A DNA stretch of 64,000 nt from Oligoflexia bacterium (GTDB lineage Bacteria; Bdellovibrionota; Bdellovibrionia; JABDDW01): NCBI GenBank assembly GCA_020847095.1, contig JADLCR010000096.1, positions 1,127 to 65,126 of the forward strand, read 5' to 3'. Positions 1 through 64,000 of this stretch are shown here, one piece after another. The translations under genes were made by a program, and so were the position numbers. The stretch's first letter is position 1. Every line of letters starts with the position of its first letter. The notes under the pieces are model-generated. The model saw nothing but the letters and a program-made list of their open reading frames with translations, did not search any database and was not told where the DNA came from.

Positions 1-69
1 GACCCTTTCCTACCTAATGCCCCTAGCTCAGGGCTTGAATTTCGACAGAACTTTTTCCGCCGTGATGCT

Positions 70-696
70 GTGTTGAAAGACCGACAACTTGGTAAATGTA
101 TGATCTGCCACGACGGAACAGTTCGAGATGACTGGGATCATCTGTTGCCGTTAACGGGCTATCATCACTCAACAGACAAAAAAGACGTTTCTTGTACTTC
201 ATGTCACAACCCACATCACGGAGCCGTGCCGCTTCCTGGAACAAAACTCAAAAAGGGAAACATTCAAGAAAAGCCCCCATTTCTTATAGATTCTCCGCGC
301 AAGCTTTGTCATAGCTGTCATCAAGAACAGTCGGCCGAATCTACGAATCATCCCCACAAGGATTCTGATGGTTCGTGTCTCGGCTGTCATACACCACATA
401 AAGCGGTAAGCCCTGCACTACTCAAAAAACATGAAGCCGGACTTTGCATTTCCTGCCATAGCAGTCGTGGATTTAGGCACCCGGAAGTATCCAACTTTTC
501 GGACGTTGACCGTGCCAAAAAATTTAAGCTACTCGATGGCGGTATCTCTTGCACCTCGTGTCATTCGGTCCACGGAAGAAGCAGAACTGAAGCTATATTG
601 AAACCAGATGAGCCGCTGCTAAACTTCTGCAGCAGCTGTCACGGCTCCAAATCGCCTAAACTTTTTAATGAGTTTCATCGGAGGGCAAAAAAGTGA
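70..696 (+). CDS. Multiheme c-type cytochrome with at least seven CxxCH sites. The reading frame is open back to position 1, so the gene may be 5'-partial.
   Basis: Seven CxxCH heme-binding motifs in 208 aa (CMICH, CTSCH, CHSCH, CLGCH, CISCH, CTSCH, CSSCH). No stop codon in frame between nt 1 and 70. Confidence 0.75.
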   Translation: MLKDRQLGKCMICHDGTVRDDWDHLLPLTGYHHSTDKKDVSCTSCHNPHHGAVPLPGTKLKKGNIQEKPPFLIDSPRKLCHSCHQEQSAESTNHPHKDSDGSCLGCHTPHKAVSPALLKKHEAGLCISCHSSRGFRHPEVSNFSDVDRAKKFKLLDGGISCTSCHSVHGRSRTEAILKPDEPLLNFCSSCHGSKSPKLFNEFHRRAKK

Positions 697-848
697 ATCC
701 ATTTTGGAAATTGAAAATTGATGAACTCTCCCCGACAAAGCGCTTTACTCTACAAATTGCGGGTGTCCTTCTTGGATTTTTGATCGGTGCCTTTTTGGTC
801 TTCCAAGTATTGTTTTTATGGCGTGTGATCCCCCACGGAGGCATTTAA
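693..848 (+). CDS. Small hydrophobic ORF of 51 aa with a GTG start, wedged between two cytochrome genes. Its start overlaps the upstream stop and its stop lies 3 nt before the next ATG.
   Basis: GTG at 693 overlaps the TGA of the upstream gene. The translation VNPFWKLKIDELSPTKRFTLQIAGVLLGFLIGAFLVFQVLFLWRVIPHGGI contains one predicted TM helix. It is not in the supplied ORF track because of the GTG start. Confidence 0.25.
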   Translation: MNPFWKLKIDELSPTKRFTLQIAGVLLGFLIGAFLVFQVLFLWRVIPHGGI

Positions 849-851
849 GCC

Positions 852-1589
852 ATGATTAAATGGGCGCGATCCCTCAAGCCGCTGTTGATATTTCTTCTTC
901 CCTCTATATTGGCCGGAGTTCTTTTGGGAGCTTATCCTGGGTACAAAATATATGAGTTTGTCTGGAAAGACGCGGGATTTTGTATCAGTTGTCATGTTCA
1001 TGATTATGCCAATGTTGGTTGGGCTGATAGCGTGCACGGAACAACAACCACTTGTCACGACTGTCATCATCAACCCCTTAGAGCCTACATCAAAGAAGCG
1101 TTCATTATGGTTGTCAAACAACCTAAGTTTCCCAAAGATCTTCACCACACACCATATGTGCCACAGAATCTCTGTGCTGCTTGTCACTTAACAAATCCAC
1201 ATGACCGTTCGACGATTACAGGGCCTATGACTGCGGGCGAAGTTGATAAAATTCCCAAGGTTGACCAGTCATACCTACACGATTTTCATCTCAAAAAGAA
1301 AACGGATTTTAAGCTCTTAAACAATTTTGAATTAAGTGAAGGCGAGCGTAATGCAAATCCGGAAGCCGCCAAAGTTTTATCGCAAGAAAAAGGGCCTGAA
1401 CGGCCTATTGTCTGCGCCGATTGTCATGGTGGCCCATCAAACCGTGGACATAACTTTGGCGCCGTCGACACATCCTGCATTCGTTGCCATCAACCGACTC
1501 AACACACACGGATGATTAAGAATTTCGGATGCCGCACGTGTCACTTTCAAGACTTCTTGACACCAATCCCTCATAAAAGGGCTCAGTGA
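852..1589 (+). CDS. Membrane-anchored hexaheme c-type cytochrome, resembling a NapC/NrfH-type quinol dehydrogenase but with six hemes.
   Basis: N-terminal TM helix (LLIFLLPSILAGVLLGAY) and six CxxCH motifs. Confidence 0.75.
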   Translation: MIKWARSLKPLLIFLLPSILAGVLLGAYPGYKIYEFVWKDAGFCISCHVHDYANVGWADSVHGTTTTCHDCHHQPLRAYIKEAFIMVVKQPKFPKDLHHTPYVPQNLCAACHLTNPHDRSTITGPMTAGEVDKIPKVDQSYLHDFHLKKKTDFKLLNNFELSEGERNANPEAAKVLSQEKGPERPIVCADCHGGPSNRGHNFGAVDTSCIRCHQPTQHTRMIKNFGCRTCHFQDFLTPIPHKRAQ

Positions 1590-2239
1590 GTTTTTTTGCC
1601 CTTTAGTTTGGAAGTTGGTTTTCGCTTTTGGTTTGGTGACAGATTTTTCGATTCCTTGACCGAAGGCTTTGGCGTTGGCGTCGGACTAATCCAGCCGAGG
1701 GAAAACGTTCCTTCATGGCAACCTGCACAGCCACCTTCGGGAAGCATTCGCTTGAAATCCGTATGGCAAACAGCACATTTTCCGTCAAAAGTAACCGCCC
1801 ATTCGCCATGGGTGTCTCCATGAGGAAATGCTTTGTGACAATGGTTGCAGCTAATGCCCGAAGTCGGCTTCTCGGCTCCATGACACTTCAGACATGCCGC
1901 TCGCTCGTCAGCCGACAACTTCACAAACTCGGCTCCATGGTTTTGCGGAACAGCCCAAGCCTCATGGTGAGGATAACTCGCATGACAGGTAGCACAGCTC
2001 ACTTTTGACTGACCGCCATCAAACCGACTTCCATGGCAACGAGCACAGAGCATTCGGTCTTCCTTAAAATGGGATCCATGATTGGCTTTGAATTCATCGT
2101 TATGGGGATAAATTTTGGCGGCAGCGACGTTTGTGTCAGATACTGGATTTTCCGGAGTTTTAGAACTCGTTGATTTGTTACAAGCCGACCATACCGTGAC
2201 TAAAACAACGATGACCAATGCCTTTGCCATGTATTTCAC
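1583..2239 (-). CDS. Hexaheme c-type cytochrome lipoprotein.
   Basis: Signal peptide plus lipobox (VTVWSAC) and six CxxCH motifs (CARCH, CATCH, CLKCH, CNHCH, CAVCH, CAGCH). Confidence 0.75.
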   Translation of the reverse strand: MKYMAKALVIVVLVTVWSACNKSTSSKTPENPVSDTNVAAAKIYPHNDEFKANHGSHFKEDRMLCARCHGSRFDGGQSKVSCATCHASYPHHEAWAVPQNHGAEFVKLSADERAACLKCHGAEKPTSGISCNHCHKAFPHGDTHGEWAVTFDGKCAVCHTDFKRMLPEGGCAGCHEGTFSLGWISPTPTPKPSVKESKNLSPNQKRKPTSKLKGKKTH

Positions 2240-2332
2240 TTTGTTCCCCTTTGTATTTCCAGTATATATCTTTGAATAAAACTAGAGAAGCCGCACCATC
2301 CATACTAGTCAAAGGTCGAGAGGCCCAAGGCC

Positions 2333-4027
2333 ATGAATTTTTTAGTGAATCTAAAATCCAATCGCGTTTTCAAATTTATGGCTTCAGTGCGCTTCTCGGT
2401 CCCGCTTATGGTCTTTTTAATAGTAGCCCTTGCCTGGGGCACGATATTAGAAAGTCGTTACCACGCCGATCTGGCTAAGCTTCGCGTATACGACGCCTGG
2501 TGGTTTGAGCTCATCTTACTGTTTCTCTGGCTGAACATCTTGGCTTCGACAATTAATCGATTCAAGGTGACGTTCTACCACTTCGGATTTTTAGTCACAC
2601 ACCTTGGACTCTTAATTTTGCTCGCTTCTTCTGTTGCATCAAACAGACTGGGAATCGATGGATTGCTCATTCTGAGCGAAGGAGGAACTGGAAATACAGT
2701 TCACCTTAATAAAATGGGTCTGCAATTTGTGGATAATTCAGGTGCGAAAATTTCCATTCCAGTGAGCCGCGCCAACGACTTATTGACGCCCTTAAGGCTT
2801 AGCGCCATCAATATGCGCATTAAAGATATCTGGACTATTACTAACTTGATTCCGTTTTCTCAAACTTCTCGGGTAGCAGTGGCATCAACAAACATCACCG
2901 CCAGCACCGGCCCCGCCGTTGAAGTGGAGCTTATCAATCCATTTATTTCTTATAAAGAGTGGCTTCAAAATCCATTGCAGAAATCCATTGACCTCGGCCC
3001 GCTCTACCTCGCGCTTACCGATGTTTCCGATCGATTCAAGTCCACTCTGGGATCTCTGACGGTTTACAACTCGGCCAACGTACCAGAGGCCCGATTTGAA
3101 CTCTTAGAAAACGGTCCCCGAACCTTTCAGCACAAGGGATTAACCATTCGCGTAGACAAGGTTTTAAAAAAGGCCACTGTACTTGAAAAACAGCTCGTCG
3201 AATCCCGAGACTCCGGATCGAACCCGGCAATCGCCATGAGCGTACAGTGGAGTGGCCGCCACTTTAAGGAAAGCCTCTTTGCAGATTTTCCAGACTTTAC
3301 GCTTAACCCTGGGGGATTCGGAGGCTACTCACTACGGTACGAAAAGACGGCCACAGTTCCTCAAGACAAAAACGCACTATTTATTAAAGTGAAGGACTCG
3401 AATCAAGTCGAGATGGTCTATTTTGAAAAGGGCTCCGAAGTAAAAAGGGCCACCGCCAATCTCAATGAAAAATTACTAACACCCTGGATGGGGATGACGG
3501 TGTCCGTTAAGAATATTTTTTCAAACGCTGCCTTTGAATTTGTAGTTAGAGAAGCTCCCCTAGAAGTAAAGGCTTCCCTTCCACCCCCTGCGATTCTCAT
3601 TGAAAACTCCCAAACGAAAGAAAAAAGATGGCTTCAGCCTGGAGATAGATGGAATGAATCTCTATCTTTTGAAAACCAAACAAGGAGTCTCCCGTTTACA
3701 ATTAAACTCCTAAAGTTTATTAAAACCGATTATCCAGGAACTGAAACAGCCAAGAGCTTCGAAAGCGAAGTTGAGCTCAATGATGGATCTCGACATACTA
3801 TTTCTATGAATGAACCTCTTAAAAAAGATGGGTTCACTATCTACCAATCAAGCTTCGGAGAAGATGAGTTCGGAAATCAAACGTCTACTTTTTCGGTCAA
3901 TCAGGACCCCGCTAGGGAAATTAAGTATTTTGGTTCTATCGTTCTTGGCTTGGGAATTATGATTTTCACTTTGAGTCGCAGCCAAAGATTTGGCAAATGG
4001 CTCAAGACTTTGGGAGTTTCCAGATGA
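2333..4027 (+). CDS. ccsB: System II cytochrome c biogenesis protein ResB/CcsB. The start may be the internal Met at about 2378.
   Basis: About 560 aa with an N-terminal TM, a large periplasmic domain and a C-terminal TM (GSIVLGLGIMIFTL), the typical ResB architecture. It lies immediately upstream of ccsA. Confidence 0.75.
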   Translation: MNFLVNLKSNRVFKFMASVRFSVPLMVFLIVALAWGTILESRYHADLAKLRVYDAWWFELILLFLWLNILASTINRFKVTFYHFGFLVTHLGLLILLASSVASNRLGIDGLLILSEGGTGNTVHLNKMGLQFVDNSGAKISIPVSRANDLLTPLRLSAINMRIKDIWTITNLIPFSQTSRVAVASTNITASTGPAVEVELINPFISYKEWLQNPLQKSIDLGPLYLALTDVSDRFKSTLGSLTVYNSANVPEARFELLENGPRTFQHKGLTIRVDKVLKKATVLEKQLVESRDSGSNPAIAMSVQWSGRHFKESLFADFPDFTLNPGGFGGYSLRYEKTATVPQDKNALFIKVKDSNQVEMVYFEKGSEVKRATANLNEKLLTPWMGMTVSVKNIFSNAAFEFVVREAPLEVKASLPPPAILIENSQTKEKRWLQPGDRWNESLSFENQTRSLPFTIKLLKFIKTDYPGTETAKSFESEVELNDGSRHTISMNEPLKKDGFTIYQSSFGEDEFGNQTSTFSVNQDPAREIKYFGSIVLGLGIMIFTLSRSQRFGKWLKTLGVSR

Positions 4028-5622
4028 TTTGCACTCTTTTTACCCTCTTCCTGTCGCTGGGCCTTGCTTCACCCAACCTTTCCAACGACTTTTTGGTTCA
4101 AGCTCAAAAAATTCCCGCAGAACTCCTAGAGGATTTGCCGGTGCAAGACGGTGGGCGCATTAAGCCTCTACTAGCTCTTTCCCAAGAGTCCCTGTTGTTT
4201 CTCACGGGTAAAAAATCTCTGAAAGGCCTTCACCCGATTCAGGCTTATTTGGGACTTACAATCTTTTCTCAAAACAGTGAACTTCCCGTAGTTAACGTGA
4301 GAAATCCTGAAATAAGAAAAAAATTGGGGCTAAAAGAGCTAACGCACTTCTCGGTGGTGGAACTCAACATGATGCCCTTGCGGCAAATGCTCGAACCTAT
4401 CCTAAGAAAAAATAATATGAATGCATCAAATCTCATACCTGAAGAACGAGATTGGATTGAAGTTTATCATCAGGTTTCATTGGCTTCGGCGATCTACTCG
4501 GGCCAGCATTTTTTTAATGCCCTCACGCTGAATCCTGACCAGTCTATGGCCGGCGGACATTTCTTACCAGAGCATCCGTCAAATCCAGCTGCAAAATTTC
4601 TACGAGCCCTTAAAATGGGGGCAGACTTTTCAAATGAAATCAATGAACTCAAAAGCTCCCTGCAAAGCCAAAATATCCCCAGCGAATTTAAAACGCAGAT
4701 CTCTAAGACAAAATTGGAAGTGTTTTACTTGAAGTCCCACTTTTTAGGATGGGCGGCATTTGTCTATTTTATCTTGGGACTCATTCTGGTTTTCAGAGCA
4801 AACAAGACTTCTTTAAAAGTCTGCTGGTTGATTTTAATTCCCTTAGCCCTTCATAGTGCTGCTCTCACCATTCGAGTCGTCATTACTTCGTTTGCCCCGG
4901 TAACCAACATGTATGGAACGATGGTCTGGGTCTCACTTGGGGTTGTCTTGTTTTCACTGATTCCCCTTCTCTTATATAAGCAGAAATGGATAACCGGCAT
5001 CTTGTGGATCGGTGCTGCACTGATCTTGGGAATTACAGATAGCTTTCCATTGGTGTTAAGCCCAAGCATGGATCCATTGGTGGCCGTATTAAGAAGTAAT
5101 TTTTGGCTGTCCACCCACGTTTTGACGATCACGATTTCTTATGCCGCTTTCGCGATCGCAATGCTCGTGGGAAACACCTATCTCATCGGTAGTCAGTTCG
5201 GCCTTTTAACCTTGTCAAAAATTCGTGATCTCGCCCATTTAACTTATCGCATGATTCAACTTGGCGTATTTCTTCTGACGGTCGGAATCATTCTTGGCGG
5301 AGTTTGGGCTGATTACTCTTGGGGCCGTTTTTGGGGATGGGACCCCAAAGAAACCTGGGCTCTCATTGCCGATCTGGGTTACCTCGCCCTTTTGCACGCA
5401 CGGTTTTTGGGTTGGATCCGAGAACGGGGTCTTTTAATCGGTGCCACGGCCAGTTTTTTACTTGTCATCATGGCTTGGTACGGAGTGAATTTCGTTTTGG
5501 CCAGCGGGCTTCATTCATATGGATTTTCATCAGGAGGAGCAACGGCCATGGCGGCCTTTGTCCTCCTGCAACTTGGACTTATTTTTCTGGGTTTACTTAA
5601 GGAGCGGGCTCCACGTACTTGA
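3997..5622 (+). CDS. ccsA: Cytochrome c assembly protein CcsA/ResC carrying about 230 extra aa at the N-terminus. An alternative start is at about 4024.
   Basis: Tryptophan-rich WWD heme-handling motif (VWADYSWGRFWGWDPKETWALI) and multiple TM helices. Partner of ResB in System II. Confidence 0.85.
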   Translation: MAQDFGSFQMICTLFTLFLSLGLASPNLSNDFLVQAQKIPAELLEDLPVQDGGRIKPLLALSQESLLFLTGKKSLKGLHPIQAYLGLTIFSQNSELPVVNVRNPEIRKKLGLKELTHFSVVELNMMPLRQMLEPILRKNNMNASNLIPEERDWIEVYHQVSLASAIYSGQHFFNALTLNPDQSMAGGHFLPEHPSNPAAKFLRALKMGADFSNEINELKSSLQSQNIPSEFKTQISKTKLEVFYLKSHFLGWAAFVYFILGLILVFRANKTSLKVCWLILIPLALHSAALTIRVVITSFAPVTNMYGTMVWVSLGVVLFSLIPLLLYKQKWITGILWIGAALILGITDSFPLVLSPSMDPLVAVLRSNFWLSTHVLTITISYAAFAIAMLVGNTYLIGSQFGLLTLSKIRDLAHLTYRMIQLGVFLLTVGIILGGVWADYSWGRFWGWDPKETWALIADLGYLALLHARFLGWIRERGLLIGATASFLLVIMAWYGVNFVLASGLHSYGFSSGGATAMAAFVLLQLGLIFLGLLKERAPRT

Positions 5623-6187
5623 ACGCACCGACTCCTACAACTTTCCAATCTTGAGGAATGACGAGCACTGGCTGCTCTAATATCTTTTGAACTTCATCAA
5701 AAGTGCCAACCGCCTTTAAATAAGTTCCAGCATACGTCTTACCTTGATCAATACTGAATCCAACATACGCGTAATACCACTTATGCGTAGGTCCTTTGAG
5801 CTTAAACACCATTGTCAGTTGTGTTACAGGAGTGTTCGGGCCAAACGATTGACTACCAGCTGACGCTTCTGGAGTAGGACTTACCACCGGACTGGCACTT
5901 GCCACAGGCGTAGGACTTGGAGTGGGAGCCGCGCAAGAAAAGTCTCCTTCGATGACAGCCTGTTCGGTTGAAGGAAAACTTTGTTTCCCATAAACAGTCT
6001 TATCAGAAGTGACTAAAATCTGCGTTACTTTGCCGCTGTCAAAAAATACTTCAACTTTTCCTACGACACCCTCTTTATGCGTGGCGCCCGGAGCAAAATC
6101 CATTCGGCCCGTGAACTTCACCTGGTCCGCTGCCTGGGCTAAACTAGTGAGTAAGAAAATTTGGATTAGTAGGATTGATGCTTTCAT
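5597..6187 (-). CDS. Hypothetical secreted protein.
   Basis: Signal peptide MKASILLIQIFLLTSLAQA. No recognisable motifs. Confidence 0.5.
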   Translation of the reverse strand: MKASILLIQIFLLTSLAQAADQVKFTGRMDFAPGATHKEGVVGKVEVFFDSGKVTQILVTSDKTVYGKQSFPSTEQAVIEGDFSCAAPTPSPTPVASASPVVSPTPEASAGSQSFGPNTPVTQLTMVFKLKGPTHKWYYAYVGFSIDQGKTYAGTYLKAVGTFDEVQKILEQPVLVIPQDWKVVGVGAFKYVEPAP

Positions 6188-6233
6188 AACGACAGTCCCC
6201 TTTCGTTTTGTTAACGAAAGAGAAATATCACAT

Positions 6234-7568
6234 TTAATTTTTAAATCCCATATCAGAAATAAATAGAATTTTGTCTAATACGGCGGCCACTTGTTGTACT
6301 TCTTCTTGATTCATTTTGATCATCCTGAGCTGGTTTGGTGAGCCCGGGTCAAATAGTCCCATTTGCTGAAGTTCTGGAGGAAGATTAACTTTAACTCCAA
6401 TTTTAGCTTGCTCGACCAAAAACACTCCCCCGCGCAGCAACTCTTGAACTTCCACAAGTTGGGAGATTCTTGGTCCAAATGCCCGAATCAAAATTTGATC
6501 ATGGAGCAGGTTTTCGGCCGTTACCAGAAGAGCACCCGATTCACCATTAGGATTTGCAAGCCAAAGGTATCGGATAAATGATTGATCCTGGCCACTTGGC
6601 AACAAGTCTTCAATGTGCTCGGCCGATTTTATTCCAAAATCGGATTTCGCCCATTGGGTGGCTCTCACTTTTATCAATTCCATTAAGTGCCAGGCCAACT
6701 TCTGTCTGAAAAAGGTGCTTTGGTTCTCACCACGGCTCTTTGACGTCGACAAGAATGACTTAAGTGATTTTTCCAAATCAGAAATGATTTTTCGGTCAAC
6801 ATCACTAAAATTCCGCTCCATTTCACGACTTTTTGCGAGCGCTTCTTCTCTCACTTCTTTCATACTTGGAAGATCTGAGTTTGGTGAGGCGCGACGTTGC
6901 CGTCGCAATATCGCGGCATGAGAGGCGAAGTTCTCGGGCCCTGATCCTTTAATTAAGAATGACTGTCCGTTGCGTTCAAATCCTATGGGCTTTGATCCTA
7001 AAAAATAATATTTTACTCCCGATCTCGTTACGATCGTCTGGTCTGATAGTCGCTTCAAAACTTCAACATCAACCAACTCAAACGCTGACTGAAATTCCCT
7101 TTGAAAAGATACTTTAGTGGTCTGTTTTTTGACGTTTAAATAGTCTTCGACTTTTATTAAGACCCCCTGCCCGCTATCGGCCAATGCAACCTCATCGAGA
7201 ACCAGGGGAATCTTGTTTGTTTTGAGAAAGTTTGATCGAGATTCAGCGTTTTCAAACCGAATCAAAATATACTTTCCTTCGAGGGTCACCTTGAGATAGT
7301 GCCAGCTTTCAACATATGCCTTTGCCCTGATGACATCCGCAGGGGCCTCAAAGTTAATGGCAAAGACCTGATGAGGCTGGGAGATCGATTTGATTTTCCC
7401 TGGAATTAATACGAGATCTCCTTTGATATCAGGAGTAAAATAATAAGGTAGTCCAAGCTTTTGAAGTCCGCCCACACAGAATTTCGATGCTTGGCCTACA
7501 TAACCAGTTAAAAACACTAGATAAAATAGAGTTGCTGTGGCGATCTTCACATCATTAATGTGATGCAA
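6234..7568 (-). CDS. Hypothetical protein with an N-terminal membrane anchor.
   Basis: Long ORF with an N-terminal hydrophobic segment. No recognisable catalytic motif. Confidence 0.5.
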   Translation of the reverse strand: MHHINDVKIATATLFYLVFLTGYVGQASKFCVGGLQKLGLPYYFTPDIKGDLVLIPGKIKSISQPHQVFAINFEAPADVIRAKAYVESWHYLKVTLEGKYILIRFENAESRSNFLKTNKIPLVLDEVALADSGQGVLIKVEDYLNVKKQTTKVSFQREFQSAFELVDVEVLKRLSDQTIVTRSGVKYYFLGSKPIGFERNGQSFLIKGSGPENFASHAAILRRQRRASPNSDLPSMKEVREEALAKSREMERNFSDVDRKIISDLEKSLKSFLSTSKSRGENQSTFFRQKLAWHLMELIKVRATQWAKSDFGIKSAEHIEDLLPSGQDQSFIRYLWLANPNGESGALLVTAENLLHDQILIRAFGPRISQLVEVQELLRGGVFLVEQAKIGVKVNLPPELQQMGLFDPGSPNQLRMIKMNQEEVQQVAAVLDKILFISDMGFKN

Positions 7569-7589
7569 AGTTTAAACCAATAAGTGCCC

Positions 7590-8765
7590 TTATCCCCCCT
7601 TAGAGTGGGCTAGGATTCGCAAATATTCGAGATAATCAAGCTCGCTCGGAAGGCTTCCCGAACGACTTTCGGATCTCAACGATTTCACATAAAGGCTATC
7701 TTCGTATCGATTGTAACAATCCATGGCGATCTTGGTGTGCGGGGCTTTAAAGATACAGGCCTTAAAATAAACTTCGTTCAGATTCCAAAATCGATCTTCC
7801 TGCACACTTTCATAGCATTGCCCTAAGAGATTATAAGCTTCAGCTTCATTTTGTCTGGAGTTTTTTCCTCGGATGTAATCATGCAATAAGCCCGAGGCCC
7901 TTAAAAAAGTGACATAACTCATTTGCTCTTCCAGCAAAGTCGAATGGCGATTGGCCTGACGGATCAACTGCCTTGCCATCACAAGCCCGCTTCCCGAACC
8001 TTTCGTGCCCTGGGACTTCCATTCTGAGATTACGCGCTTCCATTCGAGGGCTCGAGCTTTAACAGACGCAGGGCCTTCAGAAGTCTTTATGGCCAAATCT
8101 AATATTGAATTGGATCTTTCAAAGTCTTGCTTCACTCGCAAAGAAATCGCAAGTGCCCGTCGTAGAGCTTTTTCCCATTCAAAAGGCTTACCCTTGGCCA
8201 ACAGGGGGTCTTCAATCACTGACATGTAAATGCTCAAAGCCCGATCGTATTGGCGCGTTGCTGATAAAAGCTCCGCTTTTTCGATACGAGTTAAAGTTGA
8301 ATAATCATTGACGTCTCTCCATTGGTGAAACTCCGGTCCAAAAGTTCCGCGAGAGTGACACTGAACGCAAAGACTCGTGGCATTTCGAAGTACGGATCGA
8401 GAAAAATCCCGTTGTTTATTGCGTAACCCGTCGAGGGCGGTGGCCATTTCTTTGCTAAATGAAGATACGATCAATTTCATGCTGGGATCAGAATCAACAT
8501 TCTTAAAATCCTTTTCGTGAAGTCCTTTGATTTTAAGAGCAAGTTTAGCCAGCTTTTCGGTTTCACGGTCGATGCGGGCAAAATTGTCTGGGTCATTAAA
8601 TTCTGATTCACTAAAAATGATCGGTGCAAAAGTGTTCATCACGCCGGCAATCTCTTGCATGGTTCCTTGCCATGTTTCGGTGACAGGCGGCTGATCGATA
8701 TCAGCTTTTTTTGATGCCGCGCAGGCCGTAATAAGTGCTGCTGTGATTACAATTAAGAGCTTCAT
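7590..8765 (-). CDS. Lipoprotein with a single CxxCH heme motif, a putative mono-heme c-type cytochrome with a helical-repeat body.
   Basis: Lipoprotein signal (ALITACAAS) and one CVQCH motif. Confidence 0.5.
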   Translation of the reverse strand: MKLLIVITAALITACAASKKADIDQPPVTETWQGTMQEIAGVMNTFAPIIFSESEFNDPDNFARIDRETEKLAKLALKIKGLHEKDFKNVDSDPSMKLIVSSFSKEMATALDGLRNKQRDFSRSVLRNATSLCVQCHSRGTFGPEFHQWRDVNDYSTLTRIEKAELLSATRQYDRALSIYMSVIEDPLLAKGKPFEWEKALRRALAISLRVKQDFERSNSILDLAIKTSEGPASVKARALEWKRVISEWKSQGTKGSGSGLVMARQLIRQANRHSTLLEEQMSYVTFLRASGLLHDYIRGKNSRQNEAEAYNLLGQCYESVQEDRFWNLNEVYFKACIFKAPHTKIAMDCYNRYEDSLYVKSLRSESRSGSLPSELDYLEYLRILAHSKGG

Positions 8766-8872
8766 CGAAGAACTCCTTCAGTGTGGATCAAATCAACTTA
8801 CTCATATCTTGTCACAAAAGCGAGATTACGGGAACACTTGACTTCACATCCTAGTCCCGAGACAACTAAGCC

Positions 8873-9496
8873 ATGAGTGAACAAAGTTCAAAACCGAACC
8901 TCGGCTTTAATTGGGATGATCGCTATGAGGGCTCGGAGTTTTTCTATGGCGATCAACCCAATGACTTTTTGGTGAAGTGCGCACCGCGACTAACAAGCCG
9001 GAGTAAAATACTGTGCTTAGGTGAAGGAGAAGGTCGCAATGCGGTCTATTTAGCAAAATTGGGACATAATGTTACAGCCACGGATCAAAGCGCCCTTGGC
9101 TTAAAAAAACTTGAGACGCTTGCAGAGACTCAACAAGTTAAAGTCGCCACAATTCAATCCGATATTTCTGACTTTGATCTAGGTGAAAAAAAATGGGACG
9201 TCATCGTTTCAATTTGGTTTCATTTGCCTGAGTCTTTGAGAAGACCCATCCATCGCAAGGTCGTCGAGGCGTTAAAGCCCGGAGGCCATTTGATTTTAGA
9301 AGCCTACACTCCAAATCAACTGAAGTACCAATCTGGCGGCCCAAAAGAGATGACCATGTTAATGAGCAAAGACTCCCTCATTCAAGAGCTCAATGGAATG
9401 CGTTTAGAAATTTCTGAGCTTGAGCGTGAAATTCATGAGGGAAAAGGTCATAATGGGTTAAGTGCCGTCGTACAAGTTTTTGGAACCAAAGGTTAA
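8873..9496 (+). CDS. Class I SAM-dependent methyltransferase, TehB/TPMT-like.
   Basis: Motif I-like ILCLGEGEGRNAVYLA and an acidic DxS motif after a beta strand. About 200 aa. Confidence 0.6.
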   Translation: MSEQSSKPNLGFNWDDRYEGSEFFYGDQPNDFLVKCAPRLTSRSKILCLGEGEGRNAVYLAKLGHNVTATDQSALGLKKLETLAETQQVKVATIQSDISDFDLGEKKWDVIVSIWFHLPESLRRPIHRKVVEALKPGGHLILEAYTPNQLKYQSGGPKEMTMLMSKDSLIQELNGMRLEISELEREIHEGKGHNGLSAVVQVFGTKG

Positions 9497-9499
9497 TTC

Positions 9500-9937
9500 A
9501 TGGGCAAAAATCAAAAACTCAATGTCTCCGTATTAACGGCTGACTCCATTATGACCACACAGGTGATCAAGTTTAATCTTCATGTGCGTGTGCGCAAAGC
9601 CATGGAGACTCTTCTTGAGAAAAAAATTAGTGGGGCACCGGTGGTGGACGACAGTGGCAAATTGGTTAGCGTTGTAAGTGAGGCGGACTTAATGCGCTTT
9701 GCTGCTCAAGGGGGACTCGATCACACTTTGGGAGCTTTTAATCACGGGCTGGTTAAGACAAAAGATTTGGTGACCGTTGAACGTCAGGCGCCGTTTAGTG
9801 ATGTTTTTAAAATCTTTATTACAAAGCCAATAAAAAGAATCATTGTCGTAGACGAGGTGGGACGCCTTCAAGGAATCATCGCGCGCAGCGATGTGCTCCG
9901 CGCGTTCTTAGAATCAGAAGATAAACCAAAAGACTAG
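9500..9937 (+). CDS. CBS domain pair protein.
   Basis: Two CBS-like segments (ISGAPVVDDSGKLVSVVSEADL and IKRIIVVDEVGRLQGIIARSDVL). Confidence 0.65.
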   Translation: MGKNQKLNVSVLTADSIMTTQVIKFNLHVRVRKAMETLLEKKISGAPVVDDSGKLVSVVSEADLMRFAAQGGLDHTLGAFNHGLVKTKDLVTVERQAPFSDVFKIFITKPIKRIIVVDEVGRLQGIIARSDVLRAFLESEDKPKD

Positions 9938-12066
9938 ATTCCAAAATATTCGTAGATAAACGTCCAAATGAAAGTCTCTGAACGCCACCCTATGCGATCT
10001 TGAATCATGTTGGACGTCATCCAATGGCCCGCGTTCTTAACAGATAAAAAGTGAATGTTATTTAGATTTCCGTATCTGTCATCAAGGGCCGCCTTGAGCT
10101 TATAAGTATGCGCCGAATTCACTCTGGAATCATGGGTTCCGTTAATGAGCAAGATAACCGGGGGATTTCTCCCAAGTTCAGCCTGCTTAACCGGAGAATA
10201 CTGAGAAAGATATTTGGCATCTCTTGCTTTTCGACTATCTCCATATTCGTAGGTCCATCCATTTGAAAATCTTGGATCCAACGCTTCTTTTCGAAGCATA
10301 TCTTGAACACCAGCACCTGAGATGATGAGGCCAAACGCCAATGGCTTTTGCAAACTTGTCGCCGCAACCCCGAGACCACCGTTGGACCAGCCTTCGACAG
10401 CAATACGATCAGGTCGAGATATCTTAAGACTTGTGAGAAGCTCCGCCGCCGCCGTAAAGTCGTCGAAAACATTTTGTTTGCGTTCAAATGTTCCTTGTTT
10501 ATGCCAGTCGGGACCAAAATTATTATCCCCTCTTAAGATTGGCGTCACAATAACACCGCCACGCTTCAGAAATTGAAAATCCATGGGCACAAACCAGGGG
10601 TAGAAATATCCTTGCGACGAAAAACCGCCATAGCCATAAATCAAACTTGGATTTGTTCCATCAAGGGCTATTCCTTTTTTAAAAGTGATTCGAACTGGAA
10701 GTCGCGTTCCATCTTGACTAGTGGCAAATTCAATTCGACTTTCAAATTGAAGACCGTCAGCTGTTAACATTTCTTGTTCAAGATTGGGGTTTTCAAATCG
10801 ATTTTCTTTAACCAAAAATTTTGCGGTGCGCCCAGACGCAACCTGACTCGTTAAACCTACGAGGAGATTTTCTTTTTTTGAATCCCACTTGACCCAATTG
10901 ATCGTGCTTGAAGGAGGAGCTTTTATCGCAATCTGAATCTGACCATTGGGGCCAAAGATATCGGCGTATTGATTTTCGCCATAATACGAAAATGCCGCCC
11001 ATTGCTCGCCCACCTTCGTCACTTTGCTCAAAACACGATTCGAGCGCTCCGGCACTACGGTGCGTACTTCGTTTGGCGCGTCAAAGTTTACCTCGACCGC
11101 CGATCCAAATCCTTGAATTCCGGAGAGCTTTAAAATGACAGAGGAATCGAACTGAGAAACAATATCTTCAATCTCAAGATCTTTGAGTTCAAGTGACCGA
11201 CCTTTTGAATCTCTCAGAGTGACAGCCTTTTCTTCGTATTGGATGTAAGCGTCAACGAAACTGAATTGAATTGATAATTTCTGATCTACCGTTTCAGTTT
11301 TTTGCGAGACTAAGTCAAAGATGCGAAGCGGAGTTGCGCCGTTTGCTGTTTCTAAACTGTTAAGGAAGTAAAAGCGCGTAGGACTTTGCCAAGCAATACG
11401 CGCCCAACCTACTTTTAGCTCTACTGGAACTCGCTTATTGGTCTTTAGGTCAAATACATATGCATTGTAGTCGTCGATCGAGCCTTTTTCTGATGCAAAA
11501 ACAATTGCAAAATCGCGGTTAGGCGACAAAACCGCCCGCGTGAAATTAACAGTGCCAGCCTTGCTTATGTCATGGCTTGAGAACAGAACCGTTTCATTAG
11601 CGAGGGGCTGCCTTGGTTGGGTTGGTTTCGCCTCACTTTCAAGTTTTCTAAGTTGATGTTCAAGCTCCCTGGGGCGCTGAAACTCTGAATCTTGACGGGT
11701 CGCGAACCTGCGCACGAGTACTTGCGGTTGACCAACGCCTTGATTTCTCAACACAACAATCTCGCCGTTTTCTAGCGAAAGAATGGAAATATCAAAGGGT
11801 CGATCCATTTGATTGAGTACCGTCTTGCCAACGGATTTATAATATCGACTGTCTCGGATTTTTTTGAGTGTCTTGGCATTTTGTTGGCGAACCCACTCGC
11901 GCCTTTGTGGGGAATCTGTTTCAAGCCATCGATAGGGGTCAAATTTCATTGCTTCAGTGCATGGCTCTGAAGCTCCCAATATTGATGGATAAATCAAAGT
12001 CGCCGATAAGATCAGCAGCAGGCTCATCCATGGTCTTCTTTCCAAAACATTCCCCTTCTTTTGCAT
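9934..12066 (-). CDS. Secreted prolyl oligopeptidase family serine peptidase (S9A).
   Basis: N-terminal DPYRWLE motif, catalytic GWSNGG nucleophile elbow in the C-terminal domain, and a signal peptide. Confidence 0.8.
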   Translation of the reverse strand: MQKKGNVLERRPWMSLLLILSATLIYPSILGASEPCTEAMKFDPYRWLETDSPQRREWVRQQNAKTLKKIRDSRYYKSVGKTVLNQMDRPFDISILSLENGEIVVLRNQGVGQPQVLVRRFATRQDSEFQRPRELEHQLRKLESEAKPTQPRQPLANETVLFSSHDISKAGTVNFTRAVLSPNRDFAIVFASEKGSIDDYNAYVFDLKTNKRVPVELKVGWARIAWQSPTRFYFLNSLETANGATPLRIFDLVSQKTETVDQKLSIQFSFVDAYIQYEEKAVTLRDSKGRSLELKDLEIEDIVSQFDSSVILKLSGIQGFGSAVEVNFDAPNEVRTVVPERSNRVLSKVTKVGEQWAAFSYYGENQYADIFGPNGQIQIAIKAPPSSTINWVKWDSKKENLLVGLTSQVASGRTAKFLVKENRFENPNLEQEMLTADGLQFESRIEFATSQDGTRLPVRITFKKGIALDGTNPSLIYGYGGFSSQGYFYPWFVPMDFQFLKRGGVIVTPILRGDNNFGPDWHKQGTFERKQNVFDDFTAAAELLTSLKISRPDRIAVEGWSNGGLGVAATSLQKPLAFGLIISGAGVQDMLRKEALDPRFSNGWTYEYGDSRKARDAKYLSQYSPVKQAELGRNPPVILLINGTHDSRVNSAHTYKLKAALDDRYGNLNNIHFLSVKNAGHWMTSNMIQDRIGWRSETFIWTFIYEYFGI

Positions 12067-12128
12067 TTTGGCTCAAAGAGTCATAGCAATGCGGCCGCCA
12101 ATTTGGAAGCCGAAAACTCAAATACAAT

Positions 12129-12605
12129 TTGCCCGCCCAATTGATTCCTGTTAGCTTTAAAATCACTATGAAAACGGCGCGTATACTATGTTTTGCGGCT
12201 ATTTTATCGGGATTGGCCGCCTGCCAATCACCGTCTCGCTCAGGCGAGGCCCTTGATTCTTCTCCACTTAAAACTGACGTAAGACATGGCTGGACTGTTT
12301 TTACGGGACCAAAACCCACTCAAACGAAGTCCACTAATACAGAGTCCATCGAGCGAGGACGCGCTGTTTTCGCAAAATACTGTCAGTCCTGCCATGGCGT
12401 GACTGGGCAAGGAAACGGTCCTGACGCTCAAGAATTTCGCCTTCATCCGGCCAATTTGAAAAATGTGGCTAAGGCTTTACCCAATCACTATATTTTTATT
12501 CAGATCAACGAAGGCAAATCCGGCGGCATGCCGCGCTGGAAAGACTTGCTCACGTCGCAAGACGCGGCCGATGTGACCCAGTACATCCAGAGCCTTTCAA
12601 AGTAG
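12129..12605 (+). CDS. Class I mono-heme cytochrome c lipoprotein. The start is probably the internal ATG at about 12159.
   Basis: CQSCH heme site and lipobox LSGLAAC. Confidence 0.7.
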   Translation: MPAQLIPVSFKITMKTARILCFAAILSGLAACQSPSRSGEALDSSPLKTDVRHGWTVFTGPKPTQTKSTNTESIERGRAVFAKYCQSCHGVTGQGNGPDAQEFRLHPANLKNVAKALPNHYIFIQINEGKSGGMPRWKDLLTSQDAADVTQYIQSLSK

Positions 12606-13409
12606 ATGAAAAAGGATTTATCAGAAAAATTTGGTTATCAACAAACACCACCATTTATTTTAACTGAAGACTCTCCCCTCGGCGCATATAGAACTGAAAA
12701 AGAGAAACATCTACAGCAGAGATTTTTCAGAGAGAGCTTACCACTTTCATACTTCACTGATCATTTTCCCAAATATTCTTGCCGTCAGGAAATTGCGCGC
12801 TTTATGGCTCGAAATGAACTCTTCAGAACAATATTAGGTATTCAGGGAAGTATCGTCGAATGTGGCGTTTTTGGTGGCAATGGCTTGATGTCGTGGGCTC
12901 ATCTGTCCGCCATTCTTGAGCCCAACAATAATTTTCGGCAAGTTATCGGATTCGACACATTTAGTGGATTTCCTAGCGTTCACGAAAAAGACCTTCTTCC
13001 CGGCTCAGCTATTGGCCCCGGTTACGTATCAGACCCCTGTTACGAAGATTTAAAAAGATGTATCGAGTTGTTTGACAAAAATAGAAATGCCCCCATCGAT
13101 CAGCCTCAATACGCAAAAGCTCAGCTTATTCGAGGAGACTTTATGACCACCGGCCCAAAGTTTTTGGAGCAAAATCAACACCTACTACTGTCCCTATTGT
13201 TTTTAGACTTTGATTTATATGAGCCAACAAAACTTGCGCTTAAACTTTTCTTGCCCCGAATGGCCAAAGGCAGCCTAATTTGTTTCGACCAAATCAATCA
13301 CCCTGCCTGGCCAGGAGAAACAGCCGCCCTATTAGAATCTTTTGACATCAAAAAGCACCAAATAGAACGTTGCCAATCAGAACCAAAAATTAGCTTTATT
13401 CGCCTCTGA
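12606..13409 (+). CDS. Class I SAM-dependent O-methyltransferase, TylF/MycF (macrocin O-methyltransferase)-like.
   Basis: GSIVECGVFGGNG glycine-rich SAM-binding motif. Size and overall pattern are typical of the TylF family. Its start abuts the stop of the cytochrome c gene. Confidence 0.5.
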   Translation: MKKDLSEKFGYQQTPPFILTEDSPLGAYRTEKEKHLQQRFFRESLPLSYFTDHFPKYSCRQEIARFMARNELFRTILGIQGSIVECGVFGGNGLMSWAHLSAILEPNNNFRQVIGFDTFSGFPSVHEKDLLPGSAIGPGYVSDPCYEDLKRCIELFDKNRNAPIDQPQYAKAQLIRGDFMTTGPKFLEQNQHLLLSLLFLDFDLYEPTKLALKLFLPRMAKGSLICFDQINHPAWPGETAALLESFDIKKHQIERCQSEPKISFIRL

Positions 13410-14391
13410 ACTTCGCTGAAATCTGATCTGTATAGAACTCGACGAATTGCTCTTGAGTCATCGTCATGGCGAATCGATCGACTCCGTCAACAAATGGAAG
13501 ATGAACTCCAGTTTTTCCCAAAAATTCACCTGCAAGCCAGGCGTTGCCTATCGCCGCACTTCCCCTCTTAAAAGGAATTCCATTGTAATAAAAGTAGGCG
13601 GCACGGGCGAACTCCTGAACCGAACCAGACTTATGAAAATCAATCAATGCATCAAAAGCAGAACCCAAGAATAATTTTGTGTCGTAGTAACTCACCACGT
13701 GAGACCACATCATGATTCCCTGTCCGTTTTTGACAATCATTGTTGGGAATAAGTTGCCTTTTGAAGAAGGGGTATTCTCAATCCATATTCCACTAATTTC
13801 ACCATCACCAAGTTGATGGTGAAAGCGATGCATAGCTGCGTCGATTTGCGAACCCACCGAGACTGTGTCGGAGCCCTTTATCCCTAGAAACTTAAAAAAA
13901 TCGGCCCGCCACTTAATGTTCGTTTGATCGGGCACATAAAATTTCTTTTTATTGGCCAACTCAACAAATTCCGCATTTTCAGACGGCCGACCGCCTCGCG
14001 TTGGCCAAATCACTGTCGTTAAAGCCAAAAATTCTGGCTTTTCTTGTTTACCCACTGAAAAAATTGCGAATCTTTTCTTTGGCGAATCGTGCCCACCGAC
14101 AACGAGCGCTGCTATTTCGTTGGCTTGCACAGCCTGTTGGATCGCAAATGCTGCGTGAGTCTCATCGGTCACAACGCGGTCTTCTCCGGAAAATTTTGAC
14201 TTTGGAAAGTGATTCGCTTCGTACGGTGCAGTGAGTGCGCTCAAGTTTAAGCTCTGCATGGTCAGTAGGCAGTTTTTAAAGAATCCCGCATGGCTAGGAA
14301 GCGGTAACGCCACCCCAATGGCCATTGGCACCAAGGTTATAAAATATGACGTCGCCAAAATACGGCGAACACCTGTCAAATGGCTGAACAA
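13396..14391 (-). CDS. Hypothetical secreted protein.
   Basis: N-terminal hydrophobic signal. No recognisable motif. Confidence 0.45.
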   Translation of the reverse strand: MFSHLTGVRRILATSYFITLVPMAIGVALPLPSHAGFFKNCLLTMQSLNLSALTAPYEANHFPKSKFSGEDRVVTDETHAAFAIQQAVQANEIAALVVGGHDSPKKRFAIFSVGKQEKPEFLALTTVIWPTRGGRPSENAEFVELANKKKFYVPDQTNIKWRADFFKFLGIKGSDTVSVGSQIDAAMHRFHHQLGDGEISGIWIENTPSSKGNLFPTMIVKNGQGIMMWSHVVSYYDTKLFLGSAFDALIDFHKSGSVQEFARAAYFYYNGIPFKRGSAAIGNAWLAGEFLGKTGVHLPFVDGVDRFAMTMTQEQFVEFYTDQISAKFRGE

Positions 14392-14467
14392 AGATCACCC
14401 TTTAGATCCCATGGGATCTCATTAAGTTCTTCTATATCTAATTATTGCTCAGATCGTGCCGAGGGAT

Positions 14468-15112
14468 TTAAAAGAACAGGTAGCTTCCGCCCAAGAAAGC
14501 TCCTCCCCAAGTCGCCTTATCAAATCGACTCCCAGGGATGGCAATTTCATTTCCATTTAATGAGGCTTTGGTAAAGGTAATTTGCCTGTATTGAGCCATG
14601 ACGTGAACGTTTTTAAAAAAGACTCGACCGATGCCCGCACTCCAACCCCACCCCGATAGCCAATCGTTTTGGCGGAAGGGATTCTGCGCCTTTGGCTCAG
14701 CCCACTGAATGGTATTATTAACGATCGGATAATATTCGGCAATCAAGGAGAAATCTACAGCGGGAATAAAGAACAAAACACTTGGCCCAAACCCATACCG
14801 ACGATGAGTCAAATTGTAAATCCCTGATGCCAATAAACTTTGATTCGATGAAGTAAAATTTATGGATGATGCTTCCCAATCATGAAAACCCACGGCGGTC
14901 AGGCTAAAATTTCCAAGCTTGATTCCGATTCGCCCCATGACTCCGGCCCCAAAAGAAAGTGCAGTCTCATCATGAGTCACAGAATAGTTGCTAAAAAGCT
15001 CTTTATACGTGGCTGTTCCCGAACTTATTCCAAATCCTAGTTCAGCGTGAAATTGCGCCAGCGAAATCGATCCGATTGTTAAAATAAAAAAAACTGCAAC
15101 GATGTTTTTCAT
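14468..15112 (-). CDS. Putative outer-membrane beta-barrel protein.
   Basis: Signal peptide, alternating hydrophobic pattern, C-terminal aromatic residue (…SYLFF). Confidence 0.5.
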   Translation of the reverse strand: MKNIVAVFFILTIGSISLAQFHAELGFGISSGTATYKELFSNYSVTHDETALSFGAGVMGRIGIKLGNFSLTAVGFHDWEASSINFTSSNQSLLASGIYNLTHRRYGFGPSVLFFIPAVDFSLIAEYYPIVNNTIQWAEPKAQNPFRQNDWLSGWGWSAGIGRVFFKNVHVMAQYRQITFTKASLNGNEIAIPGSRFDKATWGGAFLGGSYLFF

Positions 15113-15228
15113 CGATTTTTACCCCTATTGTTTTGCACTACTTAAATCTTAGGCTCTGTATTCTAAATTGCAAGGACCGTTGGCTTAACTAGTCCCCTTT
15201 TGGCAGGAAATCTGCACTACTAGGCTGT

Positions 15229-15984
15229 ATGGGCCTTAGTGCAACTACTCAATATTTTAAGACACTACTTGTGACTTTATTGGTCACTTTGACCGTTGGT
15301 TCAACAGGATCTCACGCTGATGTATGCCACGGTTTTAGCTCGGGTCCAAAGCATGGCGATGACATTTTGACTTTGATTAATAAAGAGGCTGAAAACAAGT
15401 TAACCCGCAACTATCTACCTTCAGATCTTGTCCGTGTGCCGCCTGACTATCTTGCCCCTGGAAGAGGAGCTCAGTTTTTGAGAGCCGAAGCGCTAACATG
15501 GTTGGAGAGACTAATAAAAGAAGGGGCGCAGAATGGTTTTAAATTTTATGTCGTTTCGGGATTTAGAAGTTTTGAAGATCAATGTATGACCTTTCGCTCA
15601 AAAATTACAAAGTGGTCTAGTCGATTTGGAAGTTTTCAAAAAGGACTGGATTACGCCAAAAAATCAAGCGCTGAGCCGGGGCGTAGTCAGCATCAACTTG
15701 GAACGACTGTCGATCTCACGATCGAACGCATTAACTTTAAATTCCTGTTTTCAATCACCAGTACTCCGGAGTTTCTTTGGATCTCTCAAAATGCCCATCG
15801 CTTCGGTTACGTCATGAGCTACCCATGGGCTGATGACGATCAAGACGGGCTCGGGTATAATTCCAAAACAGGGTATTATTTTGAACCTTGGCACTGGCGA
15901 TACGTAGGACAAGTTGCTGCCACTGAGATTTTTCTAAACAAAATGTTACTTGACGATTTTATCAAGAATCAGAATCAAAAATAG
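15229..15984 (+). CDS. M15 family D-alanyl-D-alanine carboxypeptidase (VanY-like peptidoglycan peptidase).
   Basis: SGFRSFEDQ and SQHQLGTTVDL zinc-binding motifs characteristic of the M15 family, plus a signal peptide. Confidence 0.7.
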   Translation: MGLSATTQYFKTLLVTLLVTLTVGSTGSHADVCHGFSSGPKHGDDILTLINKEAENKLTRNYLPSDLVRVPPDYLAPGRGAQFLRAEALTWLERLIKEGAQNGFKFYVVSGFRSFEDQCMTFRSKITKWSSRFGSFQKGLDYAKKSSAEPGRSQHQLGTTVDLTIERINFKFLFSITSTPEFLWISQNAHRFGYVMSYPWADDDQDGLGYNSKTGYYFEPWHWRYVGQVAATEIFLNKMLLDDFIKNQNQK

Positions 15985-15987
15985 TTA

Positions 15988-16272
15988 CTATTTCAATCTC
16001 GAAAGCGCGAGTTCGATTTCCGCAATCGCCGCCTCGACTTCTGCTTGTTTTAACTCAAGAGCCTTGGCCGCCGAGACAATACTTGAGGGCCCTGACATTA
16101 CCAAGTGCTGAACATATTTTTTGCCGGTAGGCGATAGTTGATCCAATATCTTTTGAACATCAAGCCGGGCTTCGGGTTTTCGCGCATACCGCTCTAAAGT
16201 TTCGAGAATGGCAATTTCCCTTAACTCTCCCGGTCTAGCCTCTCTTGTTTTCTTAGCCATAAGCATCCTCAA
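15988..16272 (-). CDS. Small hypothetical protein. The likely start is Met5 (MAKKT), which is preceded by a GAGGA Shine-Dalgarno.
   Basis: ORF with an RBS. No recognisable motif. Confidence 0.35.
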   Translation of the reverse strand: MRMLMAKKTREARPGELREIAILETLERYARKPEARLDVQKILDQLSPTGKKYVQHLVMSGPSSIVSAAKALELKQAEVEAAIAEIELALSRLK

Positions 16273-16413
16273 ATAATATAGATAGCTTAGCCTTAAAGCT
16301 AGACAAAGAGCCAGTGGTTCTTACGGTCGATGAACTTTGGTTATTGGGTCTTTTAGCTTACTCGCCGTTGGGCTAAGGGGTTTGTTCATTTTTGGGTTTA
16401 TTCCGATAAGATA

Positions 16414-17601
16414 GTGATGTTGCGCACAGTTATAATCATTTTTTTTGTTTTCATCGGAGTCCTTGCCTGCACAAACGGAATTTTACAGGAGCTCGGACAA
16501 TCCTCTCTTTCTACGAACTGCTCGCTCAATGCGACCAATTTTGTATTGGGCCAGTCTTCATTCTCAACTAACTCAGCAGGATCTAGCAATGCAGGACTCT
16601 CCTCGCCGGGAGGAGTGGCTTGTTACGCAAACAAAGTTTTGGTTGCAGATACTGCCTCTCATCGAGTCATGATTTGGAATAATCCGTCTAGCAATGGGCC
16701 TATCGTAGACGTTGTATTGGGCCATTTACTGACCAGTGGAAACGCTGTAAATGATGGAGTCGGAACTCAAAACTATACCTTCAATATTCCAAATGAGGTG
16801 GCCGTTGCAGGGTCAAGAGTCATCGTTTCGGATGAATCTAATCAGCGCGTTTTAGTTTGGAACTCCTTCCCAACTTATACCGGCCAACCGGCCGATCTCG
16901 TTTTAGGACAAACAACATTTACAGGAAACAGCGTGCACGGCGGAGCCTCGCCAGATTATTGGAACTTTTGGAGTCCAAACGGAGTTTATTGGGATGGCAA
17001 CAAGCTGTTTGTTGCTTCGAGAAGCCAAAATCGCATAATGATTTGGAACTCCTTTCCAACCAACAATGCCCAACCGGCCGATGTCATTGTTGGTCAACCC
17101 GATGGAACGTCAACTGGAGGAGCCACAACAGCCTCGGGTCTAACGCAGCCTCGGCGCGTATTTTCTGACGGTACTCGCCTATATGTGAGCGACTCGTCAA
17201 ACAATCGCGTCTTAATTTGGAATAACATTCCAACGTCTGACGGAACGCCCGCCGATGTCGTGCTTGGGCAACCAAATTTTATTAGTAATACCTCCAATAA
17301 CGGCGGCTTATCTGCAAGCTCGTTATCCTCTCCACAAGGACTCTATAGCGATGGCGAAAAGTTATGGGTCGTCGATAGCGGCACTCGGAGAATTCTTGTT
17401 TGGAACTCCAGTCCCAGCTCAAACTTTACCGCCGCCAACGCCGTTTATGGACAACAGGGAAGCTTTACAACCGGACTGTCAAATAACCCGTCTCTCGGCT
17501 ATCCAGGATTGTCTTCTCCCCAAGATATCTTTAGAGTGGGAACATCATTTTTAATTGCCGACACATCAAACAATCGCGTTCTTTACTTCCCGCCGTTTTA
17601 G
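16414..17601 (+). CDS. NHL-repeat (beta-propeller) lipoprotein.
   Basis: Six to seven internal repeats of about 45 aa ending in NRVLVWNSFPT…PADLVLGQ. Lipobox GVLAC. Confidence 0.7.
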   Translation: MMLRTVIIIFFVFIGVLACTNGILQELGQSSLSTNCSLNATNFVLGQSSFSTNSAGSSNAGLSSPGGVACYANKVLVADTASHRVMIWNNPSSNGPIVDVVLGHLLTSGNAVNDGVGTQNYTFNIPNEVAVAGSRVIVSDESNQRVLVWNSFPTYTGQPADLVLGQTTFTGNSVHGGASPDYWNFWSPNGVYWDGNKLFVASRSQNRIMIWNSFPTNNAQPADVIVGQPDGTSTGGATTASGLTQPRRVFSDGTRLYVSDSSNNRVLIWNNIPTSDGTPADVVLGQPNFISNTSNNGGLSASSLSSPQGLYSDGEKLWVVDSGTRRILVWNSSPSSNFTAANAVYGQQGSFTTGLSNNPSLGYPGLSSPQDIFRVGTSFLIADTSNNRVLYFPPF

Positions 17602-17903
17602 CCAAGGCGTTGGCCGCTAATGCACCTTTCGCCTCACGCCAAATTATAAATTAAGTTTCAGTAAGGTCGTCAGAGCAGAAATGCATACCAACAGTTTGGG
17701 TAGGGAACTTAAAGCGACAGAAAAAGGAAGTTCCCCTAATCATTCGACATGAGTCCTTCGTGCTTTGTTAACATGCAGTATACATCAGAGCGATTTCATC
17801 GATAGGAGGTAACTACGCTTAGAGATTTGGGGTTACGGTCTCACAATTGCAGAAATCTCTGCATGCGTAGAAATTCGATTCTAGAAAGTCGTAGGAGGCT
17901 GAA

Positions 17904-18398
17904 ATGAAATTTGTGTTTTTTATCGCTCTATTCATGTTGACAGCTGCAAATGCGAACGCCCTCAATATGCTTGAAAAAGCACGTTCAAATGAAGTCTCCA
18001 CACTGTTGGAGCGTTATGGTTTTCTGGGCAAAGATGTCAAGGTGGATACGATATTCGAAGTTAAGAAGTATCAAAAAAAACTATTTGAACTTCTTGATGA
18101 CGGCTTGAAAGTATCAGAAAGGCACACCGTGGTGTTTTCAGTTCAACTCGGCAAGACGTTTGATAGATTTTTTACTTTTAGCTGTCACCTACGCACATAC
18201 AAAGATTTCCCCTTCAACGTCGATTTGATTTCGGAAACTTGCCAAATTGTAAACAATTACCGCGTTCGCGTGAATTTGGTCGATGCCGAGAAGATGGGGC
18301 TTATCACCAGGGCGGAACCCATAACTTATAAGGGACAACTAGAGTTCTTCGGTACATGCTTAGATCGAAACTCGAACTGTCCTGGATTTGTATTATAA
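17904..18398 (+). CDS. Hypothetical secreted protein.
   Basis: Signal peptide and a GGAGG Shine-Dalgarno upstream. Confidence 0.45.
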   Translation: MKFVFFIALFMLTAANANALNMLEKARSNEVSTLLERYGFLGKDVKVDTIFEVKKYQKKLFELLDDGLKVSERHTVVFSVQLGKTFDRFFTFSCHLRTYKDFPFNVDLISETCQIVNNYRVRVNLVDAEKMGLITRAEPITYKGQLEFFGTCLDRNSNCPGFVL

Positions 18399-18405
18399 CG
18401 AAAAT

Positions 18406-18452
18406 GCTAAGTCGCCTTTTATGACTTGATGTGAGGCGAAAAGCGACTTAGC
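18406..18452. terminator. Bidirectional rho-independent terminator between convergent genes.
   Basis: A 10-bp stem GCTAAGTCGC/GCGACTTAGC, with TTTT on one side and AAAA on the other. Confidence 0.6.
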
Positions 18453-18467
18453 GCTACTAGCTGCTAA

Positions 18468-18929
18468 TTATGAAATGTTGAACCGCAAAAGAGGCAGTGT
18501 TCGATCGGGCGAAACTTTTGACGGTGTTTCACCAATTTTTTGGCAGCCAACTTTAAAATAAAAAGCTTCCGCTGCAAACGGGTCGGCAACCAAGACAAAT
18601 GAATTCCACTCCAATTTCTTTGCCATTTCAATCGCATGTTGCCAAAGGCCTAAACCTATTTTCTTTCCAATAAAATTTGGATCGACAAATAAATGAGTCA
18701 TTTCAGGCTCTGCACTTCTGAGGCTAAAGCCATAAAAGCCAAGTATCTGATCGTCATAAAGAGCCACAATAAAAATGCCATTATTGAGCATTTCTTCGGA
18801 AATCGTAAGCTCTGAAGCGCAGGACTCTATAAAAGCCTTATCGTAAGGCCAGTGGGCCTTTGATCTAAGGGCAAGTTCACTCAAATAGCGGATTTGACTG
18901 ATTCGGGCAGGTTCAAACCTTGGCTTCAA
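18468..18929 (-). CDS. GNAT family N-acetyltransferase.
   Basis: QxxGxG/A-like acetyl-CoA-binding motif (KKIGLGLWQHAIEMAKK). Confidence 0.65.
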   Translation of the reverse strand: MKPRFEPARISQIRYLSELALRSKAHWPYDKAFIESCASELTISEEMLNNGIFIVALYDDQILGFYGFSLRSAEPEMTHLFVDPNFIGKKIGLGLWQHAIEMAKKLEWNSFVLVADPFAAEAFYFKVGCQKIGETPSKVSPDRTLPLLRFNIS

Positions 18930-18932
18930 TTA

Positions 18933-19334
18933 TTAGTGCTCAATTGTGATGACACCAATTTTGCGAGTTGCCACCAGTACTTTTCCAAATTTCTTACCGG
19001 GTGGAAACGTTTTTTCAACTTCTTTTAGCGCCTGGTCAGTTTCGGTAGAAACTAAAATGCAAAGTTCAAAAATGCTTGAGTTGATTTCTTCTTCTGTCAA
19101 ATCAGAAAACATTCGCCCTGAAAGCTCTTCACAAGCCGAAATTCCAACTCCGTTTACATCTTTGATCTGAAACAAGATCGGCCTAATCTCTTCGATAGCC
19201 TCAAGGACTTCGGCCTGTTTGGGCCCATACTTAGAGTATTTGAGTTTACCGTTATTACCCGCCGTGGCACTAAAGGCATAAAACGTGGCCACCAAAACCA
19301 ATGCAAATTTCATCATAAATTTCTCCTTAATCAA
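18933..19334 (-). CDS. Hypothetical secreted protein.
   Basis: Signal peptide. Confidence 0.45.
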   Translation of the reverse strand: MIKEKFMMKFALVLVATFYAFSATAGNNGKLKYSKYGPKQAEVLEAIEEIRPILFQIKDVNGVGISACEELSGRMFSDLTEEEINSSIFELCILVSTETDQALKEVEKTFPPGKKFGKVLVATRKIGVITIEH

Positions 19335-19405
19335 GCCATTGGAGTAGCTGATTTTGATGAAATTTAGAATGGGAAGAGTTTACAGAACTGAGTGTTTAGA
19401 GGGCA

Positions 19406-21328
19406 CTACCAAGCCGGATTGATGGAAAAGAAGTTTACCGGCATTAGGGTAAAGCCCGCCCTGTGCATATTCATAATCGGCCACTCTTCGGGTCTGGGTA
19501 AATGAGTGATCCCAAACGTATACCACATGACAATATCTTGGTTTTCAAGACTCTCGTTATTGCTGATATACCGTGGCAAACCTTCACCTTCAGGAGCGGT
19601 CGTCGGGTATGGGGCCGCTCCGCTCATTTCAGTATCTTTATAAACAGTAAACCAGGCGTGATGATCTATAAACCCCGCGCGCTTGCGGATTTGGCTTGAG
19701 GGATGCAAATAGGGAAACATATTTTCTCCCGGCATTAACGCATAACTTCGAGGGTGTTTAAACTCGTTGCGGGAGTTAGAATTTATCACTTTCCATTTTC
19801 GAGCTGTTTTCAAATTTAAATCCCGCTGTGCTACTTTTTCAGTAGCCAATATAGAGTTCTCTGCCACAAAGACGTTTCCATCGGGATTGAGATTTCCCCT
19901 TGGAACTGACTTAACATTTGTTTCCAAAGGACTGTTTCGGAGACCATCGACATCAAAATCCATTCGAAAATTGAAAATATGTTGATGATACGGGGCTAGA
20001 ATATTTTTTTCTGCCAATGGCTTGCAGGCTTTGTCACAATTATTGTCTACCAATGCTGTTCCACGGGCCAATAGTATACCGGTCAATTGAGCTTCAACTT
20101 GCAAAACACCATCCATATGAAAAATATAATTGATCCCGTAATCATAGTTGCCAATGGTCGTCATGAATGTAACCACAAGTTGCCGCGCTTGATCAGAAAA
20201 TGATTCGCCAGACTCGGAATCTCGATGCTTCCATAAAATTCCAGCATCTCGCTCATAGAAAGCCACGCCCGGCATAATTTGTGGGCTTTGTCCCAAATCA
20301 TCGGCCACAGGAACATCAATCAAAGTGGCATTGTCTGGAACATCTTTCCCTTTTTCAAGCGGATGCAAGGTTTTGCCTAGGCCGTATTCCCCAACATCAA
20401 ACGCATTTCGATAAGACCAAGATTTTTGAGCAGCTCCGTATGGAACCAGCATTTCTGAAAGTGAGATTTTATAAAGAATACTTCTTTCGACGCCGCCGTC
20501 ATCGAATCGAACGTGATAAAGTTGCAATCCTTGAAGTGGGTCCATAGACCAACGAAACTTCCATCGGTACCCAGAACCCTCATGATGATCGATTTTAAAC
20601 GATGGACCTTTTGGCTGAGTCACAATGAGTGGCTTTAGTTTATTGGAGCCTGATTTTCCTGTTAGTTCGTTTATTCCAGCTGCGATGGGCACGCGCTCCA
20701 CATCCCAAATCGAACTGACCCTGCCCTTCGACAAGTCCACGTTGACAACAATCCCTTCTATAGGGCGGGAATAAAAATTTTTGCCTTTTCCTTTTTTGTA
20801 ACTAAGTCCACGAAGAATCCGTTGGCCGGGCTTTTTCTCCTCTGGGCTGAGCAAGCCCGGTGCCCACAAATCCACCCAGACGTCATCAAGGTTTTCAATA
20901 CCTCGATCTTTCATCGCCTTCTGCCACCTGCTGTCGGCCTTAACAATTTCGCGCGCGCGACTATATTCTTCAATCAACACCGGAGGAGTGAGGCCCGGCA
21001 GAACTTTGGTCGATAGAATCTTTTTTGTTTTTAGATCCACGACAAGCTCAGTCATTAAGCTTTTTTTAAAATCGAAAATGGCCAGGTAGGCCCGCCTGAA
21101 ATCATGCGCTTTACCGGAGACCCAATCGAGTTTGCTGGGTTCTTGACGCCGAATGACTGGAAATCGAATCTCCGCACCAAATTTCTTTGAATCTCGAACG
21201 ATCTGTATGGCCAATTCAATTTCTTTTGAGCTCAAATCGTCAAAGGGACTTGCCGCAAAAACGACTGGCGACACCAACAGGACACATGCTATCAAGTGGC
21301 CAAAGATCTTACTCAAGTAAGCCTCCAA
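19406..21328 (-). CDS. Copper-containing primary-amine oxidase (topaquinone enzyme, TynA-like).
   Basis: TPQ precursor consensus TIGNYDYG, copper-ligand HQHIFNFRMDFD, about 640 aa, signal peptide. Confidence 0.85.
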   Translation of the reverse strand: MEAYLSKIFGHLIACVLLVSPVVFAASPFDDLSSKEIELAIQIVRDSKKFGAEIRFPVIRRQEPSKLDWVSGKAHDFRRAYLAIFDFKKSLMTELVVDLKTKKILSTKVLPGLTPPVLIEEYSRAREIVKADSRWQKAMKDRGIENLDDVWVDLWAPGLLSPEEKKPGQRILRGLSYKKGKGKNFYSRPIEGIVVNVDLSKGRVSSIWDVERVPIAAGINELTGKSGSNKLKPLIVTQPKGPSFKIDHHEGSGYRWKFRWSMDPLQGLQLYHVRFDDGGVERSILYKISLSEMLVPYGAAQKSWSYRNAFDVGEYGLGKTLHPLEKGKDVPDNATLIDVPVADDLGQSPQIMPGVAFYERDAGILWKHRDSESGESFSDQARQLVVTFMTTIGNYDYGINYIFHMDGVLQVEAQLTGILLARGTALVDNNCDKACKPLAEKNILAPYHQHIFNFRMDFDVDGLRNSPLETNVKSVPRGNLNPDGNVFVAENSILATEKVAQRDLNLKTARKWKVINSNSRNEFKHPRSYALMPGENMFPYLHPSSQIRKRAGFIDHHAWFTVYKDTEMSGAAPYPTTAPEGEGLPRYISNNESLENQDIVMWYTFGITHLPRPEEWPIMNMHRAGFTLMPVNFFSINPAW

Positions 21329-21333
21329 TTAAG

Positions 21334-23106
21334 TTAATCTTGACTGTCAGATACCGGTAATGCCTTAAGCTCCGCTTCTCTGCAAGCAGATCCCCGACAT
21401 CTCTTGAACTCCTGAAGATCAACTTTTAATTGTTCAAAGGTGGCCTTGATTTCTGGGTCAGAACTTTCAGCAATATTATTTAACTCATGGGGATCTTGAG
21501 CGGGCTGAATGTTATAAGCCTCATAAAACTTATCCTGGGTCCAGGCTGGGGTATACTCCATGAACTTATAGGACCTAGTCCTAATTCCAAAGCCCGTTGG
21601 TATTTTCATTTGGTTTTTTCCAGCAAACTCCCAATGTTCCAATAAAACTCTTGTTCTCCATTCTGATTGTCCAGGACGTACACTGAAATTTGGCGCCGTT
21701 CCAAAGATTAACGGCACAAGTGATTTGCCATCAACTTCATGGGTGGGTACAGCTCCGGCTAAGTCGGCAAATGTAACGGCCAGATCATGATTCAACGCCA
21801 TGTGCGGGATCGAAACTTTTTTGCTGACATTTGGACCCCGGACAAACATCGGAACTCTGATGGCCTCTTCGTACATTGTTCCCTTGTTTAGCATTTGGCG
21901 ATGTTCGCCAAAATGAAGTCCATGATCAGACGCAAAGAAGATATAGGTGTTTTCCAATTGGCCCGTTTCAGTCAGTGACTGAATAATTTGCTCAAGCATA
22001 TCCTCAACCGCTTCCATTGATCGAACTCGAGCTCGCAAGTGATTCTGTATGACCTCGATTTCAGCATCATTGAAAGGCTTTATCTGAATAGGAAGACCAT
22101 TAATAAATTTTGTAAAAATCCAAAATGGTTTATCTGCTATTGAGCCGGTATCGTTTTCTAAAAATCCGAAGCTTTGATTCGCCGGATTTGGATAAACGAT
22201 AGAATTAATCTTTGCGTCCAATTGAGCGTTTTGCCCCGGCTCATGACGAGGAGCTGGAAGAGGGTGGCAAAACTGTGTATTGCCCGATTGATCTTTCCAT
22301 ACGCATTTACGAATAGTTGAATCCGCAGACGGTTCTGCTTCATCTTCATCTTCGTCTTTTCCATGAGTAAGTTTGTGGGGCGCAGTTGGGTTCAGATACA
22401 TAAAAAATGGACGATTATCGTTAGCTTTGACGAAGTCCAATGCTTTGCGAGTCACCACATCGGTAGCGTAGTTTTCCGGTATCAAATTTCGGGTCACGGG
22501 GTCTTTTTTAGGATAATAGACCTTGCGAGCAAATCCGGTATTGGGTTCGTTCAGGTCTTTTTCTGCGAGATAAAAATTCCAAAACTTTCCATAGTGAGAC
22601 AATCCCGCGTACCAAGCATCCCATCCTTTAGGAACTGGTGGATTTCCCTCAGCACCAGCCAAAGCATTATATTTATTCAAATACTTTCCAGCTAACATTG
22701 TCCGATATCCCGAATTGTGAAGCCAGACTGCAACGTTTGAGTCTTCAAACCCCGCCGTCTTGAATTCGGTCCATCCACCATGACTTCCGTTATCAAGATT
22801 TCGATTATTATGATTATATAATCCCGTTAAAATGGATGATCGAGAGGGACAACACCAAGCGTTTGGAATAATAAATGTTGAAAATTTTGTCCCTTCTTCA
22901 AACATTATCGATTGAATTCTGTCTAAATACGGTAAGTCGCGAGCAGCCAAATCATCGGCAAGAATAAAAATTATGTTCGGACGCGCAACTGGGCCCCCGG
23001 GTGAAGTTACTATTCTCCATTGTGGAACCTGGGTTGCATTCATGAAAAAGATAAGACATGCAAACAAGACAAATCCGATTAAAAGCACGTTCTTTCGATG
23101 TCCCAC
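21334..23106 (-). CDS. Sulfatase (arylsulfatase / sulfatase-family hydrolase).
   Basis: Formylglycine motif CCPSRSSILTG and N-terminal IIFILADDL. Signal peptide. Confidence 0.85.
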   Translation of the reverse strand: MGHRKNVLLIGFVLFACLIFFMNATQVPQWRIVTSPGGPVARPNIIFILADDLAARDLPYLDRIQSIMFEEGTKFSTFIIPNAWCCPSRSSILTGLYNHNNRNLDNGSHGGWTEFKTAGFEDSNVAVWLHNSGYRTMLAGKYLNKYNALAGAEGNPPVPKGWDAWYAGLSHYGKFWNFYLAEKDLNEPNTGFARKVYYPKKDPVTRNLIPENYATDVVTRKALDFVKANDNRPFFMYLNPTAPHKLTHGKDEDEDEAEPSADSTIRKCVWKDQSGNTQFCHPLPAPRHEPGQNAQLDAKINSIVYPNPANQSFGFLENDTGSIADKPFWIFTKFINGLPIQIKPFNDAEIEVIQNHLRARVRSMEAVEDMLEQIIQSLTETGQLENTYIFFASDHGLHFGEHRQMLNKGTMYEEAIRVPMFVRGPNVSKKVSIPHMALNHDLAVTFADLAGAVPTHEVDGKSLVPLIFGTAPNFSVRPGQSEWRTRVLLEHWEFAGKNQMKIPTGFGIRTRSYKFMEYTPAWTQDKFYEAYNIQPAQDPHELNNIAESSDPEIKATFEQLKVDLQEFKRCRGSACREAELKALPVSDSQD

Positions 23107-23305
23107 AGAGCCCTCCAGTTTTTCTTAACGTCTTAATATCGGAACTCAGGGCTGCTTTGTTAAGACCTCGACCATTGCTTGGCCTCCGCTCTAGACCTTG
23201 GACTCATTAATCATCGAAAATGGTCAAGCGATTCCGCATTTCCGTCACGGTAAGCGCTTTACTCAAGACTTGGCATGGGTAAGGCATCCTGATGTAATAG
23301 ATAAT

Positions 23306-23629
23306 ATGAATAGATATTTGATTTCACTGATCGCCGCAATTATGATTTTTGGAATCACACCGGAACTCATAGCCCAATCGACCGAACAAACTCCGCTGAG
23401 CGGACCTTTTGGCTTTAAACCTATCCAGCTTTCTATTGGAAAAGATGGCATCAAGCGCAAAGAAGGCGGCTTTGTTTGTGATCTTTCCGCCACCTTTGGT
23501 GGGGCCCACTATTCAGAGTGGGGAGAAACCGAGAAAGATGCCCGCACCATTGTGATGAAGTCTTGCGAAAAGGGTTCAGGAACATTGATTTGTAAAGCCG
23601 ACAACATCAAGTGCCGGGAAGAAAAATAA
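23306..23629 (+). CDS. Small secreted hypothetical protein. The start is set at the internal Met that gives a signal peptide.
   Basis: MNRYLISLIAAIMIFGITPELIAQS signal peptide. A Cys-containing small protein. Confidence 0.4.
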   Translation: MNRYLISLIAAIMIFGITPELIAQSTEQTPLSGPFGFKPIQLSIGKDGIKRKEGGFVCDLSATFGGAHYSEWGETEKDARTIVMKSCEKGSGTLICKADNIKCREEK

Positions 23630-23906
23630 CCTTCATCTTGCCAGAAATAAAAAATCCACTTGGCTGGATCCTTTATTGGACAGCGCACTCATCTCAAAGT
23701 TGGGATTTCTAACGCAGGGGCAAAACAAGAAATTTGAATTTCTTTCCCAATTTTCTGAACTTTCCTACAGAGAGTCAGTCCTCGAAACGGAATGCAGAGC
23801 TCTCTGTTTGACTCTTCTCCTATGTGTTCGCCGTGGCACATCCTTCGCAGGCCAACTCAGAGACGAATACGCAGTATACGCACTTTTATGAACCTTAGAG
23901 GATCCT

Positions 23907-24623
23907 ATGAAACGATCAGTATTGTTTATTATGACAGTCATCTCACTTTCAAACTTTGCCAGTGCCATCGGGTCGAGCGATCTAAGATGCCTCCCCCGAC
24001 TTTACGATGAAAATCTTTTTGGTGGCACCATTACCCTTAAAGGAAGTTCGCTCGATAGAATCAAAATTGCCTGCTACGCAGTCGAAAAATTAAATGGCAA
24101 ATGCGGTTCAGTGATTGTTATTCGAAATCGCGACGTGAAAATCGGCGGTACTATTTATAAAGCTAATTACCATAATGGCGGCTACGAAGACTTTGGACCT
24201 TTCCGCATAGCAAGGCTTTCAGAATACACAAATTCCATGCCTACAGCGCGAGTCGTTTCCAATTTACCACTCACTGAAATAGTGATTAGCGGGTCTAACC
24301 AGCGTGTTGAGCCAACCGGACTATTTACTGGAGTGGGTACAATACTCGTAGTCTTCACACTTCCAATGGATGCTGTTTCCTTCGCTTGGAAGAAATGGGT
24401 GACCGAAGAAATATCCCCTGAAGCCACCGCTAAAAGCGCGGCTCTGGGTCGCAAGATTTTAAACGACAGTTTCAAAATACTTTTCACCGATGGCGCAAGC
24501 CTGCAGCTGGACCGACAACAGTATCGCCATTTGCTTCAGATACTGGGAACAATGGACGGCGACGATAATTCCTTTCGCCCTAGGGATGAGGTGAAACACG
24601 AAGTCGGTTGTAAGTTCGAATAG
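23907..24623 (+). CDS. Hypothetical secreted protein.
   Basis: Signal peptide MKRSVLFIMTVISLSNFASA. Confidence 0.5.
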   Translation: MKRSVLFIMTVISLSNFASAIGSSDLRCLPRLYDENLFGGTITLKGSSLDRIKIACYAVEKLNGKCGSVIVIRNRDVKIGGTIYKANYHNGGYEDFGPFRIARLSEYTNSMPTARVVSNLPLTEIVISGSNQRVEPTGLFTGVGTILVVFTLPMDAVSFAWKKWVTEEISPEATAKSAALGRKILNDSFKILFTDGASLQLDRQQYRHLLQILGTMDGDDNSFRPRDEVKHEVGCKFE

Positions 24624-24703
24624 TTCAAGTCGAATAGATCAAAACCTAGGTGTATGAGACTGTGGCGCCACCATGCTCAATTCCAATAAGACATTGCTAG
24701 AAA

Positions 24704-24732
24704 TAAAAAATCCACTTGGCCAGTGGATTTTT
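24704..24732. terminator. Strong bidirectional hairpin terminator (A6-TCCACT / AGTGGA-T6).
   Basis: Perfect inverted repeat aaaaaatccact-tggcc-agtggatttttt. Confidence 0.65.
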
Positions 24733-24736
24733 TAAA

Positions 24737-24772
24737 TGGCGGGGTGTACGCCTTTAGGGCTAACACCCCGAA
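24737..24772. repeat. Island-end att repeat and truncated tRNA-Asp copy that retains both acceptor-stem halves.
   Basis: tggcggggtgtacg is identical to 31881-31894, the 3' end of tRNA-Asp. ctaacaccccga matches the tRNA 5' end. The tRNA middle is deleted. Confidence 0.6.
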
Positions 24773-24813
24773 GTTGTTATATTTTCGATAGTCGTAAGTA
24801 GCAAGATCAAGTT

Positions 24814-25935
24814 TTAGCTGTCAGTTCCGCCTTTTCTGATGGAAATAACCTCTGCTGGAGGGCGTTGTTCATTGGGAATAATGAAGCCCAGGGCTTCTGT
24901 AGCACCCCGAATATCCACTCCTGCCATCCTTAAATACCCATTGGTGGTTCTCATCGAGTTATGACCAACAATGGCCATAACATGAGCGATGGAAACCCCT
25001 TTGGCTAATAAGGTAGTAATAAACGTTGCCCGAAGGTCATGGAATTTAACTGGCGTGATGCCGATCGCCTTACAAAAGTCTCTCGTCACCTCTGCCTGAT
25101 CTCCATGAAACCATTCTTTAAGCCTTGGGAGAATGAACTCATCCTCAAGTTTTCTTTTGATCAACTCTTCTTTTAAGAATGTCATCAGCTCCTGAGAGAT
25201 GGGAATCACTCTATTCTGCCTTGTCTTTGTCGGGCCAAAGCCGCCAAACCGTGTCCACTGACGGGTTAATGTGATGACTCTTCGATCAAAATCCACATCA
25301 CTCCATCTCAGTGCAAACATTTCTCCAGATCTCATTCCTGTTGTTAGGGCCATAACCCAAACAGGATAAAATCTGTGGTTTACCGCTTTTGCTTCTAACA
25401 AAAACTTTCTAACTTCATCGGAGGTCAACACCTGCTGATCCGTGTCAGGCAGCTTAATAACAATGCCCAAGCACGGATTGTGGGTAATGTGACCCTCCTC
25501 AAGTGCCATCTGAAAGACTCTTTTGATCATCTTCAAAAGATGTTTTCGAGCACTTGGGGTGATGAGTGTATTCGCCTTTTCAAACACAAGCTCATAAACT
25601 TCACGCTTAGTGATTGTGTTTATGTCTCGCAGTTTCCAAACTGGGTCGGCCCACTTTCCAAGAGTCACCTTGTAGTTGTGAAGAGTAGAGGGTTTGCAGT
25701 TATTGAACTTCATTCGAAGCTCACAAGCTGTTCTCCACTCATGCCAACGAGGCACGACGTCCTGCTCTTTGAGTTGAGCAACTTTACGCTTGAGCTCAAA
25801 CTCTTCATTCCTAGCTTTGTGAAGCGTCTCGATGTTCATCTTACGCATTTGATGGCGACGACCTCGCTTATCTCTGCCTGTGACGTACACCGTGTAAAGG
25901 ACTTTACCGTTCTTCTCGTACTGATTAATTGCCAT
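24814..25935 (-). CDS. int: Tyrosine-type site-specific integrase.
   Basis: C-terminal catalytic HxxR…Y block (HDLRATF…GHNSMRTTNGYLR). AGGAG Shine-Dalgarno 8 nt upstream of the ATG at 25935. Confidence 0.9.
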   Translation of the reverse strand: MAINQYEKNGKVLYTVYVTGRDKRGRRHQMRKMNIETLHKARNEEFELKRKVAQLKEQDVVPRWHEWRTACELRMKFNNCKPSTLHNYKVTLGKWADPVWKLRDINTITKREVYELVFEKANTLITPSARKHLLKMIKRVFQMALEEGHITHNPCLGIVIKLPDTDQQVLTSDEVRKFLLEAKAVNHRFYPVWVMALTTGMRSGEMFALRWSDVDFDRRVITLTRQWTRFGGFGPTKTRQNRVIPISQELMTFLKEELIKRKLEDEFILPRLKEWFHGDQAEVTRDFCKAIGITPVKFHDLRATFITTLLAKGVSIAHVMAIVGHNSMRTTNGYLRMAGVDIRGATEALGFIIPNEQRPPAEVISIRKGGTDS

Positions 25936-25937
25936 GA

Positions 25938-26225
25938 TTAGGCTCCTTTCATTTCGATCAGAGCTCTGCAATCAACCAGCTTAAAACGCAGCCTTCGTCC
26001 AAATTTATGCACCTTGATTTGATCCCGATGGACCAAAATTCTCAGCGCATTTGCACTTATTGATAAATAATAAGCCGCTTCATCTGTACTCAGCCACTCA
26101 CGTTCTATTCGATTATCAAAGAACAGTTTTCTATTTCGTCCACCTAAATTATCCATTCTTCTCATTTCAGTCGAATCTTTTAAGTTTTTTAAGTCGTCTA
26201 ATTCTCCTCTCGTTAAATTATTCAT
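25938..26225 (-). CDS. xis: Excisionase/AlpA-like helix-turn-helix DNA-binding protein.
   Basis: HTH segment LSTDEAAYYLSISANALRILVHRDQI. Directly upstream of int with a 2-nt gap. Confidence 0.65.
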   Translation of the reverse strand: MNNLTRGELDDLKNLKDSTEMRRMDNLGGRNRKLFFDNRIEREWLSTDEAAYYLSISANALRILVHRDQIKVHKFGRRLRFKLVDCRALIEMKGA

Positions 26226-26266
26226 TCTTAATCCCTTTCTTCATCCGCACGCACCACCATGCCCCG

Positions 26267-26316
26267 TCTCCGTGACTACTCTCCACCCATGAAGGTGGGG
26301 AGTAGTCACGGAGTTT
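26267..26316. promoter_or_regulatory. GC-rich near-perfect 20-bp inverted repeat upstream of xis-int, a possible operator or terminator.
   Basis: ctccgtgactactctccacc-catgaa-ggtggggagtagtcacggag with one wobble position, followed by TTTT. Confidence 0.4.
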
Positions 26317-26697
26317 TAGAGGGGCAAAAGCAGTCGCGTGCGGAATCGTTAAACGTTTGAAACCATTTCGATTCACGAAGAAAAGTCGTACACTTAGTTG
26401 CTTTTAAACATTGGGCCCCAGGAGGCCCCATGTTTTGAAAGTGTCTTTTATTTTGGGGGGGACAACACTCCCCCCAAAGATCCTCTTTTAATGCGCTACA
26501 TACACTCCTCCCTTGCTAAAAAAATCATGATTAACAAAGTGGAAAAGTAGGATGCACGCTCACGCGCATATGCAAAAATTGAGTTGGTTTAGGTAGATAA
26601 GTCGGGATCAGTAGTAAAAAGTAGTGTCTCTTTCATCAAGAGACTTCACCACATTAATCAATCCAGCCTTGAATTTCAAGGGATTTTTAAAACGAAG

Positions 26698-27222
26698 TTA
26701 ATGTAGCTCGATTGTTTTCTCAATATTCTGAGTAGAAACAGCACCATCAAGCTTCGTGGTAATTAATTGTGCAATATCGAGTGGGAGCGGCTTAGGGGAA
26801 AATATAAATCTATAAGCCCAGCCTCTTCCATATTGCTCTCTAATTTTAGTGTTAATATTTCCATCACTTAATAGCACAGGAGCCTTAACGAATTTAGTAA
26901 TAGTAATCTTAAACCTATGTGGATATTTTTTGTCGGACCATATTTCTTCTTCTGAATAGAAGTACTCACTTTCCACTTTTGCCGTAGCCCATATCATTCC
27001 AACGCAGTGCAAGAACACGACGGATCCTGGCTTAATGAGGTTTTTGAAAGTTGTTAATGTAGATCCAATAGTTTTTGTTTGAACTGCTAAAAGCAGGTTT
27101 TCTTTACGTTTTCCAAAGCTAACTATATTAAACGACATGGTTTCTAGTTCATATCCCTGAAAGCCTCTCATGTCTAGCTGCAGCGTTGATAAATTCATTT
27201 TATGAGTATATATTTTTGGCAA
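26698..27222 (-). CDS. PUA-like (EVE/ASCH-type) domain protein. The start is uncertain: TTG at 27222 or ATG at 27198 or 27171.
   Basis: GSVVFLHCVGMIWATAKVESEYFYSEEEIW…HRFKITI resembles the EVE core pattern (GDxVxFYHS…IVGIAEVVSEPY). It is divergent from the methyltransferase gene. Confidence 0.4.
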   Translation of the reverse strand: MPKIYTHKMNLSTLQLDMRGFQGYELETMSFNIVSFGKRKENLLLAVQTKTIGSTLTTFKNLIKPGSVVFLHCVGMIWATAKVESEYFYSEEEIWSDKKYPHRFKITITKFVKAPVLLSDGNINTKIREQYGRGWAYRFIFSPKPLPLDIAQLITTKLDGAVSTQNIEKTIELH

Positions 27223-27248
27223 TTAGCTCACACCCTAGACGAGGCAAA

Positions 27249-28796
27249 ATGAATCAAAATTTTGAAGCTTGCCCGATCGAGCTTTCTGACAAGCTTGGAC
27301 GGGAATTTTTTAATATCTCTTCAGAAAATAAAGCGACATTGGGTCAATACTTTACCCCATTTGAAGTTGCTAACTATATGGCTAGTCTTTTGGTTCCTGT
27401 TAAAAAAACAAAGGTGCTCATATTAGACCCAGGAGCCGGAAGTGGGATTCTATCTATTGCAGCTGTCAAATCATTAGTTGAGCGAGCAGATTCTATCACT
27501 AAACATTTTCACATCGATTTATTTGAAATCGATTCGTCATTAATTGAAAAACTTAGTTCAAGTCTAAAGCATCTCAAGACTTGGTGTGCTAATCGAAATA
27601 TCAAGCTAACATTCGAAATAGTCTCAGAAGACTTTATTCTAAGTAATTCATCGGCCATTAGCGAGCAGCAGTCTCTGATTCAATCAGTGAGCGAGTACGA
27701 TATCGTAATTTCTAATCCACCATATTTTAAAATAGGTAAGGACGATCCTAGAGCACTTGCCTGCGCAAGCATCGTTTATGGACAGCCCAACATCTATGCC
27801 CTCTTTATGGCGGTTTCAGCTGCGTTATTGAATGAAGATGGTCAATTGCTATTCATAACGCCACGAAGTTTCGCTTCAGGCCAATATTTCAAATCATTTC
27901 GACAGTACTTCTTCTCTCAAATTGCTATAGGGCAAATTCATCAATTTGTAAGTCGAGTTGATGCATTCGAAAGGGATAGTGTTTTACAAGAAAACATTAT
28001 TTTATTTGGGTTCAAAAAGAAGTCTACAACCACATCTCCGATAACAATTACAAGTTCACAAGGGCGCTCAGATATCAATGACAGCTCCACTCTGCGAGTT
28101 AAAGAATTTGAAATTTTAGAAAAAAATAATGACTTTGCTCTGTCGCTACCAAGTACTAAACAAGACATGCATGTTTTGAAAATTATTAAGAGCTGGAAGA
28201 ATAGTCTTGAATTAATGGGATTAAAAATATCAACCGGGCCTGTGGTTCCCTTTAGAGCCACAGAATTTTTAATGAAAGATAAGGTGCAAGGAGTTGTTCC
28301 CTTGTATTGGATACAACACATCAAGCCCATGCAAACACTTTTCCCGCTTCCCGCTTTTCGCAAGCAGCAGTGGTTTAAAGATAATAAGCAATCCAAAAAA
28401 CTACTCGTAAAGAATCAAAATATGATTTTAATGAGACGTTTTAGTCCGAAAGAAGACTTTAGGAGACTTACAGTCGCTCCGTTTTTAAGTTCTGGCTATA
28501 AAGGTAGTTTTGTAGGCTTAGAAAATCACTTAAATTATATCTACAGGCCAAATGGAAAATTTGCTGAGAGCGAAATTATGGGATTATCAGCTTTTCTCAA
28601 TTCTAGATTTTTTGATTCATACTTCAGAATATTAAATGGGAATACCCAAGTTAGCGCAACAGAGCTGCGGGCGGCTCCATTGCCACCGCAAGAAAAGCTT
28701 ATTGAAATTGGAACTACACTAATTAAAGCAAAGGATTACTCGTACCAAGCGATCGATACGGTTGTTGAAGAGATTCTTGAATTGGATGGCTACTGA
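27249..28796 (+). CDS. N6-adenine DNA methyltransferase, gamma-class of the Eco57I/PstI-methylase family. Start moved to Met22, which carries an RBS.
   Basis: Motif I LDPGAGSGILSIAA, motif IV NPPYFKIG, and an N-terminal YFTPFEVANYM. Confidence 0.8.
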   Translation: MNQNFEACPIELSDKLGREFFNISSENKATLGQYFTPFEVANYMASLLVPVKKTKVLILDPGAGSGILSIAAVKSLVERADSITKHFHIDLFEIDSSLIEKLSSSLKHLKTWCANRNIKLTFEIVSEDFILSNSSAISEQQSLIQSVSEYDIVISNPPYFKIGKDDPRALACASIVYGQPNIYALFMAVSAALLNEDGQLLFITPRSFASGQYFKSFRQYFFSQIAIGQIHQFVSRVDAFERDSVLQENIILFGFKKKSTTTSPITITSSQGRSDINDSSTLRVKEFEILEKNNDFALSLPSTKQDMHVLKIIKSWKNSLELMGLKISTGPVVPFRATEFLMKDKVQGVVPLYWIQHIKPMQTLFPLPAFRKQQWFKDNKQSKKLLVKNQNMILMRRFSPKEDFRRLTVAPFLSSGYKGSFVGLENHLNYIYRPNGKFAESEIMGLSAFLNSRFFDSYFRILNGNTQVSATELRAAPLPPQEKLIEIGTTLIKAKDYSYQAIDTVVEEILELDGY

Positions 28797-29731
28797 TGCA
28801 AAAAATCAAAGAAGCACAACAGATATTAAAAGCTTTAGGTTTGGCAACCAAGCAACAAAACGAGATGTCAGCTCTAACCCTTCTTGCCCTAGCAAATATA
28901 CTACCCAATGGTAGTTGGGCTAAGGCGAGCAAAAAATCCATGGGCGTTTCAAATGACATAATGGTTTTCGTATCCAAAATATATAAAAGGAGGTACGCGC
29001 CAAACTCACGCGAAACATTCAGACGACAAGTCCTGCATCAATTCACACAGGCTTGCTTAACAGCGTATAACCCCGACAATCCTAAGCTTCCAGTTAACAG
29101 TCCGAACGCGCATTATGCGCTTACTGATGAAGCCTTGGAAGCGATTAGAGCCTTTGGGAAACCACAATTTAATAAGCTTGCAGCTAAGTTTGTTAAATCT
29201 TTAGAAAAGCGAGCCGGTCAGTATGAAAAAAAGAGAAACATTAATCGCATTCCCTTAGTGCTTGAAGACGGTAAAACTCTAACGCTTTCACCGGGTGAGC
29301 ACAACGAGGTTGAGGCTGCGATTGTAAGAGAATTTGGACCCAGATTCGCTAAAGGATCGAAACTTCTATATCTTGGCGATACCGAAAATAAAGAAATCAT
29401 TTTCGAAAAGGATACATTAAAGCAACTTGGTTGCAAAATAGTCGCACATGGCAAATTTCCCGATGTAATTCTTTTTGACGAAAAAAATAAGTGGCTGTTC
29501 CTGATTGAAGCAGTCAGTTCACATGGGCCGATGTCTCAAAAAAGAGTGAATGAGTTAAAAGATATTTTTTCTGGTTCTAAGTTGGGACTGGTTTTTGTAT
29601 CTGCATTTCCGAATTTTACTGAATTTAAACGCCACGCGAATGATATCGCTTGGGATACAGAAGTATGGCTGGCCGATGCACCAGATCATCTGATTCATTA
29701 TAACGGAGATCGTTTTTATGGTCCTCGCTAA
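28796..29731 (+). CDS. Putative type II restriction endonuclease (BsuBI/PstI-like), cognate to the methyltransferase.
   Basis: ATG overlaps the methyltransferase stop (TGATG). PD-(D/E)xK-like FPDVILFD…LIEAV. About 311 aa, consistent with the PstI-family size. Confidence 0.45.
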   Translation: MQKIKEAQQILKALGLATKQQNEMSALTLLALANILPNGSWAKASKKSMGVSNDIMVFVSKIYKRRYAPNSRETFRRQVLHQFTQACLTAYNPDNPKLPVNSPNAHYALTDEALEAIRAFGKPQFNKLAAKFVKSLEKRAGQYEKKRNINRIPLVLEDGKTLTLSPGEHNEVEAAIVREFGPRFAKGSKLLYLGDTENKEIIFEKDTLKQLGCKIVAHGKFPDVILFDEKNKWLFLIEAVSSHGPMSQKRVNELKDIFSGSKLGLVFVSAFPNFTEFKRHANDIAWDTEVWLADAPDHLIHYNGDRFYGPR

Positions 29732-29744
29732 ACTATTTTGCTAG

Positions 29745-30191
29745 GTGGCACTGATGGATAAGACCTTTAATATTTCTATACAAAGCGACAGTGATGGTTT
29801 CATTGCACTACATTGCAAGCTATGTAGTCGTAAGTTTAAAATGACCGTGCCTGATATTGAAGATGAAACTAGAAATGGAACTTTTTGTCCTGCATGTGGC
29901 ATGAACCAAAATATGTCAGAGTACTATCCTGAGAGTGTTGCTGAGGCAGCAATGACTGTTGCTGCAGAGATGGCAGAAAATGAAATCATGAATATTTTCA
30001 AGAAAACATTTTCAGGCTCTAAACATATTAAAGTGAAAACACCACAGCCCAAATCTATTTCGCAACCAAAGGTATATACTGAAGAGGGGAGTTATTCATC
30101 CTATGGCCTTGCATGCTGCCAGCGAGAAATCAAAATTGAAGCAGCTTCTTCTGGCAACGTAGTATACTGTCCGTTTTGCGGGTTAAGTTAA
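29745..30191 (+). CDS. Zinc-ribbon protein of unknown function.
   Basis: CxxC…CxxC pairs (CKLCSRKF…CPACG and CC…YCPFCG). Starts 14 nt after the restriction endonuclease gene. Confidence 0.5.
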   Translation: MALMDKTFNISIQSDSDGFIALHCKLCSRKFKMTVPDIEDETRNGTFCPACGMNQNMSEYYPESVAEAAMTVAAEMAENEIMNIFKKTFSGSKHIKVKTPQPKSISQPKVYTEEGSYSSYGLACCQREIKIEAASSGNVVYCPFCGLS

Positions 30192-30192
30192 A

Positions 30193-31005
30193 ATGGTTGA
30201 TAGTCTAGGAGAAAAAGAGCTTAAAAAACTATCTTTGGATTTTCGTCAATTTTCAAGTCGATTGATGTCCTCTCAAGTTGGAGATGCGAAAAAAAATTGC
30301 TTTAGATTCATCAATTATATCGAGCAAACGCCCTTACTGATGGACTACATTAGAAATTGTCGACCAATCATTATAAATTTTGATGAAGTTCTAAAAGCCA
30401 GAAGCCAGTACGACCAATTTGATATTCCAGAGGATATTGAAGGTGAGATCTCTTACGTTTACTCTTTATTAAAATGGTTTCTACAAAGTAAATACGATTA
30501 CTACCAAATTGCATATACTTATGGGTCAGGAAATAAGGTGCAATACCACATAGAAGCCTTCAATCGAGGCGTAGTGCTGCCCTTTATTCAGCATTTAGAA
30601 AATCGAATACAAACGCTCATAATTAAAAGAAGTGAGGATAATGTGCCTAATCAAGGAATTAAGGTTGATGGAAATGTTGGACAAATAAATTACGCAACAA
30701 ATAGCAGCCATATTTCTGCAAACAACATTTCAAATTCGACTGTTGAGCAAATTGTACATGAAGGTGCTAAAATTTTAACAATGCTGAATAGCGAAAATAA
30801 TATTGATCAAGCATCCAAAGAGGAAACTAAAGAATTAGTTGAAACAATACTAAATGAAATCAAAGCAAAAGAGCCCAAAAAAACATTATTGCGCATGGCC
30901 AAGGACAGACTTGAGCAGATTACTAAGTTGGCGGGATTCACGCTCGCGGCTAAGGAATGTATTGAAAAAATATGCGCCTTGGCGGCTTCTTACATGGGCT
31001 CATAG
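30193..31005 (+). CDS. Hypothetical protein translationally coupled to the zinc-ribbon gene.
   Basis: 2-nt spacing from the upstream stop. No recognisable motif. Its C-terminus looks coiled/helical. Confidence 0.5.
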   Translation: MVDSLGEKELKKLSLDFRQFSSRLMSSQVGDAKKNCFRFINYIEQTPLLMDYIRNCRPIIINFDEVLKARSQYDQFDIPEDIEGEISYVYSLLKWFLQSKYDYYQIAYTYGSGNKVQYHIEAFNRGVVLPFIQHLENRIQTLIIKRSEDNVPNQGIKVDGNVGQINYATNSSHISANNISNSTVEQIVHEGAKILTMLNSENNIDQASKEETKELVETILNEIKAKEPKKTLLRMAKDRLEQITKLAGFTLAAKECIEKICALAASYMGS

Positions 31006-31605
31006 CTAGTGCTGACGGTTTCTCTGCCTGACGTCAGCTCTGTGCAGATTAAAATCCAGTTTCAACGCGTTTTTGCAATAGTCTTTCGTTAGATAGTCAA
31101 ATGTTCTTCGATCAATTTCAGCAAAAACAAAAGGAGCGCCTAAAGACTCCTCAAGTCGGTCAATATCCGATCTTGGTGAACTAGGATAATATTCTTTAAT
31201 CAAACCCTTTTCGACTAAATTATCAAAATATAACCTTGGGTACTTTTTCAAATTAAAGTCAGCATCAAGTGTATTATCATCTATAAAACAATGAATAATA
31301 AACTTCTCTACTTCGTGGAGACTTTTTATCTTTTTAGAAATGCTGCTACCAAAGAAGACCTGTCCACAAATATTAAAAACTCCATTTATGCAAAATTGAC
31401 CGAGTAAAATAATTCCTTTTAGCAAAAAGTAGCAAACGATAAACCCTGCAATTAGTGGAAATGCAAATGGTAACACCCCAAATACAACCGCAAGGATGGC
31501 ACCAATAAGACAAACAACCAAAGTAATTATGTCAATGGGCCTATCCGGCTTAAATCCTAAAATATCCTTTACAATTTTGAAGAAAATCCCCTCAGGTAAA
31601 GCCAA
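31006..31605 (-). CDS. Hypothetical membrane protein with two N-terminal TM helices and a cytoplasmic domain.
   Basis: Hydrophobic helices LVVCLIGAILAVVFGVL and LIAGFIVCYFLLKGIILL. Convergent with the upstream operon, with no gap. Confidence 0.5.
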   Translation of the reverse strand: MALPEGIFFKIVKDILGFKPDRPIDIITLVVCLIGAILAVVFGVLPFAFPLIAGFIVCYFLLKGIILLGQFCINGVFNICGQVFFGSSISKKIKSLHEVEKFIIHCFIDDNTLDADFNLKKYPRLYFDNLVEKGLIKEYYPSSPRSDIDRLEESLGAPFVFAEIDRRTFDYLTKDYCKNALKLDFNLHRADVRQRNRQH

Positions 31606-31880
31606 GATTGCTCCTTAATGAAGAATGACAAAAAAAGAGATGCTGTTGCTTAAGTTCAATAAAAAAATTCTCACTAATCTAAAGATGTATGTCTAGATTA
31701 AATTGAGTCCAGTTAAGACCTATCAAGTAGCTTTTCAAGTAGTACAAAAGTAGCAACGTAGCGAAATTTGTTGAAAGACTGCGAAATAAACCGGTTGATC
31801 GGCAAAGCTCGATTCAGTGTTTTCAATTACTTATAATCTTTGGGTTTCTGACTCAGACTTACAAAACGACTAGTGAAAAT

Positions 31881-31957
31881 TGGCGGGGTGTACGGGACTC
31901 GAACCCGTGGCCTTCCGCGTGACAGGCGGACGTTATAACCAACTTAACTAACACCCC
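31881..31957 (-). tRNA. tRNA-Asp (anticodon GTC).
   Basis: Cloverleaf with anticodon loop CCTGTCACG, T-arm GGTTCGAGTCC and a 3' CCA encoded in the DNA. Confidence 0.9.
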
Positions 31958-32038
31958 GAGACAGGTTTAATTTGAGCTCGTATATAACCAAGCAATACTG
32001 GGGCGTACAACAAAATTCTTACCCAGCTGCTCTATAGG

Positions 32039-32596
32039 CTAAGGGAGACTAAAGCAGAGCCTAGACTCCTGAAATATCCCTTGATCATCTAAAATGCGGG
32101 CCAGACCCGTGCAAAACCCAGTCGATTGAAGCGCCTTACAAGGAGTCGACCCCTTTGGGGCATTTCGAGAAAAGAGTCCACAGACCGGGGCCATATCGGC
32201 ATAAACAGCACCGCCATTGGTTGCGCTGCCTTTTAGTGAATCTTGAGTCACTGGCTTAAAGGAATATGTATAGGAATAATCAGGAGTGCATTCGCCTTGA
32301 TAGCAAGTCTCTTTTCCAGTTGGATTGGCTTGTTCGACTCGTTCCATCTTACTGACATATGTAGCTTTAAGCTTAAATCCGTTGGCGCACTCAAGTTGGG
32401 CGGTCCAAGCCTCACCTTCATCAGCACATCCATCTTCGCCGCACTGACCGTGGATCAAATAAGACATCGGTTTTAAAACTTGGCATTCGGACCAAGCGCC
32501 ATTGTTCACGCTCATTTTGAGAGTTTGAGTTTGCGCTCCGGCAAACTGGGTGGCAAAAAGTAGCATTCCACAAACAACAAGAAACAACTTGGACAT
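32039..32596 (-). CDS. Cysteine-rich secreted protein. The start is set at the Met that gives a signal peptide.
   Basis: MSKLFLVVCGMLLFATQFAGAQT signal peptide and about 12 Cys in the mature region. Confidence 0.5.
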   Translation of the reverse strand: MSKLFLVVCGMLLFATQFAGAQTQTLKMSVNNGAWSECQVLKPMSYLIHGQCGEDGCADEGEAWTAQLECANGFKLKATYVSKMERVEQANPTGKETCYQGECTPDYSYTYSFKPVTQDSLKGSATNGGAVYADMAPVCGLFSRNAPKGSTPCKALQSTGFCTGLARILDDQGIFQESRLCFSLP

Positions 32597-32785
32597 ACCG
32601 TAAATCTCCTCTGAAAGGGTCGCTCTCCGTAAGCTTTGACAGTTTGCCACAATCGCAAGCGATATGCCGTTAGGAAACTAATAGGTTTTATACTCGTAGC
32701 TTGAGCCCGGTAAAAATTACACAAGAGTTATCCACAAAGAGAGTGGTTTTCATTCGCCACTAAATTCGCTACAAGTGTCCCCCTT

Positions 32786-33316
32786 ATGAAAGCAGTTTGT
32801 GTGTTTTGCGGCTCTCGCACGGGAGCCTCATCGGTTTTTTTAGAAACAGCTCAGGAGCTGGGCAAGCTCATCGCCAAAAAAAATCTGAAGCTTGTTTATG
32901 GCGGAGCACAGGTTGGTCTTATGGGAGCGGTCGCCGACAGTTGCCTTGAAGCCGGTGGCCAGGCGATAGGAGTTGTTCCTCAAGTTATTTTAGAAAACGA
33001 AGTCGAACACAAACACCTTACTGAAATTCATCATGTGGGAACCATGCACGAGCGAAAAGCATTAATGGTCGAAAAGTCCGATGCTTTTATTGCCATACCC
33101 GGAGGCTTTGGAACACTCGATGAATTATTTGAGATTCTCACCTGGGGCCAACTCAAGATTCACCACAAACCTATTTACCTTATTAACGTTACCGGTTTTT
33201 TCGATCACCTTATCGACTTTGTGGACTTTGCGACTAAGCAAGGTCTCATTCACCCTGACCACAGAAAACTTCTTAACGTATTGGGTTCAGTTTCTGATCT
33301 AGAATCGTTATTATAA
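32786..33316 (+). CDS. LOG family protein (cytokinin riboside 5'-monophosphate phosphoribohydrolase-like, TIGR00730).
   Basis: VFCGSRTG…YGGAQVGLMG…PGGFGTLDELFE signature motifs. Confidence 0.85.
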   Translation: MKAVCVFCGSRTGASSVFLETAQELGKLIAKKNLKLVYGGAQVGLMGAVADSCLEAGGQAIGVVPQVILENEVEHKHLTEIHHVGTMHERKALMVEKSDAFIAIPGGFGTLDELFEILTWGQLKIHHKPIYLINVTGFFDHLIDFVDFATKQGLIHPDHRKLLNVLGSVSDLESLL

Positions 33317-33320
33317 AAAA

Positions 33321-33345
33321 GACGGACCCAAAATGAGGGTCCGTC
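33321..33345. terminator. Hairpin terminator (9-bp GC-rich stem).
   Basis: gacggaccc-aaaatga-gggtccgtc, preceded by A6. Confidence 0.6.
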
Positions 33346-33371
33346 CCGTTACCGAATTAAATCAAAAGCCA

Positions 33372-33770
33372 TTATTCTTCGCAGATCCAGAATTCTTCTT
33401 CGGATTGATTTTCCCATTTGCCATAAACCAACAATCCGTCACGGTCGAAATAGTATCTCACCATTGATTCATCACCACCGTCAGTGATGTCAACCTCGTA
33501 CCCAAAAATGCGACGGCCTTTTGAAAAAGCGCGCGCTCCGTTGGGATAAAGTGGCGCGATATCTTGTTGAGTTCCGATATCTCTTTTGTACTGATCAATC
33601 GCTTTACCGATCAATCCTCGAACCTCTTCAAACTTAATTTCCCGTGGCCATCCGCTGAGAATTAAATCTCGACGGTCTTCGCACCCTTGCTCTTGAGCGT
33701 AGGCCCATTCAACCTCACCCCAACCCATCCAAAATAAAAGGCTTAGAATCATGGCTTTTTTCATAGACAC
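33372..33770 (-). CDS. Hypothetical secreted protein.
   Basis: Signal peptide MSMKKAMILSLLFWMGWG. Confidence 0.45.
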   Translation of the reverse strand: MSMKKAMILSLLFWMGWGEVEWAYAQEQGCEDRRDLILSGWPREIKFEEVRGLIGKAIDQYKRDIGTQQDIAPLYPNGARAFSKGRRIFGYEVDITDGGDESMVRYYFDRDGLLVYGKWENQSEEEFWICEE

Positions 33771-33946
33771 TCCCTTTTTTGAAATACTTTGAGCCCCCTA
33801 AAAGCAAGGCTCGTTCCGTTTCAAAGCCAATCTGTGGATTTTCGAGGGATTGATTTAGAATAAGTTATAAATGCGGCGCTTCATAATGAAGTAGGTTCTG
33901 CATCATAGGAGGCCGGCTGGTTCGTTTCGATCCGATTAAATTTTAA

Positions 33947-33969
33947 TTGAAATTGGTGGGCGTTGAAAT

Positions 33970-33978
<9 letters not shown>
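33947..33978. repeat. Perfect 16-bp tandem duplication (TTGAAATTGGTGGGCG x2) spanning the 3' end of tRNA-Val(TAC).
   Basis: Read directly from the sequence. The second copy contains the CCA end of the tRNA. Confidence 0.8.
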
Positions 33979-34044
<66 letters not shown>

Positions 34045-34051
34045 CTTGAGA

Positions 34052-34513
34052 CTACTCTCGCTCTAACTCAAAAAATTCATCCGGCTGGCTTTCCAGCGGA
34101 GAACGAATCTCCATCGTAAGGCCTGAAAGTACCAATTGAGACGCCCTTGTATCATAGACGGCACTGATGGAAATAGGGAAATAATACCCAGTGCGATGGC
34201 GGATGACTGCCGAAAAAGTCTTACTTTTTAACGGTTGTAACCGGCTACCATGAGCCATCAAGACGCCATATTTATAAATCTGAATCATTGCTTCAAGCTT
34301 GTTGGGCTTTGAATAAAAGACTCCCGTGCTTAAAACAATCTTAAGACCCTGAAGACGATTGACCCAAGTTCCGACAACTTCCCTCATCGGAAAAGGCCCG
34401 TCTTTAATTGGAGCGGCCTGAAGAGGCACACTCAATCCTAAGGCTAAAACGAAAATGAATGCTCTAACAACTGACTTAAACATCCCTACCCCCCTAAATT
34501 CGGAACGTTTCAC
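34052..34513 (-). CDS. Hypothetical secreted protein.
   Basis: Signal peptide. Confidence 0.45.
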   Translation of the reverse strand: MKRSEFRGVGMFKSVVRAFIFVLALGLSVPLQAAPIKDGPFPMREVVGTWVNRLQGLKIVLSTGVFYSKPNKLEAMIQIYKYGVLMAHGSRLQPLKSKTFSAVIRHRTGYYFPISISAVYDTRASQLVLSGLTMEIRSPLESQPDEFFELERE

Positions 34514-34518
34514 CCTAC

Positions 34519-35649
34519 TTAATGGCCAATGAGCACCCTCGCGGTCTTATTGAGGTAGTACCCATTTTTTCCCCTAAAAATGTATTTCGGCTTATTAAAG
34601 TCCGGTTCTATCAATTGACGCAAGCGCTTTATTGTTACGTAGATCTTGTTATCGTGAATTGTGGGGTCGTATTCCTGATCCCATACCTTGCGCACAAGGG
34701 CCTCTTTGGTAAAAACTCGTCCCGGATTTTTGACAAAGAGATGCAATAAATCGATCAAAATAAACTGATTCTTAAAGTCGACTCGTCCCAAGGACTTCTC
34801 AACAACCGAGGTGCTGTCTGGGTCAAAAATCAGATCATACTCGCCCTGATCATGATGAGCGCCAATCTCATTGAGTGCATTTTTTAGCATTCGGGTCATG
34901 CGTGGCAATTCAGTTTCGTTGGCGCTTTTTAGGGCCAATTGCAGATACAACTTTGCTAATCGTGGGTCGCCACTGCGCTGATAGGTCGAGCCCATGCCGT
35001 ATAAGGCATTCAGATACAGCATAATATTCTGATGGGACTTGAGCATTTCGTAGGCGTGCCAAAAACACTCGAGGGCACGGTCATAGTCTCCGCGATTTCT
35101 GTGAATCAGGCCATTTAACAAACGCGCGCTAATTTGAAGGTCCGGAACGGCAATCGCGCCAAAGAAGATGTCCAGATTGTAAAGTTCCCTGAGAGACTCC
35201 TCAAGTTTGCCAGAGGCGTAATAGCAATTCGCAATTCCATAAATGGCGTAGCACATGTCAACTTTGTTGTCTTTTTCGAGAGCAATCTTGAGAGCCTTTT
35301 GAAAATAATCAAGCGCTACTTGCTCTTGCCCATCACGATAATAAGAACAAAGTCCCAAAATATAATGGGTGCGAGAGTTGAGCTCGAGATTTTCTTTCAT
35401 CACGAGATCTTGAAGCTTCTCTTTTGCCTGCTGAATTTTTGCTGTTTCTTCTTTTTCGACGAGAATTCTTAAAATGTAATTAAGTGTTTCCACATAGCGG
35501 TCATACAGCTTGTTTTGCAGAAATAAATCGCAAGCCTTCTCTAACCGTTCAAGCGCCTTGCCGTACTCCGCCCGATCGTACAGGAGGCGACCCATCTCAT
35601 AATGATACTCGTGGGCCAGCGGTAAACTCATTTGACTAAAACTCCCCAA
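34519..35649 (-). CDS. Transcriptional regulator with N-terminal TPR repeats and a C-terminal OmpR/PhoB-type winged-helix DNA-binding domain.
   Basis: C-terminus RVFTKEALVRKVW…IHDNKIYVTIKRLRQLIE…IFRGKNGYYL matches the trans_reg_C pattern. TPR-like repeats sit upstream. Confidence 0.6.
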   Translation of the reverse strand: MGSFSQMSLPLAHEYHYEMGRLLYDRAEYGKALERLEKACDLFLQNKLYDRYVETLNYILRILVEKEETAKIQQAKEKLQDLVMKENLELNSRTHYILGLCSYYRDGQEQVALDYFQKALKIALEKDNKVDMCYAIYGIANCYYASGKLEESLRELYNLDIFFGAIAVPDLQISARLLNGLIHRNRGDYDRALECFWHAYEMLKSHQNIMLYLNALYGMGSTYQRSGDPRLAKLYLQLALKSANETELPRMTRMLKNALNEIGAHHDQGEYDLIFDPDSTSVVEKSLGRVDFKNQFILIDLLHLFVKNPGRVFTKEALVRKVWDQEYDPTIHDNKIYVTIKRLRQLIEPDFNKPKYIFRGKNGYYLNKTARVLIGH

Positions 35650-35781
35650 ATGACATTCCCTTAAATCTTGTCGGTAATCTCTTATATAAGGGTTTGAAGT
35701 GCAAGGTTTTTTACAGTTGAGGAAAAAAGAAATGGGGGTTTCCGACTGGAAACCCCCACGGTGTTTAGCCTTTTTACATGA

Positions 35782-38205
35782 TCAATGCGTCTGGAACGAA
35801 TGCCCCGTATAGTGAGCCCGAATCCCCTGTGCGTCCTGATGGGTACGGACCTTAAAGATGTCCTCAGGCTTTTTAACATCAAGGGCGTTTACCAAGACCT
35901 GATCAACGTGATCCACAAGAATGACTCTTAATTGCTTTAAAACCTTCTTGGGAATGTCTTTAAGATCTTTTTCGTTCTCTTTTGGGCAAATTATGGTTTT
36001 TATTCCCCCGCGATGGGCAGCCAATACCTTTTCTTTGAGACCGCCAATGGGGAGCACTCTTCCGCGAAGGGTAATCTCACCGGTCATCGCCACATCCCTA
36101 CGAACCGGAATCTTAGTCATGGCCGACACTATTGAAGTGGCCATGGTAATCCCTGCGCTCGGTCCGTCTTTTGGAATTGCTCCTTCAGGAACGTGAATGT
36201 GCACGTCGGTGTTTTGAATGAACTCTTTTTCGATACCGAACAGCGGTGCTCGGCTTCGCACATAGCTCATGGCTGCGCTAGCTGACTCTTTCATCACGTC
36301 ACCAAGCTGTCCGGTAACCATGAACTTGCCTCGTCCCGGAACACAGCTCACTTCGACAGTCAGAAGATCGCCGCCCACCTCGGTCCAAGCCATACCGTTG
36401 ACGAGTCCGAGTTCGTTTTTCTGTTCAATTTTGCCATGCTTGAACTTCACTGGACCTAAAATATCTTTTAGGTTGGTATTGGTCACAGTGACTGACTTTT
36501 TCTTGGTCGACAAAATTTTGCGGGCTACTTTGCGACAAATATTTGAAAGTTCGCGCTCCAGACTGCGTACTCCAGCTTCTTTTGTGTATCCCCGGATCGT
36601 GGCATAGATAGCGCTGTCAGCTATAGCAACCTTCTTGTGCTTCAAGCCGTTTGCTTCAATGACCTTAGGAACCAGGTAGCGCTTGGCAATCTGGAATTTT
36701 TCTTCTTCGGTATAGCCCTCAAGCGAAATCAATTCCATTCGATCTAACAGCGGCCTGGGAATAGTAAATATCGAATTAGCTGTTGTCACAAATGTGACCT
36801 TACTGAGGTCATAATCAACCTCGAGATAATGATCTCCGAAATTTACGTTTTGCTCAGGGTCCAAAACTTCAAGCAGCGCGCTTGAAGGGTCCCCTCTGAA
36901 ATCCATGCTCATCTTGTCGATTTCGTCGAGCAAGAAGACGGGGTTTCCCGTGTCACCTTTTTTAAGAGCCTGAATAATCTTTCCCGGCATTGCCCCAATA
37001 TAAGTTCTTCGATGCCCTCTGATTTCTGCTTCATCTCTGACGCCGCCAAGAGAAATGCGAACGAAGCTTCGGTGCATGGCCTTCGCAATCGATCGGGCTA
37101 GCGAGGTTTTCCCAACCCCTGGGGGTCCAACCAAACATAGAATTGGACCTTTTTGAGTCTCAACTAAGCTTTGTACGGCGAGGTATTCGAGAATTCTCTC
37201 TTTCACCTTCTCCAGGCCGTAATGATCGGATTCCAGAATTTTTTCGGCCTCTCTAATTTCAACCTTATCTTTGGAATACTTGTGCCACGGTAGGCTCAAG
37301 ATCCAATCGATATAGTTTCGCACCACAGTCGCTTCTGCTGACATAGGCGACATCATTTTGAGTTTTCGGATTTCTTTTTTAACCTTCTCGCCGGCCTCTT
37401 TACTTAAAGGCTTTGCTTTAACTGCTTTTTCAAGCTCGACGATTTCTTGCTGAAAGTCGTCCTTCTCTCCGAGCTCTTTTTGAATCGCTTGCATTTGTTC
37501 GTTGAGGTAATACTCTTTCTGAGACTTCTCCATCTGCTTTTTCACGCGCGTACGAATCTTCTTTTCAACCTGAAGAATTTCAATTTCGCCGCTCATGAGT
37601 GATAGCAGCTCCTCAAGGCGCTTTCCGGGGTCGATGATTTCAAGAGCTTTCTGCTTATCCTCTAAACGCAAATTGAGCTGCGCCACTATCGTGTCTGCAA
37701 GTCGACCCGGCTGATCAATGCTCGCCACTGTCATGAGCATTTCCGGAGGAATGCGCTTGTTTAGCTTTACGTAAGTTTCAAAGGTTGTCTTCACCGACCT
37801 CACAAGGGCTTCGGACTCGACTTTGTCGTCGACCTTTTCGGGAAGCTCTTCGGCTTCAACGATAAAAAACGAATCGTGAGGGACAAAGTTCTTAATTTTT
37901 ACTCGGCGCTTTCCTTCGATGAGAACTTTTACGGTTCCATCGGGAAGTCTCAGGAGTTGGATGATGCTTCCCAAAGTCCCGATGGCGTATATGTCAGTGG
38001 ACTCTGGGTTGTTGGTCTTGGCATCTTTTTGAGCCGCCAGAACAATATCGGTCTTTTTGCTCATGGCATCTTCGAGAGCGTTAATGCTCTTTTCTCGCCC
38101 AACAAACAGGGGCATCATCATGTGCGGAAAGACGATAACGTCGCGTAGTGGAAGTAATGGAAGTCGGACAACTGCTTGGGTTTCTTTTTTCCCGCCCTGG
38201 CTCAT
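35782..38205 (-). CDS. lon: ATP-dependent Lon protease.
   Basis: Walker [10 protein letters not shown], catalytic [12 protein letters not shown], about 807 aa. Confidence 0.95.
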
Positions 38206-38223
38206 TTGGCCTCCTTTGTTGTT

Positions 38224-39516
38224 TTAGGCCGATTCGGCTTCGGACTTAGCACTCTGTGCCGCCTTCATCTCCTCTTCGGTCCTGTAGACCAACTCAGGGG
38301 TCTTCTGCTTCAAGACCACCTCTTTATCTATGATACATTCTTTGACGTCTGGCTTGGAAGGAATTTCAAACATGATGTCTAACATCGCTTGTTCAAGAAT
38401 GGCGCGCAAACCACGAGCACCCGTTTTGCGCTTGATCGCCTGATTGGCGACTTCTTTTAGAGCGTCATCAGTGAATTTCAACTTGACATTTTCGTATTCG
38501 AAAAGCCGTTGATATTGCCGAGTTAGAGCATTTTTTGGTTTCATTAAAATATCGATTAACGCTTCTTCGCTTAACTCGTCAAGCACAGCAACAACAGGTA
38601 ATCGGCCGATGAACTCGGGGATCAATCCAAAGCGAATGAGATCGTCCGGCTGTAACTGGGCTAAAGTCCGTGAGTAGTTTTTCTCTTTTGCGCTTTTAAT
38701 TTCAGCGCCAATACCCAAAGATTTATTTTCGATACGGCCTTCGACAATCTTGTCTAGACCCACGAACGCTCCGCCACAAATAAAAAGAATATTCGTTGTA
38801 TCAACTTGTATGAATTCTTGCTGGGGGTGCTTGCGCCCGCCTTTTGGAGGAAGATTCGCAACTGTGCCCTCAATGATCTTCAAAAGTGCTTGCTGAACGC
38901 CTTCGCCACTAACATCTCGAGTGATTGATGGATTTTCAGATTTGCGAGAAATCTTATCAATTTCGTCGATGTAAATAACTCCGCGTTGGCAGCGCTCCAC
39001 ATCGTAGTCGGCCGCTTGCAGCAAATTGAGTACAACATTTTCAACATCCTCACCCACATAGCCGGCCTCTGTTAAACAAGTGGCATCAGCCATGGCGAAA
39101 GGGACATTCAGTATTTTTGCGATTGTTTGCGCAAGAAGGGTTTTCCCTGAACCGGTCGGGCCAATAAGTAAAATATTACTTTTTTGAAGCTCGACATCGT
39201 TTTTTCCGCGATGAGCAATTGAGTTAATGCGTTTGTAGTGGTTATGCACGGCCACGGACAAAGATTTCTTAGCTTGTTCTTGCCCGATGACATAATCATC
39301 TAAGAACGATTTGATATCTAAAGGCTTGGGAACTTTCTGAGAACCCGATCTAACCTCTTCACGCTCTTTTTCTTCTTGAATGATGTCGTTACAAAGGTCG
39401 ATGCACTCATCGCAAATATAGACACTTGGTCCGGCGATAAGTTTTTTAACTTCTTTTTGACTTTTACCGCAAAAACTACAAACGAGAGATCCAGCGGCAT
39501 CTGATTTTTTAGTCAT
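38224..39516 (-). CDS. clpX: ATP-dependent Clp protease ATP-binding subunit ClpX.
   Basis: N-terminal C4 zinc finger CSFCGK…CDECI. Walker A GPTGSGKT. Confidence 0.95.
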
Positions 39517-40172
39517 TAGCGCACACCGCCCTTCACTACTTTTCTATTCTCAACCACAACATCCACAAGGCCATACTTCTGGGCCGTTTCAGCGGACATG
39601 AAGTTATCACGTTCCATATCTTTGGCAAGGCGATCAAACACTTGCCCCGTATGCTTTTCATAGATCTTTATGAGCTTTGTTTTGGTATCGACCAGTTCCT
39701 TGGCATGAATCTCTATATCCGTGACCTGCCCCGACAACCCACCGCCCATAATATGGGGCTGGTGAATCATGACTCGGGAATGGGGCAAAATAAAACGCTT
39801 TCCCTTGGTTCCCGCTGACAATAACAGCGATCCCATGCTCGCGGCCATCCCGGTGCAATAAGTCGCCACATCACACTTAATGAATTGCATGATGTCATAG
39901 ATCCCAAGACCCGCCGTTACACTTCCGCCCGGCGAATTGATGTACAAGTGAATGTCTTTCTCTGGGTTTTCCATTTCTAGAAAAAGAAGCTGGGCCATTA
40001 CCACGTTAGCCACATCATCGGTAACGGCTGTTCCTAAGAAGATAATGCGATCTTTTAGAAGCCGCGAATAGATGTCGTAGCTGCGTTCACCCTTTGGAGT
40101 TTGCTCTATGACGATTGGAACGAGACTCATGGCCACCTCACCCTTCATGAAGCCTAGATTTAATGATAACAC
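39516..40172 (-). CDS. clpP: ATP-dependent Clp protease proteolytic subunit ClpP.
   Basis: Active-site GMAASMGS and His/Asp region. Overlaps the clpX start by 1 nt. Confidence 0.95.
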
Positions 40173-40374
40173 TCAGACCCATTGCTGCAACGAAAATGCT
40201 CAGGCGTCGAAGTCCAGTTTGTTAAATGATTTGAAATAGTTACACGAATATGCCGAGCTGCGTTTGGACCAGATTTTTTTTGACACTTTTTACTTAAAAT
40301 CTATAATCGCAGACTTGGAGACAAAATGCAGCGCCGCAACACTAAGCGGCGACAGAAATTTGACAGGAGAACCC

Positions 40375-41889
40375 ATGAAACTTCACGCGGTCACCACACT
40401 AAAAGTCGATACTTCTACCCTGGTCCTTTTTGCCGCCCAGGACGACAAAAAACTCTCGTGCGATGTGAAAGGTACCGGATTTGAAGACGCATTCAAACTT
40501 TTGGAAGACGCTCAAGCAGAAGGAAAATTCAAAGGCGCATCAAAAGAAGCGCTGTTTTTTCGAAGCTGCAACTGCTCTGGATTCAAGAACGTCTTGGCTG
40601 TGGGACTGGGAGCAAAAAAATCTCTGAATGAAGAAGCCGTTCGCATCGGCGCGGCTATTGCCGCAAAAACCCTTGTCAAAGAAAAGGTAAAATCCGCAGC
40701 TCTCGCTTTACAGCCTTTGCGCAAACTCACCAAAACCGCTGAAGGCGCCGGTCGGGCCGTGAGCGAAGGATTCGTGTTGGGAGCTTATAAATACGAAGAG
40801 ATGAAATCTAAGAAGAAAGATGACAAAGAGACATCAAAGAGCCTGAGCGATCTTTATTTGGTCTTGAAAGACTCTCCCGCTCTTAAGAAGTTTGAAAAAG
40901 GGGTTCACGTAGGCCTAATCCTTGCCGAAGCGACCAACTTTGCTCGTGATCTCGGAAATGCACCGAGCAATTACATGACCCCAACTATTTTGGCCGATCG
41001 TGCACACGAAGCCGCAAAAGGATTAGGGATCAAGTTTAAGGCCCTCGGCAAGAAAGAATGCCAAGCGCTTAAGATGGGGTGCTTTTTGGGCGTTAATAAA
41101 GGCAGCCACGAAGAACCACGCTTTATTGTGATGGAATATTTCGGCGGCAAGAAGTCGGAAAAGCCCATTGCCTTCGTTGGAAAGGGACTCACATTCGACA
41201 CCGGAGGAATCAGTATTAAGCCTTCGGCAAATCTTGAAGATATGAAGTTTGATATGTGTGGCGGTGCGGCTGTTATTGCAACCATAGTGGCGATTGCAAG
41301 ACTCAAACTGAAGGTTAACGTCGTGGGCCTTGTGCCAAGTACGGAAAACATGCCTGGCGGCGGAGCCATAAAACCGGGAGATGTTTTGGTGGCAATGAAC
41401 GGAAAAACAGTGGAAGTCAACAACACCGATGCCGAAGGACGATTGATTTTGGCCGATGCTCTTGCGTACGCCTGCGATCATTATTCTCCTCGGGCGATCT
41501 TTGATGCGGCCACTTTGACCGGCGCTTGCGTCATTGCTCTCGGAAATGTTTTTTCGGGATTTTTCACTCAAGACTCTAAACTCTTGAAGCAAATCAATGA
41601 GTCCTCGCAATCTAGTGGCGAAAGGCTTTGGCAACTCCCTCTCACTGAAGAATATGTAGATGATATGAAGGGCACTTACGCCGATCTTTCTAATATCTCA
41701 TCAGGCAAAGGGGGCGGATCGAGCACCGGAGCGGCATTTTTAAGTCAGTTTGTTACGGAAGGAACCCCTTGGGCTCATTTCGACATTGCTCCGACAGCCT
41801 ACAGTGCCGGTCGATTTGCTTACAACCCAGATAAAGGAGCCACGGGCGTTATTGTCAGACTCTTTAGTCAGTTGGCGATGGATTTATAA
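40375..41889 (+). CDS. pepA: Leucyl aminopeptidase (M17). Start set at the Met that carries an AGGAG RBS.
   Basis: NTDAEGRL motif and GLTFDTGGISIKP. Confidence 0.9.
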   Translation: MKLHAVTTLKVDTSTLVLFAAQDDKKLSCDVKGTGFEDAFKLLEDAQAEGKFKGASKEALFFRSCNCSGFKNVLAVGLGAKKSLNEEAVRIGAAIAAKTLVKEKVKSAALALQPLRKLTKTAEGAGRAVSEGFVLGAYKYEEMKSKKKDDKETSKSLSDLYLVLKDSPALKKFEKGVHVGLILAEATNFARDLGNAPSNYMTPTILADRAHEAAKGLGIKFKALGKKECQALKMGCFLGVNKGSHEEPRFIVMEYFGGKKSEKPIAFVGKGLTFDTGGISIKPSANLEDMKFDMCGGAAVIATIVAIARLKLKVNVVGLVPSTENMPGGGAIKPGDVLVAMNGKTVEVNNTDAEGRLILADALAYACDHYSPRAIFDAATLTGACVIALGNVFSGFFTQDSKLLKQINESSQSSGERLWQLPLTEEYVDDMKGTYADLSNISSGKGGGSSTGAAFLSQFVTEGTPWAHFDIAPTAYSAGRFAYNPDKGATGVIVRLFSQLAMDL

Positions 41890-43449
41890 GTCGCGCTTTC
41901 GCGACTCAAATTTGAGCTCGGCCTTTTCTTTCAAGCTGGTGACGGCAACGACGACTTTATAAGTATCTTCAAATAATTTTGCTTTGTCGGCGATGACGAG
42001 CTGGTCCAACTCCGTTCCGGGACGGCTAGAAATATTGATAATGACTTTCCCTGGCCCCCATTGAGCTCTTAACCATCGCACTGACTGGTTTCTTTCGGAA
42101 TCCAGGGCGTCTGCGAGCCTCAAAAGGGCCGCGAGACCAACGAGATTTCTTTTTTCACCATCATCGAGAGAATTGAAACCCAGATGTTCAGCCCTTGGCG
42201 GAGATTTTCGATGATAGCGCGCCAGCACCGCAACGAATTTTCTTTGCTTTTCGGTCAGAAATGGAATCTCCGAGTTTTCGATTATGTACTGGGTGTGCTT
42301 GTGCTTTCCCGTCTCACCGATAAACCTACCCACATCATGAAGGAGGCATGCAGCCCGCAACAGGGGCCTTAGTTTTGGACTCAGTCCATGAACAGGCTCT
42401 AGCTCTTCAAAAAGTTGACGTGCCAATCTCCAAACCTGGTGGCAATGCCCACGATCTGAATTATACCGCCGCGCAACAGCGTCGAGAAACTGAACGTGTT
42501 CGGCCTCCGTACTGTCCACGTCTATCGTGGGAGCCTTTGAGGGCTGAGAGAGTAAATCAAGTAGCAGTCCCTCTCGAAGGCCTCGTTGGCTTACTTTTAA
42601 ATTCTTCACTCCAAAGTGATTAAAGACGTGAAGCAACACCCTTGACCCCGCCAAGAGAATTTCTGAGCGTTTGCTATCAACTCCCGGAAGTCCAGCAATT
42701 TGCTTTCGACTCATCTTGCTGATTTGACCAACAACTTGAGCTAGTTGGGGGCCTTTGATCAAATCCTCCGCCTCAGTGAGTTCGGTTCGGCCAATGATGC
42801 GCGCTAAAGCTCGAATTGTGCCGGCGCTGCCAAATGCTTGAGTTGTCTTCTTGGGAGAAGGCCATGAATCTTTAAGTATTCGCTTAACATGAGAATCAAG
42901 CTTGCGCAGTTCGGGCTGTGAAGCGCGCGCACCGGCAATAAACTTTTCGGTCAACCTTACGGCGCCTAGGGGAAGGCTGGCAAATCGCTTAATTTTTTTA
43001 CCGGTCACCAGCGTGACTTCGCAAGACCCGCCCCCAATGTCTACAAAGAGCACTGGGTTATTTGGAATTTTCAAATCCGAGGCAACACCCTTTACAATCA
43101 ATCGGGCTTCTTCTTCTCCGGGCAATACCTCTAATGCAATTCCCGTTTTTCCGCGAACTTCTCTTACAAACTCAGGACCATTTTTGGCATCTCGAAGAGC
43201 AGATGTTCCGGTTGCTCGAACCACGTCAACTTTGTAGGCATCGAGAAGTTTGGCGTAGGTTTGAAGAACTTTTAAGGCCCGCAATTGAACATGTCTGGGA
43301 ATTTTGCCTTTTGGATCTTTAAACGTCCCTTCGCCGAGTCTGACAACGGCCCGATGTCTAAACAGGATTCCAATACGGCCATCAACCTCACGTTTTACGA
43401 TGAGAATTTTGATACTGTTTGTTCCGAGATCAATCGCCGCCGCGTTCAT
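41884..43449 (-). CDS. ppx: Ppx/GppA family exopolyphosphatase / guanosine pentaphosphate phosphohydrolase with a C-terminal HD domain.
   Basis: Actin-like ATPase fold motifs (DLGTNS, DIGGGS) and a C-terminal HD region (LLHDVG). Confidence 0.85.
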   Translation of the reverse strand: MNAAAIDLGTNSIKILIVKREVDGRIGILFRHRAVVRLGEGTFKDPKGKIPRHVQLRALKVLQTYAKLLDAYKVDVVRATGTSALRDAKNGPEFVREVRGKTGIALEVLPGEEEARLIVKGVASDLKIPNNPVLFVDIGGGSCEVTLVTGKKIKRFASLPLGAVRLTEKFIAGARASQPELRKLDSHVKRILKDSWPSPKKTTQAFGSAGTIRALARIIGRTELTEAEDLIKGPQLAQVVGQISKMSRKQIAGLPGVDSKRSEILLAGSRVLLHVFNHFGVKNLKVSQRGLREGLLLDLLSQPSKAPTIDVDSTEAEHVQFLDAVARRYNSDRGHCHQVWRLARQLFEELEPVHGLSPKLRPLLRAACLLHDVGRFIGETGKHKHTQYIIENSEIPFLTEKQRKFVAVLARYHRKSPPRAEHLGFNSLDDGEKRNLVGLAALLRLADALDSERNQSVRWLRAQWGPGKVIINISSRPGTELDQLVIADKAKLFEDTYKVVVAVTSLKEKAELKFESRKRDL

Positions 43450-43469
43450 CGAAAATTAGGGTAGCTGGC

Positions 43470-44135
43470 TTACCAAGCCATGACAATATTTTTTGTATGT
43501 GTTGGTACTCTCAGAGTTCGTGAAGCAAACTTAGAGTGAGTCAGGGTGACCTCCTCTAATTGCCAAGTGGTAGGCCACTTTGAGCCCATGCTTTGAGTTT
43601 TGATCCGAGGAGCCTTGGGGCCAAAATGCTCTTGATACTCAAAATCACCAGGCTCTTGTTTAAGAAGGGCCTTAAAGTTAAAGGTTACGGACGCCATTTC
43701 ATTGATTCCGCGCCCTAGCTGGCAAGGCGCCTGAATAGTAAGTTGTGCCGGAGCGCCACCGGGTCCTGAGTGAGCTGAGAAAACATACTCAACTTGATCA
43801 AAATACCCGCAAGCAAATGTCTTTTCTCCTGCGGCGCCGGGCATAACAAAATTTCCAATATTGAGCGCCACGCGCTGCCCATCTTTTTTAATGAAGATGG
43901 TCTCTTCAAGACGCTGTCTGGCTTTCGAAATTAGTTTTTCACCTTTTAAATCGCTGTAATCATTAACAGGCTCAATTGACGAAGGAAATCGGCCATTTGA
44001 GGAGTCGGTAAACTCCATCCACTCGAGGGCGCCATAAACGCCTAACAAGAACAAGAGTACCCAATTTAATATGCGCAATTCGGCACGAGACATGGGTCTT
44101 CGGCCTCCCAATCCGTTATCGGAAGGCCTGGGCAA
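43470..44135 (-). CDS. Hypothetical membrane-anchored protein.
   Basis: N-terminal TM helix ILNWVLLFLLGVYGAL. Confidence 0.45.
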   Translation of the reverse strand: MPRPSDNGLGGRRPMSRAELRILNWVLLFLLGVYGALEWMEFTDSSNGRFPSSIEPVNDYSDLKGEKLISKARQRLEETIFIKKDGQRVALNIGNFVMPGAAGEKTFACGYFDQVEYVFSAHSGPGGAPAQLTIQAPCQLGRGINEMASVTFNFKALLKQEPGDFEYQEHFGPKAPRIKTQSMGSKWPTTWQLEEVTLTHSKFASRTLRVPTHTKNIVMAW

Positions 44136-44143
44136 GTTATAAA

Positions 44144-45376
44144 TTAACGATGATAGTGGGCACCGATCGTACGATTTTCCATACCTATGGCGAGATTGTT
44201 TAGCCTAGCTATTAGTCCGTAAACGTTTTCTTGAGGAGATCCCTCGGCATCAACAAGTAGGTCGGACATGCAAAGTCTCTTAAATACGGCGCCAGGGCTG
44301 TTTAGATTTTCTATCGGCCCCTTTTCTCTGTGGGTTCGCAAAAACCCGCCAGCTAAATTTGGCCCTACCATATAAATGACGGGCTCGGCCGTATCACCGT
44401 CAGAAGACACCTGGGTAGGAATTCCCTCTTGTATAATCACCTCGTGAACCTCTGCCCCGCCCTTGCTGTATCCCATTTTCTTTCGTTCTTTGGCGCTTAG
44501 TTCTAAGAGTTGCTTTCCCGATTTAACCGAAAGAATTCCCATGCCGTAAGTTCCGCTGTTGTTCTTAACAAACACCACGGGATCGCAGCACGACCGACTG
44601 GCCACTTGGTATTGGGTGGACATTTTATCTAGAAATGATTGAGCCTTGTGCGCCAACTCCTCAATGGATTTTGGATCGCTAAAGTCGACCTGGGCGACTT
44701 CCGTTTCAACAGTAAAGGTCCACGGATCCAAATCTAACAAGTCCGAAACCTGTCGGGCGAAGTCATTGTAATACCTAAAATGATCGCTTTTCTTTCGCTT
44801 ATACCAACCCAGTTTATAGGAAGGATTAAATGGAGTTTTCAGTCCCTCAAGCCATTCTACATATGGGTTAGAAAAGTCATTATTGCTAATAATCAGATCC
44901 GGCACAAAGCCATCGTCAAGCTTGAGGTGATCACCATCTCGGTGGGCCGAAAAAACCTTAACTTCACGCCCAGCCGCGGAAGTAATGGCGAACTGCCCTG
45001 AAAACTGTTTTGGCACGGCCACTCGCACATCATATCCGGCCTGAGTTATTAGGCCATCTAGAATACTGACATTATCCCAATAGTATTTGTTGTTCGTATG
45101 CTCCTCTGTGAGAAGCACAATACGTTTGAATGAAGGCCCATAATTCTCAGATAAATAATTTTTAAATAAGGCCACGGCCCCTTGTTGGTCAACGTCACAA
45201 ATATTATTAAAACCAGCGGGAAAAATGTTCGCATCGACAGACGCAAGCTTTCCTCCCGCATCACGAATATCAACGGAGCAATAAATCGGAAACTCTAAGC
45301 CCTTGCTCTTTTCTTCGAACCAGGCATTGATGGCGCCTCGCTTTTCAATGAGACGTTTATGAAGGATTTCTCTCAA
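44144..45376 (-). CDS. ATP-grasp-type carboxylate-amine ligase, possibly glutamate-cysteine ligase-like. Tentative.
   Basis: Phosphate-binding loop-like VVFVKNNSGTYGMGIL. About 410 aa. Confidence 0.35.
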   Translation of the reverse strand: MREILHKRLIEKRGAINAWFEEKSKGLEFPIYCSVDIRDAGGKLASVDANIFPAGFNNICDVDQQGAVALFKNYLSENYGPSFKRIVLLTEEHTNNKYYWDNVSILDGLITQAGYDVRVAVPKQFSGQFAITSAAGREVKVFSAHRDGDHLKLDDGFVPDLIISNNDFSNPYVEWLEGLKTPFNPSYKLGWYKRKKSDHFRYYNDFARQVSDLLDLDPWTFTVETEVAQVDFSDPKSIEELAHKAQSFLDKMSTQYQVASRSCCDPVVFVKNNSGTYGMGILSVKSGKQLLELSAKERKKMGYSKGGAEVHEVIIQEGIPTQVSSDGDTAEPVIYMVGPNLAGGFLRTHREKGPIENLNSPGAVFKRLCMSDLLVDAEGSPQENVYGLIARLNNLAIGMENRTIGAHYHR

Positions 45377-46103
45377 TGGGATGACTCACTTTCAATAGTT
45401 CAGCAACAAGCACCGCTGAAGCCGCTACACTGGCTGGAAGCATAAACATATTGATAACTGGTATAGCGGCAGTCAACCCTACGGCCAAAGAAAAACCCAA
45501 TATTGTAAAAAAGTTGCGCTTTATCAGCTGCTTGCGATCATTAAACGACATGCCAAAATGATCGAAGCTAAAATCCATAAGGTCCGTGGTGATTAAGAAC
45601 ATACCCATCACCCCTGCCAGCACCCCAACGACCGGAATCAAGGCCAAGAAGAAAAGTAAAACTCCAAAAAAGAGCATGAAAACTACTTTTCGAAGTGACG
45701 TTACCAGATTCTTAGAAAAATACTTAATCGTAGCCCCAACCCCTTTTAATTCTGGAAGCTTTATTCCTTGGGCCACGAGCACTCGGGCCGTCAATGGGTC
45801 AAAAAATGGAATCAGAATGATTGTGGCTATGGAAGTCATAATAAAGACCAGCACCCACACAAATGCCAATGCCGAGACAATACTTAACAGGTAGATAAGT
45901 ATAAACTCATACCAAATATCGGGCACCAGCAACGCTTGCTGCAGAAGTGTCGGGATTCTTCTAAATCCCTCCACGAGACCCCATGAAAACAAGATAATAT
46001 TTATCGCAATCGGGATGAGCGATAGTCGAAGGCACTTTCCATCTTTCAGCCAAAAGCGAATCCCTTGAAAATAAATACTAAAGCCGCTTACAAGGCCTTT
46101 CAC
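45357..46103 (-). CDS. EI24/CysZ-like polytopic membrane protein.
   Basis: Four to six TM helices, about 248 aa, architecture reminiscent of the CysZ/EI24 family. Confidence 0.45.
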   Translation of the reverse strand: MKGLVSGFSIYFQGIRFWLKDGKCLRLSLIPIAINIILFSWGLVEGFRRIPTLLQQALLVPDIWYEFILIYLLSIVSALAFVWVLVFIMTSIATIILIPFFDPLTARVLVAQGIKLPELKGVGATIKYFSKNLVTSLRKVVFMLFFGVLLFFLALIPVVGVLAGVMGMFLITTDLMDFSFDHFGMSFNDRKQLIKRNFFTILGFSLAVGLTAAIPVINMFMLPASVAASAVLVAELLKVSHPIERNPS

Positions 46104-47161
46104 TTGGTCTTCCGCCGCTCAAGATTTTTTCTATATTCAGCTTCGGGAGTCAATTGATCGCGAAGCTCTTTCTTCGCCAAAATTTCATCAATGCCCTTTT
46201 GCACACCCTGAAGTGATTCGATAAGTATTGCCACATGGTCGGTCGCATTGGGGCGAGAGGGAATTTTAATCCGCCTGACTTCTGCGATGGCAGAGTCCAT
46301 CGCTTTTGCCATTTCTTTTTGCGCCTCTAATTGATGCTGAAGCGCCAATACCTGATCCGTTTCATTGGGCACCGGAAAGGCCTGAACGTATTGAAAACTC
46401 GTTTGATAAACATCCGCGAGATGTTCTCGAGACATTGAACTCCAAACAGTTTCAGGACCTTGCATGCATTGCAAGAGCCATTGCTGGGAGTTTTTTAGAG
46501 AGTCCACAAATCCAATGAATTTTTCTTTTGAGCTTGCTGGAACACTAAACTTAACAGTGCCCATATTGAAAAGTGTTTTCGAGTACCACTCAGGATCGAC
46601 AGCGCCCGTGCGACGACTTCGCTTAATTGCCTTTTCGGCTTGTTTAAAATATTTTAACGCCTTGGTTTGATTTCCCGCGCGCGCATAAGCGCCGGCCAGC
46701 CTTGCAGGAAGTTCAAGCTGAAGAAAATTTTGTCCGAGAAGCCCCCCTCGTCGTTCCAATTCGAGCAAACTGAGAATAACGCGGTCTTCTTGTCCCAACA
46801 TTTCGTAGCAAAAGGTCAACCGGTGCAAAGCCTTTGCTTTTAGTGGAGAATCCACAGTGGAAAAATACTCCTGAACCTTTTGATAGGCACGAACCGCCTC
46901 GGTCCAATTTTTCAAACCTTCATGACCTAATCCGATATAGAAATATGAATCAGGCACCCATCTCGTCGTGGGGTTTTGCTGAAGAAGCTGTTCAAAGTAT
47001 GAAATTGAATCTGAATAGTTGCGAGCGTTTGAGGCCGCCACTCCCTTTTCAAACAAAACTTTTTCATTCTTTTCTGGGGGGACCTCTTGTGTCGGGCGCT
47101 GAGAACAACTTAAGTAACAAAACGCCAGCAAAACAAGTACAACCTTCTTATGCATCTGCAT
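46100..47161 (-). CDS. TPR-repeat lipoprotein.
   Basis: Lipobox LLAFCYLSCSQ and TPR-like helical repeats. Confidence 0.55.
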   Translation of the reverse strand: MQMHKKVVLVLLAFCYLSCSQRPTQEVPPEKNEKVLFEKGVAASNARNYSDSISYFEQLLQQNPTTRWVPDSYFYIGLGHEGLKNWTEAVRAYQKVQEYFSTVDSPLKAKALHRLTFCYEMLGQEDRVILSLLELERRGGLLGQNFLQLELPARLAGAYARAGNQTKALKYFKQAEKAIKRSRRTGAVDPEWYSKTLFNMGTVKFSVPASSKEKFIGFVDSLKNSQQWLLQCMQGPETVWSSMSREHLADVYQTSFQYVQAFPVPNETDQVLALQHQLEAQKEMAKAMDSAIAEVRRIKIPSRPNATDHVAILIESLQGVQKGIDEILAKKELRDQLTPEAEYRKNLERRKTK

Positions 47162-48254
47162 CCTCCAACAAAGCTCCGGTACTAAACTGGCCCGCAAGGG
47201 CTTTCAGAGACTCAAGGTCATGAATGTCCTGGTCCAAATCAGGGAGTCTCACGACAAGAGTATTCGCCCGCACCTCTCCGGCAAAACTCTTAAAAGCATT
47301 CTGCTGAACTGAGAAAAATCGATTCAATTTCTCGTAATAATCGCGGAGTTTCTTGTAGTTCTCGGATCGAAAGACACCACCAGATTCAGATTTTACCGCC
47401 TTGTCACGCCACAGTGGAAACGCCCTATTAACAATAATGAGATTTAAAAAGAAGCCGCCCTTTTTAAGCGTACGCTCGAAGTACCGCGCCTCTTCAATCT
47501 TGATTGCATTAAATCCCGTGACCAACACAAACCCCGTAGACTGAGCCGTTAGCAACCTGTGCACCTCTGCAGCTCGGTCTCTTAAATTTTTCTGCCAATC
47601 GCGAATGGAAACAAAGAACTCCGTTAGATTGGTAAGAAATTCGTTTCCCACTATCGTTTCAAAAACTTTAAACGCCATTTTGGTTCCACGATGCCAAAAC
47701 GCCGCACTCACTTTGTCGATTGCCGAAAATGGAGCTAAAAACCACTTAATGATTGAGTCCTGAAATAGGGTGTGGATTTTTAGAGGTGCATTTAAAAAAT
47801 CAATCGCGTGCTTTGTTGGCGGGGTATCGAGGATGACTAGGTCATATTTACCCGAACTTGTAAGCTGCAATAACTTTTCGAGAGCAGTAAATTCTTGAGA
47901 GCCGCTCAATGCCGTAGAAAGCTGTTGATAAACTCCGTTTCGCAGTACTCGATCCGCCACCGCCGGACTTGGCGCGAATTGAATGACAAAATCGTCAAAC
48001 GTCTTTTTCATGTCCAACATGCCCGCATGTAAGGTTCCTTTAAAGGCGCCTTCAATAGGAGTTTCGTTTTGGAGCTTTTCAAGCCCAAGTGCGCTGACCA
48101 ATCGTCGCGCGGGATCTATGGTGAGCACCATCGTTTTGAGGCCCAATTCGGCCGCGCGAACGCCCAATGCAGCCGAAAGAGTGGTTTTGCCGACACCCCC
48201 AGAGCCACAGCAGACCAAAACCTTTCGAGATTGCAGAATCTGGTCGATGGTCAC
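47148..48254 (-). CDS. ArsA/GET3-family P-loop ATPase.
   Basis: Deviant Walker A CCGSGGVGKTTLSAALG. Confidence 0.8.
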   Translation of the reverse strand: MTIDQILQSRKVLVCCGSGGVGKTTLSAALGVRAAELGLKTMVLTIDPARRLVSALGLEKLQNETPIEGAFKGTLHAGMLDMKKTFDDFVIQFAPSPAVADRVLRNGVYQQLSTALSGSQEFTALEKLLQLTSSGKYDLVILDTPPTKHAIDFLNAPLKIHTLFQDSIIKWFLAPFSAIDKVSAAFWHRGTKMAFKVFETIVGNEFLTNLTEFFVSIRDWQKNLRDRAAEVHRLLTAQSTGFVLVTGFNAIKIEEARYFERTLKKGGFFLNLIIVNRAFPLWRDKAVKSESGGVFRSENYKKLRDYYEKLNRFFSVQQNAFKSFAGEVRANTLVVRLPDLDQDIHDLESLKALAGQFSTGALLEDADA

Positions 48255-49144
48255 GGTGACTCCAAATATTTTGAATACAACTCAACAAGGTTTTGATTGT
48301 TGGACGCTTCAGTAATAAGCGGAACTTCGCTAAAAGAATCAAACCCCGCGCTTAAGAGTTGTTTTCGGTAATGATCTTGCGCCCTTTCTTTATCGTCTAG
48401 ATAGCGCACAAAAGTCTGAAGGCCCGAATCTTGAATCTCGTGAGCAAGGTCATGACGCTCACTTGCTGTCACCGGCGGCTGGAGCGTTTTATTTAAAATC
48501 AAACTGACGCGACCATTGAACTCATTCTTTAGCGCGTCCTTAAGTTCAAGCGTTTCAACCACCGGCATTTCTTCTGCAAGAGTCACCACGACGAAATGGA
48601 GATGCTCGGGGTTTTTAATAATGCGGTCCATATGGGCCGCTTGATCAAACACCGGGCCATTTTTGAAAGTAGCACTGAGCCCGCTAGGAGCTCTTAAAAG
48701 GGCAAGCGCATGCCCAGTGCTATACCCATCCACGATATAGAGGTCGTAGTCATCAGGAATAACACCTCTAAGATCACTTGTGAGCTTTCCCAAGATGGCA
48801 ATTTCACCAATGGCCGGGGCTGCGTTCAGAAACGCTTTCATGATTTTGTTTTGAAAAAACAAGTCGTAGAGTTTTGGGACTTTGATGAAATGAATAATAT
48901 ATTCTCTAACGCAATCGTTTGACGTGAGCAGCGATAAATGGAAATCAGGAATGATTTCACTTGGTTCGTACCCGACGCCGCGGGTTTCAAAAAAAGATTC
49001 ATAAAAGCTCTGGTCGCCAAGCTCGACAAGGCAAACCTTCTTACCAGCGCGAGCCTCACGCCACGCAAGAGCTGCGGCGGCCATGCTCTTACCCACGCCA
49101 CCCTTGCCAGTTACAAATACGATTTTCTGAGTTGTAAATTTCAT
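48251..49144 (-). CDS. ArsA/GET3-family P-loop ATPase, second copy.
   Basis: VTGKGGVGKSMAAAALA. Overlaps the downstream paralog by 4 nt. Confidence 0.8.
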   Translation of the reverse strand: MKFTTQKIVFVTGKGGVGKSMAAAALAWREARAGKKVCLVELGDQSFYESFFETRGVGYEPSEIIPDFHLSLLTSNDCVREYIIHFIKVPKLYDLFFQNKIMKAFLNAAPAIGEIAILGKLTSDLRGVIPDDYDLYIVDGYSTGHALALLRAPSGLSATFKNGPVFDQAAHMDRIIKNPEHLHFVVVTLAEEMPVVETLELKDALKNEFNGRVSLILNKTLQPPVTASERHDLAHEIQDSGLQTFVRYLDDKERAQDHYRKQLLSAGFDSFSEVPLITEASNNQNLVELYSKYLESP

Positions 49145-49283
49145 ATGGTTGCTAATTCCGTAAAGAGTACTCCCAAATTGGCTCCGGGAACAAGCCAGAA
49201 AGGGGCCTAATCACTTGATTTTATCCGGCATTTAGCCTACTTTGCGACCCATAATTTGATCAATTTCTAAGGAGTTTTATCGC

Positions 49284-50591
49284 ATGAAATCGGAAGTCAC
49301 AAAGCTCGATGGATTGAAGCGCCGCCTTCAAGTTGAAGTCCCGCCAGAAGTCGTCTCAATGGCCCTTGAAAACCAATACAAACAGGTTCAGCAAGTCGCC
49401 GCGCTGAAGGGATTTAGAAAAGGCAAAGTACCCTTAGCCATGGTCAAAACCGAGTACCGCTCGCGCGTTGAGCAAGAAGTGGTTAGTCAGCTCATTCAAG
49501 ACCACTACGGCAAAGCACTTGACCAACATGCGCTGGACCCGGTGAATTTTCCGGAAATTCAGTTTGAATCCTTTCAAGAGGGGCAGCCTCTAAAGTTTTC
49601 GGCTACCTTCGAGATTCGGCCAGAAGTTAACCTGAAAAGCTACACAGGACTGGAAGTTCAAAAAGAAAAACTCGAAGTAAAGTCAGAGTTGCTCGAATCA
49701 ATTTTGGAAGACATCAGAAAGAGCAAAGCCAACATGGTGCCACTTATTGAATTGCGACCGGCGGCCATGGGTGATGTCGCGGTTATTGATTTTCACGGGC
49801 GCGTGGACGACAAAGATCTCCCTGGGGGCTCAGGGCAAGAGTATTTGCTCGAATTAGGAGCAAAGCAGTTCATTGAGGGATTTGAAGAAGGCGTTGTCGG
49901 CATGAACCCCGGCGACACTAAAATTTTGAATTTAAGCTTCCCTCAAGAATATCACGCCAAAGACATCGCGGGAAAAGCGGTTGAATTTAAAGTAACCTTG
50001 AAGGAAATCAAAAAGAAGACGCTTCCTGAATTGAACGATGAACTCGCGAAAGCCGTCGGGCACGACTCCCTTCAACATCTTAAAGAAGAAATCACCAAAG
50101 ACATTACTTCAAGAGAGGAAAAGCGCATTCGAGATGATTTAAAGAATCGCGTTCTCCATGCTTTGGTAGAAAAAAACCCAATTGAAGTCCCTCAATCGCT
50201 CGTTGCTAAACAAAAAGAAGTCATTATTGAAGACGTTCACCATCGTATGGAAAATCAAGGAATGACTCACGAGCAATTTGATGAGTACAAAGTTAAATGG
50301 GATGCCGACTTTCAAAAATCGGCCGAATTCGTCATTCGCTCAAGCCTCCTCGTTAGTGCCATCGCAAAGAAAGAGGGGCTCTCCGTTAACGAGTCTGATA
50401 TTGAGCAGCGATTTCAAGATTACGCTCAGCAAACTGGAATTGAGATTGAAAAGATTAAAGCTCATTATTCTAAACCCGAGGCTCGAAACCGCCTAAGTTT
50501 TCAAATGACTGAAGATAAAGTCATGGCTTTGCTGCTTGACAAAGCCAAGGTGACGGAAGTTTCCCGAGATAAATTAAAACCCTTAAATTAA
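49284..50591 (+). CDS. tig: Trigger factor.
   Basis: N-terminal ribosome-binding domain, central FKBP-type PPIase (GFEEGVVGMNPGDTK), about 435 aa. Confidence 0.95.
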   Translation: MKSEVTKLDGLKRRLQVEVPPEVVSMALENQYKQVQQVAALKGFRKGKVPLAMVKTEYRSRVEQEVVSQLIQDHYGKALDQHALDPVNFPEIQFESFQEGQPLKFSATFEIRPEVNLKSYTGLEVQKEKLEVKSELLESILEDIRKSKANMVPLIELRPAAMGDVAVIDFHGRVDDKDLPGGSGQEYLLELGAKQFIEGFEEGVVGMNPGDTKILNLSFPQEYHAKDIAGKAVEFKVTLKEIKKKTLPELNDELAKAVGHDSLQHLKEEITKDITSREEKRIRDDLKNRVLHALVEKNPIEVPQSLVAKQKEVIIEDVHHRMENQGMTHEQFDEYKVKWDADFQKSAEFVIRSSLLVSAIAKKEGLSVNESDIEQRFQDYAQQTGIEIEKIKAHYSKPEARNRLSFQMTEDKVMALLLDKAKVTEVSRDKLKPLN

Positions 50592-52144
50592 CTCTTAGTG
50601 CCTTTTTTAGGAGCCGCCGAAGCGGCCGGTGAGGCCGTAGGCATCGGAGTGCCCGCAGGCTTCGGAGAGGGCTTTGCTTTAGGAGCCTTCTTGGTCGCAG
50701 GAGTTGGCGACGCTTCTGTTTTCTTTTCTTTTTCTGGAGTCACAACTACGGGAGCTGCTGCTTTTACCTCGGGGTTTTGACTTCCAATGTCTTTCAACAC
50801 CGTCCACGCTTTGAGATAGTTGAGCGCCTGGAATACTTGAAAATCTTTTCGAGTTAACTTTTGTCCGGGAGATCCATCTTCTTCTGTGGCCGCCTTTGGT
50901 TCGCTTTTCCAAAAAGGAAAGTTGCTTCCTTTTTCTTTAGTATCACTGCCTTTGGTTTCGGCCTCTAAATGGCCCTCGATGTCCGACTCTCTCATGGATT
51001 TTTTCTGAATGACGGCCTTTTGAAATGCCTCTGAATCAACCGCATCAAGCTTAATATCGGGCTCAATCCCCTGGGCTTGAATGCTTCGGCCACTCGGCGT
51101 GTAGTAGCGAGAAATGGTGAGTTTAAGTCCGGCGCCATCTCCGAGATCAACAACTTGCTGCACGCTTCCCTTTCCGAAGGTTCGCGTTCCCATAATGGCC
51201 GCACGTTTTTGATCTTGAAGGGCTCCAGCTACAATCTCCGACGCCGAAGCCGTGTACTCGTTAACGAGAACAATCATGGGGAAATCTAAGCGTCCAATTC
51301 CCTTTTTGGCGTAAAAGAATTCTTTGTCGCGTTTATTACGTCCGGAGGTAGAAACAATAACGCCCTCACTCATAAACATATTGGCGATGCGAATTGCTTG
51401 ATCTAACAAGCCACCGGCGTTGTTACGAAGATCCAATACGAGACCCCTCATTTTTCCGTGTGAGCGCTCATGATCGCGAATTGCCTTTTCTAGATCCTCG
51501 CCTGAGCGCTCGATGAAACTCGTAATCCTAAAATATCCGAATCCGTCTTCTAAGTTGGTGTACTTAACGGATTTTACTTTGATGGTTTCTCGCTCGAGGG
51601 TGAATTTCTTGGGCTCTTTCAGACCTTCACGCCAAATTGATAGGGTGATTTTTGATCCGCTCTTTCCGCGCATCTTTGAGACTGCCTCAGTGAGGTTCAT
51701 CCCCTTTGTGGTCTTCCCGTCAATTTCGACCACCTTATCTCCGGATTTGATTCCCGCTCTCCACGCTGGCGTGTCTTCAATGGGGGAAATGACCGTTAAT
51801 ATGTCGTCTTGCAAAGTAACTTCGATCCCAAGACCACCGAATTCACCTGAAGTTTCTTCTTTGAATTCTTTAAAAGTACCTGGAGGCAGAAAATTCGTGT
51901 GGGGATCAAGCGTTGTCAGCATTCCTTTAATTCCGCCGTAAACAAGCTTGTGAATGTCGACTTCCTCGACGTAATGCTGCTCCACCAAATTGAGAACCTT
52001 AGTGAACATCTGAAGATCAGCGTATCGATCTTGTTTTCCGTTCTGCGCTGACCACCCCACCGTAACTGACCCGATGACAACTCCCACCGCCAGAGAAAGG
52101 CTGACCGAAGCCATCCATGCAAACATTTTGGATTTAAGTTTCAT
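50588..52144 (-). CDS. ctpA: C-terminal processing peptidase (S41, tail-specific protease) with a PDZ domain and a Pro/Ala/Lys-rich C-terminal tail.
   Basis: PDZ segment GDKVVEIDGK, S41 catalytic region NEYTASASEIVAGALQD, signal/TM. Confidence 0.9.
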   Translation of the reverse strand: MKLKSKMFAWMASVSLSLAVGVVIGSVTVGWSAQNGKQDRYADLQMFTKVLNLVEQHYVEEVDIHKLVYGGIKGMLTTLDPHTNFLPPGTFKEFKEETSGEFGGLGIEVTLQDDILTVISPIEDTPAWRAGIKSGDKVVEIDGKTTKGMNLTEAVSKMRGKSGSKITLSIWREGLKEPKKFTLERETIKVKSVKYTNLEDGFGYFRITSFIERSGEDLEKAIRDHERSHGKMRGLVLDLRNNAGGLLDQAIRIANMFMSEGVIVSTSGRNKRDKEFFYAKKGIGRLDFPMIVLVNEYTASASEIVAGALQDQKRAAIMGTRTFGKGSVQQVVDLGDGAGLKLTISRYYTPSGRSIQAQGIEPDIKLDAVDSEAFQKAVIQKKSMRESDIEGHLEAETKGSDTKEKGSNFPFWKSEPKAATEEDGSPGQKLTRKDFQVFQALNYLKAWTVLKDIGSQNPEVKAAAPVVVTPEKEKKTEASPTPATKKAPKAKPSPKPAGTPMPTASPAASAAPKKGTKS

Positions 52145-52166
52145 AGGGTCTCCTTGGTTTCATTCA

Positions 52167-53315
52167 TCATAACCGCCGACTTGTGCGCAAATCAAGCCAC
52201 GGTACCGGATCTAAGCTGTCGCTAAAATGCCTCAATTCAAAATAAAGCCCGGGGCCGCGGAGACTTCCTGTATCGCCAGACTCTGCGATAATTTCGCCCT
52301 GTCCAACGGAATCTCCGGTTTTCTTAAGCAATTTTGAGTTATGGGCGTACAGCGAATAATAGTGATCGCCATGGTCGATGATGATGGTTTCTCCATAACC
52401 ATTGACCCACCCTGAAAACGCCACCTTGCCCCAATAAAGCGATGATATTCGATCACCTTGTTTGGCGGCAAAAAACAATCCCTTGTGAAGAATCTGCGTC
52501 CCAAAACGATGGTTTTTGACAATCCCATGTTTCTGAACAATTTCTCTTAATACGGGCGGTCTAAGCCCACCTTTATGCTCATAGATGGCCCCTCGAGAAA
52601 GCTCTTTCACTGTCGAATCTGACTGCCCCATCTTTTCGAGCTGCCGGTCGAGATCGCGAACAGCTTCTCGCCACTCTTTGATGGCCATGAGGTGGGTTTC
52701 TTTATTTCTCTCTAACTCCTGAAGAACCAGGCTTTGCTTTGCCTTCTCTGAGTCAAAGCGAGACTTTTCAGCCTTAAGGTCTCCTTGAATTTTAACGAAT
52801 ATTTTGAGTTGAGAGCGCAACTTTCGCTCCTGATGATCAAGTTTAACAATTGTTGATTTAAAACTATTGATCAACTCCGCATCGCGCTTGGTGACGATTT
52901 TCAAGAACTTAAGATTTCTTGCGAACTCGCCTCCGCTTTCACTGGAGAGCAGCACCTCGGTGTAGCCTTTAAAGCCCATTTTATAAAGAGCACGTAAGCG
53001 TTCCCGCAATAAGACCTTTTGTTTTTCGCGTGTCATTTTGAGATAACTCGTTCGTTTTGCGTATCCTTCAACTGTTTTTTGGGATTTTGCCAACTGACTT
53101 TCTAGAGAGGTAATGTCTTGCTCTAGTTTTCCGAGAGTTTTGTTAATCTCATAGAGAGTCCCCATGACTCCACGCTTTTTGAGCTCAGAGTCGAGAAGTG
53201 CTTTTCTTTCAGCTTCTAGTTTTGAGCGGATGTCATCCACCCGATCTGTGATGGCCAACCCCTGATTCGGCACGGCCAAAAGAATGGATACAATCACCCA
53301 AACGGAAAAGTTCAC
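52167..53315 (-). CDS. envC: M23 (LytM) peptidase-domain protein with an N-terminal coiled coil, an EnvC-like murein hydrolase activator.
   Basis: M23 motifs HYYSLYAHNS and GDTGSLRGPGLYFELRH, with a long coiled-coil N-terminus. Confidence 0.8.
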   Translation of the reverse strand: MNFSVWVIVSILLAVPNQGLAITDRVDDIRSKLEAERKALLDSELKKRGVMGTLYEINKTLGKLEQDITSLESQLAKSQKTVEGYAKRTSYLKMTREKQKVLLRERLRALYKMGFKGYTEVLLSSESGGEFARNLKFLKIVTKRDAELINSFKSTIVKLDHQERKLRSQLKIFVKIQGDLKAEKSRFDSEKAKQSLVLQELERNKETHLMAIKEWREAVRDLDRQLEKMGQSDSTVKELSRGAIYEHKGGLRPPVLREIVQKHGIVKNHRFGTQILHKGLFFAAKQGDRISSLYWGKVAFSGWVNGYGETIIIDHGDHYYSLYAHNSKLLKKTGDSVGQGEIIAESGDTGSLRGPGLYFELRHFSDSLDPVPWLDLRTSRRL

Positions 53316-53318
53316 AGC

Positions 53319-54239
53319 TTAACTCAATTGCCGGGCCGCGGCCCAACCGGTATTGATACGAGCAACACAAAGGTAACTTCCAATAAGTCCGATCAAACCT
53401 CCCGCCAAAGTGAGACCTAAAATCTCGCCAGTCGAAAAGTATCGCAATACCTGTAAAACACTGGACGCGCCTGATACTGTTTCAAGACGGCTTAAAGCAA
53501 ACTGATAGACCACGCCCATTAAAACAAGAGCTATCAACGCGCTCAATAAGCCATATAAGCCGCCTTCAAGAATGATGGGGCGCCTCACCATCGCACTCGT
53601 TGCCCCAACCAACTCAAGGATCTGAATTTCCTCTCGCCTTGCTGCCAAAGAAGCGCGAACCGCATTGCCGACGACAAAAAGAGTGGCCGCAAGAATCACC
53701 GCAACTGCCAAAGCCGTTACAAATCGTGTTCCTTTAAAAAAGGAGGTGTAGTTCTTGATCCATTCTTGACCGTAACTAGAATCTTCAACGATTGGATTTC
53801 CAGAATACTGATTGGCTATGGCCTCAATGCGGTCAGCGGTTTTATAGGAAGTTGCCACCTTGATGACAAAACTCGCCGGAAAAGGATTTCCCATGTCACC
53901 ATCAACGGTCTTTAAAAAACTGGGCCCGTAACTACTCAGGCTCTTTTCAAATGCCTTTTTGGCTTCGGTTTTATTAATAAAAGTTACTGATTCAACACCC
54001 GGGTCCGATTTGAGAACGTCATCTAGGGCCGCAATTTCTTCTGAGGTGGCCGAGTCCTTTAAAAATAATGTGAGTTGGACTTCGTCTCCCCACGCCGTCA
54101 GTAAACGACCAAGATTAGCTGTGAGCAATAAAGACGTGTAAATAAGACCGAAACACAAAGTTAACACCCCGACCGTGGAAAGATTAACCCAAAGGTGAGT
54201 CCGCCAACTTCGCTTAAGTGTCGATAATAATTCGTTCAT
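53319..54239 (-). CDS. ftsX: Cell division permease-like protein FtsX.
   Basis: Four TM helices and a large periplasmic loop. Position directly after ftsE. Confidence 0.85.
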   Translation of the reverse strand: MNELLSTLKRSWRTHLWVNLSTVGVLTLCFGLIYTSLLLTANLGRLLTAWGDEVQLTLFLKDSATSEEIAALDDVLKSDPGVESVTFINKTEAKKAFEKSLSSYGPSFLKTVDGDMGNPFPASFVIKVATSYKTADRIEAIANQYSGNPIVEDSSYGQEWIKNYTSFFKGTRFVTALAVAVILAATLFVVGNAVRASLAARREEIQILELVGATSAMVRRPIILEGGLYGLLSALIALVLMGVVYQFALSRLETVSGASSVLQVLRYFSTGEILGLTLAGGLIGLIGSYLCVARINTGWAAARQLS

Positions 54240-54961
54240 GTGAGGATAGCCTCTAAAGGAGCAGGGTGAGAGGGCATTGGATCAACATTGTTGGCGCGAT
54301 CTTGCGGGGATTCTTCGACGTGACCCTTTACAAGGCGAACAACGCGCCGGGACCCCTTTGAAAGAAAACCCGTGTTATGAGTCGCAATGAATACCGTAGT
54401 TCCTTGAGCATTTATTTTTTCGAATAATTTCATAATCTCATCGGCCAAATGTTGATCGAGATTTCCTGTGGGCTCGTCGGCAATGAGTAGACCCGGCTTA
54501 TTAATAATAGCTCGGGCAATCGCAACCCGCTGCTGCTCCCCTCCAGAAAGATGATCAGGGAAATAGGTTCCTTTGTATTTTAGCCCAACTTGATCAAGGG
54601 CCTCTAATACTCGGCTTTGAATCTCAGTGCGATGCACCCCCAGGATTTCAAGGGGCAAGCCCACGTTTTCTGAAATAGTTCGGTCTTTAAGAAGTTTAAA
54701 ATCCTGAAATACAACGCCGATGCGGCGGCGGATGAACGGAATAGCCGAAGCTTGAATGGAATTATAATCAAATCCATTCACTACAATTTTGCCGCTAGTG
54801 GCTTGATCGTAACAGGTGATGAGCTTAAAGAGTGTCGTTTTACCCGCTCCACTGGGCCCGGTCAGATAGACAAACTCGCCTTTGCCAATAGAAAGTGAAA
54901 CGTCACTGAGCGCATGAACCCCTGTAGGGTAAGTCTTGTAAACATGCGATAGATCTATCAT
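54236..54961 (-). CDS. ftsE: Cell division ATP-binding protein FtsE.
   Basis: Walker [13 protein letters not shown] signature LSGGEQQR, Walker [13 protein letters not shown]. Confidence 0.95.
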
Positions 54962-54965
54962 TAGA

Positions 54966-55256
54966 TCATTTTAGACGTGATTCAAACAGAGCACCAGAAA
55001 CCAATTGGTCTAGAATCTTTTGATGTTGTTCGCGCATTCCTAGCCTTATGGCCTGTCTAGGTTGGGCCGAGGCTACCGTGTGAATGATCCTTTCATAAGG
55101 GGTCTTGAGACTCGCGACAACGGAGCCCGCTTGAAAAACGCGGGTGACCACAAAGGGGTTGGCTTGCCCCCAGTCTTCGGTCTGGACGTGATAAGTCGTT
55201 CCGCGGCAAATAATGTCGCTATTAAATCCAGGTTCAATATCCAAAAAAACCCCCAA
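54966..55256 (-). CDS. Small hypothetical protein immediately upstream of ftsE (4-nt gap).
   Basis: 96-aa ORF in operon position. No recognisable motif. Confidence 0.4.
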   Translation of the reverse strand: MGVFLDIEPGFNSDIICRGTTYHVQTEDWGQANPFVVTRVFQAGSVVASLKTPYERIIHTVASAQPRQAIRLGMREQHQKILDQLVSGALFESRLK

Positions 55257-55373
55257 CTGCTACCTCCTAAGTTAATGAACCTCCGGATTAAACTCAAGAG
55301 GTAAGATCCATTTGCTCAAGCCACAAAAAAGCCGTAGCCTGTTTTCTGCTAACTCCAACATGAAGAGGAAAAC

Positions 55374-56105
55374 ATGATCGAACTGGCTTGGGCTTCAAAC
55401 AAAACCGTTAAGGTCGCAATGAAATTAGACGCCTGGGAGCTCATTTGGAATGCGGGCCCAGTGGTTAAATTTGTCATGATTGTATTGGCAGGTTTCTCTG
55501 TGGTGAGTTGGGCCATTATATTCACTAAACATACTCAACTTTCAAAAGTTACCGCCGAAAATGCATCGTTCTTAGACCTCTTTTGGAAGGCGTCAAGTCT
55601 TGAAAATATCAACGCCGAGGTAGGACGTTTTAAAATGAGTCCCCTCGCCAATGTGTTTCGCGCCGGATATTCTGAACTTCAACGCATTGCTGAAAGTCGT
55701 CTTGGCGAGAAGTCTTCGTCCGGAGCGCTGTCTTTAAGCGGCATTGAAAACGTCTCGCGGGCATTACGAAAAGCCAGCGATAGTGAAGTGGCCAAAATCG
55801 AAGGACGCACTGGATTTTTAGCCACCGTTGGAAGCACGAGCCCGTTTATCGGATTGTTTGGAACTGTTTGGGGAATAATGAACTCGTTTCAAAATATTGG
55901 CAATACAGGAGCCGCCTCACTTTCAGTCGTGGCACCCGGAATTTCCGAAGCTCTTATTGCAACAGCCATCGGACTGGCGGCCGCTATTCCGGCCGTTATG
56001 GCCTACAACTATTTTGTAGGAAAGTTTAAAAAACAAGATCTGGAAATAAATAACTTCACCGCGGATTTTTTGAACATAGTGAAAAGAAACTTCTTCAAGG
56101 ATTAA
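55374..56105 (+). CDS. tolQ: Tol-Pal system protein TolQ (MotA/TolQ/ExbB family).
   Basis: GLFGTVWGIMNSF motif and three TM helices. Confidence 0.9.
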   Translation: MIELAWASNKTVKVAMKLDAWELIWNAGPVVKFVMIVLAGFSVVSWAIIFTKHTQLSKVTAENASFLDLFWKASSLENINAEVGRFKMSPLANVFRAGYSELQRIAESRLGEKSSSGALSLSGIENVSRALRKASDSEVAKIEGRTGFLATVGSTSPFIGLFGTVWGIMNSFQNIGNTGAASLSVVAPGISEALIATAIGLAAAIPAVMAYNYFVGKFKKQDLEINNFTADFLNIVKRNFFKD

Positions 56106-56110
56106 TTTCA

Positions 56111-56533
56111 ATGGCCATGACGGGAAGCAACGACATCAGTAGCCGTACCACCCTAAGCGAAATTAACGTCACCCCACTTGTGGACGTTATGCTCGTGCTG
56201 TTAATCATTTTTATGGTCACTGCGCCCATGATGCAACAAGGGCTGGACGTAGAACTACCGGAGGCGGCCAACTCAGGCCTTACCGTTACCGATGAACCCT
56301 TTGTTCTCGTAGTCAAAAAAGATGAGTCCATTTGGGCCGGATCAGCAAACATTGCCCTTAATTCGCTGCGAACAAAAATGGGCGCCATCATGGAAACGCG
56401 AACCAATAAACAAATCTATATTCAGGCCGATAAAGACGCCTCCTACGGATTTGTAGCTCAAATCATTGGGGAGTTGAAGGCGGCGGGCATTCATTCAATT
56501 GGGCTTGTCACGCTTCCCTTAGATAAGAAATAG
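56111..56533 (+). CDS. tolR: TolR/ExbD biopolymer transport protein.
   Basis: INVTPLVDVMLVLLIIFMV TM motif. Confidence 0.9.
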   Translation: MAMTGSNDISSRTTLSEINVTPLVDVMLVLLIIFMVTAPMMQQGLDVELPEAANSGLTVTDEPFVLVVKKDESIWAGSANIALNSLRTKMGAIMETRTNKQIYIQADKDASYGFVAQIIGELKAAGIHSIGLVTLPLDKK

Positions 56534-56534
56534 C

Positions 56535-57275
56535 ATGCGCTACTTTGAAACGTCTTCGATTTTTGATGAGTCCGTTCTCTTCAAGAGAATGGTGATTTTC
56601 AGCCTTATTTTTCACGTAACCATCATCTTGTTTATGGCCATCAAGACTCTGATCGTACCCCATCAGTCGCTCAATCTAGATCAAGCAGTGCGGGTGGACA
56701 TTGTCGATCTACCGGACAAAATCGTGAGCCCGCCCCAAGAAAAGCTTCAACCTACTGAAAAGATGAAAGCTCCGGAGGCTAAAACTTCAAAAGAAAAAGC
56801 GAAAGACGCGGCTTTAGCGAAAATTAAAAAAATGGCTAAAGAAGAAGAGCGTCTTAAGAAAATTGAAAAAATGAAGAGAGAACTCGAGGCTCAAGAGTCA
56901 GCGGCCAAAATTGAAAAACAAAAAGCCGCCCGGGCCTCTTTGCTCAAGGGAAACATGGTGAGCCCTGGCACCGCACTCACTGGACTTCAAAAAATTGAGT
57001 TTGATGAATACAAAGGAAACGTACAGACTCATGTTCAAACTCACTGGAACTTGCCCGAGTGGTTGAGCCGTGCTAATTTGAGAGCTCTAGCAGTTGTTCA
57101 TTTAGATCCGAGCGGAAATGTCGTGAAACGTTATATTTCCAAATCTTCCGGTGACGAGCGTTTTGATGCCCTAGTCCTCAAGACTATAGACGATTCAACG
57201 CCCTTTCCGCCGCCGCCAGAAAAATTTAGAGATCTTTTTCGTGTACAAGGATTATCTTTAGGGTTTCCACAATAA
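56535..57275 (+). CDS. tolA: TolA-like protein with an N-terminal TM, a Lys/Glu-rich helical region and a TonB/TolA-type C-terminal domain.
   Basis: Architecture and genomic position between tolR and tolB. Confidence 0.7.
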   Translation: MRYFETSSIFDESVLFKRMVIFSLIFHVTIILFMAIKTLIVPHQSLNLDQAVRVDIVDLPDKIVSPPQEKLQPTEKMKAPEAKTSKEKAKDAALAKIKKMAKEEERLKKIEKMKRELEAQESAAKIEKQKAARASLLKGNMVSPGTALTGLQKIEFDEYKGNVQTHVQTHWNLPEWLSRANLRALAVVHLDPSGNVVKRYISKSSGDERFDALVLKTIDDSTPFPPPPEKFRDLFRVQGLSLGFPQ

Positions 57276-57286
57276 GAGGGGTCACC

Positions 57287-58669
57287 ATGCGTAAACTTTT
57301 TGTTCTCATTGCAATTTTGGTTGGCACAAGCGGTACCGCCAGCGCTCAAGATGACGCCAGCGTAGTTTACATCAAAGTGGGAGAAGCCAAGGTGAAGAAG
57401 AGCTTGTTGGCTATTCCATCTTTTCTATTGCTCAGTTCGCCAACAAGCGAGCGCAAGGTCCTAAGCACAGAAATGCTTAACACCCTCTTAGCGAACATGG
57501 AGACAAGCAATCTTTTTACGATCATCAAACCAGAGGCATTTTTGGATAATCCCGATCAAATAGGCCTCACGCCCCACCCAGGAAACCCAACAGGATTTAA
57601 GTTCGAAAACTGGTCAAAAATCGGAGCTGAGTTTCTCGTCCGAGCGGGCCTCAAAGTCAGCGGTGACGAATTAGAACTAGAGACATTCGTATATTTCATT
57701 CCGCAAGCCAAGCTAGTCTTCGGACGAAAATACAACTCAAAAATTAAAGAGTCGCGCGCCATGATTCACTCATTTTCTGATGATTTCATCAAAGCGCTGA
57801 CAGGCACTAAAGGAATTTTCAAAACAAAAATCGTTGCCTCTTCTGATAAAGGCGGTAAGCGATTTAAAGAAATCATTGTAATGGATTGGGATGGGCGCAA
57901 CGCTCGCGAAATTACCAACCATCGGAGTATCAGCCTTTCTCCAAGCTGGGGACCGAAAGGAAATTCCGTTGCGTACACTTCTTTTGCGTACCACCCTGCT
58001 TACAAAGGAAGAAATCCTGACCTGTTCTTATATGAAATCAACACCAACAAACGATTTTTGCTGAGCAGCCGAAGAGGAATAAACTCCGGTTCTGCATTTT
58101 CTCCAGATGGAAAATTTATTTTTTTGACCCTTAGCCAAGGGGCTGATCCTGACATCTATAGGATGAATGCTGACGGTGAAGACCTGCAAAGGTTAACCAA
58201 TGGGCCTCGCGGAACCCTGAATGTTGAACCGTCAGTTTCTCCAGACGGGAAGAAAATCGCATTTAGCAGCGATCGCGCCGGAAACCCAATGATTTACGTC
58301 ATGAATGCCGATGGCAGTGAGGTGAAGCGCATCACCTTCGCCGGAAAGTACAACTCAAGCCCCAGTTTTTCACCGGACGGAAAACGCCTCGCATTTGCCG
58401 GGCGAGAGAAAGGGCATTTCGATATTTTCACAGTTAATGTGGACGGTACCGACATGAAGCGCCTCACAACGGCTAAGAAGTCCAATGGCCAACTGGCTGA
58501 CAACGAAGATCCAAGCTTCAGCCCCGATGGACGGCATATCGTATTCACTTCGAATCGCTCTGGGACTCACCAAATTTATATTGTCAGCAGCGATGGCGCG
58601 ACAGAGCGCCGCATCACAATGGATAACTGGAACTATTTCAAGCCGAAATGGTCACCCTATCTCGACTAA
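57287..58669 (+). CDS. tolB: Tol-Pal system beta-propeller protein TolB.
   Basis: Repeated SPDGKxIAF…R-blade motifs and a signal peptide. Confidence 0.9.
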   Translation: MRKLFVLIAILVGTSGTASAQDDASVVYIKVGEAKVKKSLLAIPSFLLLSSPTSERKVLSTEMLNTLLANMETSNLFTIIKPEAFLDNPDQIGLTPHPGNPTGFKFENWSKIGAEFLVRAGLKVSGDELELETFVYFIPQAKLVFGRKYNSKIKESRAMIHSFSDDFIKALTGTKGIFKTKIVASSDKGGKRFKEIIVMDWDGRNAREITNHRSISLSPSWGPKGNSVAYTSFAYHPAYKGRNPDLFLYEINTNKRFLLSSRRGINSGSAFSPDGKFIFLTLSQGADPDIYRMNADGEDLQRLTNGPRGTLNVEPSVSPDGKKIAFSSDRAGNPMIYVMNADGSEVKRITFAGKYNSSPSFSPDGKRLAFAGREKGHFDIFTVNVDGTDMKRLTTAKKSNGQLADNEDPSFSPDGRHIVFTSNRSGTHQIYIVSSDGATERRITMDNWNYFKPKWSPYLD

Positions 58670-58723
58670 ACCCTTGAAATTGTGAGTGCTTTTTAGATAG
58701 CCTAGTCGCTTGGAGGAACTTTT

Positions 58724-59470
58724 ATGCACTTTAGGCCCATCGCCATCTCGATTTACCTCATTGGATCAATTGCCTTAGCGCAAACTTCTCCTACGGCAAC
58801 ACCAGCCGCATCGGCCACAAACCCTGCAGCACCGGCCGCTTCGGTGGCGGCGGCTCCCGCAGCAACCGTCGCTGCGTCCGCGACCCCGCAGGCTACGCCC
58901 GCACCCACGGTGACGACCATTTCCACACCTAAGCCCGCTATCGTAAAGAAAGGATTTAGAAAAATGTTTGCACTCTTTGATACCACCTTAGGAAAATTCA
59001 AAGTCCGATTGTTTTTTGACAAAGCTCCAAAAACGGTTGCGAACTTCACCGAACTGGCTGAGGGACTTAAAGTCTGGACAGATCCAAAAACCAAAGAAAA
59101 AAAGAAAACCCGATTCTATGACGGACTTGTTTTTCACCGCGTGATTCCCAACTTCATGATTCAAGGCGGAGATCCAGCAGGAAACGGCACCGGTGGACCA
59201 GGTTACACTTTTAAAGATGAATTTTACCCTGACCTCAAACATGACAAACCGGGAATTTTATCTATGGCCAACGCTGGTCGAGATACAAATGGAAGCCAGT
59301 TTTTCGTTACTGTTGCTGCTACACCTTGGCTTGATAATAAGCACACGATTTTTGGTGAAGTCGTCGAAGGGTACGACGTCGTTAAAGCCATTAGTGAAAC
59401 TCCCAAAGATGGCTCAGATCGCCCACTGAAAGAAGTTAAAATTAACAAGGTTGACATCATACGTGAGTAA
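58724..59470 (+). CDS. Periplasmic cyclophilin-type peptidyl-prolyl cis-trans isomerase with an Ala/Pro/Thr-rich linker.
   Basis: FHRVIPNFMIQGGDP and MANAGRDTNGSQFFVT cyclophilin motifs. Signal peptide. Confidence 0.9.
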   Translation: MHFRPIAISIYLIGSIALAQTSPTATPAASATNPAAPAASVAAAPAATVAASATPQATPAPTVTTISTPKPAIVKKGFRKMFALFDTTLGKFKVRLFFDKAPKTVANFTELAEGLKVWTDPKTKEKKKTRFYDGLVFHRVIPNFMIQGGDPAGNGTGGPGYTFKDEFYPDLKHDKPGILSMANAGRDTNGSQFFVTVAATPWLDNKHTIFGEVVEGYDVVKAISETPKDGSDRPLKEVKINKVDIIRE

Positions 59471-59816
59471 AAAATCCAGAAAGACTCGGGCAACAAAGCA
59501 ACAAAAGAGCTTTCTGATTTTTTTCACTACTTTTTCTCAAACGGATCATGCCCATCAGTTTGCCCGTCGTATTGTTCAGGCACGATTGGCGGCTTGTATC
59601 AATGTCATTCCTGGAATCACGAGCCATTACACTTGGAACAATCAACTAAGGGCTGATGCAGAAATTTTGCTCATCGGAAAAACGACACCAAAATCTTTTG
59701 CAAAGATAAAAAAGCAAATTCGAGAGTTTCATACTTATTCAGTTCCAGAATTAATTGGAATTCGAGTTGCCGACGGCGCCCCTGACTATCTCAAGTGGGT
59801 CGCCGCCCACAGCTAA
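59451..59816 (+). CDS. cutA: Divalent-cation tolerance protein CutA.
   Basis: RLAACINVIPGITSHYTWN conserved CutA1 core. Confidence 0.8.
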   Translation: MTSYVSKKSRKTRATKQQKSFLIFFTTFSQTDHAHQFARRIVQARLAACINVIPGITSHYTWNNQLRADAEILLIGKTTPKSFAKIKKQIREFHTYSVPELIGIRVADGAPDYLKWVAAHS

Positions 59817-61525
59817 ACTTGTTGATACTTTGGCCCGCCGCCGCCCTCGGGTACGGTCCAATCAATATTTTCAAAAGGACATTTGATATCGCACGTCTTG
59901 CAATGAATGCAGTTGGTGTAATTGATTTGAAGCTTCAGTTTTCCAGACACATCACCGTCGACCATTTCGTAGACGGCCGCAGGACAAAACTGCACGCAAG
60001 GGCTGACGTACTTTGGGTTACAAGTGTCAGAGCAAATCCTGGGATCTTTAAGCAATAAGTGATTGGGTGAATTTTCGTCATGGGATGTGCCCGTCAAATA
60101 AACACTTGATAGCTTGTCAAAAAATAAAACTCCATCTGGTTTAGGCAAGCTCAAATCGGGATCCTGTCCAATCTTGCGATCTCCCCAGACCTTGCGGGCG
60201 TCAAGCGTCGAAGCCGCATCCTTATGCATGGCTATTCTTCCCACCAGGCTTGCTCCGCCTGTGAGTTGTTGAAATCCCAGTAACAAGAAAGACTTCAACC
60301 AGCCCAAGCTTAGCGTTTGATGGAAGTGTCGTACTTTAAACAACTGCTTTTTAATAAAGCTGCCGTCAAGTTTGGTGGCGTAGGACTTAAGCGAGTCCGC
60401 ACTGAAGTCATTTTTCACCAAGGCCTCATAGGCCGTTTCGGCCGCAAGCATTCCCGACTTCATGGCCAGGTGAATGCCTTTAAGTTTTTGAACGTCTACA
60501 AGGCTCGCTGAATCACCGATAACCATACATCCATCAGCGTAGAGCTGCGGCATGGAGTACCAACCACCGGCAGGCAACGTCTTGCCACCGTACGCGATAA
60601 CTTTGCCGCCTTTGATTTTCTCCGCTATATAAGGGTGTGTCTTCAATTTTTGAAGCTCGCGATGAGGATCTAAATAAGGGTCCTTTGAATCGAGAAATGC
60701 TACAAGACCTAAAATAATCTGATCATTGCTCGTTGTATAAATAAAAGTTCCGCCCACTGCCTTTGAAAGTGGCCAGCCCATAGTATGAATCACTTGACCA
60801 GCTTTGACGGTACCTTGAGGCATTTGGATGACTTCTTTTACACCCTCTTCAAACACATCGGGGTCTTTACCATTTTTCAAACCGAGTCGTTGAGCAACTC
60901 GCTTGAAAAGGCTTCCCCGTGTTCCCTCGCCAAAGATAGTAACCTTAGATTTTAAAATATATCCGGGTTCAAAGTTTGATTTAGGGTTGCCATTCTTATC
61001 TAACCCTTTATCTCCAGTTTGAATTCCGACAACTTTATTTCCTTCATAAAGAACTTCATTTGCTGAAAACCCGGTAAAAATATTCACGCCATTTTCTTCG
61101 GCGATCTTGCCGAGCCAGCGGTTGAGCTTTGATAGAGAAACAATGTAATTACCTTTGTTTTTAAACGGTGGCGGAGTAATTGGAATTTTGAAACTCCATG
61201 TGCGCCCCAAGAAATAAACCGCATCTTCAGAAGCTTCCGCTTCAATGGGGCAGTTTTTCTCTTTATAATTTGGCACAAGCTCGCCGAGGGCCACCGGGTT
61301 CATGACTGCGCCACTTAGACTGTGCCCACCAATTTCAGAAGCCTTTTCAACTACTGCGATCATGGGATCGTTGATTGGAGTTCCCGACCTTTTGCCCTGC
61401 GAAACCTCTTCGTTGTGTAACTTGACCAGATTTACTAAATGAATCGCGCCGCTGAGACTTGCGACACCTCCGCCAACAAACACAGCGTCAAATTCCATTG
61501 TCTCTCTTTGAATATTTTCAGACAT
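59813..61525 (-). CDS. Electron transfer flavoprotein-ubiquinone oxidoreductase.
   Basis: N-terminal FAD-binding GGGVASLSGA and C-terminal 4Fe-4S ferredoxin motif CIHCKTCDIKCP. Confidence 0.9.
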   Translation of the reverse strand: MSENIQRETMEFDAVFVGGGVASLSGAIHLVNLVKLHNEEVSQGKRSGTPINDPMIAVVEKASEIGGHSLSGAVMNPVALGELVPNYKEKNCPIEAEASEDAVYFLGRTWSFKIPITPPPFKNKGNYIVSLSKLNRWLGKIAEENGVNIFTGFSANEVLYEGNKVVGIQTGDKGLDKNGNPKSNFEPGYILKSKVTIFGEGTRGSLFKRVAQRLGLKNGKDPDVFEEGVKEVIQMPQGTVKAGQVIHTMGWPLSKAVGGTFIYTTSNDQIILGLVAFLDSKDPYLDPHRELQKLKTHPYIAEKIKGGKVIAYGGKTLPAGGWYSMPQLYADGCMVIGDSASLVDVQKLKGIHLAMKSGMLAAETAYEALVKNDFSADSLKSYATKLDGSFIKKQLFKVRHFHQTLSLGWLKSFLLLGFQQLTGGASLVGRIAMHKDAASTLDARKVWGDRKIGQDPDLSLPKPDGVLFFDKLSSVYLTGTSHDENSPNHLLLKDPRICSDTCNPKYVSPCVQFCPAAVYEMVDGDVSGKLKLQINYTNCIHCKTCDIKCPFENIDWTVPEGGGGPKYQQV

Positions 61526-61539
61526 TGATCACTCCTGAA

Positions 61540-61767
61540 TTAAAACTGGCCGCCCTCGGTGTCTTCTTCTTCAGGGCCGTGGGCTTGGGTTGCTTCTAAA
61601 TCTTGTTTGGTTGGTTTTGTCTTTAGCTTTTGAACCGTGAGATCTGAATCATCACGACCACCCGGGTACGCTCGCCTTGATTGGGTGTACGTGGATTGAG
61701 GCGAGGTTGTTTGACCCACGGCTACGGAAAGACTGGCTAATATTAAAAAGACGGCTAAGACTTTCAT
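61540..61767 (-). CDS. Small secreted hypothetical protein.
   Basis: Signal peptide. Confidence 0.35.
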   Translation of the reverse strand: MKVLAVFLILASLSVAVGQTTSPQSTYTQSRRAYPGGRDDSDLTVQKLKTKPTKQDLEATQAHGPEEEDTEGGQF

Positions 61768-62078
61768 TTCTTCAGCGACCCCTTTTTCTTGGTCTTTTGG
61801 GGCTTTTGTTTTTTCAGCTTTTTCTTATCCGAAGACCGCTCAGGTTTCGAGCTCTTCTTTAGTGTTTTTTTGCCCTGGGTTTTGGCGGGTTTAATCTTTT
61901 TGGTTGTCTTCGCAGGCGTCGAATCGGGCTCGATGGCCGGGGTCGGAATGGGATTACTCACTTCAACAGGGGGTGCTTGAATCTCTGGTGCCGGTTGAAT
62001 GGGAGCCGGCTCCCCCTCTTGTCCGTAGGCCCCAGTAGTCACGAGAACGGCTGCAATTATGCTTAGAAGAGTTTTCAT
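61764..62078 (-). CDS. Small secreted Lys/Pro-rich protein.
   Basis: Signal peptide and a low-complexity basic C-terminus. Confidence 0.4.
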   Translation of the reverse strand: MKTLLSIIAAVLVTTGAYGQEGEPAPIQPAPEIQAPPVEVSNPIPTPAIEPDSTPAKTTKKIKPAKTQGKKTLKKSSKPERSSDKKKLKKQKPQKTKKKGSLKK

Positions 62079-62175
62079 TGATTGTCCCCTTTTAACAGAC
62101 TGATTTCTGGGTATTTTCGCATAATTAGAACTTGCGTCAATGCCTCAATTTGGTAAAAAAAGGGTCCTTTTGAGG

Positions 62176-62250
62176 GCGAGCATAGCTCAGCGGTAGAGCA
62201 CTGCACTCACACTGCAGGGGCCACAGGTTCGATCCCTGTTGCTCGCACCA
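62176..62250 (+). tRNA. tRNA-Val (anticodon CAC).
   Basis: Acceptor GCGAGCA/TGCTCGC, anticodon loop CTCACAC, T-loop TTCGATC, CCA encoded. Confidence 0.9.
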
Positions 62251-62375
62251 ATTTTCGTTTATCGCTTTTGTGGCGAATTGAATTTTCTTAGACTTTCTAA
62301 CTAATTGAAAACACTGAAAAGCGCCTGGTGATCACCGCCTGTTTATTTCGCAAAGTTTCGCGAAATTTCATATGT

Positions 62376-62405
62376 TTGCTACTTCTTGCTACTTGCTTTG
62401 CTACT
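62376..62405 (+). repeat. Three direct copies of the octamer TGCTACTT at 10-12 bp spacing (iteron-like).
   Basis: Read directly from the sequence: tgctacttct tgctacttgcttt gctactt. Confidence 0.7.
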
Positions 62406-62487
62406 TTTGATTTTCGTCGTTTTCCACTCGTAGTTCTATTCGGGTTTCTTAGTGCCTTCTTCTTCCAACATTTAAAGGAGGCTACTT

Positions 62488-62538
62488 ATGTACCGTCTGT
62501 TAGTTCGACTGATGTTGTTATTTGCCCTCAGACAGTGA
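62488..62538 (+). CDS. 16-codon leader ORF (MYRLLVRLMLLFALRQ) with a strong Shine-Dalgarno.
   Basis: AAAGGAGG sits 6 nt upstream of the ATG. Stop TGA at 62536-62538. Not in the ORF track because it is too short. Confidence 0.3.
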   Translation: MYRLLVRLMLLFALRQ

Positions 62539-62561
62539 AGGGTTGTAATCTTATTTATCAT

Positions 62562-63227
62562 ATGGACTATTTTGAGATCAAAAGTAATGGAAACACATTC
62601 GAGATACAGGGATTTCCAAATGCTGCTAAGGTAATTAAAATTGCCGGCCCCAAAGCCAAACGTCTTGCAGACTTGGCTTTACATAAGAACGATCTCGACT
62701 TTGCGCTTTCATGCTTGGAACAGATCAATAATGTGAGTGATAAAACATTTGTTGTTAAGCAAGCTTTATGGAGAAGTGCCATTGTTCATTATGTGAAATG
62801 TTTTGGAAAAAGTAAGGCGCGCTTTAGTTTGCAATATGCTCAAATTTATAAAGGTCAAGCCGAAGCAAAAGAGCCTTATAAATATTTTGATAGTTTGAGA
62901 AAAAAACATTTAGTTCACGATGAAAATTCATACGCTCAATGTTTAACGGGAGCAATTCTCAACAAAGCTGATGCCTCTTATAAAATTGAAAAAATAATAT
63001 GTCTAAGTGTTATAGGAGAAACCCTATCACAAGGTAATTATAGCAATCTTCACCTTTTGATTAGTGTTGCAAAAAAATGGGTGGTCGCTGATTTTGACAA
63101 ACTGTGTGTAGAGCTGACTAATGATTTAGAGTCCAAGCCATACAGTGATCTACTATCTAAAGAGGCAATTACCTACGTCGCCCCCGACCAAAATGATGTT
63201 CATAAATTAAGACCAAAGGAATTATAA
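62562..63227 (+). CDS. Hypothetical protein encoded by an AT-rich orphan gene downstream of tRNA-Val. The track ORF start at 62328 is rejected.
   Basis: First in-frame ATG after the repeat region. 221 aa. No recognisable motif. Confidence 0.45.
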   Translation: MDYFEIKSNGNTFEIQGFPNAAKVIKIAGPKAKRLADLALHKNDLDFALSCLEQINNVSDKTFVVKQALWRSAIVHYVKCFGKSKARFSLQYAQIYKGQAEAKEPYKYFDSLRKKHLVHDENSYAQCLTGAILNKADASYKIEKIICLSVIGETLSQGNYSNLHLLISVAKKWVVADFDKLCVELTNDLESKPYSDLLSKEAITYVAPDQNDVHKLRPKEL

Positions 63228-63233
63228 AATAAA

Positions 63234-63256
63234 CGGCGGGATTGTATGTCCCGCCG
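63234..63256. terminator. Bidirectional hairpin terminator between convergent genes.
   Basis: cggcggga-ttgtatg-tcccgccg, flanked by A/T runs. Confidence 0.6.
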
Positions 63257-63261
63257 AAAGT

Positions 63262-63990
63262 CTACTGAACCGATTCTGGATTATTCATGATCAAAATAGC
63301 TGCCATTAACTTCGGCAGATAGTCCTTATCGTTTTCAAACCCATTTCGAATGAGAGTCCAAGCATTTCGAGAACCAGTCTTATCGATACCTCTTTGTAGA
63401 TGCTTTGCTCCCATGTTGTAAGACATGACTGAAAGATGCCAGTCTTTAAACACAAGCTGCTCAGCCTTTAAGTATCTCATCGCTGCATCTGTCTCGATAT
63501 CGACATTAAGTCTATCATCGACTTGATTATCGACTCGCATACCAAAGTTTTTTGCCGTTGACGGAATGAATTGCCATAAACCTGCAGCTCTTCCAGGAGT
63601 ATTGCTGTCTGTTTCGCTTAGGTTCTGGTAACCACTTTCAATGATCGGCAATGCCAATATTTCAAATGGCACTTGGTATTCCTTGAGCTTGCCCTCCACA
63701 AGACTTCTGTGATTCTCCAGTCTTTGCAGAGCATTCTTCATATACTCGCGACCTTCTGGTGTACCTATATAACGATTTAGTTGTTTAAGTACTAAGTCGT
63801 TCACGACAACTGGAAAATCTGAGTTCACAGCAGCCTTTGTCTGCATTTTTTTGGCATCAGCCATGCTGACTCTTCGATCTTGCACTAAACCTTGTGATGC
63901 AAAGGCTGTTGCGGTCATAAGCGCAACTATTAATCCTCCGGTGATCCAACTGATCGACCTTCTTTTGTTAATCTTTGATGCTGAAAACAT
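63262..63990 (-). CDS. Lytic transglycosylase (SLT domain) with a signal/TM anchor.
   Basis: SLT catalytic motif PIIESGYQ…AAGLWQFIPSTAKNFG. Confidence 0.8.
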   Translation of the reverse strand: MFSASKINKRRSISWITGGLIVALMTATAFASQGLVQDRRVSMADAKKMQTKAAVNSDFPVVVNDLVLKQLNRYIGTPEGREYMKNALQRLENHRSLVEGKLKEYQVPFEILALPIIESGYQNLSETDSNTPGRAAGLWQFIPSTAKNFGMRVDNQVDDRLNVDIETDAAMRYLKAEQLVFKDWHLSVMSYNMGAKHLQRGIDKTGSRNAWTLIRNGFENDKDYLPKLMAAILIMNNPESVQ

Positions 63991-64000
63991 TTTTTCTATC

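Follow-up and report, generated by a model that had tools for sequence, protein, structure and literature searches.

What is the segment that lies between two copies of a 14-bp sequence beside a tRNA-Asp gene in an uncultured member of the Oligoflexia, and which kinds of genes does it hold? We addressed this question in a window of 64 kb (the whole stretch of DNA analyzed here), for which an earlier note had proposed that the segment is a site-specifically integrated element and the likeliest place for novel accessory functions. The repeat, the intact integrase (int) and excisionase (xis) genes, the family-type attachment (att) arms, five loci of the same layout, and a terminator all fit the first proposal, and the second seems fair for a cargo of defense genes that are partly uncharacterized. 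We consider it very probable that the segment is a 7.1-kb integrative island with a tyrosine integrase and a defense cargo, located at the 3′ end of the chromosomal tRNA-Asp(GTC) gene (Table 1). Its site-specific integration is supported by the comparison of this one genome with related elements.

Table 1. Features of the putative island and its borders (positions within the 64-kb window).
Feature	Position	Strand	Evidence or remarks
Chromosomal palindromic terminator	24706..24735	.	Sequence and RNA fold
Left att core, displaced tRNA-Asp 3′ end (putative)	24737..24750	-	CGTACACCCCGCCA on minus strand; one of two window matches
Integrase-proximal att arm (P arm)	24751..24813	-	Sequence, DNA fold, alignment with 16 relatives
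Tyrosine integrase, 373 aa from ATG	24814..25935	-	PF00589 at 2.4e-26
Excisionase / recombination directionality factor, HTH_17	25938..26225	-	PF12728, TIGR01764
Conserved long palindrome	26256..26325	.	45-90 bp upstream of xis; candidate oriT or operator
X, stand-alone EVE/YTH-like (PUA superfamily), ~146 aa	26698..27138	-	Third gene of conserved X-M-R cassette
Conserved intergenic motif ATCAnCGCTGCAGCTAGACA	27171..27192	.	In the window, L140, L143, L147, L148
N6-adenine DNA methyltransferase	27249..28796	+	PF07669, PF02384; PADLOC MTase_II 2.8e-110; ILDPGAGSG, NPPY
BsuBI/PstI-family type II endonuclease	28796..29731	+	PF06616 2e-57; PF17728 1.5e-42; SdaI PDB 2ixs 1.3e-67
PDC-M14A, small, two CxxC...CxxC zinc ribbons	29754..30191	+	PADLOC PDLC04447 1.2e-39; weak zinc-ribbon Pfam matches
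PDC-M14B, all-helical	30193..31005	+	PADLOC PDLC04449 1.1e-62
Orphan protein, 199 aa	31006..31605	-	TTG start after AAGGAG
tRNA-proximal att arm (P′ arm)	31700..31880	-	Sequence; alignment with tRNA-Val(CAC) and L076 arms
tRNA-Asp(GTC), intact	31881..31957	-	Last 14 nt (31881-31894) = right att core

Boundaries of the island

The sequence TGGCGGGGTGTACG has exactly two copies in the 64-kb window, even when up to 2 mismatches are allowed, and these are the two that had been reported before. Both ARAGORN and Rfam call an intact tRNA-Asp(GTC) gene (72 bits) on the minus strand at the right end so that the right copy, read in reverse complement, gives the 3′ terminus of the tRNA (...CGTACACCCCGCCA, CCA included), again in agreement with the initial description. 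The left copy is directly abutted by a terminator that consists of a predicted 13-bp RNA stem (-16.1 kcal/mol, z -3.75) and a subsequent U-run and also terminates the converging gene of a 238-aa protein. Such a strong terminator directly after the left repeat is the expected sequel of an uninterrupted tRNA gene and supports the interpretation of this repeat as the displaced end of tRNA-Asp. Judged from this anatomy, the 14-bp core in the attP site of the element would have recombined with the 14 nt of the same sequence that end the tRNA gene, which would have been rebuilt with element-borne sequence, while its original 3′ end and terminator would have been displaced by 7.1 kb to a position beside the integrase gene. 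The predicted junctions read ...GAGTCCCGTACACCCCGCCATTTAAAAAATCC... for attB and ...CCCTAAAGGCGTACACCCCGCCAATTTTCACTAG... for attP, and an exact scan for the attP sequence gave no match in viral contigs. The databases searched contained no close relative of the host MAG: a comparison of the flanking 238-aa protein with 5.8 billion proteins recovered nothing but the protein itself, and for the other flanking protein, of the LOG family, no match among the GTDB species representatives exceeded 55% identity.

Integrase, excisionase, and attachment arms

The integrase is full length, is identical in sequence to NCBI MAG protein P0001, and has the complete catalytic R-K-HxxR-H-Y set (R202, K237, H299, R302, H325, and Y334) in invariant columns of the family alignment. 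Its ribosome-binding site, AGGAG 9 nt before the ATG, is contained in the last codons of the excisionase gene as the earlier note had recognized, and the excisionase stop codon is found 2 nt before the same ATG; the integrase is translationally linked to the excisionase. With 1,176 matches, the integrase family is large, and its members occupy the far ends of conjugative T4SS elements and of 3.7- to 5.7-kb tRNA islands of the same layout. Relatives of 55% to 60% identity end T4SS elements in the order xis, int, and one integrase of 60% identity, encoded where a conjugative T4SS element from an unrelated metagenome ends (L053/L061), has the identical 14-mer CGTACACCCCGCCA 85 bp past its stop codon. 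Similarly, integrases of 64% and 62% identity have ...CCCCGCCA cores at the equivalent place, adjoining chromosomal genes. Homologues of the excisionase gene (E 1e-21 to 3e-30) immediately precede int in L076, L083, L094, and L119, and five other loci share the succession of tRNA, cargo, xis, int, and a short repeat of the tRNA 3′ end. Comparison across these loci shows that int, xis, and the two att arms are all of a type shared by one large family of conjugative and mobilizable elements from Bdellovibrionota-like bacteria, which insert at the very 3′ ends of tRNA genes and have xis-int distal to the tRNA.

The P arm includes an imperfect palindrome (24740-24770; DNA fold of the arm -13.4 kcal/mol, z -4.1) whose far arm copies the 5′ acceptor strand of the tRNA. 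Alignment with 16 relatives yields the consensus TTGCTnCTTnnTGCTACTnGCGnnnTTCGA...TTA...(acceptor)CCA, and the family TTAG motif is present at a fixed distance from CCA. The arm-type repeat TTGCTAC, of which relatives have two, occurs as one perfect (24798-24804) and one degenerate copy, and the TTCGA box has diverged from the version of the relatives so that the att site is perhaps suboptimal or decaying. The P′ arm is composed of CCA-ATTTTCA, the 17-mer TAATTGAAAACACTGAA (31813-31829), GTTTATTTCGCA, and then four GCTAC/ACTAC arm-type repeats (31727-31770), and it aligns with the arms that follow tRNA-Pro in L076 and tRNA-Val(CAC) in the same window. This tRNA-Val(CAC), 30 kb away, is accompanied by its homologous P′ arm and an SLT gene and marks the start of a related element.

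Composition and cargo

The cargo region (26331-31880) has a GC content of 0.376 compared to 0.454 ± 0.011 (minimum 0.431) across 183 same-size windows outside the island, i.e., around 7 standard deviations lower, while the int-xis part is host-like at 0.442. The interval had previously been described as more AT-rich than its flanks, and windowed GC confines this statement to the cargo. The gene order given at the time (integrase, excisionase, a PUA/EVE-like gene, a methyltransferase/endonuclease pair, and three more) was reproduced. The cargo is a set of low-GC defense modules, namely a restriction-modification (RM) pair of the PstI/BsuBI/SdaI type with protein X and a CTGCAG operator, a candidate PDC-M14 pair, and an orphan membrane protein.

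Of the last three genes, all initially labeled as unknown, two correspond to PDC-M14A and PDC-M14B of PADLOC, and they are adjacent on one strand with a 1-nt gap. PDC-M14A is 33% identical to the product of the gene preceding an M14B homologue on B. cereus plasmid pJ10_1. PDC-M14B has no match in Pfam or PDB, and its single-sequence AF2 model (pLDDT 52) was left aside. The 145 PDC systems of PADLOC are listed as untested candidates (Payne et al., bioRxiv 10.1101/2024.01.29.577857). The product of the third gene has a hydrophobic N-terminal half with 2 to 3 predicted membrane helices, no match in Pfam, NCBIfam, or PADLOC, and only 4 relatives among 1.84 billion representatives.

A restriction-modification cassette with a reader-like partner

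The methyltransferase (M) and endonuclease (R) genes overlap by 1 nt at position 28796, as expected from their first description as an overlapping pair, and X is transcribed divergently from them. The spacer between X and M is unconserved outside of the ATCAnCGCTGCAGCTAGACA motif, which contains the predicted RM target CTGCAG (27178-27183). This target is placed between a -35-like TAGACA hexamer toward X and the stretch that most resembles a promoter for the methylase (27186-27214). The X-M-R cassette with an intergenic CTGCAG was found in 5/5 contexts. Characterized members of the PstI/BsuBI/SdaI family cut CTGCAG or CCTGCAGG, and by analogy we infer that the specificity of the island system is CTGCAG, to which the conserved CTGCAG of the X-M spacer lends indirect support.

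X adopts a PUA-like beta-barrel fold that is closest to EVE/YTH structures, but it has no match in Pfam, EVE (PF01878) and YTH included, at E values up to 10. The aromatic residues W49, Y58, F59, W66, Y71, W106, Y108, and F112 are invariant in an alignment of its relatives. X is a rare partner: it forms 14 clusters among 5.8 billion proteins and is encoded on 0 of 72,556 plasmids, though 176 of these plasmids encode a member of the nuclease family.

X may be a methylation-state sensor that is built into a type II RM cassette. With its m6A-reader-like fold, it would read the methylation of the CTGCAG site or of the genome and tune the expression of the methylase, the nuclease, or X itself; alternatively, it might direct restriction. 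We propose this role of X, with the palindrome as a shared oriT (see below) as a second reading, only tentatively and regard it as rather doubtful. If true, its control principle would differ from the known regulation of type II systems by HTH C-proteins.

Mobility and origin of the island

The long palindrome upstream of xis has two 20-nt arms, 26268-26287 and 26294-26313, whose TGAC...GTCA core is invariant and lies within a GCCCC...GGGGC outer pair. Across a 15-sequence alignment, its 20-pair helix is 88.7% paired with 15 pairs changing on both sides and 0 G-U intermediates, a covariation count that is inflated because the sequences had been picked by an inverted-repeat search. Related compact islands have a Replic_Relax gene just upstream of the palindrome, and its position in our island is the one following Replic_Relax in L076 and L143. 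The palindrome may be a shared oriT that lets gene-poor islands ride Replic_Relax/T4SS helpers with any recombinase, and, if so, it may account for the movement of islands without transfer genes. None of the 8 island proteins has a match to a T4SS component, coupling protein, or relaxase so that the island does not qualify as an ICE, and in a tblastn comparison of the relatives' cargo proteins with the island only xis matched, with no Replic_Relax or T4SS remnant. As the island has no mobilization gene, its transfer between cells is something that we purely infer; it would excise via Int and Xis, and any movement from cell to cell would need a helper.

A competing explanation, which overlaps with the favored one as regards origin and differs only in present mobility, is that the locus is a fixed and immobile remnant of a larger conjugative element that lost its T4SS and relaxase by deletion while defense genes were retained or inserted later. 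This view is favored by the closest integrase relatives on long contigs (which lie in T4SS elements), by L140 as an intermediate, an element that includes the X-M-R cassette and has VirD4-like genes in fragments, by the absence of the Replic_Relax gene that accompanies the palindrome in related compact islands, and by the partly degenerate P-arm repeats. However, int and xis both have intact reading frames, the two 14-bp repeats match each other fully, and 3.7- to 5.7-kb compact islands recur in the integrase family so that small size is a normal state. We consider a remnant unlikely, though well worth keeping in mind. A prophage remnant or phage satellite with a phage-type integrase is highly improbable: the integrase does match phrog_1 and phrog_216, but these are generic integrase families, its relatives are found in T4SS or Replic_Relax elements and not in 2.9 million viral contigs, and the island contains no capsid, terminase, replication, or repressor gene. 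That the repeat arose by chance in ordinary chromosome of lower GC is the least probable of all. At 14 bp the repeat is short, and only one genome is available, but two matches are observed where around 0.08 are expected in 64 kb, of which one falls precisely on the 3′ end of the tRNA and the second at 63 bp from the integrase stop codon, and the same 14-mer at the equivalent position beside the homologous, 60%-identical integrase of an unrelated metagenome together with family motifs in both att arms effectively refutes it.

Comparison with known systems

The integrative island that we favor represents a well-known element type, of a class that reportedly integrates at the extreme 3′ end of tRNA genes, but its restriction system is accompanied by a rare partner that resembles a methyl-base reader. 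With other tRNA-targeting tyrosine-integrase islands it shares int and xis, a direct repeat of the tRNA 3′ end with a regenerated tRNA, deviating composition, and accessory cargo. It is distinguished by an integrase at the tRNA-distal end (as throughout its family), by an attP palindrome that copies the tRNA acceptor stem, and by its little-studied host lineage, the Oligoflexia. The ICEs and IMEs of its family (L053/L061, L056-L058, L076, and L119) have homologous int (51% to 64% identity), xis, and att arms (P and P′, with repeats of the TTGCTAC type), the same gene order at the element end, and, in many members, the palindrome upstream of xis, whereas our island is devoid of T4SS, coupling protein, and Replic_Relax and has an interior that is wholly defense cargo. 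Its PDC-M14 pair matches both PADLOC profiles in adjacent genes and structurally does not differ from the candidate defense pair.

The island shows how a poorly known class (Oligoflexia, Bdellovibrionota) gains defense genes and how a single large integrase family supplies small int-xis backbones that enter the 3′ ends of different tRNA genes with interchangeable cargo. It offers three leads that lend themselves to testing: a rare, reader-like protein that accompanies PstI-type restriction systems and has a self-target site in its promoter, a natural setting for the candidate PDC-M14, and the conserved palindrome as a possible key to the movement of islands that have no transfer genes. The basic picture of genomic islands is left unchanged by them.

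Like PstI/BsuBI/SdaI systems, the island has an endonuclease with both BsuBI_PstI Pfam domains and an NPPY N6-adenine methylase, but it adds a divergent stand-alone EVE/YTH-like gene and a CTGCAG motif in between. Bell et al. 2020 (PMC7641849) describe EVE genes that stand alone next to type I systems and a SWI2/SNF2-nuclease system, mostly in archaea. Both cases have in common that a modified-base-reader fold of the PUA superfamily is encoded beside an RM operon. Unlike the stand-alone EVE proteins described there, X goes unrecognized by Pfam EVE and is paired with an m6A system of type II, from a bacterium, that has its own target site in the shared promoter region.

An integrative island at tRNA-Asp

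The interval between the two repeats is a real and sharply bounded tRNA-Asp integrative island with defence genes, of a kind that is already known, and adds an example from an under-sampled lineage. The 14-mer TGGCGGGGTGTACG occurs only twice in the 64-kb window even with up to 2 mismatches allowed (24737-24750 and 31881-31894). Because the tRNA-Asp(GTC) gene lies on the minus strand, the right copy is the reverse complement of its last 14 nt, made up of CGT from the T stem, ACACCCC as the 3' acceptor strand, the discriminator G, and CCA. With two exact copies and a tRNA called by two programs, the earlier note was right to see in the repeat the 3' end of an intact tRNA gene. Rfam reports three tRNAs and no other match in the window, and the terminator hairpin outside the left repeat is the sequence expected right behind an uninterrupted tRNA gene (see table).

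The gene order had also been read correctly. Both recombination genes are intact, the integrase ATG (25935) lies 2 nt past the excisionase stop codon, and the Shine-Dalgarno AGGAG indeed falls inside the last codons of the excisionase gene xis. The interval had further been described as more AT-rich than its flanks, and this holds for the foreign cargo (26331-31880), which has a GC content of 0.376 versus 0.454 +/- 0.011 (minimum 0.431) in 183 windows of the same size elsewhere in the window, but not for the integrase-excisionase part, which at 0.442 does not differ from the host. Among GTDB species representatives, the LOG-family flank protein has best relatives of at most 55% identity and without synteny value, while the 238-aa flank protein matched itself alone in a homology search of 5.8 billion proteins. 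Exact-protein look-ups in the contig index (flank protein, LOG protein, endonuclease, and integrase) gave no record. As the lineage thus lacks close relatives in the collections searched, we made the comparison at the level of the integrase family instead of at an empty site.

Features of the island, of the second element, and of compared loci on other contigs (L-handles)
Feature	Location	Strand	Remarks
Terminator hairpin	directly outside left repeat		13-bp stem and U-run; -16.1 kcal/mol, z -3.75
Palindrome upstream of xis	26268-26313 (region 26256-26325)		20-nt arms; 45-90 bp upstream of xis
Same-position palindrome, other loci	L069, L071, L073, L076, L083, L095, L102, L104, L110, L122, L133, L137, L140, L143
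Spacer motif, window	27171-27192
Spacer motif, L140	~8005-8030
Spacer motif, L143	~7950-7975
Spacer motif, L147	~6945-6970
Spacer motif, L148	~7015-7040
Methylase M	27249-28796		SAM-binding and NPPY motifs; type II methylase profile matches
Nuclease R	28796-29731		both BsuBI/PstI domains; matches SdaI (PDB 2ixs) at 1e-67
PDC-M14A	29754-30191		PADLOC match 1e-39; two zinc ribbons
PDC-M14B	30193-31005		PADLOC match 1e-62; helical
Orphan gene	31006-31605		199 aa; N-terminal half hydrophobic
tRNA-Asp(GTC), intact	31881-31957	minus	ARAGORN and Rfam
tRNA-Val(CAC)	62176-62250	plus	apparent start of second same-family element
Unknown ORF	62328-63227		behind tRNA-Val arm
SLT transglycosylase gene	63262-63990	minus

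Integrase relatives and attachment arms

The integrase has 1,176 significant relatives, with 51-64% identity in the top 120. Its relatives P0003 (60% identical) and P0035 (55%) are encoded at the extreme end of elements with genes for type IV secretion proteins (TraG/VirB4, CagX, and TrbI) and a TrwB- or FtsK-like coupling protein; there, an HTH_17 excisionase gene is followed by the integrase gene. The P0003 element carries the identical 14-mer CGTACACCCCGCCA 85 bp past the integrase stop, oriented as it is in the window. In the two relatives of highest identity (64% and 62%), the corresponding position is taken by ...CTACCCCGCCA and ...GTCCACCCCGCCA, with ordinary chromosomal genes behind them. 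A metagenome scan by integrase alignment yielded 79 loci. In six, a same-strand tRNA gene for Pro or His precedes the integrase by 2.4-4.6 kb, and four of these six tRNAs have their last 7-10 nt repeated 90-150 bp past the integrase gene. The order of tRNA, cargo, xis, integrase gene, and short repeat is therefore the norm in this integrase family, in which compact islands of 3.7-5.7 kb are common. The 14-bp repeat of the window is longer than most of their terminal repeats.

Islands of this size and family lie at tRNA-Pro or tRNA-His in L076, L083, L090/L092, L094, and L119, with terminal repeats of just the last 7-10 nt of the tRNA and a few downstream bases. Compact-island cargo includes Replic_Relax (L076 and L119), a Gp49/HI1420 toxin-antitoxin pair (L083), a small serine resolvase (L090), and secreted proteins. 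At L053/L061, a large serine recombinase gene (11185-12675) is located right behind the att core of the T4SS element, on the opposite strand and overlapping the core, an arrangement suggestive of tandem insertion of a second element there.

The attachment arms of the island are typical of the family. On the integrase side (P arm), the 100 nt from the integrase stop to the left repeat can be aligned with the equivalent stretch in 16 relatives, giving a consensus of TTGCTnCTTnnTGCTACTnGCGnnnTTCGA, a TTA(G) motif at fixed distance, the tRNA acceptor strand, and CCA; in the window itself, TTGCTAC is perfect once (24798-24804) and degenerate in its second copy, and the TTCGA box has diverged. On the tRNA side (P' arm), the adjoining 180 nt contain CCA-ATTTTCA, the 17-mer TAATTGAAAACACTGAA, GTTTATTTCGCA, and four GCTAC/ACTAC repeats, and a close version is found behind tRNA-Pro in L076. 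Since both ends are homologous to att arms of the family, the boundaries are fixed independently of the repeat. Read on the tRNA-sense strand, the left end is CGGGGTGTTAGCC-CTAAA-GGCGTACACCCCG-CCA and includes an imperfect palindrome (24740-24770, 13-nt arms) whose left arm copies the 5' acceptor strand of tRNA-Asp, imitating the acceptor stem. Relatives targeting tRNA-Pro or other tRNAs have an equivalent palindrome matching their own target (e.g., L073, L089, L119, and L151), so that this acceptor-stem palindrome is a family feature of attP; it may be an integrase core site or the terminator of the integrase gene. An interpretation of 24751-24775 as the relic of a deleted "mini-tRNA" was dropped because relatives regularly have both the TTAG motif and such a palindrome in their attP.

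A second element of this family apparently starts at tRNA-Val(CAC) and extends past the window end. The sequence behind this tRNA (180 nt, with the shared series at 62250-62404) aligns with the P' arm of the island, sharing CCAATTTTC as well as the identical 17-mer and GTTTATTTCGCA, and has three TTGCTAC repeats (62376, 62386, and 62398). Genes for SLT transglycosylases like the one encoded there are frequent in T4SS elements, and the tRNA-Val element may be one of these and could act as a helper for the island.

Predicted excision and possible transfer

Int and Xis would excise a circle joining 31880 to 24751 via one core copy, with a predicted attP junction of ...CCCTAAAGG-CGTACACCCCGCCA-ATTTTCACTAG... 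and a predicted empty attB of ...GGTTCGAGTCC-CGTACACCCCGCCA-TTTAAAAAATCCACTGG.... An exact scan of viral contigs for the attP junction gave no match. No secretion, coupling, or relaxase gene is found among the island proteins. In L076 and L119, two compact islands of the family, a Replic_Relax gene lies directly upstream of xis; a tblastn search for a remnant of it in the island found none.

The palindrome upstream of xis recurs at the same position in at least 14 other loci, where the TGAC...GTCA core is invariant, the arms covary, and the loop is related. In an alignment of 15 sequences, its 20-pair helix is 88.7% paired with 15 pairs changed on both sides and no G-U intermediates, a covariation count that is biased upward by collecting the sequences through an inverted-repeat search; Rfam contains no match. 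In L076 and L143, this palindrome comes right behind Replic_Relax. It also accompanies recombinases unrelated to that of the island (in L143 a serine recombinase, in L140 another integrase), which assigns it to the transfer side and not to the integration side of the element. An RNA element is less likely than a DNA-level site, given these unrelated recombinases and the lack of G-U intermediates. We regard the palindrome as a candidate oriT, in preference to an operator as the alternative reading, and speculate that the island could be mobilised in trans through it. In L122 (506-540 and 3038-3072; also L123), two copies of the palindrome with different outer arms lie 2.5 kb apart on one contig and may belong to tandem or nested elements.

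It is also conceivable, if rather unlikely, that the island is the fixed remnant of a larger conjugative element—a view that fits the lack of transfer genes and the partial degeneration of the P arm, and that differs from an integrative island as described here on present mobility alone. An origin as a prophage or satellite finds no support, with no relative of the integrase in a scan of viral contigs. A chance repeat, with an expectation of about 0.08 matches for the 14-mer, is excluded by the family comparisons of integrase relatives.

Cargo of the island

The integrative island at tRNA-Asp carries two phage defence candidate (PDC) genes, PDC-M14A and PDC-M14B, next to an orphan gene. The 145 PDC systems are candidates chosen for genes embedded in BREX, DISARM, or type I systems (10.1101/2024.01.29.577857); a literature search for "PDC-M14" retrieved no paper under that name. 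For PDC-M14B, a PDB sequence search gave no real match, and a single-sequence AF2 model was discarded (pLDDT 52). About 30 large plasmids of Bacillus (including Bacillus cereus), Lysinibacillus, and Clostridium carry a conserved version of the pair with 27-33% identity. All plasmid copies are annotated as hypothetical, and on B. cereus plasmid pJ10_1 (L150, 4500-5777), the pair adjoins LPD1- and DUF3854-domain genes. Two genes of L140 (148 aa and 304 aa) considered as PDC-M14 were refuted by tblastn. The orphan protein has four relatives among 1.84 billion representatives. We infer that the cargo has a defence function.

The stand-alone EVE/YTH-like gene X is divergent from a homologous pair of methylase (M) and BsuBI/PstI-family nuclease (R) in five of five independent contexts (window, L140, L143, L147, and L148), with identities of 56-67% for X, 53-65% for M, and 61-68% for R. 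X is absent among 72,556 plasmids, 176 of which have the nuclease family. Characterised members of this family cut CTGCAG (PstI and BsuBI) or CCTGCAGG (SdaI), and M and R are probably specific for CTGCAG. All five X-M spacers contain the motif ATCAC(G/T)CTGCAG(C/G)T(A/G)GACA while the remaining spacer is not conserved; an exact scan of viral contigs for this motif gave no match. The CTGCAG of the window (27178-27183) is separated by 2 nt on the methylase side from the -35 of the promoter-like match that scores best (27186-27214), and on the X side, it adjoins TAGACA, a -35-like hexamer. The motif thus puts the predicted target site of the system between two divergent -35-like hexamers. From this arrangement we infer a three-gene cassette with its own predicted target site in the shared control region, and, more speculatively, X might sense or exploit adenine methylation. 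The window shows no depletion of CTGCAG (9 sites observed versus 12.4 expected), giving no sign that the restriction system has resided there for long.

The cassette is always found among other defence genes in surrounding elements that differ. Nearby are an OLD-type ATPase-TOPRIM and a UvrD helicase (Gabija-like) in L147 (958-6893), GmrSD and a RelA/SpoT-domain protein in L148 (2501-4485), and an OLD-like pair and a Ser/Thr kinase in L143 (3528-5409 and 8437-9606). In L147, gene calling splits the methylase into two (380 aa and 126 aa), possibly due to a frameshift. Between X and the palindrome upstream of xis (26400-26485) are two hairpins, GGGCCCCAGGAGGCCC (26413-26428) and a G7/C7 stem with a T-run (26451-26479) that is probably the terminator of X.

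Bell et al. 2020 (PMC7641849) described stand-alone EVE genes, mostly archaeal, as neighbours of type I and helicase-nuclease systems. The X-M-R arrangement is absent from the stand-alone EVE contexts in the parts of that study considered here, and this cassette with its conserved self-target site is the newest testable feature of the island.

Follow-up and report, generated by a model that had tools for sequence, protein, structure and literature searches.

Do three small genes packed within and against a restriction-modification (R-M) operon form a single anti-phage system, and if so, of what kind? The question arises at 29745-31605 of a 64,000-nucleotide stretch of an Oligoflexia MAG (contig JADLCR010000096.1; hereafter the window, to which all coordinates refer), where a zinc-ribbon gene (A), a gene for a 270-aa protein (B) and a convergent gene for a membrane protein (C) follow one another. 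A sequence-only reading had proposed that the three genes constitute a novel defence or abortive-infection module comprising a sensor, a partner and a membrane-embedded effector. We examined this proposal by profile, motif and homology searches, structure modelling and comparison with related loci.

The tRNA-Asp island and its restriction-modification genes

All three genes reside on an integrative island of ~7.1 kb associated with a tRNA-Asp gene. A 17-nt repeat of the tRNA-Asp 3′ end occurs twice (24734-24750 versus 31878-31894), with 16 of 17 positions identical and a spacing of 7144 nt. The left copy, an att-like direct repeat to which no strand is assigned (AAATGGCGGGGTGTACG, 24734-24750), delimits the island on its left side, while the right att repeat lies at the 3′ end of the tRNA-Asp gene itself (31881-31957; 31878-31957 with the repeat, minus strand), which represents the integration site and right border. 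The island encodes a tyrosine integrase (24814-25971, minus strand; Phage_integrase, E = 2.4e-26) and a small, excisionase-like DNA-binding protein (25938-26225, minus strand; HTH_17, E = 4.3e-07), and its GC content is 0.37-0.40 versus ~0.45 outside. Tyrosine integrase, a tRNA 3′-end repeat at both borders and atypical composition, the features of a tRNA island, are all present, bearing out the earlier view of a mobile islet beside an R-M system.

The R-M genes comprise an Eco57I-type type II N6-adenine DNA methyltransferase (27186-28796, plus strand; Eco57I, 6.5e-18; N6_Mtase, 8.6e-09; PADLOC MTase_II PDLC03227, 2.8e-110), for which the ATG at ~27249 is the probable start, and a BsuBI/PstI-family type II restriction endonuclease (28796-29731, plus strand; BsuBI_PstI_RE, 2.3e-57; BsuBI_PstI_RE_N, 1.5e-42; REase_II, 7.9e-115). 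This adjacency of a γ-type N6A methyltransferase and an endonuclease carrying both BsuBI_PstI domains is that of a PstI/BsuBI type II R-M system, and A and B do lie behind the two genes, as had been described. Divergent from the methyltransferase is a 174-aa ORF (26698-27222, minus strand), island cargo outside the A-B pair, which yielded zero matches across all profile and sequence libraries searched.

Genes A and B as a copy of PDC-M14

Gene A (plus strand) encodes a PDC-M14A-family protein with two zinc-ribbon knuckles. The ORF 29745-30191 and its CxxC motifs were correctly recognised from sequence, whereas the reported length of 148 aa presupposes the GTG at 29745. The start is most likely the ATG at 29754, giving 145 aa (29754-30191) and matching the NCBI call; GTG 29745 falls within the AGGTGG Shine-Dalgarno sequence of this ATG. 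With A starting there, the gap between endonuclease and A becomes 22 nt and not 14 nt. CxxC motifs occur at residues 21, 45 and 139 and a CC pair at 121-122 (145-aa numbering), and an alignment of 23 sequences revealed D-x-[DE]-G-[FY], CxxC...FK, CPxCG, CC...K and CP[FY]CG as conserved features of the family. The family is mildly acidic (mean pI 5.8), which offers no clue to a sensed cue.

Gene B (30193-31005, plus strand; 270 aa) opens 1 nt past the stop codon of A, which confirms the tight packing of the two genes. Both proteins matched PADLOC models along their full length: A matched PDC-M14A (PDLC04447; E = 1.2e-39, 134 bits; residues 4-147 versus profile positions 1-149 of 152), and B matched PDC-M14B (PDLC04449; E = 1.1e-62, 210 bits; residues 5-265 versus profile positions 3-263 of 267) as well as five further PDC-M14B sub-models. 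The gene order is likewise that of PDC-M14, with A first and B adjacent on the same strand across the 1-nt gap.

PDC-M14 is a "guilt-by-embedding" phage-defence candidate (Payne, Hughes, Fineran & Jackson 2024, bioRxiv 10.1101/2024.01.29.577857), catalogued as cassette CAS_00078 (FAM_02625>>FAM_00494) with 247 RefSeq occurrences (Payne et al. 2024, supplementary file 8). Judged by these profile matches, A and B are a new, diverged copy of this catalogued candidate cassette. The sequence-only reading had assigned none of the genes to a known family, which is wrong for A and B, and its label "novel" fails, the pair having entered the catalogue in 2023-24; the PADLOC search it had proposed recovers both genes (PDC-M14A and PDC-M14B), as a candidate entry and not as a new system. 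A literature search with PDC-M14 and with the RefSeq accessions of homologues returned no experimental report, and the PDC candidates that have been validated do not yet include PDC-M14.

The window copy is remote from its kin. The closest relative of B shares 33% identity (exhaustive HMMER search; 336 family clusters), and relatives of B were reached only by this exhaustive search, word-indexed homologue searches with A, B and C having returned self matches only. Similarly, B as a single query against genome contigs retrieved no related locus; related loci were found in contigs with a 5-sequence alignment as the query.

Among the 22 informative, distinct loci compared, 21 have an A homologue (hmmsearch, E = 1e-34 to 1e-73) immediately upstream of B, separated from it by 0-1 nt or overlapping it by up to 14 nt, and in one protein (P0093, 417 aa) the two are naturally fused. 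A and B are thus a conserved, co-oriented, translationally coupled two-gene cassette. Of the three genes, A and B alone recur together; the three-gene layout recurs in none of the 27 related loci.

The association with R-M genes is looser. In four other loci the pair sits inside or beside R-M systems, of type I at L011/L012, L015 and L005 and with an MmeI-like enzyme at L020, and no R-M gene is in view in most loci (L001-L004, L006, L007, L010, L013, L027), so that the link to the R-M operon in the window may be incidental. For the four-gene unit of R-M genes, A and B that had been envisaged, order and tight spacing are confirmed, but an obligatory tie to R-M is not, since the pair occurs mostly without R-M elsewhere. 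Within the window, A and B are probably co-transcribed with the R-M genes, as only 22 nt separate A from the endonuclease gene and a terminator-like site is lacking; promoter-like sites occurred at chance level (20 found versus 15.5 expected in a promoter/terminator scan). Elsewhere, genes near the pair encode AbiTii, an Abi-family protein, DUF4238, Fic, TIR-TPR, integrases and transposases, and the pair is common on large Bacillus cereus-group plasmids and on small islets beside integrases, resolvases and transposases. The recovered relatives are mostly from Bacillota, and searches of phage genomes and viral contigs returned zero copies of the pair.

The variable C-terminal part of B and a proposed mechanism

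The structure model of B (pLDDT 90.4) comprises two domains, an all-α N-domain (residues 1-149) and a C-terminal four-helix bundle (residues 182-269). Between them lies a GQxNxA linker (G163, Q164, N166, A168, A176) that is unstructured, yet conserved as strongly as the N-domain. A concatenated A-B model gave pLDDT 36-74 over the A portion, which was covered by only 2 sequences, and we base no interface claim on it.

In other lineages, the same N-domain carries different C-terminal partners. It is fused to TIR_2 in P0106, P0113, P0048, P0148, L022 and L027 (E ~1e-15), with the Glu-bearing CxxE motif retained in three of four P-proteins examined, and in P0107 to Hypoth_Ymh (HEPN), which carries RNPSAH; Ymh, a HEPN family, is typically found in R-M operons (PMC3710099). 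In the TIR and Ymh variants, too, A lies upstream. By sequence comparison, B is therefore modular, with a constant N-domain and a C-terminal part exchanged for TIR or HEPN(Ymh) in other lineages, and these fusion variants of the B N-domain are a new observation of this analysis. As TIR or HEPN takes this position in the fusions, the GQxNxA linker and four-helix bundle of B would occupy the effector slot.

The window proteins themselves carry none of these toxin signatures. A motif scan found neither Walker A nor Rx4-6H in A or B, in agreement with the earlier statement that both motifs are missing; profile searches yielded no TIR match in A, B or C; and none of the three had a HEPN-clan Pfam match, the sole Rx4-6H lying within the last 7 residues of C. 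The C-terminal bundle of B returned generic four-helix-bundle matches only, with no enzymatic or pore-forming signature, and B has no transmembrane (TM) segment (maximum KD19 1.12). A membrane-inserting C-terminal hairpin in B was considered and set aside as speculation, hydropathy being moderate (family mean KD17 1.24, with 18% of members reaching 1.6). As B has neither a TM nor a catalytic signature, an effector role for it is argued solely by analogy with the domain swaps.

Our preferred reading, to which we assign a probability of roughly 0.6, is that A and B form a diverged PDC-M14 cassette, a mobile conflict module acting as a toxin-antitoxin-like abortive-infection system. In this scheme, the two-zinc-ribbon protein A, a putative sensor or antitoxin-like partner, would bind the N-domain of B and hold the effector half in check; alternatively, A might sense a phage cue and then release the effector half. 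B would serve as putative adaptor plus effector, the effector of the window copy being the GQxNxA segment together with the four-helix bundle. Lacking a catalytic motif, this effector would bind or perturb a target in the cell, or the membrane. The cassette may have been captured behind the PstI/BsuBI-type R-M pair on the 7.1-kb tRNA-Asp island as a second layer of defence.

A bolder extension, which we regard as possible but doubtful, holds that PDC-M14 is an abortive-infection (Abi) system of a new mechanistic type, in which a two-zinc-ribbon protein controls an all-α adaptor whose output is TIR, HEPN or, in the window copy, a non-enzymatic four-helix bundle that follows an invariant GQxNxA segment. 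The bundle would then be an unrecognised effector domain, acting for example by membrane perturbation or target sequestration, and the window copy would fire when restriction fails.

Alternative readings

The starting proposal, one system of three genes with C as its membrane effector, depends on gene C (31006-31605, minus strand; 199 aa). Its description was accurate: C is convergent and flush against the operon, its stop codon abutting that of B with no base between (TAG followed directly by CTA), and a hydrophobic N-terminal stretch at about residues 20-75 would accommodate 2-3 TM helices (Kyte-Doolittle 19-residue maximum 3.04). This abutment, the shared island, the predicted helices and a good AAGGAG ribosome-binding site ahead of the TTG start all speak for such a trio. 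However, C lies on the opposite strand, and it has no homologue beyond the self match in 5.8 billion proteins, plasmids, phages and PDB, nor at E<=1 in the 27 loci carrying the A-B pair. Each locus has a different gene downstream of B, with no recurrent membrane protein among them, and the effector slot is already filled inside B. The comparative data thus largely refute the trio, which we consider scarcely credible. These searches give no evidence that C belongs to the A-B unit and suggest that it is a lineage-specific orphan passenger, cargo of the island. The anti-phage pattern first noted for the locus persists for A and B, through the PADLOC candidate status, the mobile and R-M settings and the TIR/HEPN swaps, and is lost for C.

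Three further readings accept the pair as the unit and dispute its role. The pair may play no part against phages and simply be a toxin-antitoxin or addiction module, stabilising plasmids and islands through post-segregational killing. The small first gene with its tightly coupled larger partner, the frequency of the pair on Bacillus cereus-group plasmids and on islets near integrases, resolvases and transposases, and the toxin-type TIR and HEPN domains in the variable slot are compatible with this view, but profile searches found no recognisable DNA-binding antitoxin domain in A, and the repeated embedding in type I R-M operons and defence islands is the very signature used to predict defence. 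Given also that toxin-antitoxin and Abi roles can coexist, we hold pure addiction to be unlikely. A and B could instead be a non-autonomous accessory or regulator of R-M, serving for example restriction alleviation or R-M establishment. The packing of the pair after or within R-M operons (the window, L005, L011/L012, L015 and L020) invites this interpretation, as do weak Lar-like matches of A (phrog_6422, E = 0.022) and of P0093, the only protein matched by Lar_restr_allev (PF14354; E = 0.0019). Both are below curated cut-offs (18.8 bits versus 28.6 for P0093) and typical of zinc-ribbon cross-matching, as which we took them in rejecting A as a Lar-like restriction-alleviation protein. Moreover, in most loci no R-M gene is visible, the TIR/HEPN swaps indicate toxic output, and R-M types differ by locus (type I, type II, MmeI-like), so that there is no specific R-M partner; an accessory role is therefore improbable. 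Still less probable is a non-conflict function of mobile elements, such as transfer, replication or regulation, with defence neighbours reflecting shared variable regions. The pair does always occupy accessory or mobile DNA, and A and B of the window have no enzymatic motif, but the pair is missing from phages and fusions of the B N-domain to TIR and HEPN toxins are hard to reconcile with such a housekeeping role. With neighbours that change from locus to locus, the pair acts like an autonomous cassette.

Should the pair be a functioning defence system, as in the preferred abortive-infection reading, its functional unit is A and B and not the trio, and the zinc-ribbon protein and the B N-domain would form the constant core, which is probably regulatory. 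The C-terminal bundle, in a position equivalent to the TIR and HEPN toxins, is where an effector of a new kind should be sought, and Q164, N166, F17/R18 and the cysteines of A offer handles for mutation. With C an orphan passenger, the membrane-effector lead is removed as false.

Comparison with known systems

The likeness to type II toxin-antitoxin or toxin-antitoxin-like Abi systems such as RnlAB is one of gene arrangement only: on mobile DNA, a small partner encoded upstream is translationally coupled to the larger protein that follows it. A differs in having no DNA-binding antitoxin fold and B in having no known toxin fold.

A potentially toxic module inside or behind an R-M operon also recalls the R-M-linked second-line suicide modules PrrC with EcoprrI, RloC and Ymh-paraMORC (PMC3710099), and HEPN(Ymh) variants of B exist. 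In contrast to these modules, A-B has no ABC or GHKL ATPase, the window A and B have no HEPN motif, and the R-M association is facultative.

PDC candidates are defined by embedding in type I R-M, BREX or DISARM systems (Payne et al. 2024, bioRxiv 10.1101/2024.01.29.577857). The window pair shares with PDC-M14 the full-length matches of both proteins, the gene order, orientation and tight coupling, and the R-M association. It differs in its high divergence (closest B relative 33% identical), in its Oligoflexia host, as against the Bacillota that dominate the recovered relatives, and in being appended to a type II PstI-like R-M system on a tRNA island.

The AbiJ type combines a constant N-terminal domain (AbiJ-NTD1-5), a proposed sensor, with interchangeable HEPN/Ymh, TIR, REase or kinase domains, and some members carry an N-terminal zinc ribbon (Anantharaman et al. 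2013, PMC3710099). An assignment of the B N-domain to AbiJ-NTD was considered and gained no support from Pfam, as no AbiJ_NTD match appeared at E<=0.1 in window B, the TIR/Ymh fusions or 103 family members, a partial test in that AbiJ-NTD1/2 may lack Pfam models; nor did any Pfam family recur among the 103 B-family members. The zinc-ribbon partner of B, with its two knuckles, is normally separate, and the commonest C-terminal module of B is a non-enzymatic four-helix bundle, both of which depart from AbiJ. The resemblance lies in the architecture: a ~150-residue α-helical N-domain combined with TIR, HEPN(Ymh) or its own bundle, accompanied by a zinc-ribbon module as a separate gene or, in P0093, fused, and occurring in R-M operons.

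Genes A, B and C and their island

The genes behind the restriction-modification (R-M) operon of the window comprise A (zinc-ribbon protein; longest ORF 29745-30191, + strand), B (270-aa protein; 30193-31005, +) and C (convergent, 199-aa membrane protein; 31006-31605, −), exactly where the sequence-only reading had placed them. Preceding all three are the R-M genes themselves, an Eco57I-type N6-adenine methyltransferase at 27186-28796 and, at 28796-29731, an endonuclease of the BsuBI/PstI family; Pfam and PADLOC profile matches bear out that earlier assignment. Translation of A most likely starts at ATG 29754, because GTG 29745 falls inside the AGGTGG Shine-Dalgarno sequence of that ATG and the NCBI product is also 145 aa; the 148 aa proposed earlier thus become 145, and the 14-nt gap to the endonuclease becomes 22 nt.

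These genes, derived from an Oligoflexia MAG (loci IT289_12510/15/20), belong to a small integrative island, in agreement with the mobile islet described earlier. Profile matches identified a tyrosine integrase (24814-25971, −) and, at 25938-26225 (−), an excisionase-like gene of the HTH_17 type. The 3′ end of tRNA-Asp is repeated directly over 17 nt at 24734-24750 and 31878-31894, and GC content is 0.37-0.40 versus ~0.45 in the flanks. The att repeat at the tRNA-Asp borders (24734-24750 / 31878-31957) spans only ~17 nt, 16/17 identical, and although the island is integrated at the tRNA-Asp 3′ end, its integrase lies at the opposite border. A second unassignable cargo gene, a 174-aa ORF (26698-27222, −) divergent from the methyltransferase, has an annotated start overlapping the longest methyltransferase ORF and no match in Pfam, PADLOC, NCBIfam, PHROGs, PDB or plasmids.

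C lies flush against the operon, as previously noted: the B and C stop codons abut exactly (TAG, then CTA), forming a palindrome, TAGCTA (31003-31008), that leaves no space for terminators. The sole + strand terminator-like hairpin after B (31305-31321) lies ~300 nt within the C coding region, antisense to it, so the convergent transcripts would overlap. An AAGGAG site 5 nt ahead of the TTG start, together with a 600-nt ORF in AT-rich DNA, makes C look like a real gene. Hydropathy analysis revealed a strong hydrophobic stretch at residues ~20-75, consistent with 2-3 membrane helices where two had been predicted; neither A nor B contains such a stretch.

A conserved A-B pair of a catalogued family

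Word-indexed homologue searches with A, B and C returned only the query proteins themselves. An exhaustive HMMER search with B recovered 336 family clusters, nearly all of 260-275 aa, the closest relative being 33% identical. We drew genomic contexts from plasmids, species genomes, exact-sequence look-ups and metagenomes, and found that an A homologue immediately precedes B in 21/22 informative distinct loci (A HMM, E 1e-34 to 1e-73), with a gap of 0-1 nt or an overlap of up to 14 nt. In P0093, A and B are naturally fused head to tail into a single protein. The two genes make up an obligate pair, coupled and in some cases fused. The single exception, L009 (Thermoflavimicrobium daqui, 7944-8303), carries a 119-aa ORF that matches only the B N-domain and has no A homologue upstream; its neighbours, all in the same orientation, include a protein kinase gene, and the ORF may represent either a degenerate copy or another architecture.

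C does not share this conservation. It has no homologue in a 5.8-billion-protein collection, plasmids, phages or PDB, nor in any related locus even at E ≤ 1; a different gene follows B in every locus, and no membrane protein recurs at that position. By this comparison, the conserved unit is the A-B pair rather than the trio, and C is a lineage-specific island passenger.

Although the sequence-only reading could assign no family, A and B match PADLOC models end to end (PDC-M14A, E 1.2e-39; PDC-M14B, E 1.1e-62) and almost certainly belong to PDC-M14; C alone stays without matches. Pfam, NCBIfam and PHROGs gave nothing above threshold for any of the three. PDC denotes "phage defence candidate", from a guilt-by-embedding screen that gathered gene cassettes nested within type I R-M, BREX and DISARM and put 145 untested candidates into PADLOC (Payne et al. 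2024, bioRxiv 10.1101/2024.01.29.577857). Supplementary file 8 of that study lists CAS_00078, FAM_02625>>FAM_00494, with 247 occurrences ("Assign as candidate PDC-M14"). The A family, FAM_02625, also occurs there with another partner, FAM_00644 (14 occurrences), and in a three-gene cassette, FAM_02625>>FAM_00494>>FAM_00002 (11 occurrences), both under the cut-off; the former pairing may represent the variants with TIR or Ymh domains described below. Our literature search turned up no paper that mentions PDC-M14 or gives RefSeq accessions of homologues, and a later study that validated some PDC candidates did not have PDC-M14 among them. Because the pair is already catalogued, it represents a diverged member of a known candidate family, not the novel system first proposed.

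Genomic contexts of the pair

The cassette resides in defence and mobile contexts. It lies between hsdMS and hsdR (L011/L012), directly after hsdS (L015), or beside a 1427-aa MmeI-like enzyme in a locus with helicase, ThiF-JAB and UvrD genes (L020). Other neighbours include AbiTii, an Abi-family protein, DUF4238, Fic, integrases, a resolvase and transposases. Loci without any R-M gene outnumber those with one and include large Bacillus cereus-group plasmids; searches of phage genomes and viral contigs recovered no copy. Such varied contexts indicate an autonomous, mobile cassette whose R-M link is only facultative. In the window, a 22-nt gap and the lack of a terminator-like site suggest that A-B is co-transcribed with the PstI-like pair.

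Several loci carry further genes. In Alicyclobacillus sendaiensis (L005, 23-5473), A-B directly follows type I hsdR and precedes a TIR_2 + TPR-S (sensor TPR) protein, another candidate defence gene. In L011, a PBECR3-domain gene (7613-8008) follows A and a B N-domain-TIR variant, the whole group being enclosed by hsdM/hsdS on one side and hsdR on the other in a type I R-M system. In two metagenomic loci (L020 6479-8891, L021 858-3268), HTH_3 and Peptidase_M78 (ImmA/IrrE-like) genes immediately precede A, the HTH_3 call resting on L021 and the 116-aa ORF at the same L020 position being assumed equivalent; B is 304-309 aa, with a divergent C-terminal part lacking a Pfam match. This arrangement may be a regulated cassette variant.

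Exchangeable outputs and proposed function

A contains two zinc-ribbon knuckles (C21/C24 with C45/C48; C121-C122 with C139/C142), separated by a predicted long helix and a variable linker. Its conserved motifs are D-x-[DE]-G-[FY], FK, CPxCG and CP[FY]CG, and the family is mildly acidic (mean pI 5.8). A confident structure model of B from 103 sequences (pLDDT 90.4) comprises an all-α N-domain (1-149), a low-confidence linker (150-181) and a four-helix bundle (182-269). The linker holds a motif that ranks among the best conserved in the family, made up of G163, Q164 (89%), N166 (83%), A168 and A176 (84%), and the bundle is the least conserved part. Solved and viral structures showed no likeness to B beyond generic helical bundles, and the 103 members share no recurrent Pfam family.

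The most informative result is a domain swap. The B N-domain is fused to TIR_2 in P0106, P0113, P0048, P0148, L022 and L027, with the CxxE glutamate motif kept in 3/4 TIR-fused P-proteins checked, and to Hypoth_Ymh, with RNPSAH, in P0107; an A homologue lies upstream of these variants too. Ymh has been classified among the HEPN RNases, as a family characteristic of R-M operons (Anantharaman et al. 2013, PMC3710099). Domain architecture presents B as an adaptor plus output protein, in which a TIR or HEPN toxin can replace the output. The linker-plus-bundle would occupy the effector position, and A with the B N-domain would form the constant core, presumably sensing or regulating.

We favour a defence or abortive-infection role for A-B (probability about 0.6). 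More tentatively, A would bind the B N-domain and hold the output silent, or relay a phage cue; infection would release the output and arrest growth. In the window copy, this output would be the non-enzymatic bundle plus the GQxNxA segment, and the moderate hydrophobicity of the last hairpin makes membrane action possible.

A pure addiction or toxin-antitoxin module would also suit an obligate pair with toxin-type domains in its variable slot, and is an unlikely but real competitor. An R-M accessory role is improbable, as most loci dispense with R-M genes. A mobile-element function outside conflict seems slightly less probable still, given the TIR and HEPN fusions. Least credible is the sensor, partner and membrane-effector trio of the sequence-only reading; C has the hydrophobic stretch and the abutting position, but is absent from related loci. 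That reading observed largely correctly and interpreted half correctly: A-B is indeed a defence-island-type candidate, but the membrane "effector" is no part of it.

What our analysis contributes beyond the catalogue entry is the A-B fusion, the exchange for TIR and HEPN domains that marks the effector slot, the two-domain B model with a conserved unstructured motif, and the orphan status of C. As an experimental target the locus is reasonable, though not surprising. AbiJ-type proteins have been described as joining an invariable N-domain to toxic outputs that can be interchanged (Anantharaman et al. 2013, PMC3710099), and the B family likewise retains its N-domain while toxic outputs are swapped behind it.
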